In this document: in pieces, positions 1 to 32,000 of the stretch
Layout of the letters: each line of letters starts with the position of its first letter
Position numbering within the stretch: position 1 is the stretch's first letter
From: Candidatus Electrothrix yaqonensis
GTDB taxonomy: Bacteria > Desulfobacterota > Desulfobulbia > Desulfobulbales > Desulfobulbaceae
Direction of reading: 5' to 3'
Assembly: GCA_047651235.1 (NCBI GenBank)
Contig: CP178758.1
Span: 1,830,001 to 1,862,000, forward strand
Length of the DNA stretch: 32,000 nucleotides
Made by a program: the position numbers and the translations under genes
Notes under the pieces: generated by a model
What the model was told of the DNA's origin: nothing
The model's input: the letters and a program-made list of their open reading frames with translations, nothing else
Database searches by the model: none

Positions 1-168
1 AAAAATATTTTTTTAAGCAAACAAGCAGATATTGAGGAAGCTTTTTTGTAAATGCTTTCTTTTTGATCCTGCTTTCCTTTGTATATTACTATAAAAACAG
101 CATGTTATGTCGAATTCAAGAGTGATAATTTCTTCTATGTATCTTTTTGAAATAAATATATTTTTTTC

Positions 169-195
169 TTGACTTGGCGTTTAAAGTTTTATACT
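169..195 (+). promoter_or_regulatory. Candidate sigma70-type promoter upstream of the RNA repeat array
   Basis: TTGACT (169-174), 15-nt spacer, TATACT (190-195), preceded by a T-run (161-168). The spacer is shorter than the 17-nt optimum. The string tttttNtcttgac recurs at the second promoter candidate (1551-1563). Confidence 0.3.
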
Positions 196-307
196 CTTGT
201 ATAAGAAAGTTGATTACTGCTGTTTCCTTCTGAATTGCAAGAGAAAGAGAGGAGAAAATTTGCGGTGCGGCTTTCGTAAAAAGTTTGTCAGTCGTATACA
301 GAAACAA

Positions 308-526
308 CATTCATAATTATGGCAGCGCTTATTCAGTAAGCAGGTGCTGTGCTTTCCGGTCGGAAACGGAAAGCTGATAAAGCCACAACCGCCGCGAGGC
401 GGTGTCGGAAAACTTCGGGTCTCCGGAAAGGAGACGGCCGGGTTGCCTGCTTTTAGTCAGATGTACCGGGAGGTAAGTTATGAAGTCGAAGCTCCTTAAA
501 ACGGTCTGTAACCATACAGTCCTTTT
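308..526 (+). ncRNA. Structured RNA unit 1 (riboswitch-like or sRNA-like, class unassigned)
   Basis: Closing helix AAGCAGG (338-344) / CCTGCTT (446-452). Hairpin A 351-358/367-374. Hairpin B ACCGCC-GCGA-GGCGGT (388-403, GNRA loop). Hairpin C GTCTCC-GGAAA-GGAGAC (419-435). Then GGGAGG (468-473) and ATG (480-482). Then hairpin GGTCTGTA-ACCA-TACAGTCC (503-522) followed by TTTT (523-526). GNRA loops exist only in + strand sense. Confidence 0.6.
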
Positions 527-544
527 ACCTTTCACAAACACGAA

Positions 545-766
545 CATTCATAATTATGGCAGTGCTTATTATTCAGTAAGCAGGTGCTGTGCTTTCCGGT
601 CGGAAACGGAAAGCTGATAAAGCCACAATCGTCGCGAGGCGATGTCGGAAAACTTCGGGTCTCCGGAAAGGAGACGGCCGGGTTGCCTGCTTTTAGTCAA
701 ATGTACCGGGAGGTAAGTTATGAAGTCGAAGCTCCTTAAAACGGTCTGTAACCATACAGTCCTTTT
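545..766 (+). ncRNA. Structured RNA unit 2
   Basis: Same architecture, core 578-692. Hairpin B is ATCGTC-GCGA-GGCGAT (628-643). Relative to unit 1, one C-G pair has become T-A (629:642) and one has become a T:G wobble (632:639). ATG 720-722. Hairpin plus T-run 743-766. Confidence 0.6.
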
Positions 767-784
767 ACCTTTCACAAACACGAA

Positions 785-1003
785 CATTCATAATTATGGC
801 AGCGCTTATTCAGTAAGCAGGTGCTGTGCTTTCCGGTCAGAAACGGAAAGTTGATAAAGCCACAACCGCTGCGAGGCGGTGTCGGAAAACTTCGGGTCTC
901 CGGAAAGGAGACGGCCGGGTTGCCTGCTTTTAGTCAGATGTACCGGGAGGTAAGTTATGAAGTCGAAGCTCCTTAAAACGGTCTGTAACTATACAGTCCT
1001 TTT
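785..1003 (+). ncRNA. Structured RNA unit 3
   Basis: Core 815-929. The closing pair of hairpin A changes from G-C to G:T (828:851). Hairpin B has a C-G to T:G change (870:875). The other changes fall in loops (GTCGGAAA to GTCAGAAA; ACCA to ACTA). ATG 957-959. Hairpin plus T-run 980-1003. Confidence 0.6.
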
Positions 1004-1021
1004 ACCTTTCACAAACACGAA

Positions 1022-1194
1022 CATTCATAATTATGGCAGCGCTTATTCAGTAAGCAGGTGCTGTGCTTTCCGGTCGGACACGGAAAGCTGATAAAGCCAC
1101 AATCGTCGTGAGGCGATGTCGGAAAACTTCGGGTCTCCCAAAGGAGACGGCCGGGTTGCCTGCTTTTAGTCAAATCTGTACCGGGAGGTAAGTT
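1022..1194 (+). ncRNA. Structured RNA unit 4 (3' part replaced by unique sequence)
   Basis: Core 1052-1165. Hairpin B is ATCGTC-GTGA-GGCGAT (1102-1117): the loop is GTGA, still GNRA, and the stem carries the same compensated pair as unit 2. The hairpin C stem is kept while its loop changes (GGAAA to CAAA). GGGAGG then ATG at 1195. Confidence 0.55.
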
Positions 1195-1422
1195 ATGAAA
1201 TCGAAGTTCCCCAGAAGCGGCTTGCAGCTGTCTGTTTTCTTCAGCTGCGCCAGCAGTTCAGCTGGTCGCCGCCACTCTTCTCCTTCTGTTCGGAAAAAAC
1301 ACAAAATATTTACGGATAGTATCGGCTCCAAGTGTCATCGATCAGGTGCAGTTTTAGCTCTGTCTCCAGATTTCAAAGAGGGACAGTTCGACGATACTGA
1401 AAAACATCATTCAACCTGCTAA
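1195..1422 (+). CDS. Hypothetical 75-aa ORF starting at the conserved SD/ATG of RNA unit 4 (doubtful)
   Basis: GGGAGG lies 7 nt upstream of the ATG. The product has no recognisable motif and odd composition. It is the only ORF in 788-1640. It may be noncoding. Confidence 0.2.
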   Translation: MKSKFPRSGLQLSVFFSCASSSAGRRHSSPSVRKKHKIFTDSIGSKCHRSGAVLALSPDFKEGQFDDTEKHHSTC

Positions 1423-1558
1423 AAAGATATTTTTGACACTTTATTTCTCTAATGGGCAACATTTGTAGATTTTTATCCTATATTTTACGTTTTATATTTT
1501 ATATTTTTGGCAAACAATGACATAATATAAAAAAAGTAGCTTAAAAACAATTTTTCTC

Positions 1559-1587
1559 TTGACACAAGAAGCAATACGATTTACGCT
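1559..1587 (+). promoter_or_regulatory. Candidate sigma70-type promoter of the small-secreted-protein operon
   Basis: TTGACA (1559-1564), 17-nt spacer, TACGCT (1582-1587). It sits at the end of a very AT-rich tract (1423-1558) with repeated tatatttta strings (UP-element-like) and about 78 nt upstream of the ATG at 1665. Confidence 0.4.
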
Positions 1588-1664
1588 TATCAAGCAATAC
1601 TCGAAAGCAAAAAATAGATATCACGCTTCTTAAGAATATTTTGCTTCGACTGGAGGTTTTGAGA

Positions 1665-2078
1665 ATGGATAGATATTTTACAATAATACTACTGATGTTA
1701 TTTCTTTGTACTGCGTCTGTGGCTATTGGAAAAGAAAATAAACAATTTTCCGGTGCTTTTTTGATTGACCAAACTGTAAAAGCAAACGATTTTACCGGGA
1801 AATCTGTTAGTGATGCCGGTGTTGCCCAAGGCGGAAATGTTGTTACAGGAATGGCGATTGCAGGAGTAGGTCAGAACGCAATTCTTGACGGTGACCTTGA
1901 ATTGAAAATGAAAAAAGGCGAGCGCAACACCCAGGGCCTGAACGTTGTTTCCGGCAAAGTAACGGCGCTTGTCGGTCAGATCGGCGTGGTTGATGAGGAT
2001 GCCGCACTGAAATCTGTAGGCAATGAGAAGTCTGCGCAGGGCATAAACGTGGTCAACGCCTGCGAGGGATGTCAGTAA
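1665..2078 (+). CDS. Secreted QG-x-NV repeat protein, copy 0 (137 aa; chimeric: divergent low-GC 5' part, 3' part identical to the array)
   Basis: GGAGG (1652-1656) lies 8 nt before the ATG at 1665; the track start at 1641 is a TTG. Hydrophobic signal peptide MDRYFTIILLMLFLCTASVAIG. From nt 1917 onward it is identical to the downstream copies. Confidence 0.8.
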   Translation: MDRYFTIILLMLFLCTASVAIGKENKQFSGAFLIDQTVKANDFTGKSVSDAGVAQGGNVVTGMAIAGVGQNAILDGDLELKMKKGERNTQGLNVVSGKVTALVGQIGVVDEDAALKSVGNEKSAQGINVVNACEGCQ

Positions 2079-2093
2079 TCAGGAAGTCGAAAA

Positions 2094-2151
2094 CGCCGGA
2101 CGGTGCGTGTCCGGCGGTACAGGATACAACGGAAGCGGTGGGGACCGCTTC
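2094..2151 (+). other. Intercistronic double hairpin, present in all six 111-bp spacers (also at +537, +1074, +1611, +2148, +2685)
   Basis: Hairpin CGCCGGAC-GGTGCGT-GTCCGGCG (2094-2116) and hairpin GAAGCGGT-GGGG-ACCGCTTC (2132-2151). Neither is followed by a T-run. TACAAT (2163-2168) and GGAG follow. Confidence 0.6.
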
Positions 2152-2189
2152 ATTAACTACACTACAATTGTACTACGGAGACTGAAGAA

Positions 2190-2615
2190 ATGAAAATGAA
2201 ATTTATAGCAGCAGCATTCGCACTGGCACTGGCAGTACCCGCAGCATCCATGGCCAACGGCGGCAGGCATCATCAGTTCGGCGGTCAGGCTGCCGGTATC
2301 GTGCAGGGTCTTGAAACCGGTGAGGATTTTTCGGCAGATTCAATAGGCGACGAGAAAGTCACTCAGGGCGGCAACGTGGTCAAGGGTAATGTGACCAAAG
2401 GTATCCTGCAGCTCGCCGATGTGGGCGGTGATCTTGATCTGACCATGGTGGGCGGCGAGCGCAACACCCAGGGCCTGAACGTTGTTTCCGGCAAAGTAAC
2501 GGCGCTTGTCGGTCAGATCGGCGTGGTTGATGAGGATGCCGCACTGAAATCTGTAGGCAATGAGAAGTCTGCGCAGGGCATAAACGTGGTCAACGCCTGC
2601 GAGGGATGTCAGTAA
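2190..2615 (+). CDS. Secreted QG-x-NV repeat protein, array copy 1 (141 aa)
   Basis: GGAG lies 9 nt before the ATG. Signal peptide MKMKFIAAAFALALAVPAASMA. QG-x-NVV occurs at residues 59-64, 94-99 and 129-134, exactly 35 residues apart. C-terminus is NACEGCQ. Confidence 0.85.
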   Translation: MKMKFIAAAFALALAVPAASMANGGRHHQFGGQAAGIVQGLETGEDFSADSIGDEKVTQGGNVVKGNVTKGILQLADVGGDLDLTMVGGERNTQGLNVVSGKVTALVGQIGVVDEDAALKSVGNEKSAQGINVVNACEGCQ

Positions 2616-2726
2616 TCAGGAAGTCGAAAACGCCGGACGGTGCGTGTCCGGCGGTACAGGATACAACGGAAGCGGTGGGGACCGCTTCATTAACTACACT
2701 ACAATTGTACTACGGAGACTGAAGAA

Positions 2727-3152
2727 ATGAAAATGAAATTTATAGCAGCAGCATTCGCACTGGCACTGGCAGTACCCGCAGCATCCATGGCCAACGGCGG
2801 CAGGCATCATCAGTTCGGCGGTCAGGCTGCCGGTATCGTGCAGGGTCTTGAAACCGGTGAGGATTTTTCGGCAGATTCAATAGGCGACGAGAAAGTCACT
2901 CAGGGCGGCAACGTGGTCAAGGGTAATGTGACCAAAGGTATCCTGCAGCTCGCCGATGTGGGCGGTGATCTTGATCTGACCATGGTGGGCGGCGAGCGCA
3001 ACACCCAGGGCCTGAACGTTGTTTCCGGCAAAGTAACGGCGCTTGTCGGTCAGATCGGCGTGGTTGATGAGGATGCCGCACTGAAATCTGTAGGCAATGA
3101 GAAGTCTGCGCAGGGCATAAACGTGGTCAACGCCTGCGAGGGATGTCAGTAA
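2727..3152 (+). CDS. Secreted QG-x-NV repeat protein, array copy 2 (identical)
   Basis: Translation and flanks identical to 2190-2615. Confidence 0.85.
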   Translation: MKMKFIAAAFALALAVPAASMANGGRHHQFGGQAAGIVQGLETGEDFSADSIGDEKVTQGGNVVKGNVTKGILQLADVGGDLDLTMVGGERNTQGLNVVSGKVTALVGQIGVVDEDAALKSVGNEKSAQGINVVNACEGCQ

Positions 3153-3263
3153 TCAGGAAGTCGAAAACGCCGGACGGTGCGTGTCCGGCGGTACAGGATA
3201 CAACGGAAGCGGTGGGGACCGCTTCATTAACTACACTACAATTGTACTACGGAGACTGAAGAA

Positions 3264-3689
3264 ATGAAAATGAAATTTATAGCAGCAGCATTCGCACTGG
3301 CACTGGCAGTACCCGCAGCATCCATGGCCAACGGCGGCAGGCATCATCAGTTCGGCGGTCAGGCTGCCGGTATCGTGCAGGGTCTTGAAACCGGTGAGGA
3401 TTTTTCGGCAGATTCAATAGGCGACGAGAAAGTCACTCAGGGCGGCAACGTGGTCAAGGGTAATGTGACCAAAGGTATCCTGCAGCTCGCCGATGTGGGC
3501 GGTGATCTTGATCTGACCATGGTGGGCGGCGAGCGCAACACCCAGGGCCTGAACGTTGTTTCCGGCAAAGTAACGGCGCTTGTCGGTCAGATCGGCGTGG
3601 TTGATGAGGATGCCGCACTGAAATCTGTAGGCAATGAGAAGTCTGCGCAGGGCATAAACGTGGTCAACGCCTGCGAGGGATGTCAGTAA
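3264..3689 (+). CDS. Secreted QG-x-NV repeat protein, array copy 3 (identical)
   Basis: Translation and flanks identical to 2190-2615. Confidence 0.85.
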   Translation: MKMKFIAAAFALALAVPAASMANGGRHHQFGGQAAGIVQGLETGEDFSADSIGDEKVTQGGNVVKGNVTKGILQLADVGGDLDLTMVGGERNTQGLNVVSGKVTALVGQIGVVDEDAALKSVGNEKSAQGINVVNACEGCQ

Positions 3690-3800
3690 TCAGGAAGTCG
3701 AAAACGCCGGACGGTGCGTGTCCGGCGGTACAGGATACAACGGAAGCGGTGGGGACCGCTTCATTAACTACACTACAATTGTACTACGGAGACTGAAGAA

Positions 3801-4226
3801 ATGAAAATGAAATTTATAGCAGCAGCATTCGCACTGGCACTGGCAGTACCCGCAGCATCCATGGCCAACGGCGGCAGGCATCATCAGTTCGGCGGTCAGG
3901 CTGCCGGTATCGTGCAGGGTCTTGAAACCGGTGAGGATTTTTCGGCAGATTCAATAGGCGACGAGAAAGTCACTCAGGGCGGCAACGTGGTCAAGGGTAA
4001 TGTGACCAAAGGTATCCTGCAGCTCGCCGATGTGGGCGGTGATCTTGATCTGACCATGGTGGGCGGCGAGCGCAACACCCAGGGCCTGAACGTTGTTTCC
4101 GGCAAAGTAACGGCGCTTGTCGGTCAGATCGGCGTGGTTGATGAGGATGCCGCACTGAAATCTGTAGGCAATGAGAAGTCTGCGCAGGGCATAAACGTGG
4201 TCAACGCCTGCGAGGGATGTCAGTAA
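3801..4226 (+). CDS. Secreted QG-x-NV repeat protein, array copy 4 (identical)
   Basis: Translation and flanks identical to 2190-2615. Confidence 0.85.
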   Translation: MKMKFIAAAFALALAVPAASMANGGRHHQFGGQAAGIVQGLETGEDFSADSIGDEKVTQGGNVVKGNVTKGILQLADVGGDLDLTMVGGERNTQGLNVVSGKVTALVGQIGVVDEDAALKSVGNEKSAQGINVVNACEGCQ

Positions 4227-4337
4227 TCAGGAAGTCGAAAACGCCGGACGGTGCGTGTCCGGCGGTACAGGATACAACGGAAGCGGTGGGGACCGCTTCA
4301 TTAACTACACTACAATTGTACTACGGAGACTGAAGAA

Positions 4338-4763
4338 ATGAAAATGAAATTTATAGCAGCAGCATTCGCACTGGCACTGGCAGTACCCGCAGCATCCATG
4401 GCCAACGGCGGCAGGCATCATCAGTTCGGCGGTCAGGCTGCCGGTATCGTGCAGGGTCTTGAAACCGGTGAGGATTTTTCGGCAGATTCAATAGGCGACG
4501 AGAAAGTCACTCAGGGCGGCAACGTGGTCAAGGGTAATGTGACCAAAGGTATCCTGCAGCTCGCCGATGTGGGCGGTGATCTTGATCTGACCATGGTGGG
4601 CGGCGAGCGCAACACCCAGGGCCTGAACGTTGTTTCCGGCAAAGTAACGGCGCTTGTCGGTCAGATCGGCGTGGTTGATGAGGATGCCGCACTGAAATCT
4701 GTAGGCAATGAGAAGTCTGCGCAGGGCATAAACGTGGTCAACGCCTGCGAGGGATGTCAGTAA
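4338..4763 (+). CDS. Secreted QG-x-NV repeat protein, array copy 5 (identical)
   Basis: Translation and flanks identical to 2190-2615. Confidence 0.85.
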   Translation: MKMKFIAAAFALALAVPAASMANGGRHHQFGGQAAGIVQGLETGEDFSADSIGDEKVTQGGNVVKGNVTKGILQLADVGGDLDLTMVGGERNTQGLNVVSGKVTALVGQIGVVDEDAALKSVGNEKSAQGINVVNACEGCQ

Positions 4764-4874
4764 TCAGGAAGTCGAAAACGCCGGACGGTGCGTGTCCGGC
4801 GGTACAGGATACAACGGAAGCGGTGGGGACCGCTTCATTAACTACACTACAATTGTACTACGGAGACTGAAGAA

Positions 4875-5300
4875 ATGAAAATGAAATTTATAGCAGCAGC
4901 ATTCGCACTGGCACTGGCAGTACCCGCAGCATCCATGGCCAACGGCGGCAGGCATCATCAGTTCGGCGGTCAGGCTGCCGGTATCGTGCAGGGTCTTGAA
5001 ACCGGTGAGGATTTTTCGGCAGATTCAATAGGCGACGAGAAAGTCACTCAGGGCGGCAACGTGGTCAAGGGTAATGTGACCAAAGGTATCCTGCAGCTCG
5101 CCGATGTGGGCGGTGATCTTGATCTGACCATGGTGGGCGGCGAGCGCAACACCCAGGGCCTGAACGTTGTTTCCGGCAAAGTAACGGCGCTTGTCGGTCA
5201 GATCGGCGTGGTTGATGAGGATGCCGCACTGAAATCTGTAGGCAATGAGAAGTCTGCGCAGGGCATAAACGTGGTCAACGCCTGCGAGGGATGTCAGTAA
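4875..5300 (+). CDS. Secreted QG-x-NV repeat protein, array copy 6 (identical; last unit)
   Basis: Translation identical to 2190-2615. Downstream sequence diverges immediately after the stop codon. Confidence 0.85.
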   Translation: MKMKFIAAAFALALAVPAASMANGGRHHQFGGQAAGIVQGLETGEDFSADSIGDEKVTQGGNVVKGNVTKGILQLADVGGDLDLTMVGGERNTQGLNVVSGKVTALVGQIGVVDEDAALKSVGNEKSAQGINVVNACEGCQ

Positions 5301-5503
5301 GTTTGCAGGTCAGGGATATTTGAGGTACAGTATACTTGACTCCTAAGTGGAAAAGCCGCCTGCCGCTGTCGGTAAGGATTTGATATTGCGTCTAATTTTT
5401 TGTTTACGGACTCGGCAGGTAAACTTTCCCGCTCGATATGTTAAGCAGGTTACCTGTTATATATTTTATTCAGATAATAATCTGTTGCTGAAGGAGGAGA
5501 ACA

Positions 5504-5941
5504 ATGGTAAAAAAAATATTTTTTACAATAGGCACCGCTGCGATCTTTTTGTTGCCGTCAGCGGCTATGTCACATGAACGAGGTAATCTCTTTGATCAGT
5601 TTAACAATGCTGATGTTGCGGCATTTCAGGGAGTATTTCTGGACCAGGCCATGACAGTGACGTCGTCGAATGATACCAATTCTGTTCAGGGACTGAATGT
5701 GATCAAGGGATTTGCTGCCGGTGGCAAAGTGGTACAAAAGGCTATAGTTGACGCAGACTTATCGTTTGATATGTCTGGCGGGAACGATGCTGTTCAGGGG
5801 ATCAATGTCTATCAGGGCCATCTCAGGAGGGGGAAAATCTCTCAGCTGGCGATTGTTGACGGTAAGGTCACGATGGCATCAAGCGGTAATGATGGTGGAA
5901 TTCAGGGGATTAATGTGATCACCGGCCCTCAGTGCAACTGA
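5504..5941 (+). CDS. Divergent paralog of the QG-x-NV repeat protein (145 aa)
   Basis: AGGAGG lies before the ATG. Signal peptide MVKKIFFTIGTAAIFLLPSAAMS. QG-[LI]-NV at residues 62, 98 and 134 (36-residue spacing). C-terminus is GPQCN. Confidence 0.8.
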   Translation: MVKKIFFTIGTAAIFLLPSAAMSHERGNLFDQFNNADVAAFQGVFLDQAMTVTSSNDTNSVQGLNVIKGFAAGGKVVQKAIVDADLSFDMSGGNDAVQGINVYQGHLRRGKISQLAIVDGKVTMASSGNDGGIQGINVITGPQCN

Positions 5942-6033
5942 TCTTTGTCCTGTCTGGTTTCCGGATTCAATTTTTTCCCTGTCGGGAGATCTCAATAGCC
6001 AATTATGGTGCTTTTTCAGAGGGAGGAGTTGTT

Positions 6034-6381
6034 ATGAAAAGAAGTCTTATATTATCCGTTGTGTTATGCTGTTCTGTCCTGGCGGTTCAGGCGGCGTGTG
6101 CGTCTGAAGATGGAATGAAGATAAAAAAAGCAGACATTCCAAATGCAAACAGGACAGGGACTCTGGCATCAGTAATGAAGAAGGCCAAAGGGATTCAGGA
6201 TGATCAAGGACAAATTAACGAGATAACCGGCGGCACTAAGCTGACTGACGAAAAAGGAAACATCGTTGTTGTTGATGACCTAGACGAACCCACATGTGTT
6301 TTTTACGGCAATTACAACGAAGGTGACGCTAACGTCGATCAATATTTCAATATTGATAAGCTTGAGATTCAATGCAATTAA
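6034..6381 (+). CDS. Small secreted protein (115 aa), distant or minor member of the same locus
   Basis: GGGAGGAG (6021-6028) lies before the ATG at 6034; the track start at 5932 adds a non-signal-like extension. Signal peptide MKRSLILSVVLCCSVLAVQAACA. One QGQINEITGG motif. The C-terminus EIQCN shares QCN with the 5504 paralog. Confidence 0.7.
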   Translation: MKRSLILSVVLCCSVLAVQAACASEDGMKIKKADIPNANRTGTLASVMKKAKGIQDDQGQINEITGGTKLTDEKGNIVVVDDLDEPTCVFYGNYNEGDANVDQYFNIDKLEIQCN

Positions 6382-6596
6382 GGACAAGACAACGGGATAA
6401 TCTGCTGTCCTGTTTGTTTCGTTACCTTCTCTGAAGTTTTTTCTGATATTTTTGTTGTATTTTTTATCCTTTCCCGGTTAGAATCAGCAACAAAGAATAT
6501 GAGAATAAACTTATGAGGAAGGGTGTCTTCGGATAACTGTCTGACTCCTCCTTTCTCTTTCTTTCCCCCAAGTTGCTGCCATAGCATGCCTGCCTT

Positions 6597-6623
6597 AAAT
6601 GCCTTTTGTCTGGGCATTTTTTA
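6597..6623 (+). terminator. Candidate intrinsic terminator ending the small-protein operon
   Basis: AAATGCC (6597-6603), 9-nt loop, GGCATTT (6613-6619), then TTTTAT. The stem is short and AT-rich. Confidence 0.45.
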
Positions 6624-6727
6624 TGCGTTTAACAGGCTATTATGTCGTTTCCGCATAGTAGGCGGTAGCTTGGGTTACCTTCCCTGAAAAACACGAGCTG
6701 CTTTTCAGCGGCAAAAATGCAAAATAA

Positions 6728-8266
6728 ATGAAGCGGTTACTCCGATCAGCCTGTCTGGGTGCTGTCCTGGCATGTATAAATACGGGATGCACAAATGTTG
6801 ATTCCGTAATATCAAATATTAACAGAGAAACGCCGTATTCTGCCTCAACAAATCTCACCGAAACGTTGAAATGTATAGGTATGGTGATCAATGAATCCGA
6901 ATCACGCCCTATTCTCTTTCTGGTAGATGATTTTTTTGACGGCACTGTTCCTATTGTAACAGATGCTCAAGCTATCCTGACAAGAGCCTACAGAAGTAAC
7001 GGCCCACTGGCTGACGGGGGAAAATATGATTTTGAGGCTGTCATCAAGCGGACAGTCTCCAGTCAGAAAATTGTCCTTCCGTATGCACTGCCCACCGGTG
7101 TAATACAGCATGAAGACATATATGGAAGGCTGAAGCCGGAGTACTTACAGGATCTTCTTAAAATATATAATGTCTCCGGTGTCGTCAGAGTGAAAGGAGT
7201 ATTCACCCAGAATGATTCCGCCGACTATATAAACAACGGATCCGGCAACAGTATCGAGCAGGAGGGAAAACGTGGTCGGACCGAGATAGAATACGGTCTC
7301 TCTGAAGCGTCCAAAAGTGTATCTCTGGCAATCTATCTGGGAAGTCCCTTGAATAATACTCTGATTGCCGCCACAACATTGACACTCAACATGCATACAA
7401 TGTCTGATGAGTTTTCAGTTGGTTTCGGATACGGGGAAGGTTCGATGAGTTTTGTCAACGAATCAAAAATTAAGGAAGGGCTGCATGGTTCGCAGAGAAC
7501 TCTGATTGAAGCTGCCGCAATGTGGATACTGCGCGGTCTGTACAGCAAACTTGATTTTTCTCAATGCGTTGCAGGGGGAGACGGAGAAGGCGGTGCTGCT
7601 ACACCTGATGCGACGATTGCGGCAAATGAAAGATGGCTGTCGCTTGATCCGGGAATGAAAATAAAATATCTGAAATTGATGCTCAGAGAGTTGGAGTACT
7701 ACAACGGTTCGATCAGCGACAGATATGATATCCCTCTGCAGAAAGCAATTGCCGCGTATGAAGCTGACAGCGGTATAATGATACCACATACAAAACATAA
7801 TCTGGGTGATCTGTTTATCTCACTATACGGTGCTGTTGAGATTGAAGAAATTGACAGAATGGCAAAGCATTCGGAAGTTTTCTTCGGAAATTGGGGCAGG
7901 AAACCGAAGAAAAGCACTGAGAAGGAGAATGCTGAACAGAGAGCTGTTAATCAGGATACTCCTGAAGATACTACGACTGGTCAGCAAAAAGATTCTGAGC
8001 AGAAGCCCATCAGGCAGGATTCTTCTAAAAAGGAGACCGCTAATCAGAAAAATCAGAAGCAGGCGCCCGCAGCTTCTGCGCAGAGGTCTGTTAATCAGGG
8101 GAACCCCGGAAATACAACTGGTAGGGAGAAGCAACAGATCCCTGAACAGAGGAAACCTGCTGAACGGGAGAGTACTGAAAAAAAACCGGTTGAAAGGAGG
8201 ATAGGGAGAAATACCACTGCCGGTTTGGTTATTATAAACGGTAAACGTCCTGTTAATTATAAATAG
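6728..8266 (+). CDS. Lipoprotein: CsgG-like(?) N-terminal domain + PG_binding_1-like domain + disordered K/Q/E-rich tail (512 aa)
   Basis: Signal with lipobox VLAC (MKRLLRSACLGAVLAC). My by-eye alignment to E. coli CsgG: ILFLVDDFFDGT versus KIFVSVYNIQDETG; VVRVKGVFTQNDS versus IMVEGSIIGYESN; SVSLAIYLGSPLNNTLIAATTLT versus QIAVNLRVVNVSTGEILSSVNTS. The PG-binding pattern is KYLKLMLRELEYYNGSISDRYDIPLQKAIAAYEADSGI. The last 130 or so residues are low complexity. Confidence 0.75.
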   Translation: MKRLLRSACLGAVLACINTGCTNVDSVISNINRETPYSASTNLTETLKCIGMVINESESRPILFLVDDFFDGTVPIVTDAQAILTRAYRSNGPLADGGKYDFEAVIKRTVSSQKIVLPYALPTGVIQHEDIYGRLKPEYLQDLLKIYNVSGVVRVKGVFTQNDSADYINNGSGNSIEQEGKRGRTEIEYGLSEASKSVSLAIYLGSPLNNTLIAATTLTLNMHTMSDEFSVGFGYGEGSMSFVNESKIKEGLHGSQRTLIEAAAMWILRGLYSKLDFSQCVAGGDGEGGAATPDATIAANERWLSLDPGMKIKYLKLMLRELEYYNGSISDRYDIPLQKAIAAYEADSGIMIPHTKHNLGDLFISLYGAVEIEEIDRMAKHSEVFFGNWGRKPKKSTEKENAEQRAVNQDTPEDTTTGQQKDSEQKPIRQDSSKKETANQKNQKQAPAASAQRSVNQGNPGNTTGREKQQIPEQRKPAERESTEKKPVERRIGRNTTAGLVIINGKRPVNYK

Positions 8267-8415
8267 AACCGGCAGAATCGCAGACGTGAAAGACGTGGTT
8301 CTTGCCGGAAGTGATTGGCCTGCTAACGAAAAGATGCGGCAGGTCGGTCGGTGATTCCGATGCAGGCCGGAAATCCGGCTTCACTCCTTCCGCCGCGCAA
8401 ATACCCTGCTGACAG

Positions 8416-9384
8416 CTAATACCGCAACCCGACCCGATCCCGTACCAGCTCCAGGGTTTCGGTCGCCTTTGCCCGCGCTTTATCCGCTCCCTTCCGCAGC
8501 ACCTCCCGCAAATACTCCTGATTCTGCAACAGCTCTTTCTTTTTTGCTCTGGCATCGGCAAAATAATCCCGGATCAGTTCAAAGAGATCCTGTTTCAGAT
8601 AGCCGTAGGCCGCCCCCCCATTGACATAGAGATCCTGCACCTCTGCCATTTTTTCTGCAGAGGCAAAGAGCTTGAGCAGAGCATACAGATTGCATTTATC
8701 CGGGTCTTTCGGCTCTTCCACCGGGGTGGAATCGGTCTGCACCGCCATCACCTGTTTACGCAGAGGTTTATCCTCCAGAAAGATCGGAATGGTATTGCCG
8801 TAGGATTTAGACATTTTCTGGCCGTCAAGGCCCGGAACAATGGCTGTGGCTTCGCTGATTGCCGGTTCCGGCACTACAAAGGTTTCACCGAAGGTGTTGT
8901 TGAACTTGATGGCAATATCGCGGGCCACCTCCAGATGCTGTTTTTGATCCTTGCCCACCGGCACGACCTCTGCCTGATAGAGCAGGATATCCGCCGCCAT
9001 GAGCACCGGATAGGCAAACAGACCGTGACTGGCCGCAATACCCTTGGCCACTTTATCCTTATAGGAATGGCAGCGCTCCAGCAGGCCCATGGGCGTCATA
9101 GTGGACAGTATCCAGGACAGTTCACAGACCTCCGGCACATCTGACTGGACCCAGAAGGTGCAGCGCTCCGGATCAAGCCCTAGGGCCAGGAAATCCGCAG
9201 CCGCCTCAAGGGTGCCGGTGGAGAGTTTTTCCCGGTCATGCACGGAGGTCAGCGCGTGGAGATCCACAATAAAGACATAGAGATTCGCTGTCTCCATATT
9301 GGAGATCATCGTCTTCATCATGCCGAAATAATTGCCGATATGAAGCTGTCCTGAAGGCTGGATGCCGGAGAGTATACGTTGCAT
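8416..9384 (-). CDS. trpS: Tryptophan--tRNA ligase
   Basis: 322 aa. Class I signatures are HIGN (GQLHIGNYFG) and KMSKS (GQKMSKSYGN). Overall TrpRS-like sequence. Confidence 0.95.
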   Translation of the reverse strand: MQRILSGIQPSGQLHIGNYFGMMKTMISNMETANLYVFIVDLHALTSVHDREKLSTGTLEAAADFLALGLDPERCTFWVQSDVPEVCELSWILSTMTPMGLLERCHSYKDKVAKGIAASHGLFAYPVLMAADILLYQAEVVPVGKDQKQHLEVARDIAIKFNNTFGETFVVPEPAISEATAIVPGLDGQKMSKSYGNTIPIFLEDKPLRKQVMAVQTDSTPVEEPKDPDKCNLYALLKLFASAEKMAEVQDLYVNGGAAYGYLKQDLFELIRDYFADARAKKKELLQNQEYLREVLRKGADKARAKATETLELVRDRVGLRY

Positions 9385-9510
9385 GGTATCTGCTGTCTGA
9401 ATTCACGGTTGAAATGACTTGGCCGGGAGAATATACCAGTAAATCCGTCCGGTCGCAAGAAGCAGGGCTGAAAGGGGTGTGAACCAAAGTGCGGCAATAT
9501 CATTCTGCAT

Positions 9511-9545
9511 AAAAACAGCAGGGGCACGGCAGCCGTGCCCCTGCT
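9511..9545 (-). terminator. Rho-independent terminator downstream of the MEMO-family gene
   Basis: Minus-strand sense reads AGCAGGGGCACGG-CTG-CCGTGCCCCTGCT followed by GTTTTTAT, starting 6 nt after the TGA stop at 9552-9554. Confidence 0.85.
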
Positions 9546-9551
9546 TGTTCA

Positions 9552-10349
9552 TCAGACAACCACACCGGCATACCCGACAACCTGATCTGTATCACCGCTG
9601 ACCTCCCCTGAATCCGTGTACCGGACAAGCTCGGCCTGCTCGGCTCCCAGCTCCAGCGCAGCCAGCAGGGTGATCGTGGTAGGCATGATACCGCACATGG
9701 ATATCCGGCGGGACAGGACTGTATCGTAGAGTCCGGCCGGATCCAGCTGCAGGATGTGGTTCAGGGCAAGATGATCCTGTTGTGAGGCCTGCTGCCGGGA
9801 GAGGTAATGGGTCATGTCCGTGCTGGCAACCAGCAGGGCAGGACGGTTGTACTGCAGCACGGCCCGGGCAAGCTCTGCAGCGGCTTGGCGGCATTGCTCA
9901 AAGGAAAGACGGGACACCACCACAGGCACGATGCGCAACTTCTGCTGCAGATATTGGAGAAAGGGAACCTGTACCTCCAGCGAATGTTCATACCGGTGCG
10001 CGATGTCGTCTGCCGTGAACAGGGCTGATCCCTCGATCAGTGCTTCGGTAAGGTCGTCCGCCAGAGAAACCTGTCCCAGAGGCATATCCCAGTCTTCGGT
10101 TCCGACAGCAAGAGGCGCACCTCGCCCGTGGTGATTAGGGCCGAGAATAATCACAGTTTTCGGGATGCTGATCCTGGCAAAGGTTTCTCCGGCCACGCCG
10201 CCGGAATAGATATATCCGGCATGGGGGGTGATGACCGCCTTTGCCTCAGCCTTGTCTGTAACTTCGGGAATCAGTTCGGCTAGGGATTGACGGAGCCTGT
10301 CCGGTTGGCCCGGATAAAATCTGTCGGCAACTGCGGGTTGACGGCGCAT
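9552..10349 (-). CDS. MEMO1-family protein (AmmeMemoRadiSam system protein B-like)
   Basis: MRRQPAVADRFYPG...ITPHAGYIYSGGVAGETF...GPNHHG...STDMTHY are MEMO/extradiol-dioxygenase-like motifs. Start chosen at the ATG at 10349; the longer track ORF (to 10511) adds an implausible N-terminus. Confidence 0.8.
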   Translation of the reverse strand: MRRQPAVADRFYPGQPDRLRQSLAELIPEVTDKAEAKAVITPHAGYIYSGGVAGETFARISIPKTVIILGPNHHGRGAPLAVGTEDWDMPLGQVSLADDLTEALIEGSALFTADDIAHRYEHSLEVQVPFLQYLQQKLRIVPVVVSRLSFEQCRQAAAELARAVLQYNRPALLVASTDMTHYLSRQQASQQDHLALNHILQLDPAGLYDTVLSRRISMCGIMPTTITLLAALELGAEQAELVRYTDSGEVSGDTDQVVGYAGVVV

Positions 10350-10450
10350 GGTTCTTTCTGTTATCTGTTTGTTGAATGAAAGAAAAAAATGTGAATGCTC
10401 CGCAAATAATTGCAGAGTGTTATCGCAAAACAGAAAAAGAGAGAGGAAAC

Positions 10451-11128
10451 ATGAAAAAATTCGGCGGCGATAAAAAAGTCGGTCACTCCCTGCTGAACGG
10501 CCCGGAAACACGGCTGAAAAATTGGGCTGTCCCGAAAATTCCGGCAGGAATCGAGACCTATCATCTTACCCTGACCACCCTGCTCTGGAGCCTGATCAAC
10601 GTGCTTGCCGGTTTTGCGGCCAGGGACAAGCTGAACATGCTCTGGCTGGTCTCCCTGATGATCGTGCTTCAGTACCTCACCGACCTGTTTGACGGCGAAC
10701 TGGGCCGTCAGCGGGAGACCGGGTTGATCAAGTGGGGTTTTTACATGGACCATTTTCTGGACTATATTTTCCTCTGCTCCCTGGTCTTTGTCGGCTATAT
10801 GATTGCGCCTGCCGGGCTGGAGATCTGGTATTTTGCCTTGGTTGTTGTTCTGGGCGGGTTCATGGTCAACTCCTTTCTGGCCTTCGGCGCCACCAATGAA
10901 TTTCAGATCTACTATTACGGCATCGGCCCTACGGAGACGCGGGTTGTTTTTATCCTCATCAATATTTTTATTGTTTTTTTCGGCACAAAGCAGTTCGCCG
11001 TTCTGCTGCCTGCCACCGTGCTGCTCTGCCTTGTCGGGCTGGTGATCAATACGTTTCAGATTCAGCAACGGCTATGGAAAGATGACATGCAGATCAAGGA
11101 GAAAAAGGAAAAGCAGCAGGCAGAGTAA
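10451..11128 (+). CDS. CDP-alcohol phosphatidyltransferase family membrane protein
   Basis: Motif DLFDGELGRQRETGLIKWGFYMDHFLD fits D-x2-DG-x2-AR...G-x3-D-x3-D. Multiple TM segments. Start at the ATG at 10451 (GAGAGG upstream); the alternative start is 10376. Confidence 0.8.
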   Translation: MKKFGGDKKVGHSLLNGPETRLKNWAVPKIPAGIETYHLTLTTLLWSLINVLAGFAARDKLNMLWLVSLMIVLQYLTDLFDGELGRQRETGLIKWGFYMDHFLDYIFLCSLVFVGYMIAPAGLEIWYFALVVVLGGFMVNSFLAFGATNEFQIYYYGIGPTETRVVFILINIFIVFFGTKQFAVLLPATVLLCLVGLVINTFQIQQRLWKDDMQIKEKKEKQQAE

Positions 11129-11138
11129 ACAACCTTGC

Positions 11139-11891
11139 TCACCCCTGAATAGCGTAGCCTCCGTCAACCACCACGGACTGTCCGTGGATCATGGCGGCAC
11201 CTTCACTGCACAGGAACAGGGCAAGGTCAGCCACATCTTCCGGTGTGGTCAGGCGGCCAAGCGGAGTCATCTCAAGAGAACGACCGATAATATCTTCCCG
11301 GTTGGGAAATTTTTTCAGAGCATCCGTGTCCACCACCCCGGCGCTGATGGTGTTGACTGTGATTCCCTTGGGGCCAAGTTCCACGGCCAGATGCCGGACC
11401 AGAGATTCCAGCGCAGCTTTGGAGGCACCGACCACGGTATAGTTGGGTACTGCCCGTACCGCACCGAGACTGGAGACCGCAAGGATTCTTCCGCCCTGCC
11501 CCATCATCGGCACAGCATGCTGGCTCAGGGTCAGCATGGCCCGGGCATTGATGTCCATTGCCCAGTCCCAGTGACGTTGGGTCAGTTCCATGGCCGGTTT
11601 CAATACCCCGGAGGCGGCATTGGAGACCAGGATATCCATCCTGTCGTAGGTGGCTCTGATTTCATCGAACATCCTCTGCACATCTTCTTCTTTGGCAACA
11701 TTGGCTTTGATTGCAAGGCAGCCCACGCCGTATTGTTCAATAGCTGCAGCGGTTTCTTCTGCATCGCGACGATGCCGGACATAATTGACCACAAGGTTTG
11801 CACCGTGTTCTGCCAGCCGCACGGCAATGGCCCGGCCGATACCGCGGGATCCGCCGGTGACGAGTGCTGTTTTCCCCTGCAAATGAAACAT
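11139..11891 (-). CDS. fabL: SDR-family enoyl-[acyl-carrier-protein] reductase, FabL type
   Basis: TGGSRGIG Rossmann motif. HWDWAMDINA, YTVVGASKAALE and DTDALKKFPNRED closely recall B. subtilis FabL as I remember it. AGGAGG lies before the ATG. Confidence 0.7.
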   Translation of the reverse strand: MFHLQGKTALVTGGSRGIGRAIAVRLAEHGANLVVNYVRHRRDAEETAAAIEQYGVGCLAIKANVAKEEDVQRMFDEIRATYDRMDILVSNAASGVLKPAMELTQRHWDWAMDINARAMLTLSQHAVPMMGQGGRILAVSSLGAVRAVPNYTVVGASKAALESLVRHLAVELGPKGITVNTISAGVVDTDALKKFPNREDIIGRSLEMTPLGRLTTPEDVADLALFLCSEGAAMIHGQSVVVDGGYAIQG

Positions 11892-12280
11892 CTATGTCCT
11901 CCTGTGCAAAAAAATGTCTGGTCCGTGTTTCTTCTGTTTTCTTTATTTTCCAAGATAGAAGAATATCGGCCTGTCAAGATTGAATGTGCCGCTGCTGAGT
12001 ACTCAGTCCGGATAAATGTACCCTGCAGTGGTTGTCTTTGCAAGGTCAATAAAATGTATCCTATTTGCCGGTTACTCCGGTCTGTCATGGAAGAAAAATT
12101 GATGCGGAAAAGCCGGTCATGCCGGTGACAGCAGAAGCGGAGTTCATGATTGACAGAATAAAAAAGCCAGGTAAAGTTATAGTAGGGGAGTTCCTCCGTT
12201 CCTGCAGATAACACGTAACATTATATAGGTATGCCTCACTTATTCAACAGGAAAAATAAGATCCGACAAGGAGATCTCTT

Positions 12281-13177
12281 ATGAAAATGAAATGCATCTC
12301 GGCATCTTTACTGCTCTTTTTACTCTTTTGGTTTGTTCCGACTGTTCAGGCGGCCGATTATACGAACAGTCTCGGTATGCAGTTCAACAATATCCCTGCC
12401 GGAACCTTCTTTATGGGGAGCTGTCTCCCTGAAGGAGCTGTCTGTCCCGGCAGGGGAAAAGCGGATAAAGATGCCCATAAGGGAGAGGCGCCCAAGCACG
12501 AAGTGCGGATTAGCAGAGGATTTCAGATAGGTGTTTATGAAGTCACTTTAGGAGAGTTTAAACAATATCTTGCCTGCCTGCCCGCCGGAGAGCGGGCTGC
12601 AGTGGCAACAGACAGATTCAGCAGATTTAATACACACGGGGATAATGCGGCTGTGGTGGTTGTTTCCTGGGAGGATGTACAGGGATTTATCCGCTGGCTG
12701 AACAAAAAAGAGGGTGGCCGTGCCTACCGGCTGCCCACCGAGGCGGAATGGGAGTATGCTGCCAGGGCGGGAACAGAGACGGTGTATTTCTGGGGCGATG
12801 AACCGGAGAAGGCTCCGGAATATGCCTGGCTTAACATGGAAGGAGCAGACCTGCGCAAATGGTTCCAGAAAGGGCCTTCGGGGAAAAAAGAAGATTTTCC
12901 TCATCCAGTCGGTCTGAAGAAACCCAATCCCTGGGGCTTATACGATATAGCTGGCAATGTCTGGGAGTGGGTGGATGACTGGTACAGCGAGGACTATTAC
13001 CGCATCAGTCCCAAGGTTGATCCGACCGGTCCGGCAACCGGTCGTGTCCGTTGTTTTCGGGGCGGCAGCTGGTACGGGTCGGCAAGGAATTTGCGCTCCG
13101 CTGTCCGCGGGCTGAATACCCCAGATTACCTCAGCGATTCTTTGGGATTCCGTCTGGTGCGGCAGGTCGGACGATAA
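12281..13177 (+). CDS. Secreted formylglycine-generating-enzyme (SUMF1/FGE-sulfatase) domain protein
   Basis: Signal peptide ...VPTVQA. YRLPTEAEWEYAARAG, GNVWEWVDDWY and RGGSW are hallmark strings of the FGE-sulfatase domain. AGGAG lies before the ATG. Confidence 0.85.
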   Translation: MKMKCISASLLLFLLFWFVPTVQAADYTNSLGMQFNNIPAGTFFMGSCLPEGAVCPGRGKADKDAHKGEAPKHEVRISRGFQIGVYEVTLGEFKQYLACLPAGERAAVATDRFSRFNTHGDNAAVVVVSWEDVQGFIRWLNKKEGGRAYRLPTEAEWEYAARAGTETVYFWGDEPEKAPEYAWLNMEGADLRKWFQKGPSGKKEDFPHPVGLKKPNPWGLYDIAGNVWEWVDDWYSEDYYRISPKVDPTGPATGRVRCFRGGSWYGSARNLRSAVRGLNTPDYLSDSLGFRLVRQVGR

Positions 13178-13243
13178 TTTTTCTCAGTTTCTCTGCAAAC
13201 AGGGCCGGTTCGGACCGGTTTGCAGCGGGTGGATATGATACCC

Positions 13244-14029
13244 TCATCTTTTTTCCCTGCTGAAGCGTTCTTTGAAAATCAGATAGAAAAAAAACAGGTT
13301 GCCGATCAGATATCTCTTCCACAATCGTTTCGGTTCGATGAGCAGTCTGGCCAGCCATTCCATGCCGTTGTCTGTCATCCAGCTAGGGCCTCGGCGCAAT
13401 TCCCCGGAAACATAGTCGAACAGGGCACCGGCGGAAAAACCGACATTGACGTTCAGCCTGTCCCAATTTTCCTTGAGCCACTTTTCCTGCAGCGGCATAC
13501 CGAACCCGACAATCAGAACATTGGCCTTTGAGGCATTGATCAGGCGGATAATTTCCTCATTCTCCGGCGAATCCGGGGATTTGTCAAAATATCCGTGCCG
13601 GGTGGTGATCTGCAGAGCAGGAAAACGTTCTTTCAGTTTCAGCGCAGCTTTGTCGGCGATACCCGGTTTTGCCCCGAGGAAAAAAAAGCTGATGCCTTTC
13701 TCTTCCGCCAGTTCTGCCAGGCTCCACATCGAATCGGCCGGGGTGCTGCGCCCCGGTATGTGATGACCCAGAATTCTGGCGCCCAGGACAACACCGGCTC
13801 CGTCACAGAAGACCAGCCCGGCCTGATTGAGAAAATCCCGCAGCCAGGGGTTATGATACACCATATTGTAGCAGTGCGTATTGACATTCAGGACCAGAGA
13901 CTTGCGTTGTCGGGCAACTACATCGGCGATGTACTGGCAGATTCCTGCTTCCCCTAACAGATGGACCTGCACACCGAGGATAGGGACACTGTCGAGATGG
14001 TCAAAAGACTGTATGGATTGGGTTGTCAT
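13244..14029 (-). CDS. WecB/TagA/CpsF-family glycosyltransferase
   Basis: DGAGVVLGARILG and ...GPSWMTDNGMEWLARLLIEPKRLWKRYLIGN are typical of this family. Start set at the ATG at 14029 (MTTQSIQ); the alternative at 14092 would overlap the upstream gene. Confidence 0.8.
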   Translation of the reverse strand: MTTQSIQSFDHLDSVPILGVQVHLLGEAGICQYIADVVARQRKSLVLNVNTHCYNMVYHNPWLRDFLNQAGLVFCDGAGVVLGARILGHHIPGRSTPADSMWSLAELAEEKGISFFFLGAKPGIADKAALKLKERFPALQITTRHGYFDKSPDSPENEEIIRLINASKANVLIVGFGMPLQEKWLKENWDRLNVNVGFSAGALFDYVSGELRRGPSWMTDNGMEWLARLLIEPKRLWKRYLIGNLFFFYLIFKERFSREKR

Positions 14030-14054
14030 GGTACGGTCATCAGATAAACAGGAC

Positions 14055-15212
14055 TTACTGAACAAGTTCAGTGTACAGGCGCATGTAGGCATCTGTCATT
14101 GTTTTTGCAGAGTACTTTTCCGCTATGGTTGCAAAGGCATTGGCCGCCATCCTGTCTGCTTCTTCGGGAAGGCGCAGCAGCCGGAGCATTGCGGAAGCCA
14201 GCTTTTCCGCATTGGCCGGAGGGACCAGCAGGCCGTTTTCCTCATCTTGGATGATCCGGCCTACCCCGCCGACTTCACTTGCAATGACCGGGAGTTGCGC
14301 GGACATGGCTTCCAGCAGGGCCATGGGTGTGCCTTCCAGCAGCGAAGGCAGAACAAAAATATCCAAGGCAGAATAGAATGCAGCGATATTCGGACGGAAT
14401 CCGGCAAAGATCACTGCGTCCGAGATACCGAGTTCTACAGCGTATTGCCGCATTTCGTCCCCCTGAAACCCGTCACCCACAAGAATAAAATGTGCTTCAG
14501 GGAAAACTTTCAGCACCTGCGCAGCTGCAGCAAGAAAGTATTTCTGGCCTTTTTCCGGGCTGATCCTGCCGAATACGCCGATCAGCGGCGTTCCCGGCGC
14601 GATCTTGAATTCTTCGCGAATTGTGTCCCTTGCCTGCTGATCTTTCCGGAATTCCTGCATATCGATCCCGTTGATGATCACCTGCATTTTTCCGGCCGGG
14701 GTCAGATAGCGGCGCATGAGCTGCCGGACCTCCGGTGAAACCGCGACGATTTTCGGAAAAAAGCGGATGTAAAAAGCATCCAGGGATTCAAAGCAGGTGA
14801 CCAGAAAATCACTGCGGATCCAGTTGTGATTTGTGGTGATGAGCCGGGCCGGAGTGCCCATTGCAGAGAGCAGGCCGTAGAGCCGTCCTTTCATTTCATG
14901 GCAGTGGACAACGGCAATGTTCTCCCGGCGGATGAGTTCCCTGATCTGCCGCACCGCTTCCGGATCGATCCATCTCCGGCAGGTGATGACATGCCCCTGA
15001 GCGTCTTTTGCCTGGGCAGCATTGATCAGTTCCATGTTCGGATAGCCTTCCGCTTGGAGCAGGGCTATAGACGGGGTGAAGCGGCTGTGGTCCGTAGCGC
15101 CGATCAGATTCAGGATAATGCGTTCAGCACCGTACAGACCGCGGCTGCTGATCAGATGGAGTACGTTCAGAGGCTGCTGCTCTACGGTATTCTGTGTATT
15201 CTGCTTCGTCAT
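14055..15212 (-). CDS. Glycosyltransferase family 4 (GT-B, group 1)
   Basis: 385 aa. N-terminal LHLISSRGLYGAERI and C-terminal ...LPSLLEGTPMALLEAMSAQLPVIAS...ENGLLV (the E-x7-E region of GT4). Confidence 0.85.
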   Translation of the reverse strand: MTKQNTQNTVEQQPLNVLHLISSRGLYGAERIILNLIGATDHSRFTPSIALLQAEGYPNMELINAAQAKDAQGHVITCRRWIDPEAVRQIRELIRRENIAVVHCHEMKGRLYGLLSAMGTPARLITTNHNWIRSDFLVTCFESLDAFYIRFFPKIVAVSPEVRQLMRRYLTPAGKMQVIINGIDMQEFRKDQQARDTIREEFKIAPGTPLIGVFGRISPEKGQKYFLAAAAQVLKVFPEAHFILVGDGFQGDEMRQYAVELGISDAVIFAGFRPNIAAFYSALDIFVLPSLLEGTPMALLEAMSAQLPVIASEVGGVGRIIQDEENGLLVPPANAEKLASAMLRLLRLPEEADRMAANAFATIAEKYSAKTMTDAYMRLYTELVQ

Positions 15213-15229
15213 TGTTTTTTGTTTACGGT

Positions 15230-16384
15230 TTACTCTGCTTCCGCCCTGCCTGTGCTGCGGAGCGCCAGCCGGACTGCGTCCGCATAGCCTTTTACCGCTG
15301 GTGCGAGGTCATTTTTCCGGGCAAGTATTTTTCCGGCCTCGGCCATACGTTGGCGCATCTCTGGATCACGGGCCATTTTTTCCATTGCTGCAGCCATTTC
15401 ATCCGTATTTTCCGGATCAACAATGATGCCGTTTTCCCTGACCATATCGTTGGCTGCCCCGGCATAGCGGGAACAGATGACCGGAAGACCGCAGGCCACG
15501 GCTTCAGCCACCACCAGGCCGAAAACATCCAGCCGTGTGGGCAGGACAAAGACATCATGCCGGACCATTTCTGCGGGCACAGATTCATACGGGACACTGC
15601 CCGGAAAAAGAACAGCATGCTCACAGCCCAGCTCCTTTGCCAGCGCCTTGAGCGCTTCCAGATCAACACCTTTGCCGATTAGGGTCAGCAGGGCGTCAGG
15701 GACAGATTCCAGCAGCCGGGCAAAGGCCCGGATCAGTAGGTCAATACCCTTTCTCGGCTTTATCTCACCAACATAGACGAACTTGACCGGGTCGTTATCC
15801 TGCCGTGGCGGTTTTTCCGGTACGCCGACTGCAGCCAGATGCTCCTGAATATGGGCGCTCAGGCTGCTGAGAAACTCTTTTGATTTGGGGTAACCGAAGT
15901 TGTCGCTGAAGTGATCCAGCGTGTCTGTACAGGAGCCGATCAGGGCATGGGCAAAAAAAAGCAGAAATCTGCGGTTGCTCCTTCTGAGCAGGCCCATACG
16001 TTTGTCATGGTGATAGGTCATATCTGACCAGATCACATAACTCCGCCGGTTCAACCGCGCCCAGAGGGCACCGATAATGCAGTCAAAACGGAATTCCAGA
16101 CTGACCACCACATCCGGTCGGATCTTCCTTAGCCTCTGCAGCAGCCCGGAAGGATAGCGAATCAGCAGACGCTCTCCGAACATCTGATTGGTTTTCCACA
16201 AAAAAAACGGCTTTAAATAATAGGCGCGAAAGGGCAGGTCCTCAGGAGGGTGCCATTCTCTGCCGACTTCCTTGGGCATGGTATAGAGCACCGTGATATC
16301 AAATTCACGGGCCAGTTCACGCAGCAGGGGCACCCGATAAGGATCGTACCAGGGGCACAGGATCAGGACGGTCTTTTTTTTCAT
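15230..16384 (-). CDS. Glycosyltransferase family 4 (GT-B, group 1)
   Basis: ...FVLPTRLDVFGLVVAEAVACGLPVICS...ENGIIV is the GT4 signature. Start set at the ATG at 16384 (MKKKTVLIL); a GTG at 16402 is the alternative. Confidence 0.8.
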   Translation of the reverse strand: MKKKTVLILCPWYDPYRVPLLRELAREFDITVLYTMPKEVGREWHPPEDLPFRAYYLKPFFLWKTNQMFGERLLIRYPSGLLQRLRKIRPDVVVSLEFRFDCIIGALWARLNRRSYVIWSDMTYHHDKRMGLLRRSNRRFLLFFAHALIGSCTDTLDHFSDNFGYPKSKEFLSSLSAHIQEHLAAVGVPEKPPRQDNDPVKFVYVGEIKPRKGIDLLIRAFARLLESVPDALLTLIGKGVDLEALKALAKELGCEHAVLFPGSVPYESVPAEMVRHDVFVLPTRLDVFGLVVAEAVACGLPVICSRYAGAANDMVRENGIIVDPENTDEMAAAMEKMARDPEMRQRMAEAGKILARKNDLAPAVKGYADAVRLALRSTGRAEAE

Positions 16385-16412
16385 CCGGTTATCTGGTTGC
16401 ACGATTTGCCGG

Positions 16413-17132
16413 TCAGAATTGACGTCGGCGGAAAAAATTTTTTATTCTGCGGGCAGGCTGGAGCAGGATACGCATCACCCATGTTGCACGCCACCCTGTA
16501 TTGTGCAGATCACTGTGTGAAGCACGGTCCCGGATGACTTGCGGTTCAGCAATCAGGGTCAGGGTCTCCGGATATTTTCTCCGGAAGACGTTGAACGCAC
16601 CATCGACATCTATTGGTCTGTGCTGCTCCAGTTCCTCAAGATGCTCAATGAGAGGAGCAAACGTCGGGCGGCTGACAGCGTATGCATGTGTGCATCTGAG
16701 AGAATCGGGCAGCGGGCGCATTTCGACGTGTTCGGTTTTCCGTGAAGCAAGTGTACTGCCTTCAACATGCGTATAGCCGAGGTAGGCGAAGTTCCATGAT
16801 GCGTCCTGCAGTTGCTGCTGCATAGCTGGCCAGAGTTGTTCAAATATACTGACAAATTCCACATCATCTTCTATGACAAGTACGTTTGAAAGGTCGAGTT
16901 CAGCAGCCTTTCTGAGGATGGAGAGATGACTGAGGAAACACCCCCGTACACCCGGAGAAGAAAACCCTGCTGCCTCGGTCGGCTTGACTGCCGGAAACAG
17001 CTCGACTTTTCCCGGAGTAAAGGAAATCCCGATACGTTGCAGCGCTTCTGTTATTTCCCGGCGACGGTCTATCCGCTCAGGAAGGTTGACAACATAGATT
17101 TTGTCGAAGTAGTTTTCCAATCTGTCATTCAT
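16413..17132 (-). CDS. Glycosyltransferase family 25-like
   Basis: 239 aa. N-terminal FDKIYVVNLPERIDRRREI and GCFLSHLSILRKA, VLVIEDDVEF match the GT25 pattern as I recall it. Confidence 0.7.
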   Translation of the reverse strand: MNDRLENYFDKIYVVNLPERIDRRREITEALQRIGISFTPGKVELFPAVKPTEAAGFSSPGVRGCFLSHLSILRKAAELDLSNVLVIEDDVEFVSIFEQLWPAMQQQLQDASWNFAYLGYTHVEGSTLASRKTEHVEMRPLPDSLRCTHAYAVSRPTFAPLIEHLEELEQHRPIDVDGAFNVFRRKYPETLTLIAEPQVIRDRASHSDLHNTGWRATWVMRILLQPARRIKNFFRRRQF

Positions 17133-17196
17133 GGCAATGTTGAAAATAAATTATTCCAGCTGGTTCTGTATGGTTCTCTATATAACGGCGTACCCG

Positions 17197-17883
17197 TCAG
17201 GACGTTTGCTGTTCAACAGCGGGAGATGGAGATGATTCTTCTGCCGCAAATTTCAGGCCGAAGAGATACCATACCATAATGCTGACGATCACCATCTCTC
17301 CTGCATCTTCGATTAATCCAAATACCTGTCCTCCCCAAGGAATGGCCACGTGAGCTACATCCACGACAACACCGAAAAAAACCAGAGAGCATGCCAGCAG
17401 AAAGATATTATGCGATATTTTCCGTTCATGATTGGTACTGAACAGGTAAGCCCAACCTATAAAGGAAAAGAGCAATACGCCGAACACAGCAGATACAGCA
17501 AGCTCCCCGAAATCCTGTGCCCGCAGGTTGAAGATCCCATGAAAACCGAAATAGTTGACCAGGAATTCCCCGAGTTGTTCATGTACTCTGAAGGAATCGT
17601 CAAGCAGAAAATAGAAAAACAATGCAGCCCAGGAAATATAAACTATTCTTTTTTCTTTGATCGCAATGATGCTCAGCAGGAGGATGATCCACAGTTCTTT
17701 TGTATACTGATAAAATTCCGCATATCCTTTATCCTTTTCTACTGAAAACAGGACACTTTCAAGAATACCTGCCATATAGAAAAGGTGGATCAGTACAAAG
17801 GCAAGATCTGCAGCAAGCAACAGAAACAAGAGTTTGTTCGTATTGTCATCTATGTCGAAATATTGTTTTATTCTCAGCTTCAT
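17197..17883 (-). CDS. Polytopic membrane protein, unknown function (about 6 TM)
   Basis: 228 aa with alternating hydrophobic segments. It lies inside the glycan cluster. No motif recognised. Confidence 0.6.
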   Translation of the reverse strand: MKLRIKQYFDIDDNTNKLLFLLLAADLAFVLIHLFYMAGILESVLFSVEKDKGYAEFYQYTKELWIILLLSIIAIKEKRIVYISWAALFFYFLLDDSFRVHEQLGEFLVNYFGFHGIFNLRAQDFGELAVSAVFGVLLFSFIGWAYLFSTNHERKISHNIFLLACSLVFFGVVVDVAHVAIPWGGQVFGLIEDAGEMVIVSIMVWYLFGLKFAAEESSPSPAVEQQTS

Positions 17884-17979
17884 CGCCTGTCCTTGTTATT
17901 CCGCATCTGCCTATGCGGAGCAGTTCTGTTCAGTTTTGTCGCATTTTGCTTTGACTGCTGCTGTCAGCGGCTGAGAGAT

Positions 17980-19137
17980 TTATTGCGCAACAGCATCTTG
18001 ACACAGCTTCAGCATCCGTCCTGCATTATCTTTCCATGTAAAATTATCTTCCATAACCTTTCTGGCGTTTTTGCCGAGCTCATGTCTGAGCTGTATATCT
18101 GTCATCAGGCGTTGTATCTGCTCAACCAAGGCGGCTTGATCACCCGGCGGGTACAACAGACCGCTTACGTTATCCGTAATCAGTTCACAAATCTGGCCCT
18201 GCGCAGAGGAAATAACAGATTTCCCCAGAGCCATGGCCTCAAAGATTTTCAGCGGTGAAAAATAAAACGGGGTGATTTTCGGATAAGGGGCAACAAAAAT
18301 ATCAATAACAGCAAGATATTCCGGTATATCTTCGTGTGGAACATGGCCGGTTATGGTTGTAACTGCAGCAGGAAAATCGGGCATTTCCAATATATCGCTT
18401 GGTTCTCCAATAAGCAGCAGGGCCAGTTCTTCATATTGATTTGATTCACAAATAAGCTCGATAGCTTCTGCCAGCAGAGGCAGCCCATGCCAGGGGGCAA
18501 AACTGCCTGAAAAACCCACAACGGTTTTATTCTGCAGTCCGAGTTGTTCTCGTATCCGGTTGCCGCTGATATCGGGATGAAAGACCTGGGGATCGACCCC
18601 GTTCGGAACGCTGCTTATTTTTTCCGCAGAAATGCCGCATGTTATATAATGTTGCCGTAATGTTTCAGAAACCACCATGTTATGAGTTGCCAGTCCCATT
18701 ATTTTTTTGTCCACCAGCGCCCAGAAAGATTTTCCTCTCAGCTGCTGCTCTTTCGGCATAAACTGGTCTTCCATAGGCGGGGCGTTGATTTCCAGGACAA
18801 GAGGAATTTTCAGCAGACGGCATAACAGAACCGCTGATCTGTACCGTGCCATTCGTAAGATGACAACATCCGGTCTTTCTTTTTTCAGCAGTCGGAATTC
18901 AGCCGCAGCCTGACGGGTAAACATGACAACAAGCAGGCGAATCTCGCGAAGGTGGTTTAAAATATTCGAGAAGCTCTCCTGTGATTCCTGTTCGTCGTCC
19001 TCCGGTGCATCCTGGCGGGCCAAGGGGGTATGCACAACAACATCATCGTGTATTTCTTTCAAAGCAGCGATAAACTGAGTGGTATGTACCCAAGAACCGC
19101 CACCGTATTTCTCATAATTTATGTAGCATATTTTCAT
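17980..19137 (-). CDS. Glycosyltransferase family 4 (GT-B, group 1)
   Basis: 385 aa. ...FVAPYPKITPFYFSPLKIFEAMALGKSVISS...SGLLY is the GT4-type C-terminal signature. Confidence 0.8.
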   Translation of the reverse strand: MKICYINYEKYGGGSWVHTTQFIAALKEIHDDVVVHTPLARQDAPEDDEQESQESFSNILNHLREIRLLVVMFTRQAAAEFRLLKKERPDVVILRMARYRSAVLLCRLLKIPLVLEINAPPMEDQFMPKEQQLRGKSFWALVDKKIMGLATHNMVVSETLRQHYITCGISAEKISSVPNGVDPQVFHPDISGNRIREQLGLQNKTVVGFSGSFAPWHGLPLLAEAIELICESNQYEELALLLIGEPSDILEMPDFPAAVTTITGHVPHEDIPEYLAVIDIFVAPYPKITPFYFSPLKIFEAMALGKSVISSAQGQICELITDNVSGLLYPPGDQAALVEQIQRLMTDIQLRHELGKNARKVMEDNFTWKDNAGRMLKLCQDAVAQ

Positions 19138-19190
19138 AATTTGAATTCAACTATTATGTATTCGGCATTACGGGAATACTGCGGAAATTG

Positions 19191-20045
19191 TCACATGTCA
19201 AACAAATAATTCCACTCTGTCTGCCGGAAAAAGTTCTGCAGCTCATCGTAATTTTCGATAACCTCCGACAGAGAGCGTGTTTCCTGTTTGACTTTACTGA
19301 CTTGTAAATCACGGATATCCGTTCCGATAAATTGCTGAATAGCTTTTAAATGCCTATGGGGATCTGCAGCCAGATCTTCATAAACAATATCGAATACTTC
19401 ATGAAGTCTGATATATTGTTTTATTTCCTCATGCGAAGCCTTTCTCTGCTGAAATTCAGCCAGACATTCTGTCGGATCAATCGTAACAGTTGTTGTTGAT
19501 CGTTCGGATTTATCCAGGATCCCGAATCTGCCGTCTTTCATGGCGACCAGTAATGATGTATATGCTGCCAGCAGATTTTTTCGTGTCAGATGAATAAGTT
19601 TTATGTCTTTATTTTGTTCAAGCCACTGCCGTATACACCGGAATCGGGCATTCCGCTCTATATGTTCAGGGAAGAATTTAAATCCGACTGCCTGTATCTC
19701 ATCCGGATAGAAGGAAAAAATATGGCGATCAAGGAAATCAACAGGATATTTATTTCTCAGGGCAAGGGTTCTGGTGGAATAATTGTCATATCCTTCAACA
19801 TTAAAGCCCACACTGTCTGCAGTGAAAAGTTCTCCGAAGCCGACAATCTGCGGGTGTGTCCGCAAGGTTCCGATCATCATTGAAGAACCGGACCGCTGAT
19901 GTCCGAGGATGATGAATTTCTGATAGCTCCGGTTGCTTCCTTTCAAGCCCCTTGGCAACGAGTCGATATCTGTCGGCTTCACTGCACAGGAAGAAGCGAA
20001 AAGGGCTATTTTTTGTAGTGCATTGTCAATGTGCCGTCCAATCAT
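19191..20045 (-). CDS. Sulfotransferase family protein (PAPS-dependent, Stf0-like)
   Basis: 5'-PSB-like loop ILGHQRSGSSMM. 3'-PB-like IHLTRKNLLAAYTS. Confidence 0.7.
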   Translation of the reverse strand: MIGRHIDNALQKIALFASSCAVKPTDIDSLPRGLKGSNRSYQKFIILGHQRSGSSMMIGTLRTHPQIVGFGELFTADSVGFNVEGYDNYSTRTLALRNKYPVDFLDRHIFSFYPDEIQAVGFKFFPEHIERNARFRCIRQWLEQNKDIKLIHLTRKNLLAAYTSLLVAMKDGRFGILDKSERSTTTVTIDPTECLAEFQQRKASHEEIKQYIRLHEVFDIVYEDLAADPHRHLKAIQQFIGTDIRDLQVSKVKQETRSLSEVIENYDELQNFFRQTEWNYLFDM

Positions 20046-20152
20046 TCGTATATCCTTGGTAGTTACGATGAATAATCTAACTAATAATCTATTGTAACCG
20101 TTTTTATTTGTATCTGCACAGGATTAAAACTGATATTGAAAAAGTACGACAG

Positions 20153-21598
20153 TCAGTTGGCGTGCAGAATTTTCCGAATAAAAACGTCCAGCAGTTCTTT
20201 CTGCACAAGAAGACTGCAGCCCGCATAACTGATACATATAATTCCCAGAATAGCTGTTAGTTCAATGACGTTATGCCATGCGGCCGCACTGGCGACAAGT
20301 TGTGCGAGCAGAACACCGGGAAGGACCGCGATGGTCGGACGGAATACATATTGAGCTGCATCTGAGAATGCCACTCCGGCATCCCAACACATGAAGATCA
20401 GGCGTCCGATCCCGGCTGCCATATACCCGGTTCCTGCCCCCAATGCAGCCCCTATCAGGCCGAAATACTTGGTTCCGATATATACGCTGACAAGAAACAG
20501 GGAGGTCTCAAAAATTTTCATTTTGGAGGCGAAGGAGAATGCTCCGGTTCCGGTTATGTACGGCACGCAGATATGGGTCAGACCTCTGCCTAATGTCACG
20601 AACACCAGGGCTCTGAGCACATTCCCGGATTCCGTCCAGGCCTCTCCGTAAAGGGTGACAATCAGTTCATGGGCAAAAAACGCTGCAGTAATCACAAAAG
20701 GAATAATTGTCGCCAGTTGTACCTGAAGAACATTACCCAGAACAGACCGCAGGCGGAATTTGTCGAGCTGAAGACTGCTGAATACCGGTAATGCGATCCG
20801 GTTTGCTATCTGATGAAGAAAAGAGATCGGGAAGATAGCAAGCTGATATGCAATCACATACAACCCTAATTGTTCACTGCCTTCCAGTGTGCCGACAATG
20901 AGGTTGTCTCCCTGCATCATAATCATGGTACCCGCAGCAATAACGGCAAAATGTTTTGCCACAGAAAGCAGTTCCAGCTGACAGGAGAGATCAAATTTTG
21001 GAATTTTCGGCGGAGGGAAGAAAAAATAGGCGAGCAAATTATCGAGGAACGTGCCAAGGAGAATGCCCCAGGCCAGGGCTTCGGCATCCCGGAGCAGCCA
21101 AGCCATAAAAACAACGATACTCACGTTCAGTACAGCGCAGACAGTTTCATAGACAGTAATCCGTCCGAACTGCATTGCCCGTTCGGCCAAGATGGAGTTG
21201 GGGTTGTACAATCCTTCCACTAAGGGGACAAAGGCAATAATTCGCAATACCTGCATGGTGGCAGGGTTATTGACCAGACTGCTGTATAGAGGGCAGAGTG
21301 CCAGCGCCAGCAGGGTCAGGAGAATTCCCCGGACAATATTCAACAGCCAGATATTCCCGACAATAACATCGTCAATCTTTTTTTTCTGGATTAAATACTT
21401 CTCAACACCGACCGAAGTCAGAGCATCCATTCCCTGAATCAGGACCAGGGCAAGAGCAATCAGGCCGAAGTCCTCAGGAGCCAGGAGACGGGCCAGAACG
21501 ACATTTCTGACAAAACTTATAAGCGTACTGGTAACGGTAAGAGCCGTTAGAAAAGCAGCGCTCTTGGCGGCTGTTTTGCCTAATGCCTCAGAAATCAT
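20153..21598 (-). CDS. MOP-superfamily polysaccharide/oligosaccharide flippase (Wzx-like)
   Basis: 481 aa, about 12-14 TM segments. N-terminal ...ISFVRNVVLARLLAPEDFGL is typical of Polysacc_synt proteins. Overlaps the upstream gene by 11 nt. Confidence 0.8.
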   Translation of the reverse strand: MISEALGKTAAKSAAFLTALTVTSTLISFVRNVVLARLLAPEDFGLIALALVLIQGMDALTSVGVEKYLIQKKKIDDVIVGNIWLLNIVRGILLTLLALALCPLYSSLVNNPATMQVLRIIAFVPLVEGLYNPNSILAERAMQFGRITVYETVCAVLNVSIVVFMAWLLRDAEALAWGILLGTFLDNLLAYFFFPPPKIPKFDLSCQLELLSVAKHFAVIAAGTMIMMQGDNLIVGTLEGSEQLGLYVIAYQLAIFPISFLHQIANRIALPVFSSLQLDKFRLRSVLGNVLQVQLATIIPFVITAAFFAHELIVTLYGEAWTESGNVLRALVFVTLGRGLTHICVPYITGTGAFSFASKMKIFETSLFLVSVYIGTKYFGLIGAALGAGTGYMAAGIGRLIFMCWDAGVAFSDAAQYVFRPTIAVLPGVLLAQLVASAAAWHNVIELTAILGIICISYAGCSLLVQKELLDVFIRKILHAN

Positions 21599-22532
21599 AT
21601 TCGTATTTTTTCATCAGCACCCCGCAATGCTGCTGCAGAATTTTTTTCTCTTCCGGAGACCAGCCGGCTGCTTTCGGAAAGTTGCCGTAGGTCTGCAGGT
21701 TCAGCTTCATGCCCAGTACTTTTTCTATCTTGCCTGCATTGGGCAGATTTTTTCCGTCGGCAATAAACGACAGGACCTTTTGGACACTGTCCCCCGCGTT
21801 ATTGAATATATTTTCAGAACGCATAAACAGCCTGCGGTCATCAGGGATACTGTGGAAAAAATCATCAATATGGGCATTGGTTGCCGTCCACAGCCAGGCA
21901 CATTTTTCCAGCTGACTGCCTGTCTTCCATGCTGCCGCAGCCGGATCATCGGGAAGAGGAGTGATCCGGACGAAATCCCATTGATGGTCATTGTAATAGT
22001 TCCGGCGCATTCCGGAGCGGACAAAATCATAGGGATGCCGGACAAGATGGATGAATTTTGCCTTCGGGTACCGTGCGGCGAGCAGGTTGCAGAGCAATGC
22101 CAGCCGGTTGTTGGTTTCAAAATATAGCTTGTCCTTTCGGGCCGCCTGTCGGATCAGTTCATCCCGACTCACTGCAAGTAGCCCCTGCCAGAAATCTTCA
22201 GACACTTCCGGGCAGAGCTGCATAAAATAAAGATATGATGCTTCAAGCAGCTTGGGATCAGGCTCGTGGTGGGAATTCACATCAGGTAGCAGGTCGGCAA
22301 GAGCAGCCAGAGTTTTTGTACCGCATCGGCCTGTTGACAGCACAAAGACCGGCTGCAGTTCTTCAGTCGGAATATCCTGTTCCTCCACCTGTCCGTCCGC
22401 AGTGCAGGAGGCGATTCTGGCGTAATATTCAACCTGTACCTGTTCATAGATTCTGGTCGTAAAACGGAAAATCCGCATAATCTGGCGTAATGCGCCGACC
22501 GGAAGTTTTTTCAGCAGTCCGTTGAGTTGCAT
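21588..22532 (-). CDS. Sulfotransferase family protein (second, different subfamily)
   Basis: 5'-PSB-like VLSTGRCGTKTL. 3'-PB-like IHLVRHPYDFVRS. It lies immediately downstream of the NRPS (58-nt gap). Confidence 0.65.
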   Translation of the reverse strand: MQLNGLLKKLPVGALRQIMRIFRFTTRIYEQVQVEYYARIASCTADGQVEEQDIPTEELQPVFVLSTGRCGTKTLAALADLLPDVNSHHEPDPKLLEASYLYFMQLCPEVSEDFWQGLLAVSRDELIRQAARKDKLYFETNNRLALLCNLLAARYPKAKFIHLVRHPYDFVRSGMRRNYYNDHQWDFVRITPLPDDPAAAAWKTGSQLEKCAWLWTATNAHIDDFFHSIPDDRRLFMRSENIFNNAGDSVQKVLSFIADGKNLPNAGKIEKVLGMKLNLQTYGNFPKAAGWSPEEKKILQQHCGVLMKKYEYDF

Positions 22533-22590
22533 ATGAACCCCGTTATGACATTATAATTTTGTTCTGTAAGAATAAAATCTGTGGCACAAA

Positions 22591-25500
22591 TTACAAACCC
22601 TGTGCTTCCTCCAGACAGATTCTGAGTTCCTCTGCGAGTTTCGGAAAAAGGGGGTAATCGAACATTTCCAGATGGTGCCCCTTGATTATACGATAATCTA
22701 CGTCTCCGGCAAACGCCGACCAGTCTCTGAAGGTTGAAGAATCCATTCTTTCCAGTTTCTTCAGTTTCATTTCGTTCCGGAAAATCGTAATTTTTCCCGG
22801 ATAAAATTGAGGGATGTACTCATCCTGAGCAGCTATATGCGCATTCAATGTATATTCGAGCCTGTTGATTTTCGCAGGGAACAGCTTATTATACAGGGTG
22901 AAGAATTTATTTTTCACCCTGTAGTAACGGCGGTAGAATAAAAAATCCGTCAGAGCAGGGAGCAGCTGCCCCTGTTTGGAATAAGACAGGAAATTACGGG
23001 CGTAATAACCGATTTTTTTGTGCCTTGTTACCTTTGTCGGGCAGTTTGGCAGAACAGGCGGATCAGGCGGATCCAGCAGCGCCACCAGACCGACTGTGCA
23101 GCCCTGTTCCCGGAGCTGCCGGGCCATTTCAAAGGAGACGCAGGCACCGAAACAGGGGCCCCCCAGATAATACGGGCCGTCAGGCTGTAGTTTCCGTATC
23201 TTAAGGATATAATAGGCTGCCATGTCTTCAACCCGCGCATAGGGTTCCTCTCCCTCTTCAAAGCCGAGCGGCTGTATGCCGTACAGCGGCTGATCTGCTC
23301 CGATATACTCCCTGTAAGGGCCAGCACTTACCGCAGTACTTCCTCCCTGCGGCACAAAGAAGAAAGGAGGTCTGGACCCGCCGGGCGGGATCGGAACAAG
23401 AGTGCTGCCGGGCGCTGAATAGCCTTCCTGTTTCAGGACGTTGGCCAGCTGCTCCACAGTCGGTGCCTCCAGCAGTATCGACATGGGAAGCTGCCTGTCT
23501 GTTGTCTTTTCTATTTCAGCGAACAGACGGGCAGCCAGCAGAGAGTTTCCGCCCAGATGAAAGAAATTATCCCGCACACTGATCGGCTGCGTCTGCAGGA
23601 GGATCTCCCATATTGCAGTCAGCTGCTGTTCCAGGGTATTGCTGGGGGCGACAAAATTTTTCTCTGATACCTCTCTGATCCCCTGGTCCGGTTCCGGTAG
23701 TGCCTTACGGTCTGCCTTGCCGTTAGGAGTCAGCGGGATACTGTCCAGGATGGTGAAGCTGGCCGGAATCATGTACTCCGGCAGGCTCTGCCCCAGCCAG
23801 GCCCGCAGCGCAGATATCTCCGCATGGGCACTGCCAGCCTCGGTGATGTAGGCGGCAAGAAATTTATTGTCACCCCGTTCATGCAGCACCACCACTGCCT
23901 CACCGACTGTCTCATGCTGACTCAGCACTGCTTCGATTTCCCCCAGTTCGATCCGGAAACCGCGCAGTTTAATCTGGTGGTCGATACGGCCCAGATATTC
24001 CAGATTGCCGTCATGCCGCCAGCAGGCCAAGTCACCGGTTTTATAGAGCCGGGGCGACTGGAAATCGTCTGCAAAAGGGTTTTCAACAAAGCATCCTGCT
24101 GTCAGCTCCGGTCGATGCAGGTAACCGCGGGCCAGCTGTACACCGCCGAGATAGAGTTCCCCGGCAGCACCGATGGGCACAGGCTGCATCTGATCATCTA
24201 AAACATACGTCTGGGTATTTGCCACCGGGCGACCGATAGGAACGGTGCTTGATGCTGTTCCCGGCTGACACGGCCAGTAGGTGACATCAATGGCTGCTTC
24301 CGTGGGGCCGTAGAGATTATGCAGTTCAGCCTGTTCTGGCTGCAGACGGGTAAAAAAACGTTCCTGAAGAGAAACAGGCAGAGCTTCTCCGCTGCAGAAC
24401 ACCTGTTTGAGGCTGCTGCAGGACTCGACAGCAGGATTTTCCAGAAAAATCTGCAGCATGGAAGGAACAAAGTGAAGCACTGTAATCTGCTGTCCGTTAA
24501 TCAGTTCTACCAGATAGGCAGGATCTTTATGGCCTTCCGGTTTTGCTATAACTAAGCGTGAACCGATGATGAGCGGCCACCAGAATTCCCAACCGGAAAC
24601 ATCAAAGCTGAAGGGGGTTTTTTGGAGAACGCGGTCTTCGGGTGTCAACCGGTATTCATCCTGCATCCATAATATCCGGTTGATAAGCCCCTTATGGGTA
24701 TTCATTGTCCCCTTGGGTTTACCCGTAGAGCCGGAGGTATAAATAACGTAGATTAAGTTTTCCGGGGTTATTCCGCTGACAGGGTTCTCCTGATTCTTTT
24801 CCTGATTTTCTGCTGCAATCGTCTCCCAGTCTGTATCCAGACAAAGTATCTTGCCCTGGTATTCGGGCAGGTCTGCTTGTAAACGGTTCTGGGTCAGCAG
24901 AACGGAAACCTCCGAGTTTTCGATCATATATTCAAGCCGTTCTTGCGGATACCCCGGATCCAGAGGGACATATGCCCCTCCTGCCTTGAGAATGCCCAGT
25001 AAGCCCACGATCATTTCAAAAGAACGCTCGATACAGATTCCCACCAAGCTTTCCGGCTGGATTCCCTGCTTCCGGAGATAATGGGCCAGCTGATTGGCCC
25101 GGCTGTTCAGTTCCCGGTAGGTCAGTTCCTGAGCTTCAAACACTGCTGCCACAGCATCAGGCGTCTTGTCCGCCTGCTCTTCAACCTGCTGATGAATAGG
25201 CTTGTGCCAAGGATAATCAACCTGCGTGCTGTTCCAATCCACCAGCACCTGCTGCCGCTCCTGTTCCGTGAGCAGCGGCAGCCCGGTGATCCTCTGATCC
25301 GGATCGGCTGCAATGCCCTCAAGCAGAACAGTGAAGTGTTCCGCCATGCGCTCAATGGTGACGTTGTCAAACAGATCTGTATTGTATTCAAGTTGTCCGA
25401 CTATCCCCTCTTCCGAGCGCTCCTCCAAGGTGAAGGTGAGATCGAGTCTTGCCGTGCCGGGATGCGTTTCGATCTCATTGACAGACCAGCCCAGTTGCTC

Positions 25501-28500
25501 TCCGGTGAGCGGGGGGAGAAAGACAAAAAGCACCTGAAAAAACGGCGTCAGGTTCAGCTGGCGCTCCGGACGGAGGGCGTCTACCACCATCTCGAACGGT
25601 ACATCCTGATTGGCATAGGCAGACGTCGTCACCTCCTGTATCCGTTTCAGCAAATTCCTGAAACCGGGATTGCCGCCGAGGTCGCTGCGCAGAACCAAGG
25701 TGTTGAGAAAATATCCGATAACATTCTGCAGCTCCGAAGTACTGCGCTGTGACGATACAGTCCCGATTACAATATCTTCCTGAGTTGAATAACGATACAG
25801 CAGAACCTTGAAGGCGGCAACCAGGGTCATGAACAGGGTAACCCCTTCCTTGCGGCTGACTGTTTTAAGTATCCCTGTTAGTTCTTCCGGAATAACAATA
25901 CGATACACTGATCCGGCAGAGGTCATCTGCGGAGTGCGGGGCCGGTCGAGGGGAAGCTGCAGCTGCGGTGCGTTGTTCAGGGTCTGCTTCCAGTAGGCAA
26001 GCTGTTCAGCGATGACGTCCTGGCGAAGCCGTTCCCTCTGCCAAGCGGCAAAATCGGCATACTGTACAGGCAGCTCCGTCAGGGGAGACGGTTCTCCCTG
26101 AGAAAATACCGTATAAAGGGCTTCCAGCTCAGGCAGCAGGATGTCGTTGAGCGATTCCGCATCCGCCAGAATATGATGTATGCTCAGGCAGAGCCGGTGA
26201 TCCGTGTCGGCAAGCCGGATGAGTGCGGTTCGCAGCACAGGGCCCTGGGCGAGATCGAACGGTTTCCGTACTTCTTCTGCGGCAATACGCTGTGCTTCCG
26301 CTTCCTGTTCGGTCCCGCTCAGGCCTTGGAGATCAATAACCGATAAAGAGACGGGGAACGGCGGATGTATCTTCTGGTACGGCTGGCCGTTGGGGGCCGG
26401 ATAGGTTGTCCGCAGAATTTCGTGCCGGCGGACCAGTTCCGTCAGACTGTTTTCCAAGGCCGGAAGATTGAGCTGTCCGTCGATATGAACAGAACATTCC
26501 ATATTGTAGGAGGGGATCTCCGGCATCAGCTGATGGATCAGCCAGAGCTGTTCCTGGCCGAAGGATAAAGGAAGGTTCTGATCCCGTGCGACAGGCTGCA
26601 GGGCAGGTCCGGTTTCTGTTCCCGTATACTCACGGACCGCCCCGGCCAGCTTGTCTATGGTGGGGCTCTCGAACAGACGCCGCATAGGCAGCTCGACCTG
26701 CAGACGGTCTTTCACGAGCATGATAACTCTGACCGCCAGCAGAGAATGGCCGCCCAGTTCGACAAAATTGTCATACACGCCGATCGGAGAAACACCGAGG
26801 AGTTCAGACCAGATCTCAGCCAGCTGCTGTTCCAGTTTGTTGCGCGGGGCAACAAACTCCGCGTTGCCGACAAAGCTTGAGGCATCCGGTACAGGCAGAG
26901 CGCGGCGGTCGATTTTGCCGTTGGGGGTGAGCGGCAGGCTGGCCAGCACAGTAAAGGAGGTTGGAATCATATACTCCGGCAGCCGCAGTTTCAGTCGGTC
27001 CTGCAGGTCGGAGATTATTTTGTCCGTGTCCTCCTGCCCGTCGGACAGGACAAGGTAGGCTGCCAGAAATTTGTTGTCCTCCTGTTCGTGCAGAATTACT
27101 GCTGCCTCGCGCACCGCTTCATCCTGACTCAACGCGGCCTCGATTTCACCCAGTTCAATCCGGAAACCCCGCAGTTTAACCTGGTGGTCGATGCGGCTCA
27201 GGTACTCAATATTGCCGTCAGGAAGATACCGGACCAGATCACCGGTTCGGTACAGCCGGGAGGAACCGGAACTTCCGGCAAAGGGATTATCAACAAATCG
27301 CTCGGCTGTCAGTTCAGGACGGTTCAGATAGCCCCGCGCGACGCCGTCGCCGCCGATGAAGAGTTCTCCGGCAACCCCGATCGGAACGGGCTGCATCTGC
27401 CTGTCCATAATGTAAATTTGGGTATTGGCGATGGGCCGGCCGATCAGTTCCGGCCCATCCTCATGCCGTGCCGGGCGGTCAGGTTTTACCTCGCAAAGGG
27501 TTGACCAGACCGTGGTTTCGGTCGGGCCGTAGATATTCCACAGGGAACCTGTTTTTTCCAGCAGAGCGTCTGCAAGCTTCCGCTGCAGCGCTTCACCGCC
27601 GCAGATCGCCTTCAGGTCCGGTTTCCCCGGCCAGTCAGTCAGCAGCAGCATCCGCCAGGTTGCCGGAGTGGCCTGCATTGCCGTGACATCATATTCCGCC
27701 ATTGCTGCGGCCAGGGCAAATCCGTCCACGGCTACTTCCCGGCTGGCCAGGACAACTGCAGCACCCACTGCCAGGGGCAGGTAGATCTCCAATGTATGGA
27801 TGTCAAAGCAGATTGTGGTTACAGCTAGGAGGCGGTCGCTGCTCTCCAGGCCCGGCTCGGTCTTCATGGACCAGATGAAATTCACCAGCGACTGATGGCT
27901 GATCTGCACACCCTTGGGCCTGCCCGTGGAACCGGAGGTGTAGATGACATAGGAGAGATTATCCGGCCCCACACCGGCTTCCGGATTCTCCTGACTTTCT
28001 GCGGAAATTGCTTCCTGATCCGTATCCATGCAGACTGCGCGGTCCGCATGGCCGGGCAGGGCGCTCAGCAGCCGGGCGGAGGTAAGCAGGAGCTGTGCGC
28101 CGGAATCAGATAAAATATAATCGATTCTGTCCTGCGGGTAATTCGGGTCCAAGGGAACATATGCGCCGCCGGCCTTGAGAATACCCAGCAGCCCGATGAG
28201 CATTTCCAGGCTACGCTCAAGACAGATTCCCACCAGACTTTCCGGCTGTATTCCCTGCTTCCGGAGATAATGCGCCAGCTGATTGACCCGGCAGTTCAGT
28301 TCCCGGTAGGTCAGCTCCTGCCCTTCAAACATCACCGCGACCGCATCGGGTGTTTTGTCCGCCTGTTCCTCAAACAGATGCTGGATGCATTTTTCCCGTG
28401 GATATTCAGCCTGCGTGCTGTTCCAATCGATCAACAGCTGACAGCGTTCCTGTTCCGGCAGCAGCGGCAGGCTGGAAATCTTCTGATCCGGATCAGCCGT

Positions 28501-31500
28501 AATGCCCTCAAGTAGAACCGTGAAGTGCTGTGCTATGCGTTCGGCTGTTGTTCTGTCAAAAAGTTCGGAGTTATATTCAAGCAGGAAAACGGTCTGCCCC
28601 TGTTCCTCAAAGACGTAGAAGGTGAGGTCAAATTTGGCGATTCCAGGGTCCAGCTCAAACCAGAACGCTTTCCAGTCAGACCTTTCTCCGGTGACTAAAG
28701 GCGGATCAATGGTGAAAGCAACCTGAATCATCGGATCCTGGTTGACTTTAAAGTTGAGGTTCAGGGCTTCCACCACCTTCTGAAACGGCACATCCTGATT
28801 GGCATAGGCAGACAGACAGGTATTCCAGACCTGCTTCAGGAGATCCCGGAACCTTGGGTTGCCATCGAGATCGCTGCGCAGCACAAGCGTATTGAGGAAG
28901 TATCCGACCAGTCCCTCCAGTTCCTGCCGATCCCGTTGAGAATTGAAGGTACCGAGAAGAATATCTTCCTGGCCAGAATAGCGGTGGAGCAACACCTTGA
29001 TTGCCGTTGCCAGGGTGGTAAACAGCGTAACCCCTTCCCCCTGCGCAACTTTTGTGAGCCGTTTGAGCAGGTCTTTTGCGTAGGGAACACGAACAAAAGA
29101 GCCGGAAGAAGTTGTCCTCGGAGTACGGGGACGGTCAACAGGAAGCAGCAGACGGGGAAGATTTTCCAGCCGTTTTTTCCAATAGGCAAGCTGATCGGCA
29201 AGGTTTTTTTTCTTCAGAAACTGGCGTTGCCAGACCGAAAAATCGGCATATTGGACAGGCAGTTCCGGCAGGGGGGACGGTCGGCCCTGACAGAATGCCG
29301 TATAGATGGCTTTTACTTCCCGCAGCATAACGAGGTCTGACTCGGCATCGGAAATAATATGATGAATGGAAAAGTAGAGCCGGAATTTTTTTTCACCGAA
29401 CTGAATAAGGAGCATCCGCAGTACCGGCCCCTGTTCAAGATCAAACGGTTTGCGGAGATGTTCCGTGGCGACGCGCACCATTTCCGCTTCCCGTTCTGCT
29501 GCAGGAATTTCCCGCAGATCCGCAACCGGCAAAGAAAAAGACGGCGGGTTAATTCGTTGATACAGTCGCCCTTCAACAGCTTCATAGGTTGTCCGGAGAA
29601 TTTCGTGCCGGCGGATAAATTCAGTCAGACTCGCTTCCAGAGCCGGAATATTAACTTTTTCATTGAAATGAATACTTGTTGTTTCATTATAGATCGGCTC
29701 CTCCGGCGTCAGCTGGTGAAGCAGCCACATTTGTTCCTGGCCGAACGATAACGGAATATTCTGTTCCCGTGAAATGGGCTGCAGTACCGGACCGGCATCA
29801 TCTCCTTTGGAAGATATGGTTTCCGAAACAATACCGGAAAGCTCAGCGATTGTAGGGCAGGCAAGCAGGCGGTTCAGAGGCAGTTCTGCCTGCAGCCGTT
29901 CATGCAGCAGTGCGATAATCCTGACCGCCAGCAGTGAATGTCCGCCTACTTCAATAAAGTTGTCATGAATACCGAGAGGAGACAGACCGAGGACTTCGGA
30001 CCAGATCTCTGCCAGCTCCTGTTCCAGGGCGTTGCGGGGAGCGACAAAATCAGTTGTTCTGACATAGGTTGAAAAATCAGGGACCGGCAGAGCCCGGCGG
30101 TCAACTTTGCCGTTGGGTGTTAGCGGAAAGGCATCAAGAGACACAAAGGCTGACGGCACCATGTAGTCCGGCAGGGCATTTCCGAGGAACTTCCGCAGGT
30201 CGTCGCTGTCCGGCCGAGATGCTCCGGAGACAGCGGAAACAGTATAGGCGGCCAGCCGTTTGTCACCTGCAGGGGTTGCGTGGGCAAGAACGACTGCATG
30301 ATCCACTTCGGGATGCTTTTCCAGAGTGTTCTCGATTTCTGCGAGTTCAATGCGGTTGCCGCGGATTTTGACCTGATGGTCAATCCGACCGAGAAACTCG
30401 ATTTCTCCGTCAGGCAGCCAGCGGGCCAAGTCGCCGGTTTTATACATTCCGGCATCTTTTTCTGTGCTGAAGGGATCGGGCAGAAAGCTTTCCGCTGTCA
30501 GCTCCGGCCGGTTGAGGTAGCCGCGGGCAACACCGACTCCGCCGATATACAGTTCTCCGGCAACGCCGATCGGGACGGGCTGCAGGAAACGGTCAAGAAT
30601 GTAAACCTGCGTATTGCTGATCGGTCGACCGATGGTCGGTTTCTGATCTGTATCAGCATATGCGATCGCTGTAGCAATAACCGTCGCTTCCGTCGGGCCG
30701 TAGGTATTGAAAATTTTCCGTCCTTGCGACCATTCCCGGACCAGCTCCTGGGTGCAGACATCCCCGCCGACAATGACCGCCCGTAGATCAGGCAGAACTT
30801 CTCCGGAAATGGTGGCCAGGGCTGGCGGAACAATATCGATATGGGTGATCTTATACTGCAGCAGCAGTTCTTTCAGTTCGGCACCCAGACGGGACGATTC
30901 CGGCGGGATCAGGCAGAGCCGCGCCCCGGCGCAGAGCGAGGTTATAATGTCGGAGATCGACGGATCAAAACTGAGAGAGGCGAACTGCAGATATCGACTG
31001 GTCGGTCGGACATCAAAGAGACGGATCTGGTACTGTGCCAGATTGCACAGGCCTTGATGCGGAACAAGCACCCCCTTTGGTCTGCCAGTTGAGCCGGAAG
31101 TATACATAATATAGGCCAGATCGCCGGGCTGTACCTTGCCGGACGAATTTTCTCCGCTTTCCGCCGCAATGCTGTCCCAGTCCGTATCTAGACAAAGCAC
31201 CTGCCCCTGATATTCCGGCAGAGCAGCCTGCAGATGCTTCTGGGTCAGCAGCACCGGAACTTGGGAATTCTCCAGCATGTAGGCAATCCGTCCCTCAGGA
31301 TAGGCCGGATCAATAGGCACATAGGCACCGCCTGCCTTCAGGATACCCAAGATGCCGATCACCATTTCCAAGGAGCGTTCAATGGAGATCCCCACCGGAG
31401 TGTCCGGCTCTACAGACAGCTGCTGCAGATAATGCGCCAGTTGATTGGCCCGGCGGTTCAGCTCCTGGTAGGTCAGCTCCTGTTCCTGAAACACCAGTGC

Positions 31501-32000
31501 GACCGCATCGGGCGTCTTTTCCGCCTGCTCCTCAAAAAGCTGATGAATACATTTATCCTGCGGATACTCAATCTCTGTGCTGTTCCATGCAACCAGCACC
31601 TGATGCTGTTCTTCTGCCGTGAGCAGGGGAAGACGGGCGATCTGCTGTTGTGGATTGTCATTCTCCACCATGCCGGAAAGCAGCACCCTGAAGTTGCCCA
31701 GAAAACGTTCCGCTGTGCTGCGGGAGAACAGTCCGGCATTGTAAACAAAGGTGATCTGCAGACCGTCCTCCTGTGCCTCTGCAAGCACGGCCAAGTCGCA
31801 TTTACTCCAGTATTCCTGGTATTCTTGGTATCCCCGGTACGATTCCGGCTTGTTCTCCGACGAAGTATCCGGGGAAGCCGGGGCATCATACAGCACCAGC
31901 ATCATCCGGCAGGGTGCGTCCGGTTCTTTTTCCGTAGCTTCTTTTGCCTGTTGAACGCGCTCCAGCAATTCCGCAACATGTAGGTCGTCCTCAAGCCGGG
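22591..32000 (-). CDS. Nonribosomal peptide synthetase, 5'-truncated by the window edge: (C)-A-T-C-A-T-C-A-T-TE
   Basis: The frame is open to nt 32000; the track start at 31968 is an internal TTG. The window begins inside a C domain. Three A domains have SGSTG[RK]PKG, GEL[YF][IL]GG, Y[KR]TGD and NGK[VIA]DR motifs. Three carrier motifs are GGHS/GGNS, with Ser codons at 29935-29937, 26743-26745 and 23542-23544. Two C domains have HH motifs at 29359-29364 and 26173-26178. There is a terminal alpha/beta-hydrolase TE. Confidence 0.95.
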   Translation of the reverse strand, partial: RLEDDLHVAELLERVQQAKEATEKEPDAPCRMMLVLYDAPASPDTSSENKPESYRGYQEYQEYWSKCDLAVLAEAQEDGLQITFVYNAGLFSRSTAERFLGNFRVLLSGMVENDNPQQQIARLPLLTAEEQHQVLVAWNSTEIEYPQDKCIHQLFEEQAEKTPDAVALVFQEQELTYQELNRRANQLAHYLQQLSVEPDTPVGISIERSLEMVIGILGILKAGGAYVPIDPAYPEGRIAYMLENSQVPVLLTQKHLQAALPEYQGQVLCLDTDWDSIAAESGENSSGKVQPGDLAYIMYTSGSTGRPKGVLVPHQGLCNLAQYQIRLFDVRPTSRYLQFASLSFDPSISDIITSLCAGARLCLIPPESSRLGAELKELLLQYKITHIDIVPPALATISGEVLPDLRAVIVGGDVCTQELVREWSQGRKIFNTYGPTEATVIATAIAYADTDQKPTIGRPISNTQVYILDRFLQPVPIGVAGELYIGGVGVARGYLNRPELTAESFLPDPFSTEKDAGMYKTGDLARWLPDGEIEFLGRIDHQVKIRGNRIELAEIENTLEKHPEVDHAVVLAHATPAGDKRLAAYTVSAVSGASRPDSDDLRKFLGNALPDYMVPSAFVSLDAFPLTPNGKVDRRALPVPDFSTYVRTTDFVAPRNALEQELAEIWSEVLGLSPLGIHDNFIEVGGHSLLAVRIIALLHERLQAELPLNRLLACPTIAELSGIVSETISSKGDDAGPVLQPISREQNIPLSFGQEQMWLLHQLTPEEPIYNETTSIHFNEKVNIPALEASLTEFIRRHEILRTTYEAVEGRLYQRINPPSFSLPVADLREIPAAEREAEMVRVATEHLRKPFDLEQGPVLRMLLIQFGEKKFRLYFSIHHIISDAESDLVMLREVKAIYTAFCQGRPSPLPELPVQYADFSVWQRQFLKKKNLADQLAYWKKRLENLPRLLLPVDRPRTPRTTSSGSFVRVPYAKDLLKRLTKVAQGEGVTLFTTLATAIKVLLHRYSGQEDILLGTFNSQRDRQELEGLVGYFLNTLVLRSDLDGNPRFRDLLKQVWNTCLSAYANQDVPFQKVVEALNLNFKVNQDPMIQVAFTIDPPLVTGERSDWKAFWFELDPGIAKFDLTFYVFEEQGQTVFLLEYNSELFDRTTAERIAQHFTVLLEGITADPDQKISSLPLLPEQERCQLLIDWNSTQAEYPREKCIQHLFEEQADKTPDAVAVMFEGQELTYRELNCRVNQLAHYLRKQGIQPESLVGICLERSLEMLIGLLGILKAGGAYVPLDPNYPQDRIDYILSDSGAQLLLTSARLLSALPGHADRAVCMDTDQEAISAESQENPEAGVGPDNLSYVIYTSGSTGRPKGVQISHQSLVNFIWSMKTEPGLESSDRLLAVTTICFDIHTLEIYLPLAVGAAVVLASREVAVDGFALAAAMAEYDVTAMQATPATWRMLLLTDWPGKPDLKAICGGEALQRKLADALLEKTGSLWNIYGPTETTVWSTLCEVKPDRPARHEDGPELIGRPIANTQIYIMDRQMQPVPIGVAGELFIGGDGVARGYLNRPELTAERFVDNPFAGSSGSSRLYRTGDLVRYLPDGNIEYLSRIDHQVKLRGFRIELGEIEAALSQDEAVREAAVILHEQEDNKFLAAYLVLSDGQEDTDKIISDLQDRLKLRLPEYMIPTSFTVLASLPLTPNGKIDRRALPVPDASSFVGNAEFVAPRNKLEQQLAEIWSELLGVSPIGVYDNFVELGGHSLLAVRVIMLVKDRLQVELPMRRLFESPTIDKLAGAVREYTGTETGPALQPVARDQNLPLSFGQEQLWLIHQLMPEIPSYNMECSVHIDGQLNLPALENSLTELVRRHEILRTTYPAPNGQPYQKIHPPFPVSLSVIDLQGLSGTEQEAEAQRIAAEEVRKPFDLAQGPVLRTALIRLADTDHRLCLSIHHILADAESLNDILLPELEALYTVFSQGEPSPLTELPVQYADFAAWQRERLRQDVIAEQLAYWKQTLNNAPQLQLPLDRPRTPQMTSAGSVYRIVIPEELTGILKTVSRKEGVTLFMTLVAAFKVLLYRYSTQEDIVIGTVSSQRSTSELQNVIGYFLNTLVLRSDLGGNPGFRNLLKRIQEVTTSAYANQDVPFEMVVDALRPERQLNLTPFFQVLFVFLPPLTGEQLGWSVNEIETHPGTARLDLTFTLEERSEEGIVGQLEYNTDLFDNVTIERMAEHFTVLLEGIAADPDQRITGLPLLTEQERQQVLVDWNSTQVDYPWHKPIHQQVEEQADKTPDAVAAVFEAQELTYRELNSRANQLAHYLRKQGIQPESLVGICIERSFEMIVGLLGILKAGGAYVPLDPGYPQERLEYMIENSEVSVLLTQNRLQADLPEYQGKILCLDTDWETIAAENQEKNQENPVSGITPENLIYVIYTSGSTGKPKGTMNTHKGLINRILWMQDEYRLTPEDRVLQKTPFSFDVSGWEFWWPLIIGSRLVIAKPEGHKDPAYLVELINGQQITVLHFVPSMLQIFLENPAVESCSSLKQVFCSGEALPVSLQERFFTRLQPEQAELHNLYGPTEAAIDVTYWPCQPGTASSTVPIGRPVANTQTYVLDDQMQPVPIGAAGELYLGGVQLARGYLHRPELTAGCFVENPFADDFQSPRLYKTGDLACWRHDGNLEYLGRIDHQIKLRGFRIELGEIEAVLSQHETVGEAVVVLHERGDNKFLAAYITEAGSAHAEISALRAWLGQSLPEYMIPASFTILDSIPLTPNGKADRKALPEPDQGIREVSEKNFVAPSNTLEQQLTAIWEILLQTQPISVRDNFFHLGGNSLLAARLFAEIEKTTDRQLPMSILLEAPTVEQLANVLKQEGYSAPGSTLVPIPPGGSRPPFFFVPQGGSTAVSAGPYREYIGADQPLYGIQPLGFEEGEEPYARVEDMAAYYILKIRKLQPDGPYYLGGPCFGACVSFEMARQLREQGCTVGLVALLDPPDPPVLPNCPTKVTRHKKIGYYARNFLSYSKQGQLLPALTDFLFYRRYYRVKNKFFTLYNKLFPAKINRLEYTLNAHIAAQDEYIPQFYPGKITIFRNEMKLKKLERMDSSTFRDWSAFAGDVDYRIIKGHHLEMFDYPLFPKLAEELRICLEEAQGL
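22594..26590 (-). other. NRPS module x+2: C3-A3-T3-TE (approximate bounds), A3 predicted Ser, TE with Cys nucleophile
   Basis: HHILADAES; FDVSGWE...VLHFVPS...FCSGE...NLYGPTEAAID gives D-V-W-H-F-S-L-I-D-K, matching the remembered Ser code (EntF-like DVWHFSLVDK). The TE motif is LGGPCFGACVSFEMARQL with Cys codon TGT at 23152-23154, and there is a distal GHH. Confidence 0.6.
26640..29770 (-). other. NRPS module x+1: C2-A2-T2 (approximate bounds), A2 predicted Gly
   Basis: HHIISDAES; FDIHTLE...MQATPAT...ICGGE...NIYGPTETTVW gives D-I-L-Q-I-G-I-V-W-K, close to the remembered Gly code DILQLGLIWK. Confidence 0.6.
29830..31560 (-). other. NRPS module x: A1-T1 (approximate bounds)
   Basis: LTYQELNRRANQLAHYL ... 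NGKVDRRALP; EVGGHSLLA. My reading of the specificity residues is D-P-S-D-I-G-T-V-I-K, which I cannot assign to a substrate. Confidence 0.7.

Follow-up and report, generated by a model that had tools for sequence, protein, structure and literature searches.

The locus analysed here is compared with the functional amyloid systems curli and Fap. FapC contains three imperfect repeats, each accounting for one layer, with Asn and Gln residues conserved (PMC12392863), and carries Cys-X-X-Cys at its C terminus, while FapE, its partner, has a Cys at the C terminus (PMC3684753). c-di-GMP riboswitches are often found upstream of genes for adhesins or of curli type, and responses become more digital when the copies are in tandem (PMC9481103). 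In a 32,000-nucleotide stretch of DNA, hereafter the window, from the cable bacterium Candidatus Electrothrix sp. YB6, an initial annotation had proposed an undescribed secreted-fibre or matrix module at positions 169–8266. The described elements were confirmed to lie at the positions given, all on the + strand, and the proposal was supported in each part that could be tested with the checks suggested at the time. The identity of the riboswitches and the cable-bacterium host, which both alter the meaning of the finding, had been missed. Our best reading of the gene sequences and predicted structures is that the operon may encode an undescribed curli/Fap-like fibre system.

Upstream of the operon, Tandem Repeats Finder identified a single array at 306–1210 (period 237, 3.8 copies, 94% matches), corresponding to four units of 237–240 nt (repeat families D5 and D6) that each comprise an aptamer with its own downstream platform and that align with a mean column identity of 90%. 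The initial annotation correctly described four tandem structured RNAs but did not recognise them as c-di-GMP-I riboswitches. The Rfam model RF01051 matched all four aptamers over its full length, at 372–450 (55.8 bits, E = 1.7e-8), 612–690 (54.0 bits), 849–927 (54.2 bits) and 1086–1163 (55.3 bits), placing them at 54–56 bits, with E values of about 1e-8, against a gathering score of 35 bits. All substitutions between the aptamers preserve pairing or GNRA loop type, including, in the P1a helix of aptamer 2, a compensatory replacement of C-G by U-A relative to units 1 and 3, and a GCGA to GUGA change in the tetraloop of aptamer 4. The YB6 array thus contains four tandem aptamers, whereas a published survey describes doublets and triplets only. 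No c-di-GMP riboswitch was detected in 13 related loci that were scanned.

Aptamer 1 is followed by a terminator-like hairpin, GGUCUGUA-ACCA-UACAGUCC and then UUUUACCUUUC (503–533; −7.7 kcal/mol in ViennaRNA), with counterparts at 743–773 and 980–1010, which was absent from the list of our terminator scan. The probability of its stem was ~1.0 when the aptamer stem P1 (AAGCAGG/CCUGCUU) was enforced and 0.35 without constraint, and this thermodynamic folding hints that the riboswitches may be OFF switches. OFF switching would be unusual for a matrix fibre, a point that counts against the explanation we favour below. A GGGAGG-N6-ATG motif is present after every aptamer, and one such motif opens a 75-aa ORF (ACL93V_08660; 1195–1422) that contains a terminator-like site at 1217–1231. 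This ORF has no Pfam match, its product forms a single-member cluster among about 15 billion proteins, and it is probably not a real conserved gene.

The motifs of the promoter-like site proposed at 169–195 (TTGACT, a 15-nt spacer and TATACT) are present in AT-rich surroundings (GC of 1–305 = 0.298), but this site, read from the sequence and weak as evidence, was not listed by our consensus scan, which requires a spacer of 16–18 nt and found promoter-like sites to be no commoner than in shuffled sequence (12 vs 9.5 ± 3.2). Downstream of the array, an AT-rich spacer (1423–1640; GC of 1211–1640 = 0.36) precedes the first subunit gene; it has weak promoter-like sites, namely TTTATA-17-CATAAT at 1498–1526 from the scan and TTGACA at 1559–1564 read by eye. 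With ~430 nt and these weak sites lying between the last aptamer and the first gene, control of the operon by the riboswitches is putative.

The operon was originally described as opening with nine genes of one family, six of them identical; HMM matches confirmed the six identical copies but reduced the family (~140 aa) to eight members, 1665–2078, the six copies and 5504–5941. The first, an A-type paralog of 137 aa (ACL93V_08665, P0007; 1665–2078), is a chimera: its signal peptide and first layer are divergent, and its 3' half has the same sequence as the major subunit gene and from 1917 onward lies within a perfect tandem array (1917–5300; repeat family D1) of 6.3 units of 537 nt with 0 mismatches over 3,384 nt. 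The major subunit of 141 aa is encoded at 2190–2615 (100% match to ACL93V_08695), 2727–3152, 3264–3689, 3801–4226, 4338–4763 and 4875–5300. Past the stop codon of each copy we read a pair of GC-rich 8-bp hairpins (CGCCGGAC/GTCCGGCG and GAAGCGGT/ACCGCTTC; 2631–2688 and every 537 nt thereafter), and the metagenomic relatives L017, L019 and L020 carry the same pair with pair-preserving changes. Tandem or collapsed-repeat copies of the major subunit gene recur in close metagenomic relatives. The array is followed by a minor, B-type paralog of 145 aa (ACL93V_08700; 5504–5941). Mean identity across genera is 51% among B-type orthologues and 39% among A-type orthologues, while A-type and B-type proteins share 31%. 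We liken the place of the B-type beside the A-type protein to that of CsgB beside CsgA in curli; by this analogy, the B-type protein is a candidate nucleator or anchor subunit.

The recurrence of Gln, Gly and Asn noted initially in the major subunit falls exactly every 35 residues (Q59/G60/N62, Q94/G95/N97 and Q129/G130/N132), and among 36–41 family members Gln and Asn vary little or not at all at these positions. The family is tiny, with 34 representatives among 1.84 billion proteins; neither the subunits nor the other small secreted protein of the operon, protein C, has a Pfam or NCBIfam match, and the subunit family has no match among PDB sequence profiles. The reported lack of detectable sequence identity to CsgA was borne out (hhalign probability 0.3%). 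AlphaFold and Foldseek analysis of the 141-aa protein gave a fold that fits a fibre subunit. The model (mean pLDDT 81.8; ten-residue blocks over 41–130 average 89–98) consists of nine strands arranged in three stacked 35-residue beta-solenoid layers of three strands, with all three layers complete, no end caps and low-confidence, unstructured ends. Its best match among solved structures is the amyloid FapC, although weak (E = 9.8e-4, probability 0.54, TM 0.16), and the CsgA fibril is also among its PDB fold matches, while many Foldseek matches, among them ice-binding proteins, the SV2 luminal domain and CcmM, are beta-helices of monomeric type. The A-type subunit resembles FapC in its three-repeat design and its Gln/Asn residues (PMC12392863). 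Its C-terminal CEGCQ parallels the Cys-X-X-Cys of FapC, and the Cys-Asn ends of the B-type protein and protein C parallel the terminal Cys of FapE (PMC3684753).

Downstream of the B-type gene lies protein C (ACL93V_08705; 6034–6381), a secreted protein of 115 aa with two conserved cysteines (EPxCVFYGNYN and a penultimate Cys). We rejected it as a ninth member of the repeat family, as it belongs to a different secreted family; it sits between the subunit genes and the lipoprotein gene at every locus. The lipoprotein (ACL93V_08715; 6728–8266), 512 aa long with a lipobox-like NTGC, is modelled by AlphaFold as a CsgG-fold domain (residues ~41–281; nt 6848–7570), a helical PG_binding_1-like domain (residues 293–381; nt 7604–7870) and a disordered low-complexity tail (residues 385–512). 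The resemblance to CsgG that had been noted by eye holds at the level of fold, where Foldseek returned HpaA (E = 8e-7), FlgT (1e-5) and CsgG (1e-4) with probability 1.0 each, but not at the level of sequence, where hhalign against CsgG gave a probability of 0.6% and 0 of 39 relatives matched the Pfam CsgG family. The fold superfamily also includes LptE and PelC. The peptidoglycan-binding domain, also proposed initially, proved to be family-wide, with PG_binding_1 found in 38 of the 39 relatives. Two long beta-hairpins in the model, with strands of 21–24 residues and low-confidence tips, resemble the transmembrane hairpins of the CsgG structure. HpaA and FlgT, the best fold matches, are non-channels, which counts against a pore. 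No CsgE or CsgF had been recognised, which still stands, and an equivalent of FapF is likewise not recognisable.

Among 40 homologues of the lipoprotein, every one with an organism name comes from a cable bacterium. The subunit genes adjoin the lipoprotein gene in 14 of 14 other sampled genomes, as the initial proposal had suggested checking, with order and strand kept (repeat protein or proteins, small protein, lipoprotein) and unrelated flanks, and the four-gene module is present in every sampled cable-bacterium genome. We found no proteome or transcriptome entries for orthologues of the module.

We favour, with confidence somewhat above even, the explanation that the YB6 locus is a version of a cable-bacterium four-gene envelope-fibre module built on the design principle of the curli and Fap functional amyloids, as its sequences and models suggest. 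The A-type protein of 141 aa would be reduced to 119 aa once its apparent Sec signal peptide is removed, and its invariant Gln and Asn positions would form ladders along the predicted beta-solenoid stack; since the model has no capping elements, a thin fibril could arise by end-to-end stacking of subunits. The B-type paralog would likely be a minor subunit or nucleator, and protein C a small accessory factor of disulfide type. For the lipoprotein, the most likely form is an oligomeric ring in the outer membrane that is tethered to the wall; this ring would either hand unfolded subunits on to the cell surface or serve as the anchor of the fibre. Tandem amplification of the major-subunit gene has taken place in YB6, where it gave six identical copies, and in close relatives. 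In YB6 the operon also lies behind four tandem c-di-GMP-I riboswitches with their own platforms, which should allow strong output that responds to c-di-GMP steeply and in the manner of a switch.

Six is the copy number in the closed assembly, and an artefact is unlikely. While zero mismatches over 3.4 kb would also be expected if an assembler over-expanded a repeat, a true genome with only one or two copies seems very improbable: the YB6 genome was closed from long and short reads of a clonal culture (PMC12093952), and the short-read assembly of a public run with the exact YB6 sequence breaks precisely at the array edge (contig L027 starts at window position 5271). Independent metagenome contigs contain collapsed repeats with periods of 537 and 573 nt, one of them (L028) with the 537-nt period and 535/537 identical positions, which shows that tandem arrays of two or more identical units do occur naturally. 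It is also improbable, though less strikingly so, that the small proteins are beta-helix proteins that stay soluble and do not polymerise, such as binding proteins of the periplasm or surface, and that a shared envelope role without a fibre explains their adjacency to the lipoprotein. The monomeric beta-helices among the fold matches would fit this, but the predicted termini are cap-free and the three layers complete, the Gln/Asn ladders and the design with three repeats have their counterparts in FapC and CsgA, and a major paired with a minor paralog, sixfold amplification and attenuator-like hairpins behind every copy are characteristic of a structural subunit made in bulk. Somewhat less doubtful, yet still unlikely, is that the riboswitch array does not serve the subunit operon as its leader and controls only the ORF at 1195–1422, or forms a separate small RNA or c-di-GMP-binding transcript, with the operon promoter in the AT-rich spacer. 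The start motif and terminator-like hairpin in each unit, the terminator-like site after unit 4 and the distance to the first gene, with its weak promoter-like sites, all fit this arrangement, and since 0 of 13 other loci have a c-di-GMP riboswitch, the module does not need one. Against it, the ORF itself appears not to be conserved, no other gene lies between the array and the operon, everything is co-directional and c-di-GMP riboswitches commonly have long leaders; adjacent, recent tandem amplifications of sensor and subunit would be explained most simply if selection acted on one expression unit.

The alternative to which we give most weight, while still judging it doubtful, is that the subunits polymerise in the periplasm and form, template or coat a defining structure of cable bacteria, with the lipoprotein as an outer-membrane-to-peptidoglycan anchor or nucleation site rather than a pore. 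Candidates would be, in the conductive fibres, the components of the ~3-nm strands or the protein matrix, and elsewhere the scaffold of the ridges or the 'core lamella sheet' of the junctions. The occurrence of the module in every sampled genome, with named homologues all from cable bacteria, equals the distribution of the periplasmic fibres, and the lipoprotein carries a wall-binding domain and matches non-channel envelope ring or anchor proteins (HpaA and FlgT as the best matches, with LptE and PelC). Fibre sheaths show a Raman amide I band at 1665–1672 cm-1, which falls in the typical beta-sheet range. The fibre skeleton is SDS-resistant and splits into strands of 3.1 ± 0.2 nm, and the strands, surface layer and lamella sheet are each without an assigned gene (PMC11976967); Ni-organic nanoribbons are embedded in an unidentified 'surrounding protein' (PMC13534509), and YB6 ridges, wider than in other species by a factor of two to three (PMC12093952), could call for more subunit. 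However, the long amphipathic hairpins of the lipoprotein and its overall topology resemble the membrane hairpins of CsgG, regulation by c-di-GMP and a gene set like that of curli are typical of a surface matrix, and the major subunit contains no Trp or Tyr, yet all three aromatic amino acids are represented among the fragments obtained from fibre sheaths. Members of the subunit family do not share a conserved CxxC ending, so a role as metal ligand is unlikely, and a width of ~3 nm is common to most beta-solenoid fibrils, which makes the size match unspecific.

For a curli/Fap-like module in YB6, the most economical link to a phenotype would be the abundant extracellular nanofibre sheath of this strain, described as non-conductive sheaths of 'undefined nanofibers' (PMC12093952). 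Sheaths are reported for few cable bacteria only and the module is present in all those sampled; a universal structure therefore fits better than the sheath. The YB6 module, with its main subunit gene amplified behind four riboswitches, is a testable candidate for one of those envelope or sheath fibres of cable bacteria that are without known genes.

The initial annotation had described, on one strand, a tandem RNA array followed by nine genes of a single secreted repeat-protein family and a lipoprotein gene. All features from the riboswitches to the lipoprotein do lie on the + strand, and the six identical copies of the 141-aa major-subunit gene were recovered at 2190-5300, within a 537-nt periodicity that is perfect over 1917-5300. 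Eight of the nine genes form one family, namely the A-type genes (1665-2078 and the six copies) and a B-type paralog at 5504-5941, but the ninth, at 6034-6381 (+), is unrelated and encodes a secreted protein of 115 aa outside the repeat family, which we refer to as protein C. A gene for a 512-aa lipoprotein follows at 6728-8266 (+). Because perfect periodicity begins at 1917, the first gene (1665-2078) is chimeric, its 3' half being part of the array.

Misassembly is an unlikely explanation for the six-copy array, since a short-read assembly of a public run containing the exact YB6 sequence breaks at window position 5271, and an independent metagenome contig (L028) holds a collapsed repeat of period 537 that is 535/537 identical. 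Tandem or collapsed copies are also found in relatives at 64-75% identity (L017-L019, and L020 and L021 with a period of 573). L020, L021 and L028 are short metagenome contigs with overlapping ends (141 or 55 nt), from which periods of 573 and 537 follow; each represents a collapsed tandem array in which other populations carry identical copies of the major-subunit gene. Judged from these sequences, the major-subunit gene is amplified in YB6 and its close relatives, with a quadruplicated c-di-GMP sensor upstream in YB6. Two GC-rich 8-bp hairpins were observed 3' of each major-subunit stop codon (2631-2688, repeating every 537 nt), and these are kept in L017, L019 and L020 with base changes that preserve pairing. 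They may act in mRNA stabilisation or partial termination, and would in that way fix the proportion of subunit to downstream-gene product.

The major subunit and the lipoprotein are each 100% identical to a hypothetical protein of Candidatus Electrothrix sp. YB6. Among 5.8 billion proteins, a word-indexed search returned 7 matches to the subunit, and profile searching run exhaustively over 1.84 billion representatives yielded 34 family representatives, 100-148 aa long in all but two cases. The family separates into two orthologous groups, with average identities of 39% within the A-type, 51% within the B-type and 31% between them. Pfam, NCBIfam and the PDB sequences contain no match to it, and the lack of a Pfam or NCBIfam match led us to reject a pilin, a cytochrome or a known adhesin. 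The Gln, Gly and Asn periodicity noticed initially was confirmed at every 35 residues, with Gln and Asn invariant or almost invariant at these positions throughout the family. The reported lack of identity to CsgA and FapC also held: alignment of the family to E. coli CsgA gave an hhalign probability of 0.3%, none of 36 subunit members matched Pfam Curlin_rpt at E <= 0.1, and the family profile matched no PDB chain, FapC entries being present in the PDB.

Using a 36-sequence alignment, AlphaFold modelled the major subunit with a mean pLDDT of 81.8, and ten-residue blocks over residues 41-130 averaged 89-98. The model contains nine strands arranged as three layers of three, and since residues before 36 and after 135 are unstructured in it, the predicted solenoid has no caps. 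When this model was compared with the PDB using Foldseek, the FapC amyloid was the top match, although a weak one (E 9.8e-4, probability 0.54, TM 0.16), and the CsgA fibril ranked seventh among generic beta-helices. The mature major subunit of 119 aa is composed of 19% Gly, 13% Val and 14% Gln plus Asn, lacks Trp and Tyr, and has a net charge of -7. It ends in CEGCQ, while the B-type subunit and protein C end in Cys-Asn. A role for CxxC as a nickel ligand was discarded, since the subunit family does not conserve the motif.

For the lipoprotein, AlphaFold predicted an alpha/beta domain at about residues 41-281 (pLDDT mostly 80-94) with three strands of 21-24 residues whose tips are of low confidence, then a long helix, a helical domain at 293-381 and a disordered tail. 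The resemblance to CsgG that had been proposed by eye stands at the level of fold (Foldseek probability 1.0) but not of sequence, as 0/39 members match the Pfam CsgG family (PF03783) and hhalign against E. coli CsgG gave a probability of 0.6%. The best structural matches of the N-domain were HpaA (E 8.1e-7), FlgT (1e-5) and CsgG (1.4e-4 to 1e-3), all at probability 1.0 with target-normalised TM scores of 0.35-0.49, followed by LptE, PelC and GNA1162. The predicted structure thus places the N-domain in the CsgG-like fold superfamily that includes these six proteins, and the monomer model would fit either a pore or an anchoring ring. The peptidoglycan-binding domain PG_binding_1 (PF01471) scores under its 23-bit cut-off in the YB6 protein (E 0.01, 16.5 bits) and is found in 38/39 relatives at E <= 0.1 (best 2.2e-5), in a region that corresponds to the confident helical domain of the model. 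The tail, residues 385-512 (window 7880-8263), is disordered and rich in Gln, Lys, Glu and Pro, and holds internal approximate repeats (repeat family D7, 7932-8118). Most orthologues have 355-434 aa, and a comparable length (519-547 aa) is reached only in E. gigas, AUS3 and 'Desulfobulbus sp. TB'.

That the small proteins and the lipoprotein belong together, as had been proposed, was borne out by their co-occurrence. In 14/14 other genomes, which represent both genera of cable bacteria and two 'Desulfobulbaceae' MAGs and in which loci were located via the lipoprotein, by word-indexed search and by a species-representative scan, one or two repeat genes are followed on the same strand by protein C and then the lipoprotein. 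The flanking genes differ between loci (ftsZ with a radical-SAM gene, VWA, DsbA, or trpS), and the module therefore moves as a unit. All 40 lipoprotein homologues are at least 48% identical, and every named one is from Electrothrix or Electronema, some under the old name 'Desulfobulbus sp.'. Scanning genomes with the subunit alignment gave no confirmed locus, and scanning metagenomes gave four contigs of about 1 kb, all without upstream sequence. The module is present in every cable-bacterium genome sampled and almost absent elsewhere. Distant family members of metagenomic origin (P0072, P0073, P0076 and P0080) were seen; one of the distant members is 226 aa long with about six repeats, some have signal peptides that look unlike those of the cable-bacteria members, and the contig of P0076, from sample ERR4592245, encodes proteins of 144, 103 and 369 aa, the order and size pattern of the module. 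The subunit family may extend beyond known cable bacteria.

Several observations concern the surroundings of the module. A tryptophanyl-tRNA synthetase gene is convergent to the lipoprotein gene in YB6 (8416-9384, -) and in the closest long metagenomic contig (L001 2856-3851, -), a synteny not shared with more distant cable bacteria. In Electrothrix sp. GW3-4, the final base of the lipoprotein gene is also the first of a gene for an omptin-family outer-membrane protease (L002 11182-12162); no such neighbour was seen in the other loci, and the protease might process the subunits. A polysaccharide-synthesis cluster, mostly on the - strand, occupies 12281-22532 and encodes glycosyltransferases (WecG/TagA-type, three GT4 and one GT25), a Polysacc_synt_3 flippase-like protein, two sulfotransferases and one FGE-sulfatase-domain protein. 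Its gene content suggests that a sulfated exopolysaccharide is made from a locus a few kb from the fibre module, and such a polymer could be relevant to sheath formation. The longest ORF in the window, at 22591-31968 (-), encodes a non-ribosomal peptide synthetase of 3125 aa with three condensation/adenylation/carrier modules and a thioesterase.

Upstream of the subunit genes, Tandem Repeats Finder delimited an array at 306-1210 (+) with a period of 237, 3.8 copies and 94% matches. Rfam placed one c-di-GMP-I aptamer (RF01051) in each unit, at 372-450, 612-690, 849-927 and 1086-1163 (all +), and all four scored 54.0-55.8 bits against a gathering threshold of 35, covering covariance-model positions 1-87 of 87. 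The units are 92-98% identical, which argues that the duplication was recent, and the few positions at which they differ leave the structure intact, with U-A replacing C-G at one pair, G-U wobbles at two and GUGA in place of GCGA in one loop. Sensing of c-di-GMP versus c-AMP-GMP depends on a G rather than an A at the specificity position (PMC9481103), which we infer to be RF01051 model position 11. All four units have a G at this ligand-contacting position ('AAAGCC'), which points to c-di-GMP rather than c-AMP-GMP as the predicted ligand and led us to rule out cGAMP sensing. Weak hairpins with a 5' A-tract and a 3' U-tract follow the aptamers in units 1-3 (503-533, 743-773 and 980-1010, +). 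ViennaRNA gave the terminator-like hairpin a probability of about 1 with aptamer stem P1 closed and of 0.35 without that constraint, which hints at OFF logic for the predicted switch; the gap in folding energy is only about 2 kcal/mol, and we take no side on direction. Each unit closes with GGGAGG-N6-ATG (among them 470-483, 710-723 and 947-960, +). Only that of the last unit opens a longer ORF (1195-1422, 75 aa, ACL93V_08660), for which no relatives were present in the protein collection searched, and it may be the remnant of a gene start once controlled by an ancestral single riboswitch.

A survey of tandem c-di-GMP-I riboswitches listed 347 doublets and 12 triplets but no quadruplet, and a more digital response is expected of such tandems (PMC9481103). 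The YB6 array resembles the triple tandem Bc3-5 of Bacillus thuringiensis in having whole aptamer and platform units in series upstream of a surface-structure gene, and differs from known tandems in its four units and its cable-bacterium host. It is the first c-di-GMP-I quadruplet that we could find reported, and it offers a naturally occurring case for gauging how sharp a response riboswitches in series can give. The array likely controls the subunit operon, although a 430-nt AT-rich spacer with weak promoter-like sites lies in between. Among related loci, 13/13 scanned lacked a c-di-GMP riboswitch.

With curli, the module shares a CsgG-fold lipoprotein partner, modelled with the same secondary-structure order including two long hairpins, a Gln/Asn-based repeat logic, and major and minor paralogs that are about 30% identical, a relation similar to that of CsgA and CsgB (~30%). 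In contrast to curli, the YB6 repeat spans 35 residues rather than the ~20 of CsgA (PMC12392863), and the lipoprotein bears an extra PG_binding_1-like domain. The initial annotation had recognised neither CsgE nor CsgF; our searches agree and extend this to CsgC, and protein C, a family of its own, was rejected as a homologue of any of the three for want of a Pfam match. The Caulobacter holdfast anchor HfaA/HfaB/HfaD likewise pairs a CsgG-like outer-membrane lipoprotein, HfaB, with small amyloid-like secreted proteins to anchor an extracellular structure; what it anchors is a polysaccharide holdfast, and the Hfa proteins are not known to be amplified or riboswitch-controlled. Curli-related genes do lie behind c-di-GMP riboswitches in some bacteria (PMC9481103).

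The Pseudomonas Fap system is also comparable. FapC has three imperfect repeats that form one layer each, held by conserved Asn and Gln (PMC12392863), and it ends in Cys-X-X-Cys while FapE has a C-terminal Cys (PMC3684753). Fap and the YB6 module have in common a secreted subunit with three imperfect repeats of ~35-40 residues, predicted in YB6 to form one cross-beta layer each with conserved Asn/Gln, a C-terminal Cys-X-X-Cys on the major subunit with a C-terminal Cys on a partner protein, and a major subunit accompanied by a minor paralog; FapC is moreover the top, though weak, solved-structure match to the predicted fold. The two differ in that the YB6 subunits have no detectable sequence similarity to FapC, and that their layers would consist of three strands per 35 residues without long linkers, as opposed to a five-strand Greek key of ~52 residues per layer (PMC12392863). 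The module also has no FapF-type barrel, FapD protease or FapA, its envelope partner being the CsgG-fold lipoprotein.

We regard a polymerising envelope fibre as the best explanation of the module, and a reasonably probable one. A bulk subunit of stackable Gln/Asn-ladder layers would be combined with a minor paralog, a small accessory protein and a CsgG-fold outer-membrane lipoprotein, an anatomy that would follow the curli/Fap design with the YB6 lipoprotein additionally tied to peptidoglycan. We favour surface export through, or anchoring on, a lipoprotein ring as the route. The cable bacterium YB6 is described with ridges 2-3 times wider than those of other species and with abundant extracellular sheaths that do not conduct and consist of 'undefined nanofibers' (PMC12093952), and this nanofibre sheath is the simplest phenotype to which the module could be linked.

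The main rival, which we consider unlikely, is that the subunits assemble in the periplasm into a structure that defines cable bacteria. The distribution of the module does mirror that of such structures, and the fibre skeleton resists SDS and comes apart into strands of 3.1 nm, with no genes assigned in the literature to strands, surface layer or lamella sheet (PMC11976967). Two points speak against it: a width of 3 nm is not specific to this fold, and all three aromatic amino acids are represented among the fragments obtained from fibre sheaths, whereas the subunit lacks Trp and Tyr. Spelled out, A- and B-type solenoids would polymerise in the periplasm into the SDS-resistant ~3-nm strands, or the protein matrix, in which the nickel-organic nanoribbons of the conductive fibres are embedded, or else into the junction lamella sheet, with the wall-binding CsgG-fold lipoprotein nucleating and anchoring them under outer-membrane ridges. 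We think this specific version improbable; if it were true, the gene amplification in YB6 would be tied to the 2-3 times greater width of its ridges.

A full-text literature search found no link between cable bacteria and riboswitches, CsgG, curli or amyloid, and a check for signs of expression did not find the orthologue accessions TAA73823/CAK8720272, TAA73822/CAK8720277 and CDV28_1577/1578 in the full texts covered or in supplements of three cable-bacteria papers; TAA73823 and TAA73822 are the orthologues of Electronema aureum GS. Papers from 2025-2026 state that a candidate fibre protein has yet to be identified and describe the molecular structure of the fibre as unresolved. Cable-bacteria envelope structures to which no gene is assigned include the protein around the nickel-organic core, the ~3-nm strands, the surface layer, the junction lamella and the YB6 sheath nanofibres. 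The interest of the module rests on its cable-bacterium host and its direct testability: it offers a concrete, clonable candidate for these structures, predicted to self-stack and present at very high gene dosage in YB6. With a Fap-like subunit design and a wall-tethered CsgG-fold lipoprotein, it would represent a further type of Gram-negative fibre system.

Follow-up and report, generated by a model that had tools for sequence, protein, structure and literature searches.

Which RNA is encoded by the repeats that precede a secreted-protein operon in Candidatus Electrothrix yaqonensis YB6, a cable bacterium of the Thermodesulfobacteriota, and why would it occur four times in a row? We addressed these questions in a window of 32,000 nucleotides of contig CP178758.1 (assembly GCA_047651235.1), which is the whole stretch of DNA that was analysed. 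Positions are those of the window and all features with coordinates lie on its + strand. Tandem Repeats Finder identified one array at 306-1210 (period 237, 3.8 copies, 94% matches, score 1632), which alignment resolved into four units of 237, 240, 237 and ~190+ nt, the fourth continuing into unique sequence. Pairwise identity between the units (unit length 237-240 nt) amounts to 92.3-98.5%. That the count of four results from long-read mis-assembly or polishing is hardly credible to us. Short-read assemblies of the same organism do break at neighbouring repeats and Pilon polishing can homogenise repeat copies (PMC12093952), but the genome was closed from ONT and Illumina reads (PMC12093952), the array of 0.9 kb is far below ONT read length, and the 20 columns in which the units differ are phylogenetically coherent, which is not expected from mis-assembly.

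The earlier note on this DNA had described four tandem copies of a structured RNA whose substitutions respect a common fold, and both the array and a check of the named pairs bear this out. Pair 389:402 is C-G in units 1 and 3 and T-A in units 2 and 4 (629:642, 1103:1116), G:T wobbles are present at 632:639 and 1106:1113 (the equivalents of 392:399), 870:875 and 828:851, the loop of what was called hairpin B is of the GNRA type (GCGA, or GTGA in unit 4), and the stem of hairpin C is kept while its loop reads GGAAA, or CAAA in unit 4. In the alignment of the four units each of the 20 variable columns per unit falls in a loop or linker or preserves pairing, and no pair is broken. Stem substitutions preserve pairing in six out of six cases (one C-G to U-A double change and four C-to-U wobbles, with zero disruptive changes). 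At four sites units 1 and 3 share one state and units 2 and 4 another. The array thus resembles a duplicated two-unit block, and the C-G/U-A double change therefore counts as one evolutionary event, not two.

The note could not place the RNA in a known class and saw only a faint resemblance to GEMM-I. This hint was correct: cmscan yielded four matches to RF01051 with 54.0-55.8 bits (gathering score 35) and E-values of 1.7e-8 to 4.7e-8, all covering model positions 1-87 of 87. The aptamers lie at 372-450 (unit 1, 55.8 bits, E 1.7e-8), 612-690 (unit 2, 54.0 bits), 849-927 (unit 3, 54.2 bits) and 1086-1163 (unit 4, 55.3 bits). At the level of sequence, these matches show each unit to be a c-di-GMP-I (GEMM-I) riboswitch aptamer, that is, a member of a known RNA class. 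The novelty of the class is thereby lost by the note's own measure, as a confident cmscan match was the outcome that it had named against itself.

For comparison we used a set of 12 sequences, namely the four units and eight related aptamers from metagenomes. The latter were reached through spurious antisense ORFs that span a unit and whose translations served as protein stand-ins for the DNA. When genome and metagenome collections were scanned for exact patterns of the aptamer junctions, 10 stretches came up, none of them GEMM-I, which are chance matches. In the 12 sequences P2 is paired to 100% and P3 to 96.8%, with changes on both sides at 4 pairs, and the P2 loop is a GNRA tetraloop (GCGA or GUGA). 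In unit 1, P2 spans 383-408 (GCGA loop) and P3 spans 411-444. A GAAA tetraloop together with its 11-nt receptor in P3 was not found; in the cmscan alignment the columns of this receptor appear as deletions. The units therefore represent a receptor-less subtype, which leaves their membership in RF01051 unaffected since the receptor is a feature of the common subtype only.

The pocket columns 20/47/92, which we located via the consensus sequences of the variants RF03167 (GGC) and RF03168 (UAU), read G/A/C. These are G382, A409 and C446 in unit 1; G20 corresponds to G622 in unit 2, to G859 in unit 3 and to G1096 in unit 4, where C92 is C1159 and the P2 loop is GUGA. The G20-equivalent is a G in four of four units and in eight of eight relatives. 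A G at this position confers specificity for c-di-GMP and an A specificity for cGAMP (PMC6140456), and recognition of cGAMP is ascribed to A at position 20 in PMC9481103 as well. The pocket nucleotides thus predict c-di-GMP, not cGAMP, as the ligand. Sensing of 3'3'-cGAMP, an option of the earlier note, would be attractive for an electroactive bacterium, the host being an electrogenic member of the Thermodesulfobacteriota and the scaffold without tetraloop receptor being akin to Geobacter-type GEMM-I. Like the Geobacter GEMM-Ib riboswitches of exoelectrogenesis (Kellenberger 2015; Nelson 2015; Gs1761), the YB6 units belong to this scaffold family and this broad phylum and are tied to extracellular or envelope functions in electroactive bacteria. 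Unlike those cGAMP-binding RNAs with A at position 20, neither the four units nor the eight relatives carry the adenine, and we regard cGAMP sensing as very unlikely. Likewise, neither U/A/U (RF03168) nor G/G/C (RF03167) was found at 20/47/92, where G/A/C occurs throughout. Two relatives, L018 and L021, share the compact scaffold of these variants, exceed the RF03168/RF03167 gathering scores and score best there, via the scaffold only; given their G/A/C they are scaffold look-alikes and not GGC/UAU specificity variants.

How could aptamers of this kind act on the genes behind them? The earlier note had drawn a 7-bp helix around three hairpins. Its strands, AAGCAGG (338-344 in unit 1) and CCTGCTT (446-452, CCUGCUU in the RNA), are indeed found in every unit. 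The architecture did not survive comparison: hairpin A lies outside the aptamer, and the outer helix is not conserved, with 75% of cells paired across the 12 related sequences, no covariation and values indistinguishable from shuffles. It is therefore unsupported as the P1 of the aptamer. A different P1, GAAAGYUG/CURCUUUU, has its strands paired in every one of the 12 sequences. Its 5' strand GAAAGCUG is located at 369-376 in unit 1 (609-616, 846-853 and 1083-1090 in the other units) and its 3' strand CUGCUUUU at 447-454, immediately 3' of C92 (687-694, 924-931 and 1160-1167). The geometry is that of P1a in Vc2, the type example of the class from the Vibrio cholerae tfoY leader, with the top pair right after C92 and a 6-nt J1/2 ending in G20 (PMC11705072), and it agrees with P1 of the RF03167 consensus. 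Since the P1 pairs are almost invariant, true covariation is absent; the sole variable pair, 374:449 (C-G, U.G or U-A), is also compatible with 449 pairing to 405 instead. A local P1 formed by CUGAUAAA and UUUAGUCAG was rejected, as it brings no energy gain (+0.7 kcal/mol) and is not conserved.

The 5' strand of P1 has a second potential partner. Hairpin A (GCUUUCCG / CGGAAAGC, -13.6 kcal/mol) spans 351-374 in unit 1, recurs at 591-614, 828-851 and 1065-1088, is 92.7% paired in the 12 sequences and is selected by the unliganded RNAalifold consensus. As hairpin A uses 367-374 and P1 uses 369-376, the 3' arm of the former is the canonical P1 5' strand, so that hairpin A cannot coexist with the ligand-competent aptamer. 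The fold models thus show P1 and hairpin A to be alternative helices, and we read hairpin A as the predicted structure of the apo state. Judged by the sequences of the eight related aptamers, the earlier fold merges two mutually exclusive conformers. A further stem-loop on the 5' side, SLb (319-350 in unit 1, -12.2 kcal/mol; 556-590, 796-827 and 1033-1064 in the others), buries AAGCAGG. It is 69-74% paired overall; L018 and L021 retain it, with a G-C pair in place of U.G. In this lineage AAGCAGG may serve as a decoy that engages the 3' strand of P1 in the apo state, and the outer helix, which contributes -9.3 kcal/mol in unit 1, could shift the balance of conformers in this genome. We also set aside a 9-bp helix, present in MFE folds, between UUCAUAAUU (310-318) and the region of the start codon; in L018, the one relative inspected by eye, it was not seen.

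The 5' arm of hairpin A, CUUUCYGGU, is complementary to an SD region, ACCRGGAGG, that follows the aptamer. In unit 1 the anti-SD CUUUCCGGU is found at 352-360 (the 5' arm plus the next bases), and the SD region ACCGGGAGG (465-473) together with the start codon AUG (480-482) occupies 465-482; SD and AUG of the other units are located at 705-722, 942-959 and 1180-1197. Both are conserved 31-37 nt past C92 in 12 of 12 sequences, although the ORFs of the relatives range from 4 to 97 codons. In an unfitted MAFFT alignment 84% of the anti-SD:SD cells are paired vs 40-66% in slid controls, and pair 357:468 shows a C-G to U-A change, in which U-A may have arisen once or twice. The duplex amounts to -15.4 kcal/mol in unit 1 and to -12.6 to -15.8 kcal/mol in 10 of the 12 sequences, with at most 3.5% of shuffles stronger; the duplexes of L021 (-8.3 kcal/mol) and L025 (-6.6 kcal/mol) are weak. 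Because the P1 strand is purine-rich, part of the complementarity to GGAGG is automatic, and the independent evidence in the alignment lies in the flanking CYGG/CCRG pairs only. Read in this way, the aligned sequences show an anti-SD:SD complementarity that is conserved and covarying.

When P1 alone was forced, the MFE fold yielded the GEMM-I fold together with the anti-SD:SD helix, and predicted SD accessibility decreased from 0.37 to 0.01 in units 1-3 and from 0.16 to 0.01 in unit 4. Forcing P1 costs 0.4-5.4 kcal/mol, which in the model appears within reach of the ligand binding energy. These foldings are thermodynamic only; hairpin A is transcribed first and would have to be displaced. By prediction, the anti-SD is sequestered in the apo state and free for the SD in the bound state. 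Without ligand, hairpin A would hold GGAAAGCUG via its upstream arm GCUUUCCG, leaving the SD 90 nt downstream accessible. With c-di-GMP bound at G382, A409 and C446, the canonical P1 would form between GAAAGCUG and CUGCUUUU and open hairpin A, and the freed CUUUCCGGU would pair with ACCGGGAGG, stack outside P1 and mask the ribosome-binding site. Since the bound state would mask the SD, we infer that each unit acts as a translational OFF switch for a short leader ORF. The Geobacter GEMM-Ib examples are transcriptional ON switches; unlike these, the YB6 units appear to be translational OFF switches. Vc2 is described to repress translation by masking a distant RBS (Inuzuka 2018, as cited in PMC11705072). 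It has P1, a GNRA-looped P2, P3, G20/A47/C92 and the 6-nt J1/2 in common with the YB6 units. Unlike Vc2, the latter are without tetraloop receptor, have a GCGA/GUGA loop and deleted P3 internal loops, carry the anti-SD as the 5' arm of a hairpin that would compete for the P1 5' strand, and occur as four copies in series instead of one.

The reverse direction would follow if the earlier fold were the ligand-bound one. The outer helix would then be the P1 of a four-way junction and keep hairpin A closed, so that the anti-SD stays sequestered and translation is on; in the ligand-free state AAGCAGG would be bound up in SLb, and the SD would be masked by the anti-SD. Matrix and secreted proteins are usually induced at high c-di-GMP, the outer helix is found in all four units and in L021, and its competition with SLb (-9.3 vs -12.2 kcal/mol) gives nearly iso-energetic states of -52.5 and -55.4 kcal/mol. 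However, the helix is absent or only 5 bp long in 8 of 12 members, all of which retain aptamer, hairpin A and anti-SD, and it does not covary. Moreover, its seven base pairs include C92 itself, and 38 nt separate it from G20, compared to the 6-nt J1/2 in Vc2 and the Rfam models. We consider an ON switch improbable.

For the OFF switch that we prefer, the question is how masking a short leader ORF would reach the operon. The ORFs of units 1-3 encode chimeric junk peptides, and the end of every one of these leader ORFs falls precisely within the next unit's P1 strand. A 75-codon ORF starts at the AUG of unit 4 (1195-1422); its 75-aa product searched against 1.84e9 representatives gave the self-match only, and it is therefore probably a leader ORF and not a gene. 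Inside the short ORF of unit 1 there is a terminator-like hairpin with a U-tract (503-526; -8.6 kcal/mol, z -3.7), which is repeated in units 2 and 3 (743-766 and 980-1003) and has a weak counterpart in unit 4 (1217-1240), where the scan flags a terminator-like site at 1217-1231. The aptamers might directly control termination at the hairpins of units 1-3, 22-46 nt past the AUG, so that the array would be a transcription attenuator. These hairpins beat shuffles and are followed by UUUUACCUUU, and terminators are used by most tandem riboswitches described so far (PMC9481103). We nevertheless find direct attenuation as doubtful as the ON switch: no antiterminator pairing was found between aptamer and hairpins, which in the model form equally with and without the bound-state constraint and are thus insensitive to ligand state, they lie downstream of the conserved SD and AUG, and their stem is weak (7 G-C/A-U pairs and a U.U mismatch). 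The equivalent hairpin is missing in the relatives, in whose leaders terminator scans revealed no conserved terminator. With translational OFF switches, lost leader translation would probably expose the terminator-like hairpins and C-rich RNA to termination. Downstream expression would require all four units to be unliganded, and the series of four would repress more steeply and tightly in response to c-di-GMP than one unit.

The presumed regulated operon (1665-5941) consists of a 137-aa gene, six identical 141-aa genes (2079-5300, period 537 bp) and a 145-aa paralog, and the array was rightly placed upstream of it in the earlier note. Its proteins are all predicted from sequence to be secreted and contain QG[GLI]NV[VI] repeats. 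Pfam and NCBIfam gave no match for the downstream proteins, a search of genome contigs with the 141-aa family revealed no relative, and an AlphaFold2 model of the 141-aa protein from an 8-sequence alignment was unusable (pLDDT 34.5). Contigs that carry protein homologs all end at the repeated genes, so that none extends to the riboswitch region. The secreted repeat-protein family adjoins a sulfated-polysaccharide cluster. The YB6 strain has been noted for abundant extracellular sheaths. Array and operon may be carried on one transcript, against which stand a gap of 470 nt between them and promoter-like sites at 1498-1526 (scan) and ~1559 (by eye). A candidate promoter for the whole array, TTGACT followed by TATACT or TGTATAAG, was found by eye at 169-205; it was not reported by the scan, where it failed the spacing rule. 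Within 306-1210 the promoter scan found no promoter-like site. A promoter for each unit (CATAAT) was rejected, as an acceptable -35 element is absent and the scan finds none.

Our models point to four complete c-di-GMP-I riboswitches, each with its own translational OFF platform, in the leader of a secreted-protein operon, and we consider this reading probable. Four aptamers follow each other with no gene between them, each with hairpin A/anti-SD, SD and AUG. The earlier note held that such an array would be unusual whether the class was known or new, which goes too far: c-di-GMP-I is the most common class of tandem riboswitches, for which Sherlock et al. 2022 (PMC9481103) catalogued 347 doublets and 12 triplets, and its tandems are enriched in Thermodesulfobacteriota (PMC12452182). 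As doublets and triplets are known, four copies are a modest extension, and only the count is new, one above the reported triplets. Like the triple-tandem Bc3-Bc4-Bc5 of Bacillus thuringiensis (Zhou et al. 2016) and the catalogued doublets and triplets, the YB6 array combines complete switches with their own platforms in one leader, and a pseudo-cooperative, more digital response would be expected from all of them. Unlike in these systems, the YB6 platforms look translational (SD masking and a leader ORF) and are not intrinsic terminators, and the four copies are near-identical recent duplicates, predicted to be OFF switches, in a cable bacterium.

The tandem arrangement could also be a non-adaptive by-product of recent amplification, in which case the mechanism of the unit would be unchanged, downstream expression would depend on the last unit (1023-1210) alone and units 1-3 would be redundant passengers. 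Six perfectly identical 537-bp gene copies indicate that tandem amplification is active at the locus, the (1,3)/(2,4) pattern is that of a block duplication, and the first three ORFs encode junk peptides. On other contigs each of the eight related aptamers stands alone (L024 carries a pair, but ~980 nt apart), and no related tandem array was found among them. Conversely, the units diverge by 2-8% without any pair-breaking change, and private changes in the internal units 2 and 3 (374-equivalent, 870 and 563, all C to U) keep their pairs, which suggests continued constraint that includes the internal units. Tandems of c-di-GMP-I are, furthermore, recurrent and enriched in the phylum, and a triple array is described to sharpen the response (Zhou 2016, as cited in PMC9481103). 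We take the passenger explanation seriously but hold it to be unlikely.

At its most far-reaching, the arrangement of four OFF switches could form a translation-coupled attenuation cascade, in which ribosomes that load on the throw-away leader ORF of each unit suppress its terminator-like hairpin and the array acts as a fourth-order, near-digital c-di-GMP gate on the secreted repeat proteins. We put this forward as a speculative and rather unlikely scheme. Full-text searches found no paper on a riboswitch of a cable bacterium. More generally, reading a fold from a single sequence may merge two mutually exclusive conformers, as it did here. The array extends the c-di-GMP-I tandem series from three to four, and four near-identical units with simple SD-masking platforms offer a natural test of copy number against dose-response. 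For cable bacteria the array would provide a first concrete point of entry into regulation by c-di-GMP, and it would tie this signal to secreted repeat proteins of an orphan family that is heavily amplified. If the cascade were true, the gate would decide on the production of amplified, possibly fibre- or sheath-forming repeat proteins of a family that is almost unique to this lineage.

Screening of the whole window with cmscan and Rfam 15 (gathering thresholds) gave exactly four matches, all to RF01051 (c-di-GMP-I, or GEMM-I), on the plus strand and at full length. They lie at 372-450, 612-690, 849-927 and 1086-1163, one in each of the tandem units 1-4, and score 54.0-55.8 bits against a gathering score of 35 (E values 1.7e-8 to 4.7e-8). 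The earlier note could not place this RNA in a known class and had named a confident match as the result that would make it a known one, which is what it now is. In the cmscan alignment the units show a receptor-less subtype with a GYGA loop and deleted P3 internal loops. The ligand-contact columns were located via the consensus lines of two Rfam variant models whose names give the bases at positions 20, 47 and 92: U, A, U (RF03168, UAU) and G, G, C (RF03167, GGC). All four units (G382, A409 and C446 in unit 1) and eight of eight relatives from metagenome contigs carry G, A and C. One guanine of c-di-GMP pairs with G20, and an A at this position turns the scaffold into a cGAMP sensor (PMC6140456; PMC9481103); with G at position 20, c-di-GMP is thus the predicted ligand of all four units. 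Judged by sequence and fold, the units belong to c-di-GMP-I in every respect that could be tested, ligand binding itself being a prediction. Aptamers on two related contigs (L018, 10154-10232, and L021, 1821-1899, both minus strand) pass RF03168 (UAU) / RF03167 (GGC) gathering scores with a pocket that is still canonical G/A/C, so these models can capture ordinary compact-scaffold c-di-GMP-I aptamers.

Tandem Repeats Finder detected one array in the whole window (306-1210, period 237, 3.8 copies, 94% matches), and pairwise identity between units is 92.3-98.5%. The sequence comes from the closed genome of the cable bacterium Ca. Electrothrix yaqonensis YB6, assembled from Nanopore R10.4.1 and Illumina data (PMC12093952). 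An assembly artefact appears unlikely, since Nanopore R10.4.1 reads readily span an array of only 0.9 kb and the differences between units form a coherent pattern. Column-by-column comparison of the four aligned units bore out the claim that their differences respect a common fold: six of the 20 variable within-unit columns lie in stems and all six still pair, the remainder being loops or linkers. As had been read by eye, pair 389:402 in hairpin B (P2) is C-G in units 1 and 3 and T-A at the equivalents 629:642 and 1103:1116, G:T wobbles occur at 632:639, 1106:1113, 870:875 and 828:851, the hairpin B loop is GCGA or GTGA, and hairpin C (P3) has an altered loop in unit 4 with its stem intact. 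The split of units 1 and 3 versus 2 and 4 is common to four sites, which points to a duplicated two-unit block and makes the double change at 389:402 a single event.

Protein-based and exact-pattern searches reached no related riboswitch units, and the contigs with homologs of the downstream genes all end at the repeated genes. As a proxy we used an accidental 72-codon minus-strand ORF (329-547) spanning the unit: its translation served as the first query, and an alignment of that translation with the first match as the second. These searches led to 'hypothetical proteins' called on metagenome contigs, the DNA of which (L018-L026) holds eight GEMM-I-clan aptamers above gathering scores. All are single except two on L024 about 980 nt apart (132-219 and 1108-1186, both minus strand), each with its own hairpin A, anti-SD, Shine-Dalgarno (SD) region and AUG. 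The genes downstream vary among contigs and include PilJ-like proteins (L018), a PEP-CTERM protein (L022) and a signal-peptide protein directly at the AUG (L026).

The extended alignment of the four units and eight relatives revealed a near-invariant 5' segment, GGAAAGYUGAUAAAG, and a near-invariant 3' segment, GCCUGCUUUU, in all 12 sequences. P1 forms between GAAAGYUG (369-376 in unit 1) and CURCUUUU (447-454), which are paired in every one of the 12, and its top pair G376-C447 follows immediately after C92 and lies 6 nt before G20. The geometry is that of P1a in Vc2, where the ligand guanine paired to C92 stacks on G14 and P1a is defined by G11, G14, G94 and U96 (PMC11705072), and the P1 annotated in the RF03167 consensus is the same helix. 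Hairpin A is likewise well kept (92.7% paired across the 12 sequences, -13.6 kcal/mol). Its 3' arm (367-374) overlaps the P1 5' strand, so hairpin A and P1 are mutually exclusive. The ligand-blind RNAalifold consensus contains hairpin A, P2 and P3 plus a small pairing that buries C92, in which GUCGG on the 3' side of P2a (404-408; alignment columns 103-107) pairs with CCUGC (446-450; columns 154-158), a segment running from C92 and C93 into the P1 3' strand, in all 12 sequences. This modelled structure is plausibly the unliganded form. The variable base 449 is accounted for equally well by the GUCGG/CCUGC pairing and by P1. The outer helix AAGCAGG/CCUGCUU, which the earlier note had taken as enclosing the fold, did not hold up, being complete only in the YB6 genome and L021, showing no covariation and being indistinguishable from shuffles. 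A local helix adjoining G20 (CUGAUAAA/UUUAGUCAG) was rejected for lack of any energy gain and of conservation. Separately, UUCAUAAUU at the start of each unit (310-318 in unit 1) is complementary to AAGUUAUGAA over the start codon (477-486 in unit 1), and the two pair in unconstrained minimum-energy folds; this complementarity was not seen by eye in L018, the one relative checked. CATAATTATG is a perfect palindrome.

An SD and AUG lie 31-37 nt past C92 in all 12 sequences, followed by unrelated ORFs of 4 to 97 codons. The anti-SD CUUUCYGGU (352-360), made up of the hairpin A 5' arm and the bases that follow it, matches the SD region ACCRGGAGG (465-473) as its complement, and in an unfitted MAFFT alignment 84.3% of cells are paired; sliding the partner brings this down to 40-66%. 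At pair 357:468 nine sequences have C-G and two have U-A, U-A being the state of both L024 aptamers. Calculated without alignment, ten of the 12 duplexes have energies between -12.6 and -15.8 kcal/mol, which at most 3.5% of shuffled SD regions attain; those of L021 and L025 are weak. The bound state was modelled by minimum-energy folding with the P1 pairs alone imposed and G20 and C92 held unpaired. GEMM-I P2 and P3 then arose unforced, together with an anti-SD:SD helix stacked outside P1, and the mean unpaired probability of the SD window dropped to 0.01 in all four units, starting from 0.36-0.38 in units 1-3 and 0.16 in unit 4; L022 and one of the L024 aptamers (L024a) behaved likewise. Imposing this state costs the four units 0.4-5.4 kcal/mol and the relatives 2-9 kcal/mol, which by an RT ln(Kd/[L]) estimate a nanomolar-or-tighter ligand at micromolar concentration can cover. 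In the proposed mechanism c-di-GMP would close P1, hairpin A would open, and its 5' arm would mask the ribosome-binding site, so that a single hairpin arm may serve as both the partner of the P1 competitor and the anti-SD. Each unit is most likely a translational OFF switch, a direction we infer from the homology of P1 to the ligand-stabilised helix and from thermodynamic modelling. The c-di-GMP-I riboswitch Vc2 represses translation by masking a distant ribosome-binding site (Inuzuka et al. 2018, as cited in PMC11705072).

The presumed operon downstream (1665-5941) consists of a 137-aa gene, six identical 141-aa genes and a 145-aa paralog. The diverged 137-aa and 145-aa paralogs flank the six gene-plus-spacer copies (2079-5300), which have a 537-bp tandem period. 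These copies are perfectly identical, perhaps through very recent amplification, gene conversion or polishing. The 141-aa protein is identical to a Candidatus Electrothrix sp. YB6 protein. These small secreted proteins carry a signal peptide, three QG[GLI]NV[VI] repeats and, at the C-terminus, C-x-x-C (C-E-G-C-Q). Neither Pfam nor NCBIfam gave a match for them, a search of 5.8 billion proteins yielded only seven homologs, and structure prediction stayed at a pLDDT of 34.5, too low to be usable. Beyond the 145-aa paralog follow a 115-aa protein, a 512-aa protein and, on the opposite strand, trpS, and the related contig L004 conserves the order 142-145-103-385-trpS. Further downstream, a mostly minus-strand polysaccharide biosynthesis cluster (12281-22532) encodes a WecG/TagA-type transferase, glycosyltransferases (three GT4 and one GT25), two sulfotransferases, a Polysacc_synt_3 flippase and an FGE-sulfatase-like protein. 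This gene content suggests that a sulfated exopolysaccharide is made; the strain is known for its extracellular sheaths. A minus-strand 3125-aa ORF (22591-31968) encodes a three-module NRPS with three sets of condensation, AMP-binding and PP-binding domains and a terminal thioesterase. The label 'matrix-like' for the operon is fair, though unproven.

As to the four units in series, a scan found no promoter-like site within 306-1210, and a candidate promoter read by eye at 169-205 (TTGACT...TATACT/TGTATAAG) would place all four on one leader. Units 1-3 each have a terminator-like hairpin and U-tract past the AUG (503-526, 743-766 and 980-1003; -8.6 kcal/mol, z -3.7), on which the ligand had no effect in the folding model. 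Unit 4 continues into an ORF of 75 codons, for which 1.84 billion representatives contained no homolog. In unit 4, L018 and L021, the 100 nt that follow the leader AUG are rich in C and poor in G, and such RNA, when untranslated, is of the kind used by Rho. A C/U-rich element (e.g. GCCGCCACUCUUCUCCUU, CCGCCACCCUCCUC, CCGCCUCCUUUU) lying in C-rich, G-poor sequence recurs at 1240-1300 and about 75-95 nt after the AUG in the L018, L021 and L024 leaders; it may act in Rho loading or as a second anti-SD. Our best guess, an inference, is that any unit losing leader translation would promote termination, and read-through into the operon at 1665 would then need four of four units unliganded, giving steeper, tighter repression. 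Tandem riboswitches whose platforms are separate are expected to respond pseudo-cooperatively (PMC9481103, PMC12452182). Between the array and the operon lie 470 nt, and the operon has its own promoter-like sites by scan, and no second comparable array was available among the relatives. The main rival to such a gate is that four copies are a neutral by-product of an easily amplifying locus, as the perfect identity of the six downstream gene copies would fit, but every private substitution in units 2 and 3, the internal ones, leaves pairing intact. The short ORFs from the AUGs of units 1-3 (480-617, 720-854 and 957-1091) each stop at a UGA within GCUGAUAAAG, the P1 5' strand of the next unit, so a terminating ribosome would sit on the next hairpin A and P1 region. 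Neighbouring units might be coupled in this way, or the arrangement may be coincidence, as a single observation copied three times.

Tandem c-di-GMP-I is the most numerous tandem riboswitch class, with 347 doublets and 12 triplets (PMC9481103), and is enriched in Thermodesulfobacteriota (PMC12452182), to which cable bacteria belong. Whereas the catalogued arrays have two or three copies, the present one has four; quadruplets are not reported in PMC9481103, and a further literature search for them gave nothing more. The genome paper describes abundant extracellular sheaths and leaves riboswitches unmentioned (PMC12093952), and a full-text literature search found no paper on a cable-bacterium riboswitch. 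As the class, its doublets and its triplets are already known, the array joins a known kind and its novelty is modest, the points of modest interest being the four copies, the SD-masking platform, and the host and target genes.

Follow-up and report, generated by a model that had tools for sequence, protein, structure and literature searches.

Why does a cable bacterium carry six identical copies of one small gene in a row, and what might their product be? The question is raised by a locus within a 32,000-nucleotide window (the whole stretch of DNA analysed, from whose first letter all positions are counted) of the Candidatus Electrothrix yaqonensis YB6 genome. [quoted passage not shown] The locus offers a concrete candidate in a secreted orphan solenoid and its dedicated lipoprotein of predicted CsgG fold, present as a module in 4/4 cable-bacterium genomes whose locus was read. 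In YB6, the sole described species to over-produce sheaths, the solenoid gene is amplified six-fold behind four c-di-GMP riboswitches.

The tandem array and its chimeric flank

Base-by-base comparison of the sequence with itself at a lag of 537 gave a single uninterrupted stretch of matches between 1917 and 4763, and the array is therefore perfectly periodic over 3384 bp (6.30 units, 0 mismatches; Table 1), bearing out the exact 537-bp spacing and 100% identity claimed in the original prediction. Such periodicity cannot have arisen by chance, and it went unreported by Tandem Repeats Finder only because the longest period of that tool is 500. Six ORFs of 141 aa, all on the + strand, are identical in the assembled sequence, this count and identity being as assembled, since rare differences between the copies might be lost when repeats with multiply mapping reads are polished. 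The prediction had counted six complete gene-plus-spacer units; the six identical genes stand, but only five full 537-bp units are present (starting with copies 1 to 5 and mutually identical), as the 3' limit of the repeat is exactly the last base of the copy 6 stop codon, so that the sequence beyond it is unique and not a sixth spacer. This following non-coding stretch is 90% identical to that of the related locus L002 and 84% identical to those of L003 and L004. Each array spacer holds two G+C-rich hairpins without a U-tail (folding z-score -3.6), the first of them predicted also in the spacers of L003, L005 and L006, and a GGAG ribosome-binding site at its 3' end.

Table 1. Features of the locus, with positions in the 32,000-nucleotide window
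Feature	Position	Strand	Basis or remark
237-bp tandem repeat, 3.8 units, 94% matches	306..1210	+	TRF
Four c-di-GMP-I aptamers	372-450, 612-690, 849-927, 1086-1163	+	Rfam RF01051
gene0, ACL93V_08665, 137 aa, chimeric paralogue	1665..2078	+	junction at 1917
Perfect 537-bp tandem repeat, 6.30 units	1917..5300	+	lag-537 comparison
Spacer, 111 nt, first of six identical intergenic spacers	2079..2189	+	
Subunit gene copy 1, 141 aa	2190..2615	+	100% identical to ACL93V_08695
Subunit gene copy 2, identical	2727..3152	+	ORF list, lag comparison
Subunit gene copy 3, identical	3264..3689	+	ORF list, lag comparison
Subunit gene copy 4, identical	3801..4226	+	ORF list, lag comparison
Subunit gene copy 5, identical	4338..4763	+	ORF list, lag comparison
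Subunit gene copy 6, identical	4875..5300	+	array repeat stops at its stop codon
Non-coding stretch 3' of copy 6	5301..5503	+	kept in relatives
Diverged paralogue, 145 aa, ends QCN	5504..5941	+	32% identical to array protein
Small secreted Cys protein, 115 aa, motif EPxCxFYGNYN, ends QCN	6034..6381	+	conserved accessory gene
Lipoprotein ACL93V_08715, 512 aa, lipobox NTGC	6728..8266	+	ORF, Pfam, structure prediction

The 5' limit of the repeat falls inside gene0, and what had been described as a 0.3 unit at this end corresponds to the final 54 codons of that gene together with the first spacer. The N-terminal two-thirds of gene0 are its own AT-rich sequence (GC3 0.26), while its C-terminal 54 codons are identical to the array copies from a sharp junction onwards; P0010, a gene0-type protein from another organism, retains a different C-terminus of its own. 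The last third of this flanking gene has been replaced by array sequence through recombination, which is therefore active at the locus. Head-to-tail direct repeats, identical units and a hybrid junction gene were all found, as expected of recombination-driven tandem amplification.

Tandem arrays of the same kind were also found when relatives were compared. L006 (714 bp) and L007 (628 bp) have terminal overlaps of 141 and 55 bases, respectively, and are therefore both de Bruijn cycles of a 573-bp homologue unit, so that two unrelated metagenomes hold collapsed units of this homologue. L005 carries two tandem copies with a mutual identity of only 64%, and both homogenised (L006, L007) and diverged (L005) arrays thus occur; in L002 and L003 the last copy has the same spacer ahead of it. 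Very recent amplification or continuing homogenisation, as originally proposed, is supported by these arrays in other organisms, by the chimeric gene0 beside a P0010 with its own C-terminus, and by the identity of the array copies, set against the 53-75% of residues shared with homologues elsewhere.

The array product and its partner genes

The array protein has a Sec-type signal peptide, three repeats of about 35 aa with the motif QGxNV and a C-terminal CEGCQ (CxxC), an end of a type conserved in most relatives. AlphaFold2 confidently modelled it as a three-rung beta-solenoid of nine strands, three strands per rung (mean pLDDT 81; >90 across most of residues 41-130). Its best Foldseek match in the PDB was the FapC amyloid 9u4u, which was weak (E 2e-3, probability 0.38, TM 0.17), and the remaining matches were generic solenoids, ice-binding proteins among them. 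By sequence, the protein had no match in the PDB, a profile built from 37 members of its family retrieved no FapC chain from the PDB at E <= 10, and just 34 clusters were matched among 1.84 billion representatives; no Pfam or NCBIfam family, Curlin_rpt included, was found at E <= 0.1 for this protein, nor any such family for gene0 or the 5504..5941 paralogue.

Three partner genes follow the array. The diverged paralogue, homologues of which lie at the equivalent position in L001, L003, L008 and L016, is a candidate minor or nucleator subunit. The small Cys protein had no Pfam or NCBIfam match and has a counterpart in Neisseria (BLASTP 6e-7 to 1e-8); a Cys as penultimate residue is common to all three small proteins (array subunit, paralogue and Cys protein). 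The lipoprotein ACL93V_08715 is predicted to contain a CsgG/HpaA-like alpha/beta domain with long beta-hairpins, followed by a helical domain resembling a peptidoglycan-binding domain and then by a Q/K/E/P-rich tail. Pfam gave it a weak PG_binding_1 match and no CsgG hit. With its model, Foldseek returned HpaA as the best match (E 1.6e-6), FlgT, and many CsgG chains (E 8e-5 to 1e-3, probability 1.0), HpaA and FlgT being at least as good as CsgG; hhalign against an approximate E. coli CsgG sequence gave a probability of 0.6%. By eye, one of the two long hairpins of the model looks membrane-like and the other does not. On its predicted fold, ACL93V_08715 is likely to be the export lipoprotein of the array product, and the array, paralogue, accessory gene and lipoprotein are arranged like an operon for the secretion and assembly of a fibre.

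All three parts of the module were recovered in 3/3 other cable-bacterium genomes inspected (Electrothrix GW3-4, E. gigas and Electronema PJ), with the same gene order and 1-2 subunit genes in each, and 40/40 lipoprotein homologues with a named source came from cable bacteria. The proposal that the array serves the dosage of an abundant structural protein is in keeping with a product predicted to be a small secreted three-rung beta-solenoid, and with the genes behind it, which encode a paralogue, an accessory protein of small size and a lipoprotein predicted to fold like CsgG.

Curli CsgA and Pseudomonas FapC form amyloid fibres outside the cell, and the locus resembles each system in part. 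As in curli, a small Sec-exported subunit has imperfect Q/N/G-rich repeats and a predicted beta-solenoid, a diverged paralogue adjoins the subunit gene as CsgB lies beside CsgA, a small accessory protein accompanies a lipoprotein with a predicted CsgG fold, and production of matrix fibres is typically linked to c-di-GMP. Unlike in curli, the array protein and lipoprotein have no sequence similarity to the Curlin_rpt or CsgG models, the repeats are of ~35 aa with three strands per rung rather than ~22 aa with two, the subunit has a C-terminal CxxC that CsgA lacks, the lipoprotein, a candidate pore, has an additional helical, peptidoglycan-binding-like domain, and c-di-GMP would act via riboswitches and not via CsgD; neither CsgE nor CsgF was recognised by Pfam or NCBIfam, the Cys protein being the sole accessory candidate. 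In FapC there are three repeats of ~37 aa and a CxxC that is conserved (PMC6173800), and the three repeats of about 35-37 aa with a CxxC shared here are a resemblance of architecture only, accompanied by a shorter or diverged paralogue and by the FapC fibril as the top but weak Foldseek match. Unlike Fap, the array protein has no sequence homology to FapC or FapB and no long linkers between repeats, and the candidate exporter is a CsgG-fold lipoprotein and not FapF; neither a FapF-type beta-barrel nor a FapD protease was found by Pfam and NCBIfam among the ORFs of 5347-8266. The locus would add a third, sequence-distinct architecture beside the curli and Fap functional amyloids.

c-di-GMP riboswitches upstream of the array

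The four aptamers, which like the chimeric gene0 and the nature of the system were absent from the original prediction, scored 54-56 bits against RF01051, above its gathering score of 35. We take G20, A47 and C92 (Vc2 numbering) to be the ligand-contact nucleotides of the c-di-GMP-I riboswitch, and the equivalent positions, as read from the alignment, are G, A and C in 4/4 copies, which argues for c-di-GMP and not for cGAMP or the GGC variant. cGAMP riboswitches carry A20, and cGAMP specificity is disfavoured by the G at this position; the GGC variant RF03167 scored 54-58 bits, under its gathering score of 59. Between copies, paired C-G to U-A changes occur within a riboswitch helix. About 500 nt, including an AT-rich promoter-like region, lie between the last aptamer and the first gene, and folding of the riboswitch region gave no clear terminator/antiterminator or SD-sequestering switch. 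In the other three cable-bacterium genomes, no riboswitch was found at a distance of 10 kb or less from the module. From position and strand, the four riboswitches would control the array, c-di-GMP being the usual signal for matrix production.

Tandem c-di-GMP riboswitches are reported to be enriched in Thermodesulfobacteriota (PMC12452182), and a triple-tandem c-di-GMP-I RNA, Bc3-5, is found in Bacillus thuringiensis (PMC4759541). The YB6 arrangement is alike in that several complete units follow one another in a single leader ahead of a gene for a surface or matrix protein, and differs from such tandems in having four units (not two or three) within near-identical 237-bp repeats, at this long distance from the first gene.

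Explanations for the amplification

We hold it somewhat probable that the array reflects a genuine tandem amplification, either very recent or under active homogenisation, of the major-subunit gene of an undescribed secreted beta-solenoid fibre system, and its best reading is a dosage increase of a curli/Fap-like fibre major subunit. Subunits would cross the inner membrane by Sec, pass to the outer-membrane lipoprotein and, once extracellular, build an amyloid-like fibre by head-to-tail stacking, with the paralogue serving as a putative minor or nucleating subunit and terminal cysteines perhaps cross-linking the subunits. Six cistrons with stabilising hairpins between them could give a higher yield per transcript, RecA-dependent unequal crossing-over between 537-bp units could lengthen or shorten the array, and its copies would be kept identical by gene conversion. 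The four riboswitches would link production to high c-di-GMP. The weakest step is the last, in which the product would be the nanofibre material of the YB6 sheaths, which are abundant, non-conductive and made of 'undefined nanofibers' of unknown composition (PMC12093952). Both fibre formation and the sheath link are what we infer for the product, which is possibly these nanofibres. Against this reading as a whole stand the lack of sequence-level homology to CsgA, FapC or CsgG, the modelled lipoprotein's best fold match, which is to HpaA and not to CsgG, its single membrane-like hairpin, and the lack of riboswitches near the module in the other three genomes.

An unlikely alternative is that the array is real and yet a transient, selectively unimportant expansion in a clonal enrichment culture, or that its product is a secreted solenoid that does not polymerise, for example an adhesin or surface coat. 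Perfect identity of the copies implies a very recent origin, only 1-2 subunit genes occur in the three other genomes inspected, and most Foldseek matches are to generic solenoids. Environmental metagenomes, on the other hand, also contain arrays whose copies are identical or nearly so, and a subunit that polymerises would suit both the operon layout, with its paralogue, accessory protein and CsgG-fold lipoprotein, and the uncapped design of three repeats. It is very unlikely that the array is largely an artefact of assembly or polishing and that the true locus has fewer, more or non-identical copies. Assemblers are known to be prone to error at tandem repeats, and the YB6 assembly, made from Nanopore R10.4.1 reads with Flye, received one Racon and one Pilon round (PMC12093952), which on multi-mapping reads can make copies appear identical. 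Against this, the 3.4-kb array is well inside the length of a single Nanopore read, the genome was closed as one 3.74-Mb contig, the joins to unique sequence are clean on both flanks, including an in-frame chimeric gene, and the tandem architecture recurs in relatives that were assembled independently.

Also very unlikely is a role of the solenoid as a periplasmic structural protein of the conduction apparatus (for instance in the ridges or the cartwheel, or as the protein shell or scaffold of the conductive fibres), with the amplification serving the unusually wide ridges of YB6. The module is in every cable-bacterium genome inspected, the recovered lipoprotein family is otherwise seen only in cable bacteria and has a part resembling a peptidoglycan-binding domain, the conductive-fibre proteins are still to be identified (PMC13534509), the subunit ends in CxxC and all three small proteins have a penultimate Cys, and in published models cysteines cap Ni-dithiolene oligomers (bioRxiv 10.1101/2025.10.10.681601). 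Opposed to this is the occurrence outside cable bacteria of a homologous three-gene module of the same order (Neisseria animaloris) and of related proteins (N. zalophi, N. dumasiana), with Neisseria subunits that have no cysteines; the lipoprotein fold, moreover, points to outer-membrane export or ring formation, and c-di-GMP control is typical of matrix production. Least probable is the specific version in which CxxC-tipped solenoid, Cys partner and peptidoglycan-tethered lipoprotein form the scaffold of conductive fibres or ridges, terminal cysteine pairs anchoring or capping nickel-dithiolene ribbons; if it were true, the six-fold amplification would reflect the three-fold wider ridges of YB6.

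For the preferred dosage increase of a fibre subunit there is a parallel in cyanobacteria, whose gvpA gas-vesicle genes, for a small and very abundant structural protein, form tandem identical arrays, read as a dosage device maintained by recombination. The YB6 array is like these in its several identical head-to-tail copies of a small structural-protein gene, and unlike them in that protein and structure are unrelated, a half-converted paralogue flanks the array and riboswitches precede it. The locus offers a clean case from nature in which gene dosage is amplified and the edge of a gene conversion can still be seen.

The tandem array and its counterparts in relatives

Base-by-base comparison of the window with itself at lag 537 showed a single uninterrupted match between positions 1917 and 4763, a perfect periodicity of 6.30 units in which the five complete 537-bp units, with starts from 2190 to 4338, were all identical. 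Together with the ORFs this showed the original prediction, of six identical genes at 537-bp spacing with a partial 5′ unit, to be right in all details; the array was missed by Tandem Repeats Finder only because the maximum period of that tool is 500. The 3′ limit of the array is exactly the stop codon of copy 6, beyond which the sequence is unrelated to the repeat, and the 5′ limit falls within the chimeric left-flanking paralogue, gene0. ACL93V_08695, encoded on a 3.74-Mb contig of Candidatus Electrothrix sp. YB6, is 100% identical to the array protein, and the locus tags (gene0 being ACL93V_08665) were consistent with seven genes in succession. The YB6 genome was obtained from a clonal enrichment with Nanopore R10.4.1 reads, Flye assembly and one round each of Racon and Pilon polishing (PMC12093952). 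At 3.4 kb the array is short enough for one read to span, an argument against a gross assembly artefact; copy number and full identity are nonetheless as given by the assembly, in which polishing of multi-mapping repeats could have erased rare differences between copies.

Coordinates of features in the window
Feature	Position	Strand	Details
237-bp tandem repeat	306-1210	+	four near-identical units; Tandem Repeats Finder
Four c-di-GMP-I aptamers	372-450, 612-690, 849-927, 1086-1163	+	54-56 bits vs gathering score 35
GGGAGG-N7-ATG ORFs	480-617, 720-854, 957-1091, 1195-1422	+	one after every riboswitch unit
AT-rich promoter-like region	1430-1660
gene0, chimeric paralogue	1665-2078, junction 1917	+	own AT-rich N-terminal two-thirds, then 54 C-terminal codons identical to array
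Perfect 537-bp array	1917-5300	+	3384 bp
Six identical 141-codon ORFs	starts 2190, 2727, 3264, 3801, 4338, 4875	+	ORF comparison
Non-coding region 3′ of last copy	5301-5503		200 nt
Diverged paralogue	5504-5941		32% identical to array protein; C-terminus QCN
Small secreted protein	6034-6381		115 aa; motif EPxCxFYGNYN; C-terminus QCN
Lipoprotein	6728-8266		512 aa
Lipoprotein tail	7900-8266		~120 aa
Exopolysaccharide-type cluster	12281-22532	- (all but one gene)	(-) genes: WecG-type and GT25 glycosyltransferases, three GT4 glycosyltransferases, two sulfotransferases, Wzx-like flippase
FGE-sulfatase-domain gene of cluster	12281-13177	+
Non-ribosomal peptide synthetase	22591-31968	-	three modules; 3125-codon ORF; three C/A/PCP sets and thioesterase

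GC3 was 0.26 in the N-terminal part of gene0 against 0.59 in the array copies, and a gene0-type protein of another organism (P0010) retains its own C-terminus. The boundary within gene0 is direct evidence of recombination, by gene conversion or crossover, at the YB6 array. The earlier interpretation, of recent amplification or homogenisation with possible selection for dosage of a structural protein, was borne out to the extent that sequence can show. Most simply, the six-fold amplification of the major subunit is a dosage device, and the mechanism of the array itself is of an already known kind. GC3 gave no clear signal of horizontal acquisition of the array, as the copies are host-typical and the remainder of the module is AT-richer.

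The 111-nt spacer folded far better than shuffled sequence (z -3.6) and contains two hairpins, both lacking a U-run behind them; the one directly 3′ of the stop codon is G+C-rich and was predicted in the spacers of L003, L005 and L006 as well. No convincing promoter was found in the spacer, and we infer that the hairpins would act as stabilising or processing elements inside a single polycistronic mRNA.

Two contigs of relatives, from two different metagenome assemblies, were found to be de Bruijn cycles of one 573-bp gene-plus-spacer unit (L006, a 714-bp MEGAHIT k141 contig whose first 141 bases are identical to its last 141, and L007, of 628 bp with a 55-base terminal overlap), which is the expected short-read collapse product of a perfect tandem array. 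L005 carries two neighbouring copies ~540 bp apart with a mutual identity of only 64%, one being similar to the YB6 copy (75%), its neighbour to those of L003 and L006 (68-69%); L002 and L003 each hold a last copy, with a YB6-type spacer 5′ and the conserved downstream region and paralogue 3′. Tandem multiplicity thus characterises the lineage; two subunit subtypes are old, one of them having been amplified or homogenised independently by different organisms. The short-read contigs L001, L008 and L019-L022 all end at or just upstream of subunit genes, and on contigs ending in this way no upstream arrays were found. Upstream of the sole visible subunit gene of L001, the sequence AGATTGA(C/T)ACTGGTGTCATA(T/C)TTGTTTTATT occurs twice in direct orientation at 50-120; with an inverted repeat and a TTGACA-like box in each copy, it may be an operator-promoter.

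Module proteins and their distribution

Following a Sec-type signal peptide (MKMKFIAAAFALALAVPAASMA) and a short Gly/His-rich stretch, the array protein consists of three ~35-aa repeats, each with an invariant or near-invariant Q-G-x-N-V and one more invariant Q, and terminates in CEGCQ. The subunit family is very small, with seven clusters at 90% identity in a word-indexed search and 34 clusters at 50% identity when 1.84 billion representatives were searched exhaustively with an HMM, nearly all of 123-148 aa (one is a 100-aa fragment, and exceptions of 226 and 1237 aa were among the weakest matches). A genome scan with the subunit alignment recovered zero relatives, a PDB sequence search with a 37-member subunit profile gave nothing meaningful, the only Pfam or NCBIfam match of any module protein was a weak one to PG_binding_1, in the lipoprotein, and a literature search returned no relevant publication on the array protein. 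The AlphaFold2 model (37-sequence alignment; mean pLDDT 81, above 90 across most of residues 41-130) predicted a beta-solenoid of nine strands, in three rungs of three. Foldseek gave no significant match for this model in the PDB; the fibril of the functional amyloid FapC ranked first (9u4u; E 2e-3, probability 0.38, not significant), ahead of the generic solenoids of ice-binding proteins, SV2 luminal domains and bactofilin. FapC is likewise built with three repeats, of ~37 aa, and conserves a CxxC motif (PMC6173800), a likeness to the subunit that is architectural and not of sequence.

For the lipoprotein, AlphaFold2 (mean pLDDT 70) modelled three parts, an alpha/beta domain, long beta-hairpins and, at the C-terminus where the PG_binding_1 match falls, a helical domain. 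At probability 1.0 Foldseek matched this model to HpaA (E 1.6e-6), to FlgT and, with E values between 8e-5 and 1e-3, to many CsgG chains, and at lower rank to PelC and LptE, matches which place the predicted structure in the CsgG-like lipoprotein fold class. Neither Pfam nor hhalign gave any sequence-level link to CsgG, the hhalign comparison of the lipoprotein alignment with E. coli CsgG showing no similarity, and a PDB sequence search with the lipoprotein returned nothing meaningful. Its Q/K/E/P-rich, low-complexity tail is absent from most orthologues (355-400 aa), and the E. gigas, AUS3 and TB versions (519-547 aa) are similar in length to that of YB6.

Forty lipoprotein homologues were found at ≥52% identity, and all those with an organism name were from cable bacteria (Electrothrix GW3-4, gigas, AR3 and AUS3; Electronema TJ, JC and PJ; the early 'Desulfobulbus' F1, F4 and TB genomes). 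A genome scan with the lipoprotein recovered one Electrothrix MAG contig, and a metagenome scan yielded contigs of about 1 kb only. Electrothrix GW3-4, E. gigas and Electronema PJ share a gene order of one or two solenoid genes, the small Cys protein and the lipoprotein, in differing chromosomal surroundings, and the YB6 neighbourhood is preserved up to trpS in two closer relatives (L001 and L008). The module is not confined to cable bacteria, as Neisseria animaloris encodes, in the same order, homologues of 128 aa (the solenoid), 116 aa and 307 aa (the lipoprotein), with BLASTP values of 2e-9, 1e-8 and 8e-31 to their cable-bacterial counterparts; N. zalophi has a related solenoid and N. dumasiana a related lipoprotein.

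Several smaller observations were made at these loci. The module of N. animaloris, an animal-associated Neisseria, includes an additional fourth, 180-aa lipoprotein (L017/L018, 8001-10341). In other cable bacteria (Electrothrix GW3-4, L013 11182-12162; Electronema PJ, L016 11210-12016) the gene 3′ of the lipoprotein encodes an omptin-family outer-membrane protein or a YkuD-type L,D-transpeptidase; the YB6 locus has neither. A penultimate Cys is found in each of the three small secreted module proteins (in YB6 at 2613, 5939 and 6379, ..GCQ, ..QCN and ..QCN; further loci L013, L015, L016 and L017), and likewise in the Neisseria 116-aa protein (..GCH). Downstream of the last copy, the non-coding region shares 84-90% identity with its equivalents in L002-L004, exceeding the 73-75% identity of the array-type proteins on those contigs, and may contain a promoter or RNA element for the paralogue.

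Riboswitches upstream of the array

In the four upstream aptamers the positions equivalent to G20, A47 and C92 (Vc2 numbering), the ligand-contact nucleotides of the c-di-GMP-I riboswitch, are G, A and C, and c-di-GMP is therefore the expected ligand. On the basis of these positions a cGAMP-specific (GEMM-Ib) or GGC-variant reading was rejected; the GGC variant model scored slightly under its own threshold. Paired changes between copies in one helix (CCGCC/GGCGG vs UCGUC/GGCGA) suggested that each aptamer has been kept functional. An SD-AUG is present in every unit, as is a weak hairpin bearing a U-run, and folding of the units revealed no expression platform or switch mechanism. The ORFs opened by these start sites run for 44-45 codons into the next aptamer in units 1-3 and for 75 codons after unit 4, and they may have arisen by chance, encode leader peptides or be left over from the duplication of a gene start.

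The last aptamer lies about 500 nt upstream of gene0, with the promoter-like region in between, so the proposed regulatory link is one of position and strand; c-di-GMP control of the module is probable. Rfam detected no riboswitch in L001-L008, of which L001 and L008 break at or just upstream of their subunit genes, nor at distances up to 10 kb from the module in three further cable-bacterium genomes, and a literature search gave nothing relevant on riboswitches in cable bacteria. Tandem c-di-GMP riboswitches are a known arrangement, with one triple characterised and enrichment reported in Thermodesulfobacteriota (PMC4759541; PMC12452182), and YB6 has one unit more than the characterised triple.

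A putative fibre system and its destination

The locus is laid out as curli/Fap-type systems for fibre secretion and assembly are, with a subunit that is a small solenoid built of repeats, its diverged paralogue, a small protein of accessory type, a lipoprotein of predicted CsgG fold and probable c-di-GMP control, but the YB6 sequences are members of neither the curli nor the Fap family. By this analogy the system would be an undescribed variant of functional-amyloid machinery, and such a variant, in a cable bacterium, makes the locus worthy of experimental follow-up.

YB6 stands apart from other cable bacteria in two respects, its unusually wide ridges and its abundant, non-conductive sheath of nanofibre material (PMC12093952). 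For an exported, c-di-GMP-linked fibre the sheath would be a more natural destination than the periplasmic conductive fibre. The conductive fibre is the more exciting of the two and the less likely one. In published models cysteines cap its Ni-dithiolene oligomers (bioRxiv 10.1101/2025.10.10.681601; PMC13534509); both the Neisseria homologues and the export-type lipoprotein speak against this destination.

Elsewhere in the window, the gene content of the exopolysaccharide-type cluster points to a sulfated surface polysaccharide, made near the fibre locus.

Follow-up and report, generated by a model that had tools for sequence, protein, structure and literature searches.

Organization of the Locus

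The window analyzed here, a 32,000-nt stretch of the genome of the cable bacterium Ca. Electrothrix yaqonensis YB6 (described in PMC12093952), carries a tandem array of identical genes, here called A, which encode a small exported protein. The array begins with a chimeric gene (A') lying downstream of a series of riboswitch aptamers, and is followed by an A paralog (B), a gene for a second small secreted protein (C) and a lipoprotein gene (D). The coordinates of these features are given in Table 1.

Table 1. Features of the A array and the adjoining genes, in window coordinates
Feature	Position	Strand	Description
237-bp tandem units, x3.8	306..1210	+	one c-di-GMP-I-GGC-type aptamer in each
c-di-GMP-I-GGC (RF03167) aptamers	373-451, 613-691, 850-928, 1087-1164	+	covariance model match
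A' (ACL93V_08665, 137 aa)	1665..2078	+	first gene of the array; chimera
Tandem DNA block	1917..5300		100% identical, period 537 bp, 6.3 units
A copy 1	2190..2615	+	141-aa pre-protein; 100% identical to ACL93V_08695 (Ca. Electrothrix sp. YB6)
Spacer, 111 nt	2616..2726	+	recurs after A' and copies 1-5
A copy 2	2727..3152	+	identical to copy 1
A copy 3	3264..3689	+	identical to copy 1
A copy 4	3801..4226	+	identical to copy 1
A copy 5	4338..4763	+	identical to copy 1
A copy 6	4875..5300	+	coding sequence identical; unique DNA directly after the stop codon
B, 145-aa A paralog	5504..5941	+	three repeats, 36-aa register, N-terminal FDQF, C-terminal PQCN
C, 115-aa secreted protein	6034..6381	+	motif VD(D/N)..EPxCVFYGNY, penultimate C-terminal Cys
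D (ACL93V_08715), 512-aa lipoprotein	6728..8266	+	invariant Gly-Cys at residues 20-21

The identity of the window with itself at a shift of 537 bp (w[i] = w[i+537]) is unbroken from position 1917 to position 4763. The signal peptide and the first repeat of A' are its own and are similar to those of a metagenomic family member (P0010), and from nt 1917 on the gene is the same as A; such a chimera would be the expected outcome of unequal crossing-over or of gene conversion involving two paralogs. The spacer contains two GC-rich hairpins (MFE -38.1 kcal/mol, z -3.4) and a GGAGA ribosome-binding site located 9 nt 5' of the ATG. The 54-aa open reading frames running antisense in each unit (2380-2544 on the minus strand, for example) were rejected as genes, being by-products of the repeated DNA.

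The fact that the six copies show no differences at all over 3.4 kb, and that identical tandem repeats are hard to assemble, might suggest that the array is an artefact of assembly or polishing, or else a recently amplified silent locus with no functional consequence. We consider this extremely improbable: the genome is closed and was assembled from both long and short reads (PMC12093952), all the reading frames of the array are intact with a ribosome-binding site before each of them, and in an independent metagenome contig (L012) two diverged A genes lie in tandem, with a recognizably similar spacer, including the same hairpins, between them. The latter finding argues that the multi-copy state of A is a real trait of the lineage and not solely a feature of the assembly. 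Even if the copy number were wrong, the gene, the family and the module described below would still be real.

The Repeats of the A Protein

The A pre-protein consists of a signal peptide (residues 1-22), an N-terminal segment with the motif QFGG, which forms part of the sequence GGRHHQFGG, three 35-aa QGxNVV repeats and a C-terminal ACEGCQ. Cleavage of the predicted Sec signal peptide after ...ASMA would give a mature protein starting with NGG, of 119 aa and 11.9 kDa, with a pI of 4.6, 19% Gly and 13% Val, and without any Trp, Tyr or Pro. The tryptic peptides of A include NTQGLNVVSGK and VTALVGQIGVVDEDAALK.

The QGxNVV motifs, counted on the translation, are TQGGNVVKG (58-66), TQGLNVVSG (93-101) and AQGINVVNA (128-136). 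At a lag of 35 residues the BLOSUM62 self-score of A amounts to 112, as against a maximum of 36 for the best lag in 2000 shuffled versions of the protein (mean -3.4, sd 9), and the 35-residue periodicity is thus far above chance. The three 35-aa frames (33-67, 68-102, and 103-137) are identical to one another at 13-14 of 35 positions in each pairwise comparison, and a second conserved Gln follows the same register (Q39, 59, 74, 94, 109, and 129, with a 20/15 spacing). At the DNA level, all 24 occurrences of the pattern CAR-GGN-NNN-AAY-GT in the window fall within the A-type genes and the paralog starting at 5504, with intervals of 105 nt in the case of A and 108 nt (36 aa) in that of the paralog. 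The C-terminal ends of the three small proteins read CEGCQ in A, PQCN in B and IQCN in C. An earlier note made from the sequence had described an open reading frame at 2190-2615 with a mature product of about 119 aa after ...ASMA, a strict 35-residue QGxNVV periodicity, the same register over 36 residues in the paralog, and a Cys one or two residues from the C-terminus in all three protein types; the translations, the reading of the signal peptide, the self-scores and the motif spacing agree with this description on every one of these points, including the motif positions.

Membership and Conservation of the A/B Family

No matches above noise were obtained when A, A', B, C, and D were scanned against Pfam and NCBIfam. 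When 39 aligned members of the A/B family were compared with Pfam, no match was found at E-values up to 5, the NCBIfam scan was likewise empty, and a profile search of the PDB sequences with the A family yielded none, so that the statement in the earlier note that no described family carries this signature held in all these searches. Searches of the accessible literature on cable bacteria in connection with curli, riboswitches, amyloid or fiber proteomics turned up no account of the A family either, and none of the papers covered relates cable bacteria to curli-like systems or to riboswitches. The A/B, C, and D families appear to be undescribed so far.

An HMM scan of 1.84 billion representative proteins gave only 34 A-family clusters (23 of them below 1e-10), the sources being cable bacteria, a small number of Neisseria and occasional metagenomes. 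The cable-bacterial members belong to Ca. Electrothrix and Ca. Electronema (the latter from the 'Desulfobulbus sp. F3/F4' records), others come from scattered metagenomes, and the neisserial members were found in Neisseria zalophi, N. dumasiana, N. animaloris, and Neisseria sp. MVDL19. All the named members are annotated as 'hypothetical'. A hand-made two-motif DNA pattern picked out 23 stretches, only three of which were real loci (Ca. Electronema TJ, a Ca. Electrothrix MAG, and Neisseria sp. MVDL19), and scanning genome contigs with peptide patterns drawn from an alignment of close relatives gave no confirmed match. The family members have a common plan, with a signal peptide, a short N-terminal segment often containing FDQF, FDPF or QFGG, and three repeats. 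Within the family, B falls into a distinct orthologous subgroup (P0011-14, 18, 19, 21).

The repeat consensus was pooled from the 117 repeat units of the 39 members. It has hydrophobic residues at positions 5, 9, and 11 with a Gln at position 7 (90%), then a G/D/D turn (12-14), Leu 15, a polar residue at 16, Leu/Met 17, and a G/N-rich turn (21-25), and closes with Gln 27 (95%), Gly 28 (87%), any residue, Asn 30 (99%), Val 31, Val/Ile 32, any residue, and Gly 34. Each repeat therefore comprises three short segments of alternating polarity with conserved Gln and Asn. The hydrophobic-alternating segments that the earlier note had placed after each motif were recovered in this consensus, as alternating hydrophobic and polar stretches with Gly/Asp/Asn turns between them. 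The pattern is that expected of a β-solenoid coil with internal Gln/Asn ladders, which we infer from the sequences. A β-solenoid or stacked β-arches would be compatible with the consensus. The AlphaFold2 monomer of A (eight-sequence alignment) had a pLDDT of 34, too low to be of use, and showed strand fragments only, located at the NVV positions.

The paired His and the C-terminal CxxC, which the earlier note had listed among the features of A, are both present in A itself but are not general in the family. The HH pair is kept in three of the seven closest relatives, the others having NN, MN or LD instead. A Cys pair occurs in 21 of the 39 members, always at or near the C-terminus: in 19 it takes the form Cx2-5C-x at the C-terminal end, and in two it is a CxxC inside the last repeat. 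Two further members have a single penultimate Cys, and 16, including all the Neisseria proteins, have no C-terminal Cys. Where the mature proteins contain Cys, it is restricted to their C-terminal end. As every Neisseria member and some 40% of the family lack the pair, it is, to judge from this distribution, a lineage-specific addition and not the core of the mechanism, the scaffold working without it. In A, the pair would be compatible with a disulfide lock, a cross-link or a ligand site.

A Gene Module Shared with Neisseria and a Mobile Element

In the other genomes carrying the family, A is followed by C (secreted, 103-120 aa) and then by D (lipoprotein, 295-550 aa), D being located after A in all the loci listed; in cable bacteria, B usually lies between A and C. 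The module was found in Ca. Electrothrix YB6, GW3-4, and MAGs, in Ca. Electronema F3, F4, and TJ, in several Neisseria and in a mobile element. The order is A'-A x6-B-C-D in the YB6 window, A-C-D-omptin in Ca. Electrothrix GW3-4, A-B-C-D-YkuD-like (L,D-transpeptidase) in Ca. Electronema F3/F4, and A-C-D in Neisseria zalophi. Two metagenomic contigs extend this picture: the genes run DsbA-like ... A-B-C-D-YkuD-like-TrpRS in a MAG contig (L005) and A-B-C-D-TrpRS(-) in another (L011), where the synteny with TrpRS is the same as in the window. In the mobile element (L007), where the module adjoins genes for a TraG-like coupling protein and a serine recombinase, an unrelated 114-aa protein without Cys occupies the position of C between A and D. 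The linkage of A, C, and D across such distant lineages argues that they are not neighbors by chance.

C matched no Pfam or NCBIfam family. Its Cys pair, consisting of the Cys of the EPxC motif and the penultimate one, is kept even in Neisseria, and the near-C-terminal Cys of A, B, and C therefore need not share one cause.

These comparisons bear on whether A is a polymer subunit at all. It might be a soluble, non-polymerizing exported protein, for instance a small β-solenoid adhesin, or a thiol or metal buffer of the periplasm that employs its HH and CxxC, with C and D as chance neighbors. CxxC and HH are classic redox and metal motifs, and the AlphaFold monomer shows no confident fold, both of which would suit this reading. 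We nevertheless hold it to be decidedly unlikely, given the variable HH and the absence of Cys from so many family members, the A-C-D linkage over distant lineages, and the presence of a major/minor paralog pair together with a sevenfold amplification, which better suits a bulk structural product.

The Lipoprotein D

By the invariant Gly-Cys ending its signal peptide, D is a lipoprotein. Its C-terminal helical domain is PG_binding_1-like (a weak match in 20 of 21 D homologs, precomputed for two), and the YB6 protein has an extra low-complexity tail of about 125 aa, a kind of tail also present in some marine Electrothrix. Every named cable-bacterium genome that came up contained a D homolog, among them those of E. 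gigas, AR3, AUS3, and Ca. Electronema TJ, JC, and PJ; outside the cable bacteria, D homologs occurred only in Neisseria-like sequences. A profile search of the PDB sequences with the D family gave no match, and no CsgG match was found when D and its homologs were compared with Pfam.

The AlphaFold2 model of mature D, based on a 33-sequence alignment, has a pLDDT of 72 and a pTM of 0.58. It shows an α/β core from which strands of 20-24 residues project as hairpins with low-confidence tips. The Foldseek search of the PDB with this model returned one fold class only. The best matches were HpaA of Helicobacter pylori (PDB 8t8d, E 3e-6) and the N-domain of Vibrio FlgT (PDB 3w1e, E 1e-5). CsgG was represented by more than 20 chains, of the pre-pore as well as the membrane form (E 8e-5 to 5e-3, over 230-307 aligned columns), and PelC, LptE, and GNA1162 matched too. 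The TM-scores are modest, at 0.26-0.30 when normalized on the query, which includes the extra domain, and 0.34-0.51 when normalized on the target; on the latter scale the CsgG chains reach 0.34-0.47, and HpaA and FlgT do slightly better. The order of the elements in D, compared by eye, parallels that in CsgG: a β-strand ending in D-G-T, a helix, a V-K-G-V-F-T-Q-N-D-S strand, hairpin 1, a strand pair, hairpin 2, and a long helix. On the basis of the matches of the model and this order of elements, D is assigned to the CsgG/HpaA/FlgT-N fold class.

The two hairpins of CsgG go on to form its transmembrane barrel. Hairpin 2 of the D model shows an alternation of aromatic and small residues (FSVGFGYGEGSMSF), as expected of a CsgG-type hairpin, and hairpin 1 is largely polar. 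Channel formation by D is an attractive hypothesis in the light of the model. Against it stand the modest TM-scores, the polar hairpin 1, the fact that neither HpaA nor FlgT, the top matches, is a channel, and the PG-binding domain, which is not a feature of CsgG and would fit periplasmic anchoring too. HpaA is an outer-membrane lipoprotein, like D, but the sequence identity of D with HpaA and FlgT is only 8-11%, their genes do not lie beside genes for repeat subunits, and they lack the long hairpins and the PG-binding-like domain of D.

Comparison with Curli and Other Repeat Proteins

The module resembles the curli system in several ways. A is small, Sec-exported and rich in Gly, Gln, and Asn, with imperfect repeats in which Gln and Asn positions are conserved; it is adjoined by a paralogous second subunit (B) and a small secreted accessory protein (C); and the predicted fold of the outer-membrane lipoprotein D matches CsgG. 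There are also differences. The repeat of A is 35 aa long with the pattern Q...QGxNVV, instead of the 19-23 aa of the curlin repeat (S-x5-Q-x-G-x-G-N-x-A-x3-Q), the genes of the module all run in one direction in a single operon-like row, D carries a PG-binding-like domain, and the cable-bacterial A subunits end in CxxC.

Profile comparison with the genuine E. coli proteins using hhalign showed no similarity, with a probability of 0.2% for the A family with CsgA and 0.5% for the D family with CsgG. The Pfam Curlin_rpt model was matched by none of the 39 A-family members, and no homologs of CsgD, CsgE or CsgF were found by Pfam or NCBIfam for C or any neighboring gene. Since there is no homology with CsgA or CsgG and the repeat measures 35 aa as against about 22, we call the module curli-like in its working, and not curli.

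The β-solenoids of HET-s and of the fungal and bacterial amyloid signaling proteins have a period of about 36 residues with Asn/Gln ladders and Gly turns, a plan that the A repeats may share. Unlike A, the HET-s-type motifs serve in cytoplasmic signaling, consist of two repeats, and have neither a signal peptide nor a lipoprotein partner.

Proposed Function of the Module

The explanation that we consider the best, and to which we would give about an even chance of being correct, is that A is the major subunit of an undescribed envelope or extracellular fiber system, which would work like curli with non-homologous parts. The repeats of A would stack as a β-solenoid with Gln and Asn forming internal ladders, and the subunits would polymerize head to tail. 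B, which is present in a single copy next to the amplified A, would be a minor or nucleating subunit, C a periplasmic accessory factor or helper, and D an outer-membrane export or assembly platform tied to the peptidoglycan. In cable bacteria, the C-terminal CxxC may form a disulfide locking the last layer or cross-linking the subunits. The six identical copies of A and the chimera would have arisen in YB6 by unequal crossing-over between A' and A. This would raise the dosage of A about sevenfold, so that A might be made in far greater amounts than B, C, and D, and the hairpins between the copies may either stabilize the mRNA or partly terminate transcription.

Alternatively, A and B may polymerize inside the envelope, as a periplasmic fiber or lattice under the outer membrane, with D as a PG-binding organizer comparable to HpaA and FlgT and not a channel; the polymer might belong to the ridge or fiber compartment, as a non-conductive protein shell for example. 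This reading draws on the non-pore nature of the top Foldseek matches of D, on its PG-binding-like domain, on the YkuD-like L,D-transpeptidase gene located 3' of D in Ca. Electronema and in the L005 contig, and on the occurrence of D in every cable-bacterium genome that turned up. It is also in keeping with the YB6 ridges, which are 2-3 times wider than those of other cable bacteria (PMC12093952), and with the fact that the protein of the periplasmic fibers, which is not α-helical, is still to be named (PMC8238962). The module also occurs in Neisseria and in a mobile element, both of which are without ridges, and the D model has the long hairpin extensions that set CsgG apart from HpaA and FlgT; with these points against it, we regard the intra-envelope polymer as rather unlikely.

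As to the product of the curli-like system in YB6, this strain forms abundant non-conductive sheaths made of 'undefined nanofibers', the composition of which is not given (PMC12093952), and the sheath or the wide ridges could be the sink for the amplified subunit. That A itself forms these extracellular sheath nanofibers is a tentative idea that we would call unlikely, and yet likelier than A and B being the building blocks of the fibers in the periplasm of cable bacteria. The latter, which we hold to be very unlikely, would require a solenoid protofilament presenting one CxxC per ~1.4-1.5 nm (each subunit contributing three 4.8-Angstrom layers), whose thiolates would serve as ligands or docking sites for the sulfur-ligated nickel cofactor; the sevenfold dosage would then be accounted for by the broader ridges of YB6.

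Two protein materials of cable bacteria await assignment: the conductive fibers of the periplasm, which are protein-rich and not α-helical (PMC8238962), and the extracellular sheath nanofibers of YB6 (PMC12093952). The locus offers a concrete candidate for these materials, which can be checked by mass spectrometry: A is an exported repeat subunit with dedicated envelope partners, present in every cable-bacterium genome that came up, and the strain in which its dosage is sevenfold has both the most abundant sheath and the broadest ridges. Independently of cable bacteria, the A-(B)-C-D module, which Neisseria associated with animals and a mobile element carry as well, has the look of another way of making a curli-type fiber, from parts without homology to curli. 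If this is true, it would extend the known range of bacterial functional-fiber systems, and A/B, C, and D would count as new protein families, at least three in number.

The Upstream Riboswitch Array

The four aptamers upstream of A' match RF03167 over its full length (model positions 1-80), including both stems and the conserved junction nucleotides, with scores of 54.4-58.4 bits (E ~1e-11 to 1e-12), all of which lie just below the gathering score of 59. To our knowledge, the ligand of the c-di-GMP-I-GGC variant is not settled. GGGAGG and an ATG come after every aptamer, and units 1-3 additionally have a hairpin with a T-run behind it. Since no riboswitch was found beside the module in 11 other loci, the aptamers are best regarded as a neighbor of uncertain relevance and not as a part of the system; whether they belong to the A array is uncertain. 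A second-messenger switch placed before an operon for matrix fibers would make biological sense; tandem c-di-GMP riboswitches are known to precede genes for surface proteins, and their enrichment has been reported in Thermodesulfobacteriota (PMC12452182).

The arrangement can be compared with the triple-tandem c-di-GMP-I (GEMM-I) riboswitch located 5' of the collagen-adhesion protein gene in Bacillus thuringiensis, where complete head-to-tail units likewise precede the gene of a surface or matrix protein that is exported. Unlike the B. thuringiensis example, the YB6 array has four units, matches the GGC variant model, and is separated from the first subunit gene by a gap of about 500 nt, which contains a 75-aa open reading frame that could be placed in no known family, together with a promoter-like stretch rich in AT.

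Organization of the array and its upstream region

The first gene of the array, A', is chimeric: its signal peptide and first repeat are its own, and its 3' half is that of the amplified copies of A, the 141-aa exported repeat protein. The A' sequence is identical to these copies from nt 1917 onward, a switch that places the junction at which the amplification recombined. The spacers between the copies each contain two GC-rich hairpins (z -3.4), which are conserved, at 429-539 of locus L012, in a metagenome relative carrying two diverged tandem A genes. These hairpins probably serve as stabilizers of the mRNA 3' end or as partial terminators. The antisense ORF recurring in every repeat unit was rejected as a gene and is regarded as a by-product of repeated GC-rich coding DNA.

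Upstream of the array, four riboswitch units of the c-di-GMP-I-GGC type are arranged head-to-tail, one per 237-bp repeat. On the 3' side of each of the four aptamers, a GGGAGG motif is followed by the ATG of a short MKSK... ORF, and units 1-3 additionally carry a hairpin followed by a T-run. After the fourth aptamer, this ATG opens an ORF of 75 aa, which may be the remnant of a gene once under riboswitch control. A riboswitch tandem of four is unusual.

Features of the window and of homologous loci (window positions unless a locus is named)
Feature	Position	Strand
Riboswitch units	306-1210 (aptamers 373-451, 613-691, 850-928, 1087-1164)	+
75-aa ORF, beginning MKSKFPRSGLQL...	1195-1422	+
A'	1665-2078	+
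54-aa antisense ORF	2380-2544 and same position in every repeat unit	-
Spacer hairpins	2616-2726 and equivalent spacers	
Tail of D	~7880-8266 (residues ~385-512)	
FGE-sulfatase-like gene, then polysaccharide cluster	12281-22532	- (polysaccharide cluster)
Non-ribosomal peptide synthetase	22591-31968	-
YkuD-like genes and DsbA-like gene of L005	L005 (10750-11556; 6103-6993), L008 (3749-4495), L009 (3170-3952)	
Divergent A of the A-D pair	L006/L007, 6001-6444	

The lipoprotein D and its neighbors

Most homologs of the lipoprotein D end at ~380-400 aa. The YB6 protein is extended by a low-complexity tail enriched in Lys, Gln, Glu, and Pro, and E. gigas, AUS3, and 'Desulfobulbus sp. TB' likewise have long forms (519-547 aa). 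In L005 and in Ca. Electronema F3/F4, D is followed by a gene for a YkuD-like protein (L,D-transpeptidase); L005 additionally has a gene encoding a DsbA-like thioredoxin upstream. These neighbors may point to peptidoglycan tethering and to the formation of disulfides. The divergent A-D pair of L006/L007, in which an unrelated 114-aa protein takes the place of the secreted protein C, belongs to a mobile element, since it has a TraG/TrwB-like coupling protein on one side and a serine recombinase on the other. Carriage of this kind could account for the patchy spread over cable bacteria and Neisseria.

Other gene clusters

The Wzx-type polysaccharide cluster following the FGE-sulfatase-like gene encodes WecG/TagA, three GT4 and one GT25 glycosyltransferases, a flippase, and two sulfotransferases. 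Its product could be a sulfated exopolysaccharide, and the cluster may bear on the sheath or envelope. The non-ribosomal peptide synthetase is a single 3125-aa protein that comprises three adenylation modules and whose C-terminus is thioesterase-like.

What the first reader, a model, noticed from the sequence alone, without database searches (positions are those of the whole stretch)
6728..8266. Lipoprotein fusing a CsgG-like domain, a peptidoglycan-binding domain and a long disordered tail
The lipobox (VLAC) indicates a lipoprotein.
- Residues about 40-280 align by eye with CsgG. This covers the early beta-strand ILFLVDDFFDGT, the VVRVKGVFTQ strand, the Gly/Ser-rich segment where CsgG has its transmembrane hairpins, SVSLAIYLGSPLNNTLIAATT, and the terminal helix region IEAAAMWILRGL.
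- This is followed by a PG_binding_1-like helix bundle (residues about 320-375) and about 130 residues of K/Q/E/T-rich low complexity.
- I am not aware of a described CsgG family member fused to a PG-binding domain.
- Its position directly after the small-protein genes suggests it exports or anchors them.
Basis: inference. Interest (0 to 1): 0.65.

Follow-up and report, generated by a model that had tools for sequence, protein, structure and literature searches.

The report
Wall-tethered CsgG-like lipoprotein of cable bacteria
This gene of a cable bacterium encodes an unannotated outer-membrane lipoprotein predicted to fold like the curli secretion channel CsgG, fused to a cell-wall-binding domain and always encoded next to two unknown secreted proteins, which suggests an undescribed curli-like fibre export or anchoring system.

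Summary
ORF 6728..8266 (+) encodes a real, conserved 512-aa lipoprotein. All 40 close homologues are from cable bacteria (Ca. Electrothrix, Ca. Electronema).

No sequence profile places it in the CsgG family. Pfam PF03783 gives no hit for it or for 39 orthologues. The structure prediction points to CsgG. A high-confidence AlphaFold model (pLDDT 90.7) has CsgG as its top 17 Foldseek hits (best E 5.5e-8; TM-score 0.51-0.71 for chains other than the pre-pore form). The membrane-inserted conformers match better than the pre-pore form. Two long amphipathic beta-hairpins sit where CsgG has TM1 and TM2.

Residues about 293-381 form a divergent PG_binding_1 bundle. Distant relatives carry SPOR or PG_binding_3 at that position instead. 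The 130-residue tail is disordered and lineage-specific.

The family is very rare: 64 clusters among 1.84 billion proteins. In cable bacteria, in a sponge-symbiont gammaproteobacterium and in unclassified metagenome contigs, the gene lies beside an unannotated secreted repeat protein (Q-[G/A]-x-N motif). In most of these loci an about 110-150-aa two-cysteine protein precedes it. In this window the repeat-protein gene occurs as six identical tandem copies plus two variants.

Best reading: a wall-tethered, distant CsgG-type channel or anchor for these proteins. Pore formation and the substrate are inferred, not shown. I class it as a new variant of a known kind.

The parts
6728..8266 (+). Gene C: 512-aa lipoprotein, made of a CsgG-like domain, a PG_binding_1-like domain and a disordered tail.
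   Evidence: ORF found. It has 40 cable-bacterial homologues. An exhaustive search finds 64 clusters at E<=1e-3.
6728..6790 (+). Signal peptide (MKRLLRSACLGAVLACINTG) followed by the family-conserved lipobox cysteine C21. A second possible lipobox, VLAC, ends at C16.
   Evidence: Alignments show C21 nearly invariant. Nearly all full-length relatives have a lipobox.
6812..7576 (+). CsgG-like alpha/beta domain, aa about 29-283. It includes beta1 (62-71), the conserved loop NGPLADGGKYDFE (91-103), the C-terminal helix (252-271), and the invariant C49 and near-invariant C280.
   Evidence: AF2 model with pLDDT 90.7. The top 17 Foldseek hits are CsgG chains, best E 5.5e-8, TM-score up to 0.71. hhalign aligns 152-270 with CsgG 135-245, P 8.8e-4.
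7229..7345 (+). Long beta-hairpin 1 (aa 168-206, tip GKRG at 180-183), at the position of CsgG TM1.
   Evidence: Strands as. Family-wide, hydrophobic or aromatic residues alternate with charged ones at 172-178 and 185-189. The register against CsgG is given.
7358..7474 (+). Long beta-hairpin 2 (aa 211-249, tip at 236-237), at the position of CsgG TM2.
   Evidence: Strands as. The pattern F229-V231-F233-Y235 / M240-F242 alternates with polar residues or Gly. The register against CsgG is given.
7604..7870 (+). Helical PG_binding_1-like domain (aa 293-381).
   Evidence: Pfam PF01471 hits: window protein E 0.01; 39 of 39 orthologues, best 2.2e-5; distant relatives 4e-8, some with SPOR or PG_binding_3 in its place. 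hhalign against a canonical PG_binding_1 sequence gives P 9e-4 in register. Block-mean pLDDT is 92-98, falling to 72 over the last few residues.
7874..8263 (+). Disordered K/Q/E/N/R/T-rich tail (aa 383-512). It is lineage-specific.
   Evidence: Composition. pLDDT is mostly below 35, about 37 at 391-410. Most orthologues lack it, and it is replaced by unrelated repeats in E. gigas and AUS3.
1917..5300 (+). Perfect 537-bp tandem array (6.3 units, 0 mismatches). It carries six identical 141-aa 'A' genes at 2190, 2727, 3264, 3801, 4338 and 4875.
   Evidence: Each A protein has a signal peptide, three repeats of about 35 aa with the motif [T/A]QGxNVV, and a C-terminal CEGC.
1641..2078 (+). Variant first copy of A, with a different N-terminal half. 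Its last 162 nt are identical to the array unit.
5504..5941 (+). A2: a 145-aa paralogue of A with three QGxNV repeats, ending in ...GPQCN. Orthologous to the 144-aa genes in Electronema loci.
6034..6381 (+). Gene B: a secreted protein of about 115 aa with a conserved C-terminal motif (window EPTCVFYGNYN, EPKCVFYGNYN in other cable bacteria, then a second Cys at the next-to-last residue). It lies immediately upstream of C in every cable-bacterial locus and in the distant loci L006 and L008; the P0043 contig has a 103-aa gene there (no DNA read).
   Evidence: sequences; for the P0043 gene order only. No Pfam or NCBIfam family matches.

Best explanation
Gene C encodes an outer-membrane lipoprotein, acylated at C21, that is a very distant, unannotated relative of the curli channel CsgG. 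Its alpha/beta domain carries two long amphipathic beta-hairpins at the positions of CsgG TM1 and TM2. In an oligomer these hairpins would form a beta-barrel in the outer membrane. The C-terminal PG_binding_1-type bundle hangs from the periplasmic side and ties the assembly to the cell wall. The assembly serves the co-encoded, Sec-exported proteins. It either exports A, the Q-G-x-N repeat protein that is probably a beta-solenoid or fibre subunit, or holds it at the envelope. B acts as an accessory or adaptor, formally like CsgE or CsgF.

Predicted or computed here: the fold, the domain architecture, the lipobox, the conserved gene order and the rarity of the family.

Inferred: oligomerisation, membrane insertion, that A is the substrate, and the role of B.
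For: **Fold**
- The AF2 model built from 74 sequences has pLDDT 90.7 and pTM 0.85.
- The top 17 Foldseek hits against the PDB are CsgG chains, as are 25 of the top 26. Best E is 5.5e-8.
- TM-score normalised to the target is 0.51-0.58 for the membrane-bound forms with hairpins (4uv3, 6l7a, 6l7c, 7brm, 6si7) and 0.54-0.71 for 4q79. It is 0.39-0.46 for the pre-pore form 4uv2. HpaA, FlgT, PelC and GNA1162 score 0.25-0.44 at E of 7e-5 or weaker.

**Sequence register.** hhalign aligns residues 152-270 with CsgG 135-245, the strand-TM1-strand-strand-TM2-alphaC region, at P 8.8e-4. Two of 65 relatives touch PF03783 weakly, best E 0.0026.

**Hairpins.** Family-wide, hydrophobic or aromatic residues alternate with charged or polar ones in both hairpins.

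**Lipoprotein.** Nearly every full-length relative has a lipobox.

**Wall tether**
- PG_binding_1 is hit in 39 of 39 orthologues.
- Among relatives it is exchanged for SPOR (8e-9) or PG_binding_3 (25 bits against a cut-off of 24.6). Wall binding is therefore the conserved property.

**Link to A and B**
- The order A-B-C is conserved while the flanking genes differ, in Electrothrix GW3-4, E. gigas and two Electronema loci.
- The same association appears at 20-28% identity: the P0043 contig (144 aa, 103 aa, then C), L007, L008 and L009 from Ca. Poriferihabitaceae, and L010 from a gammaproteobacterial MAG.
- A-type proteins carry 2-10 copies of Q[GA]xN at spacings of about 31-48 residues. Shuffled sequences give 0.17-0.64 copies.

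**Demand for A.** There are six identical A genes plus two variants, which suggests a structural protein needed in large amounts.
Against: - No sequence profile places the protein in the CsgG family. hhalign probability is only 23%, against a shallow CsgG profile.
- The fold is shared with lipoproteins that do not form pores: HpaA, FlgT, PelC, LptE and GNA1162. With the first, poorer model, HpaA ranked first.
- The hydrophobic stripes on the hairpins are short, 3-4 alternate residues per strand. The tip of hairpin 1 is highly charged.
- No oligomer could be modelled.
- A 346-bp gap with a terminator-like hairpin (6391-6414) separates B from C in this window, so co-transcription is not assured.
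- Neither A nor B resembles curlin, CsgE or CsgF.
- The known fibres of cable bacteria are periplasmic. If A stays in the periplasm, an outer-membrane pore would be unnecessary.
Confidence: 0.5

Rival explanations
1. C is a periplasmic scaffold that does not form a pore. It hangs from the outer membrane by its lipid and binds peptidoglycan through its C-terminal domain, in the manner of FlgT (H-ring), PelC, HpaA or LpoB. It nucleates or anchors a periplasmic polymer of A, with B, between the wall and the outer membrane. The hairpins mediate oligomerisation or subunit docking and do not cross the membrane.
For: - The same fold is found in ring-forming or plug lipoproteins that are not channels.
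- The hydrophobic stripes are short and the tip of hairpin 1 is charged.
- Recurrent fusion to wall-binding domains fits an anchor well.
- Cable-bacterial fibres lie in the periplasm on a polysaccharide layer thought to be peptidoglycan (bioRxiv 10.1101/2020.10.23.351973, read).
- Neighbouring genes include the dcw division cluster in GW3-4 and a YkuD L,D-transpeptidase in Electronema.
Against: - With the high-confidence model, CsgG is clearly the closest structure, and its membrane-inserted conformers fit better than the pre-pore form.
- The hairpins are at the TM1 and TM2 positions and are amphipathic across the family.
- None of the non-pore relatives outscored CsgG.
Confidence: 0.3
2. C is a general envelope tether between outer membrane and wall, like Pal or Lpp. 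Its adjacency to A and B has no functional meaning.
For: - The architecture is a lipid anchor plus a PG-binding domain.
- There is an intergenic gap and a terminator-like hairpin upstream of C.
- No experiment links the three genes.
Against: - The A-type/C association persists at 20-28% identity across Desulfobulbales and Gammaproteobacteria while the flanking genes change completely; a B-type gene is confirmed by sequence in the cable-bacterial loci, L006 and L008.
- The family is far too rare for a housekeeping tether: 64 clusters in 1.84 billion proteins.
- A conserved, elaborate CsgG-like domain with two hairpins is more than a tether needs.
Confidence: 0.1
3. The CsgG resemblance is an artefact of structure prediction or a chance by-eye alignment, and the N-terminal domain has some other fold.
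For: - All sequence-profile tests against CsgG are non-significant or weak.
Against: - No templates were used. Confidence rose to 90.7 once independent distant homologues were added.
- Both models recover the same superfamily at Foldseek probability 1.00.
- The independent hhalign alignment is in the same topological register.
Confidence: 0.05

Closest known systems
CsgG, the curli secretion channel (Pfam PF03783; PDB 4UV3, 4Q79, 6L7A, 6SI7)
   Same: - It is an N-terminally lipidated protein.
- It has the same alpha/beta core and a long C-terminal helix.
- Two beta-hairpin insertions sit at the TM1 and TM2 positions.
- CsgG is the best structural match (E 5.5e-8, TM-score up to 0.71).
- It is encoded beside secreted Gln/Asn/Gly-motif repeat proteins and a small accessory protein.
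   Different: - There is no PF03783 match, and structure-based alignments show about 6-10% identity.
- It has an extra C-terminal peptidoglycan-binding domain and, in this protein, a 130-aa disordered tail.
- The loop in place of the CsgG constriction loop is longer, with its own invariant motif NGPLADGGKYDFE.
- A conserved Cys pair (C49, C280) is present.
- The partner proteins are not curlin, CsgE or CsgF.
- The oligomeric state is unknown.
Non-pore lipoproteins or ring proteins with the same fold: HpaA (8T8D), FlgT N-domain (3W1E, 8Z5N), PelC (5T0Z), LptE (5IV9), GNA1162 (4HRV)
   Same: They share the alpha/beta core. Most are outer-membrane lipoproteins that form rings or plugs at the inner face of the outer membrane. 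Foldseek probability is 0.9-1.0.
   Different: They score lower than CsgG with the confident model (E 7e-5 to 3e-3, TM-score 0.25-0.44). From my general knowledge, not tested here, they lack the paired long hairpins at the TM1 and TM2 positions.
PG_binding_1 domains (PF01471), for example the N-terminal domain of phage phiKZ endolysin gp144
   Same: A short helical bundle with the pattern L..L...GYY.G..D..Y....Q.A...YE. It aligns in register over the whole domain.
   Different: It is divergent. The window protein scores 16.5 bits against a cut-off of 23. The usual DG.FG and DG.vG glycine motifs are largely replaced, by SDRYD and IPHT.
The curli (csgBAC-csgDEFG) and Fap functional-amyloid export systems, as systems
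   Same: In outline: Sec-exported repeat subunits, one or more small accessory proteins, and a dedicated outer-membrane component, all encoded together.
   Different: The components are not homologous by sequence. The repeat unit here is about 35-45 aa with Q-[G/A]-x-N, and in cable bacteria it ends in a C-terminal CxxC. The outer-membrane component is wall-tethered. No amyloid property has been shown.

Membership tests
CsgG family (Pfam PF03783) | Significant match to the family's sequence profile | tested here: not met
   - No PF03783 hit at E<=1 for the window protein, nor at E<=10 for any of 39 orthologues.
- The family profile finds no CsgG chain in the PDB at E<=10.
- Only 2 of 65 distant relatives hit, weakly (best E 0.0026).
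- hhalign gives 0.6%, 4% and 23% probability.
CsgG family (Pfam PF03783) | N-terminal lipoprotein signal peptide with a lipobox cysteine | tested here: met
   C21 is conserved across the family, and most relatives have a canonical L[SA][GA]C lipobox. This is by sequence pattern only. Acylation was not tested.
CsgG family (Pfam PF03783) | CsgG alpha/beta core fold with a C-terminal helix | tested here: met
   Template-free AF2 model with pLDDT 90.7. CsgG chains are the top 17 Foldseek hits: E 5.5e-8, probability 1.00, TM-score 0.54-0.71 to 4q79.
CsgG family (Pfam PF03783) | Two beta-hairpins (TM1, TM2) inserted at fixed points of the core, amphipathic enough to form the membrane barrel | tested here: inconclusive
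   Hairpins 168-206 and 211-249 are predicted with block-mean pLDDT about 76-97. They align with TM1 and TM2. The membrane-bound CsgG conformers fit better than the pre-pore form. Hydrophobic and polar residues alternate across the family, but the stripes are short. Membrane insertion itself could not be tested.
CsgG family (Pfam PF03783) | Nonameric ring with a 36-strand pore and a constriction loop | not testable with these tools
   Only monomer prediction was available. The loop at the equivalent position (72-103) is conserved but has a different sequence.
Curli system (csg operons) | Co-encoded curlin-repeat subunits (PF07012) and CsgE or CsgF | tested here: not met
   A, A2, B and their homologues from five other loci hit no Pfam or NCBIfam family. 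The partner proteins are analogous in outline only.
PG_binding_1 (Pfam PF01471) | Profile match at or above the curated cut-off | tested here: inconclusive
   - Window protein: 16.5 bits against a cut-off of 23, E 0.01.
- All 39 orthologues match, best E 2.2e-5.
- Distant relatives reach 4e-8.
- The database's precomputed Pfam column lists PF01471 for P0028 and P0029, and NCBI names P0028 'peptidoglycan-binding domain-containing protein'.
- hhalign against a canonical domain gives P 9e-4 in register.
PG_binding_1 (Pfam PF01471) | Compact helical bundle of about 60-70 residues | tested here: met
   Helices 293-305, 308-321, 335-347, 359-367 and 372-381 are predicted with block-mean pLDDT 92-98, falling to 72 over the last few residues. 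A separate fold search of this domain alone was not possible.
PG_binding_1 (Pfam PF01471) | Binds peptidoglycan | not testable with these tools
   Indirect support only: at this position relatives carry SPOR or PG_binding_3 instead.

The most novel reading that the evidence does not exclude
The A-B-C module is part of the machinery that builds or anchors the structures peculiar to the cable-bacterial envelope: the periplasmic conductive fibres, their insulating shell, or the ridge compartments.

In this reading, A polymerises in the envelope. A is amplified to eight gene copies here, is probably a beta-solenoid, and ends in a CxxC that could form disulfides or ligate nickel through sulfur. The CsgG-like, wall-binding lipoprotein C would position the polymer between the peptidoglycan and the outer membrane.

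**Not excluded because**
- The module is conserved in both cable-bacterial genera.
- The fibre proteins are still unidentified in the papers I read.
- The fibres are reported to rest on a probable peptidoglycan layer, to resist SDS, and to be rich in sulfur and nickel.

**Against**
- Mature A has only two Phe and no Tyr or Trp, whereas the fibres are reported to be rich in aromatic residues.
- A has only two cysteines.
- The module also occurs in sponge-symbiont Gammaproteobacteria, which are not known to conduct, and their A proteins lack the CxxC.
Probability: 0.12. Interest if true: 0.95.

Novelty: new variant of a known kind. Interest (0 to 1): 0.66.

Why it matters
**For secretion biology.** CsgG is the founding example of a lipoprotein that turns into an outer-membrane channel, and it is also a commercial nanopore. 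A very distant branch would widen what this fold is known to do. This branch is rare, keeps the hairpins, adds interchangeable wall-binding domains, and serves a different kind of repeat protein. It would also define three protein families that currently have no annotation.

**For cable bacteria.** The envelope is where long-distance electron conduction takes place, and its structural proteins are unknown. This three-gene envelope module is conserved in both genera. Its subunit gene is tandemly amplified in this genome. That makes it a concrete and testable candidate for an abundant envelope structure.

Tried and rejected
- **Single-sequence and family-wide Pfam and NCBIfam scans for CsgG.** Negative.
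- **Family profile against PDB sequences.** It returned only noise: PapG and a ribosomal protein at E about 0.4-1.2.
- **hhalign of the cable-only profile against E. coli CsgG.** Uninformative, 0.6% probability.
- **A diverse CsgG profile.** I could not build one. The homologue search lists only its best 120 hits, all at least 83% identical to E. coli CsgG. The profile-profile test is therefore underpowered.
- **First AF2 model.** Built from 39 close orthologues, it was poor (pLDDT 61) and ranked HpaA and FlgT above CsgG. The 74-sequence model supersedes it.
- **Search for homologues of A.** Only 7 close relatives were found. The family diverges too fast for the word-based search.
- **Batch Pfam scan of the ten most distant relatives.** It did not identify which two members touch PF03783.
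- **Literature.** I found no paper linking cable bacteria to CsgG. In the title and abstract lists returned for 'cable bacteria' with 'amyloid', and for 'CsgG-like' with 'peptidoglycan', nothing describes such a system or fusion.
- **Chance ORF or assembly artefact for gene C.** Rejected, because the gene is conserved. The perfect identity of the six A copies could still partly reflect assembly and needs checking against long reads.
Full report
**1. The observation**

The window contains an ORF at 6728..8266 (+) of 512 aa. It is a real gene. A word-indexed search of 5.8 billion proteins returns 40 proteins at 48-68% identity. Every one that carries a name is from cable bacteria: Candidatus Electrothrix, Ca. 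Electronema, and the early 'Desulfobulbus sp. F1/F4/TB' cable-bacterial assemblies. The window's own contig is 3.74 Mb long.

Most orthologues are 355-400 aa and end shortly after residue 380. Long tails occur only in this protein and in three other proteins (P0011, P0028 from E. gigas, P0029 from AUS3); P0015 has a shorter extension. The tails are not alike among them.

The N-terminus is MKRLLRSACLGAVLACINTGC. The cysteine conserved through the whole family is C21, and in relatives it sits in a canonical LSGC, LAGC or LSAC box.

**2. Is the N-terminal domain CsgG-like?**

By sequence profile it is not.
- Pfam PF03783 is not hit by the protein at E<=1, nor by any of 39 orthologues at E<=10.
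- NCBIfam gives nothing relevant.
- A profile of the orthologues finds no CsgG chain among PDB sequences.

By predicted structure it is.
- The first AlphaFold model, from 39 close orthologues, was mediocre (mean pLDDT 61). It already fell in the superfamily of outer-membrane lipoproteins that contains HpaA, FlgT, CsgG, LptE, PelC and GNA1162.
- An exhaustive HMMER search of 1.84 billion representative proteins with the N-domain profile found only 64 clusters at E<=1e-3.
- Adding these distant relatives (17-34% identity) gave a model with mean pLDDT 90.7 and pTM 0.85.
- With that model, the top 17 Foldseek hits in the PDB are all CsgG chains, as are 25 of the top 26. Best E is 5.5e-8 and probability is 1.00.
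- TM-score normalised to the target is 0.51-0.58 for the membrane-bound channel (4uv3, 6l7a, 6l7c, 7brm, 6si7) and 0.54-0.71 for 4q79. It is only 0.39-0.46 for the soluble pre-pore form 4uv2. HpaA, FlgT, PelC and GNA1162 follow at E of 7e-5 or weaker.

The predicted topology, in window numbering, is:
- helix 44-56
- strand 62-71 (the LLLVDDFYDGT motif)
- a conserved loop with a short helix (72-97) that runs into helix 98-109; the invariant NGPLADGGKYDFE motif spans 91-103
- helix 137-147
- strand 151-162, running into a long hairpin 168-179/184-206
- a second long hairpin 211-235/238-249
- a long helix 252-271

An independent test gives the same register. I checked E. coli CsgG against the PDB and built a shallow profile from its close homologues. 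hhalign of the 65-member family profile against it aligns residues 152-270 with CsgG 135-245. That is the strand-TM1-strand-strand-TM2-alphaC segment. The P-value is 8.8e-4 and the probability only 23%. Two distant family members touch PF03783 weakly, best E 0.0026.

Across 74 sequences, both hairpins alternate hydrophobic or aromatic positions with charged, polar or glycine positions. The hydrophobic positions are 172, 174, 176, 178 | 185, 187, 189, and 229, 231, 233, 235 | 240, 242. This is what a barrel-forming hairpin would show. However, the stripes are short and the tip of hairpin 1 is highly charged.

My conclusion is that this is a distant structural, and probably evolutionary, relative of CsgG that keeps CsgG's distinguishing hairpins. 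It is not a member of the curated family. Its pore-forming ability is not shown.

**3. The C-terminal part**

Pfam PG_binding_1 matches residues 312-349 at E 0.01 and 16.5 bits, below the cut-off of 23. The same family is hit in all 39 orthologues (best E 2.2e-5) and in 18 of 65 family members (best 4e-8). The source database's precomputed Pfam column lists PF01471 for P0028 and P0029, and NCBI names P0028 a peptidoglycan-binding domain-containing protein.

The confident model shows helices at 293-305, 308-321, 335-347, 359-367 and 372-381, with block-mean pLDDT 92-98, falling to 72 over the last few residues. The family profile aligns in register over a whole canonical PG_binding_1 domain, the N-terminus of phiKZ gp144. 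I recalled that sequence from memory. The P-value is 9e-4.

Distant relatives have a different wall-binding domain at the same position:
- SPOR in four members (8e-9). It is visible in L010, where the protein ends in a typical SPOR sequence.
- PG_binding_3 in two members. P0096 scores 25 bits against a cut-off of 24.6.

Swapping one wall-binding domain for another is good evidence that wall attachment is the selected function.

Residues 383-512 are K/Q/E/N/R/T-rich: 27 basic, 17 acidic and only 16 hydrophobic residues out of 130. They are predicted disordered.

C49 is invariant and C280 nearly invariant in the family. They may form a disulfide, which is an inference.

**4. Genomic context**

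Upstream on the same strand lie the following genes.
- **A.** A perfectly periodic 537-bp array spans 1917..5300, with 6.3 units and no mismatch. It holds six identical 141-aa genes. A chimeric first copy lies at 1641..2078.
- **A2.** A 145-aa paralogue at 5504..5941.
- **B.** An about 115-aa gene at 6034..6381.

A and A2 have signal peptides and three repeats of about 35 aa centred on [T/V/I]-Q-G-x-N-V. A ends in CEGC and A2 in ...GPQCN. B has a signal peptide and the motif EPTCVFYGNYN...C near its end (EPKC in other cable bacteria). None of them hits any Pfam or NCBIfam model.

The order A(-A2)-B-C recurs in cable bacteria while the flanks differ completely:
- Electrothrix sp. GW3-4 (137 aa, 111 aa, 393 aa). 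Here it sits between the murG...ftsQAZ division cluster plus a radical SAM gene and an omptin-like barrel.
- E. gigas (135, 115, 519 aa).
- Two Electronema loci (187 or 140, then 144, 112 or 113, then C). A YkuD L,D-transpeptidase gene follows.

The association persists among relatives only 20-28% identical:
- The P0043 contig has 144 aa, 103 aa, then C.
- L007 has a 147-aa Q-A-x-N protein upstream of C, within a mobile-element-like region.
- L008 and L009, from a Candidatus Poriferihabitaceae genome (Gammaproteobacteria, Arenicellales), have a 496-aa protein with ten Q-[A/G]-x-N repeats, a 150-aa B-like protein, then C (568 aa) and a 244-aa repeat protein.
- L010, from a gammaproteobacterial MAG, has C with a SPOR domain followed by a repeat protein.

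Motif counts are far above shuffled expectation: 3 against 0.17, and 10 against 0.64. A, B and C are therefore a functional module.

In this window, a 346-bp gap with a terminator-like hairpin at 6391-6414 separates B from C. C may therefore have its own promoter.

**5. Mechanism**

The best-supported reading runs as follows.
- C is acylated at C21 and sorted to the outer membrane.
- It oligomerises as CsgG does, so that its two hairpins per protomer build a barrel.
- It is fixed to the sacculus by its C-terminal domains.
- It serves A, either by exporting it or by holding it, with B as an adaptor.

Predicted or computed here: the fold, the architecture, the lipobox, the synteny and the rarity. 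Inferred: the oligomer, the membrane insertion, the substrate and the role of B.

The main rival is a non-pore scaffold that anchors a periplasmic polymer between wall and outer membrane. It is favoured by three points. Several lipoproteins with the same fold form rings and are not channels. The hydrophobic stripes are short. Cable-bacterial fibres are periplasmic and rest on a probable peptidoglycan layer (bioRxiv 10.1101/2020.10.23.351973).

I give the channel reading about 0.5, the scaffold about 0.3, a generic tether about 0.1 and an artefact about 0.05.

**6. Comparison with what is known, and novelty**

The closest known protein is CsgG. The closest known system is curli, or Fap in outline. 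The differences are these:
- There is no membership of the CsgG sequence family.
- A wall-binding domain is fused to the C-terminus.
- The partner families are different and unannotated.
- The cable-bacterial A proteins end in a CxxC motif.

Full-text searches found no paper that links cable bacteria with CsgG. The title and abstract lists for 'cable bacteria' with 'amyloid', and for 'CsgG-like' with 'peptidoglycan', show nothing on such a system or fusion. The comparative-genomics sections I read of recent cable-bacteria papers do not identify the fibre protein. I class the finding as a new variant of a known kind.

**7. Most novel reading not excluded**

The module may contribute to the conductive fibres or to the ridge architecture of cable bacteria.

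In favour:
- It is conserved in both genera.
- The subunit gene is amplified.
- A carries a terminal CxxC.
- C has a wall anchor.
- The fibres are reported to be SDS-resistant, rich in sulfur and nickel, and seated on a probable peptidoglycan layer.

Against:
- Mature A has no Tyr or Trp and only two Phe, whereas the fibres are reported to be rich in aromatic residues.
- A has only two cysteines.
- The module also occurs in sponge-symbiont Gammaproteobacteria.

I put the probability at about 0.12.

Noticed in passing
window 1917..5300: A perfectly periodic 537-bp tandem array, 6.3 units with 0 mismatches. It encodes six identical 141-aa secreted proteins. The first copy (1641..2078) is chimeric and shares only its last 162 nt with the array unit. 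Such identity implies very recent amplification or gene conversion, or it may be an assembly effect.
   Followed up: partly
window 306..1210: A 237-bp tandem repeat, 3.8 copies at 94% match, directly upstream of the gene array. It overlaps two nearly identical 72-aa minus-strand ORFs (329..547 and 569..787) that look non-genic.
   Followed up: no
window 2190..2615 and paralogue 5504..5941; L001, L003-L005, L007, L008, L010: An unannotated family of secreted repeat proteins. The repeats are about 35-45 aa and centred on [T/V/I]-Q-[G/A]-x-N-[V/I/L], with 2-3 repeats in cable bacteria and up to 10 in a gammaproteobacterium. Most cable-bacterial members end in CxxC or Cx3-4C. They are poor in aromatic residues. 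No Pfam or NCBIfam family matches.
   Followed up: partly
window 6034..6381; L001 9179..9514; L006 3..158; L008 7519..7971: An unannotated secreted protein of about 110-150 aa with a conserved C-terminal two-cysteine motif (EPKCVFYGNYN in most cable bacteria, EPTC in this window, with a second Cys at the next-to-last residue). In these loci it lies immediately upstream of the lipoprotein gene.
   Followed up: partly
L001 1..12162 (Ca. Electrothrix sp. GW3-4); L004 and L005 about 11200..12270: In GW3-4 the module lies directly after murG-murC-murB-ftsQ-ftsA-ftsZ and a radical SAM gene, and before an omptin-family barrel (E 1.1e-10). In two Electronema loci a YkuD-type L,D-transpeptidase gene follows it. 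These are cell-wall and division neighbours, but they are not conserved across loci.
   Followed up: partly
P0044 (Ca. Electrothrix sp. AX5), no window coordinates: A second, divergent paralogue of the lipoprotein (386 aa, about 27% identity) exists in at least one cable bacterium. Some genomes may therefore carry two such systems.
   Followed up: no
window 22591..31968 (-): A 3125-aa ORF encoding a three-module non-ribosomal peptide synthetase: three Condensation, three AMP-binding and three PP-binding domains plus a thioesterase. Upstream of it lie several glycosyltransferase genes and an FGE-sulfatase-like gene (12281..15212).
   Followed up: partly
window 6382..6727: A 346-bp AT-rich intergenic gap between gene B and the lipoprotein gene, with a terminator-like hairpin at 6391..6414. 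There is no obvious Shine-Dalgarno sequence before the ATG at 6728.
   Followed up: no
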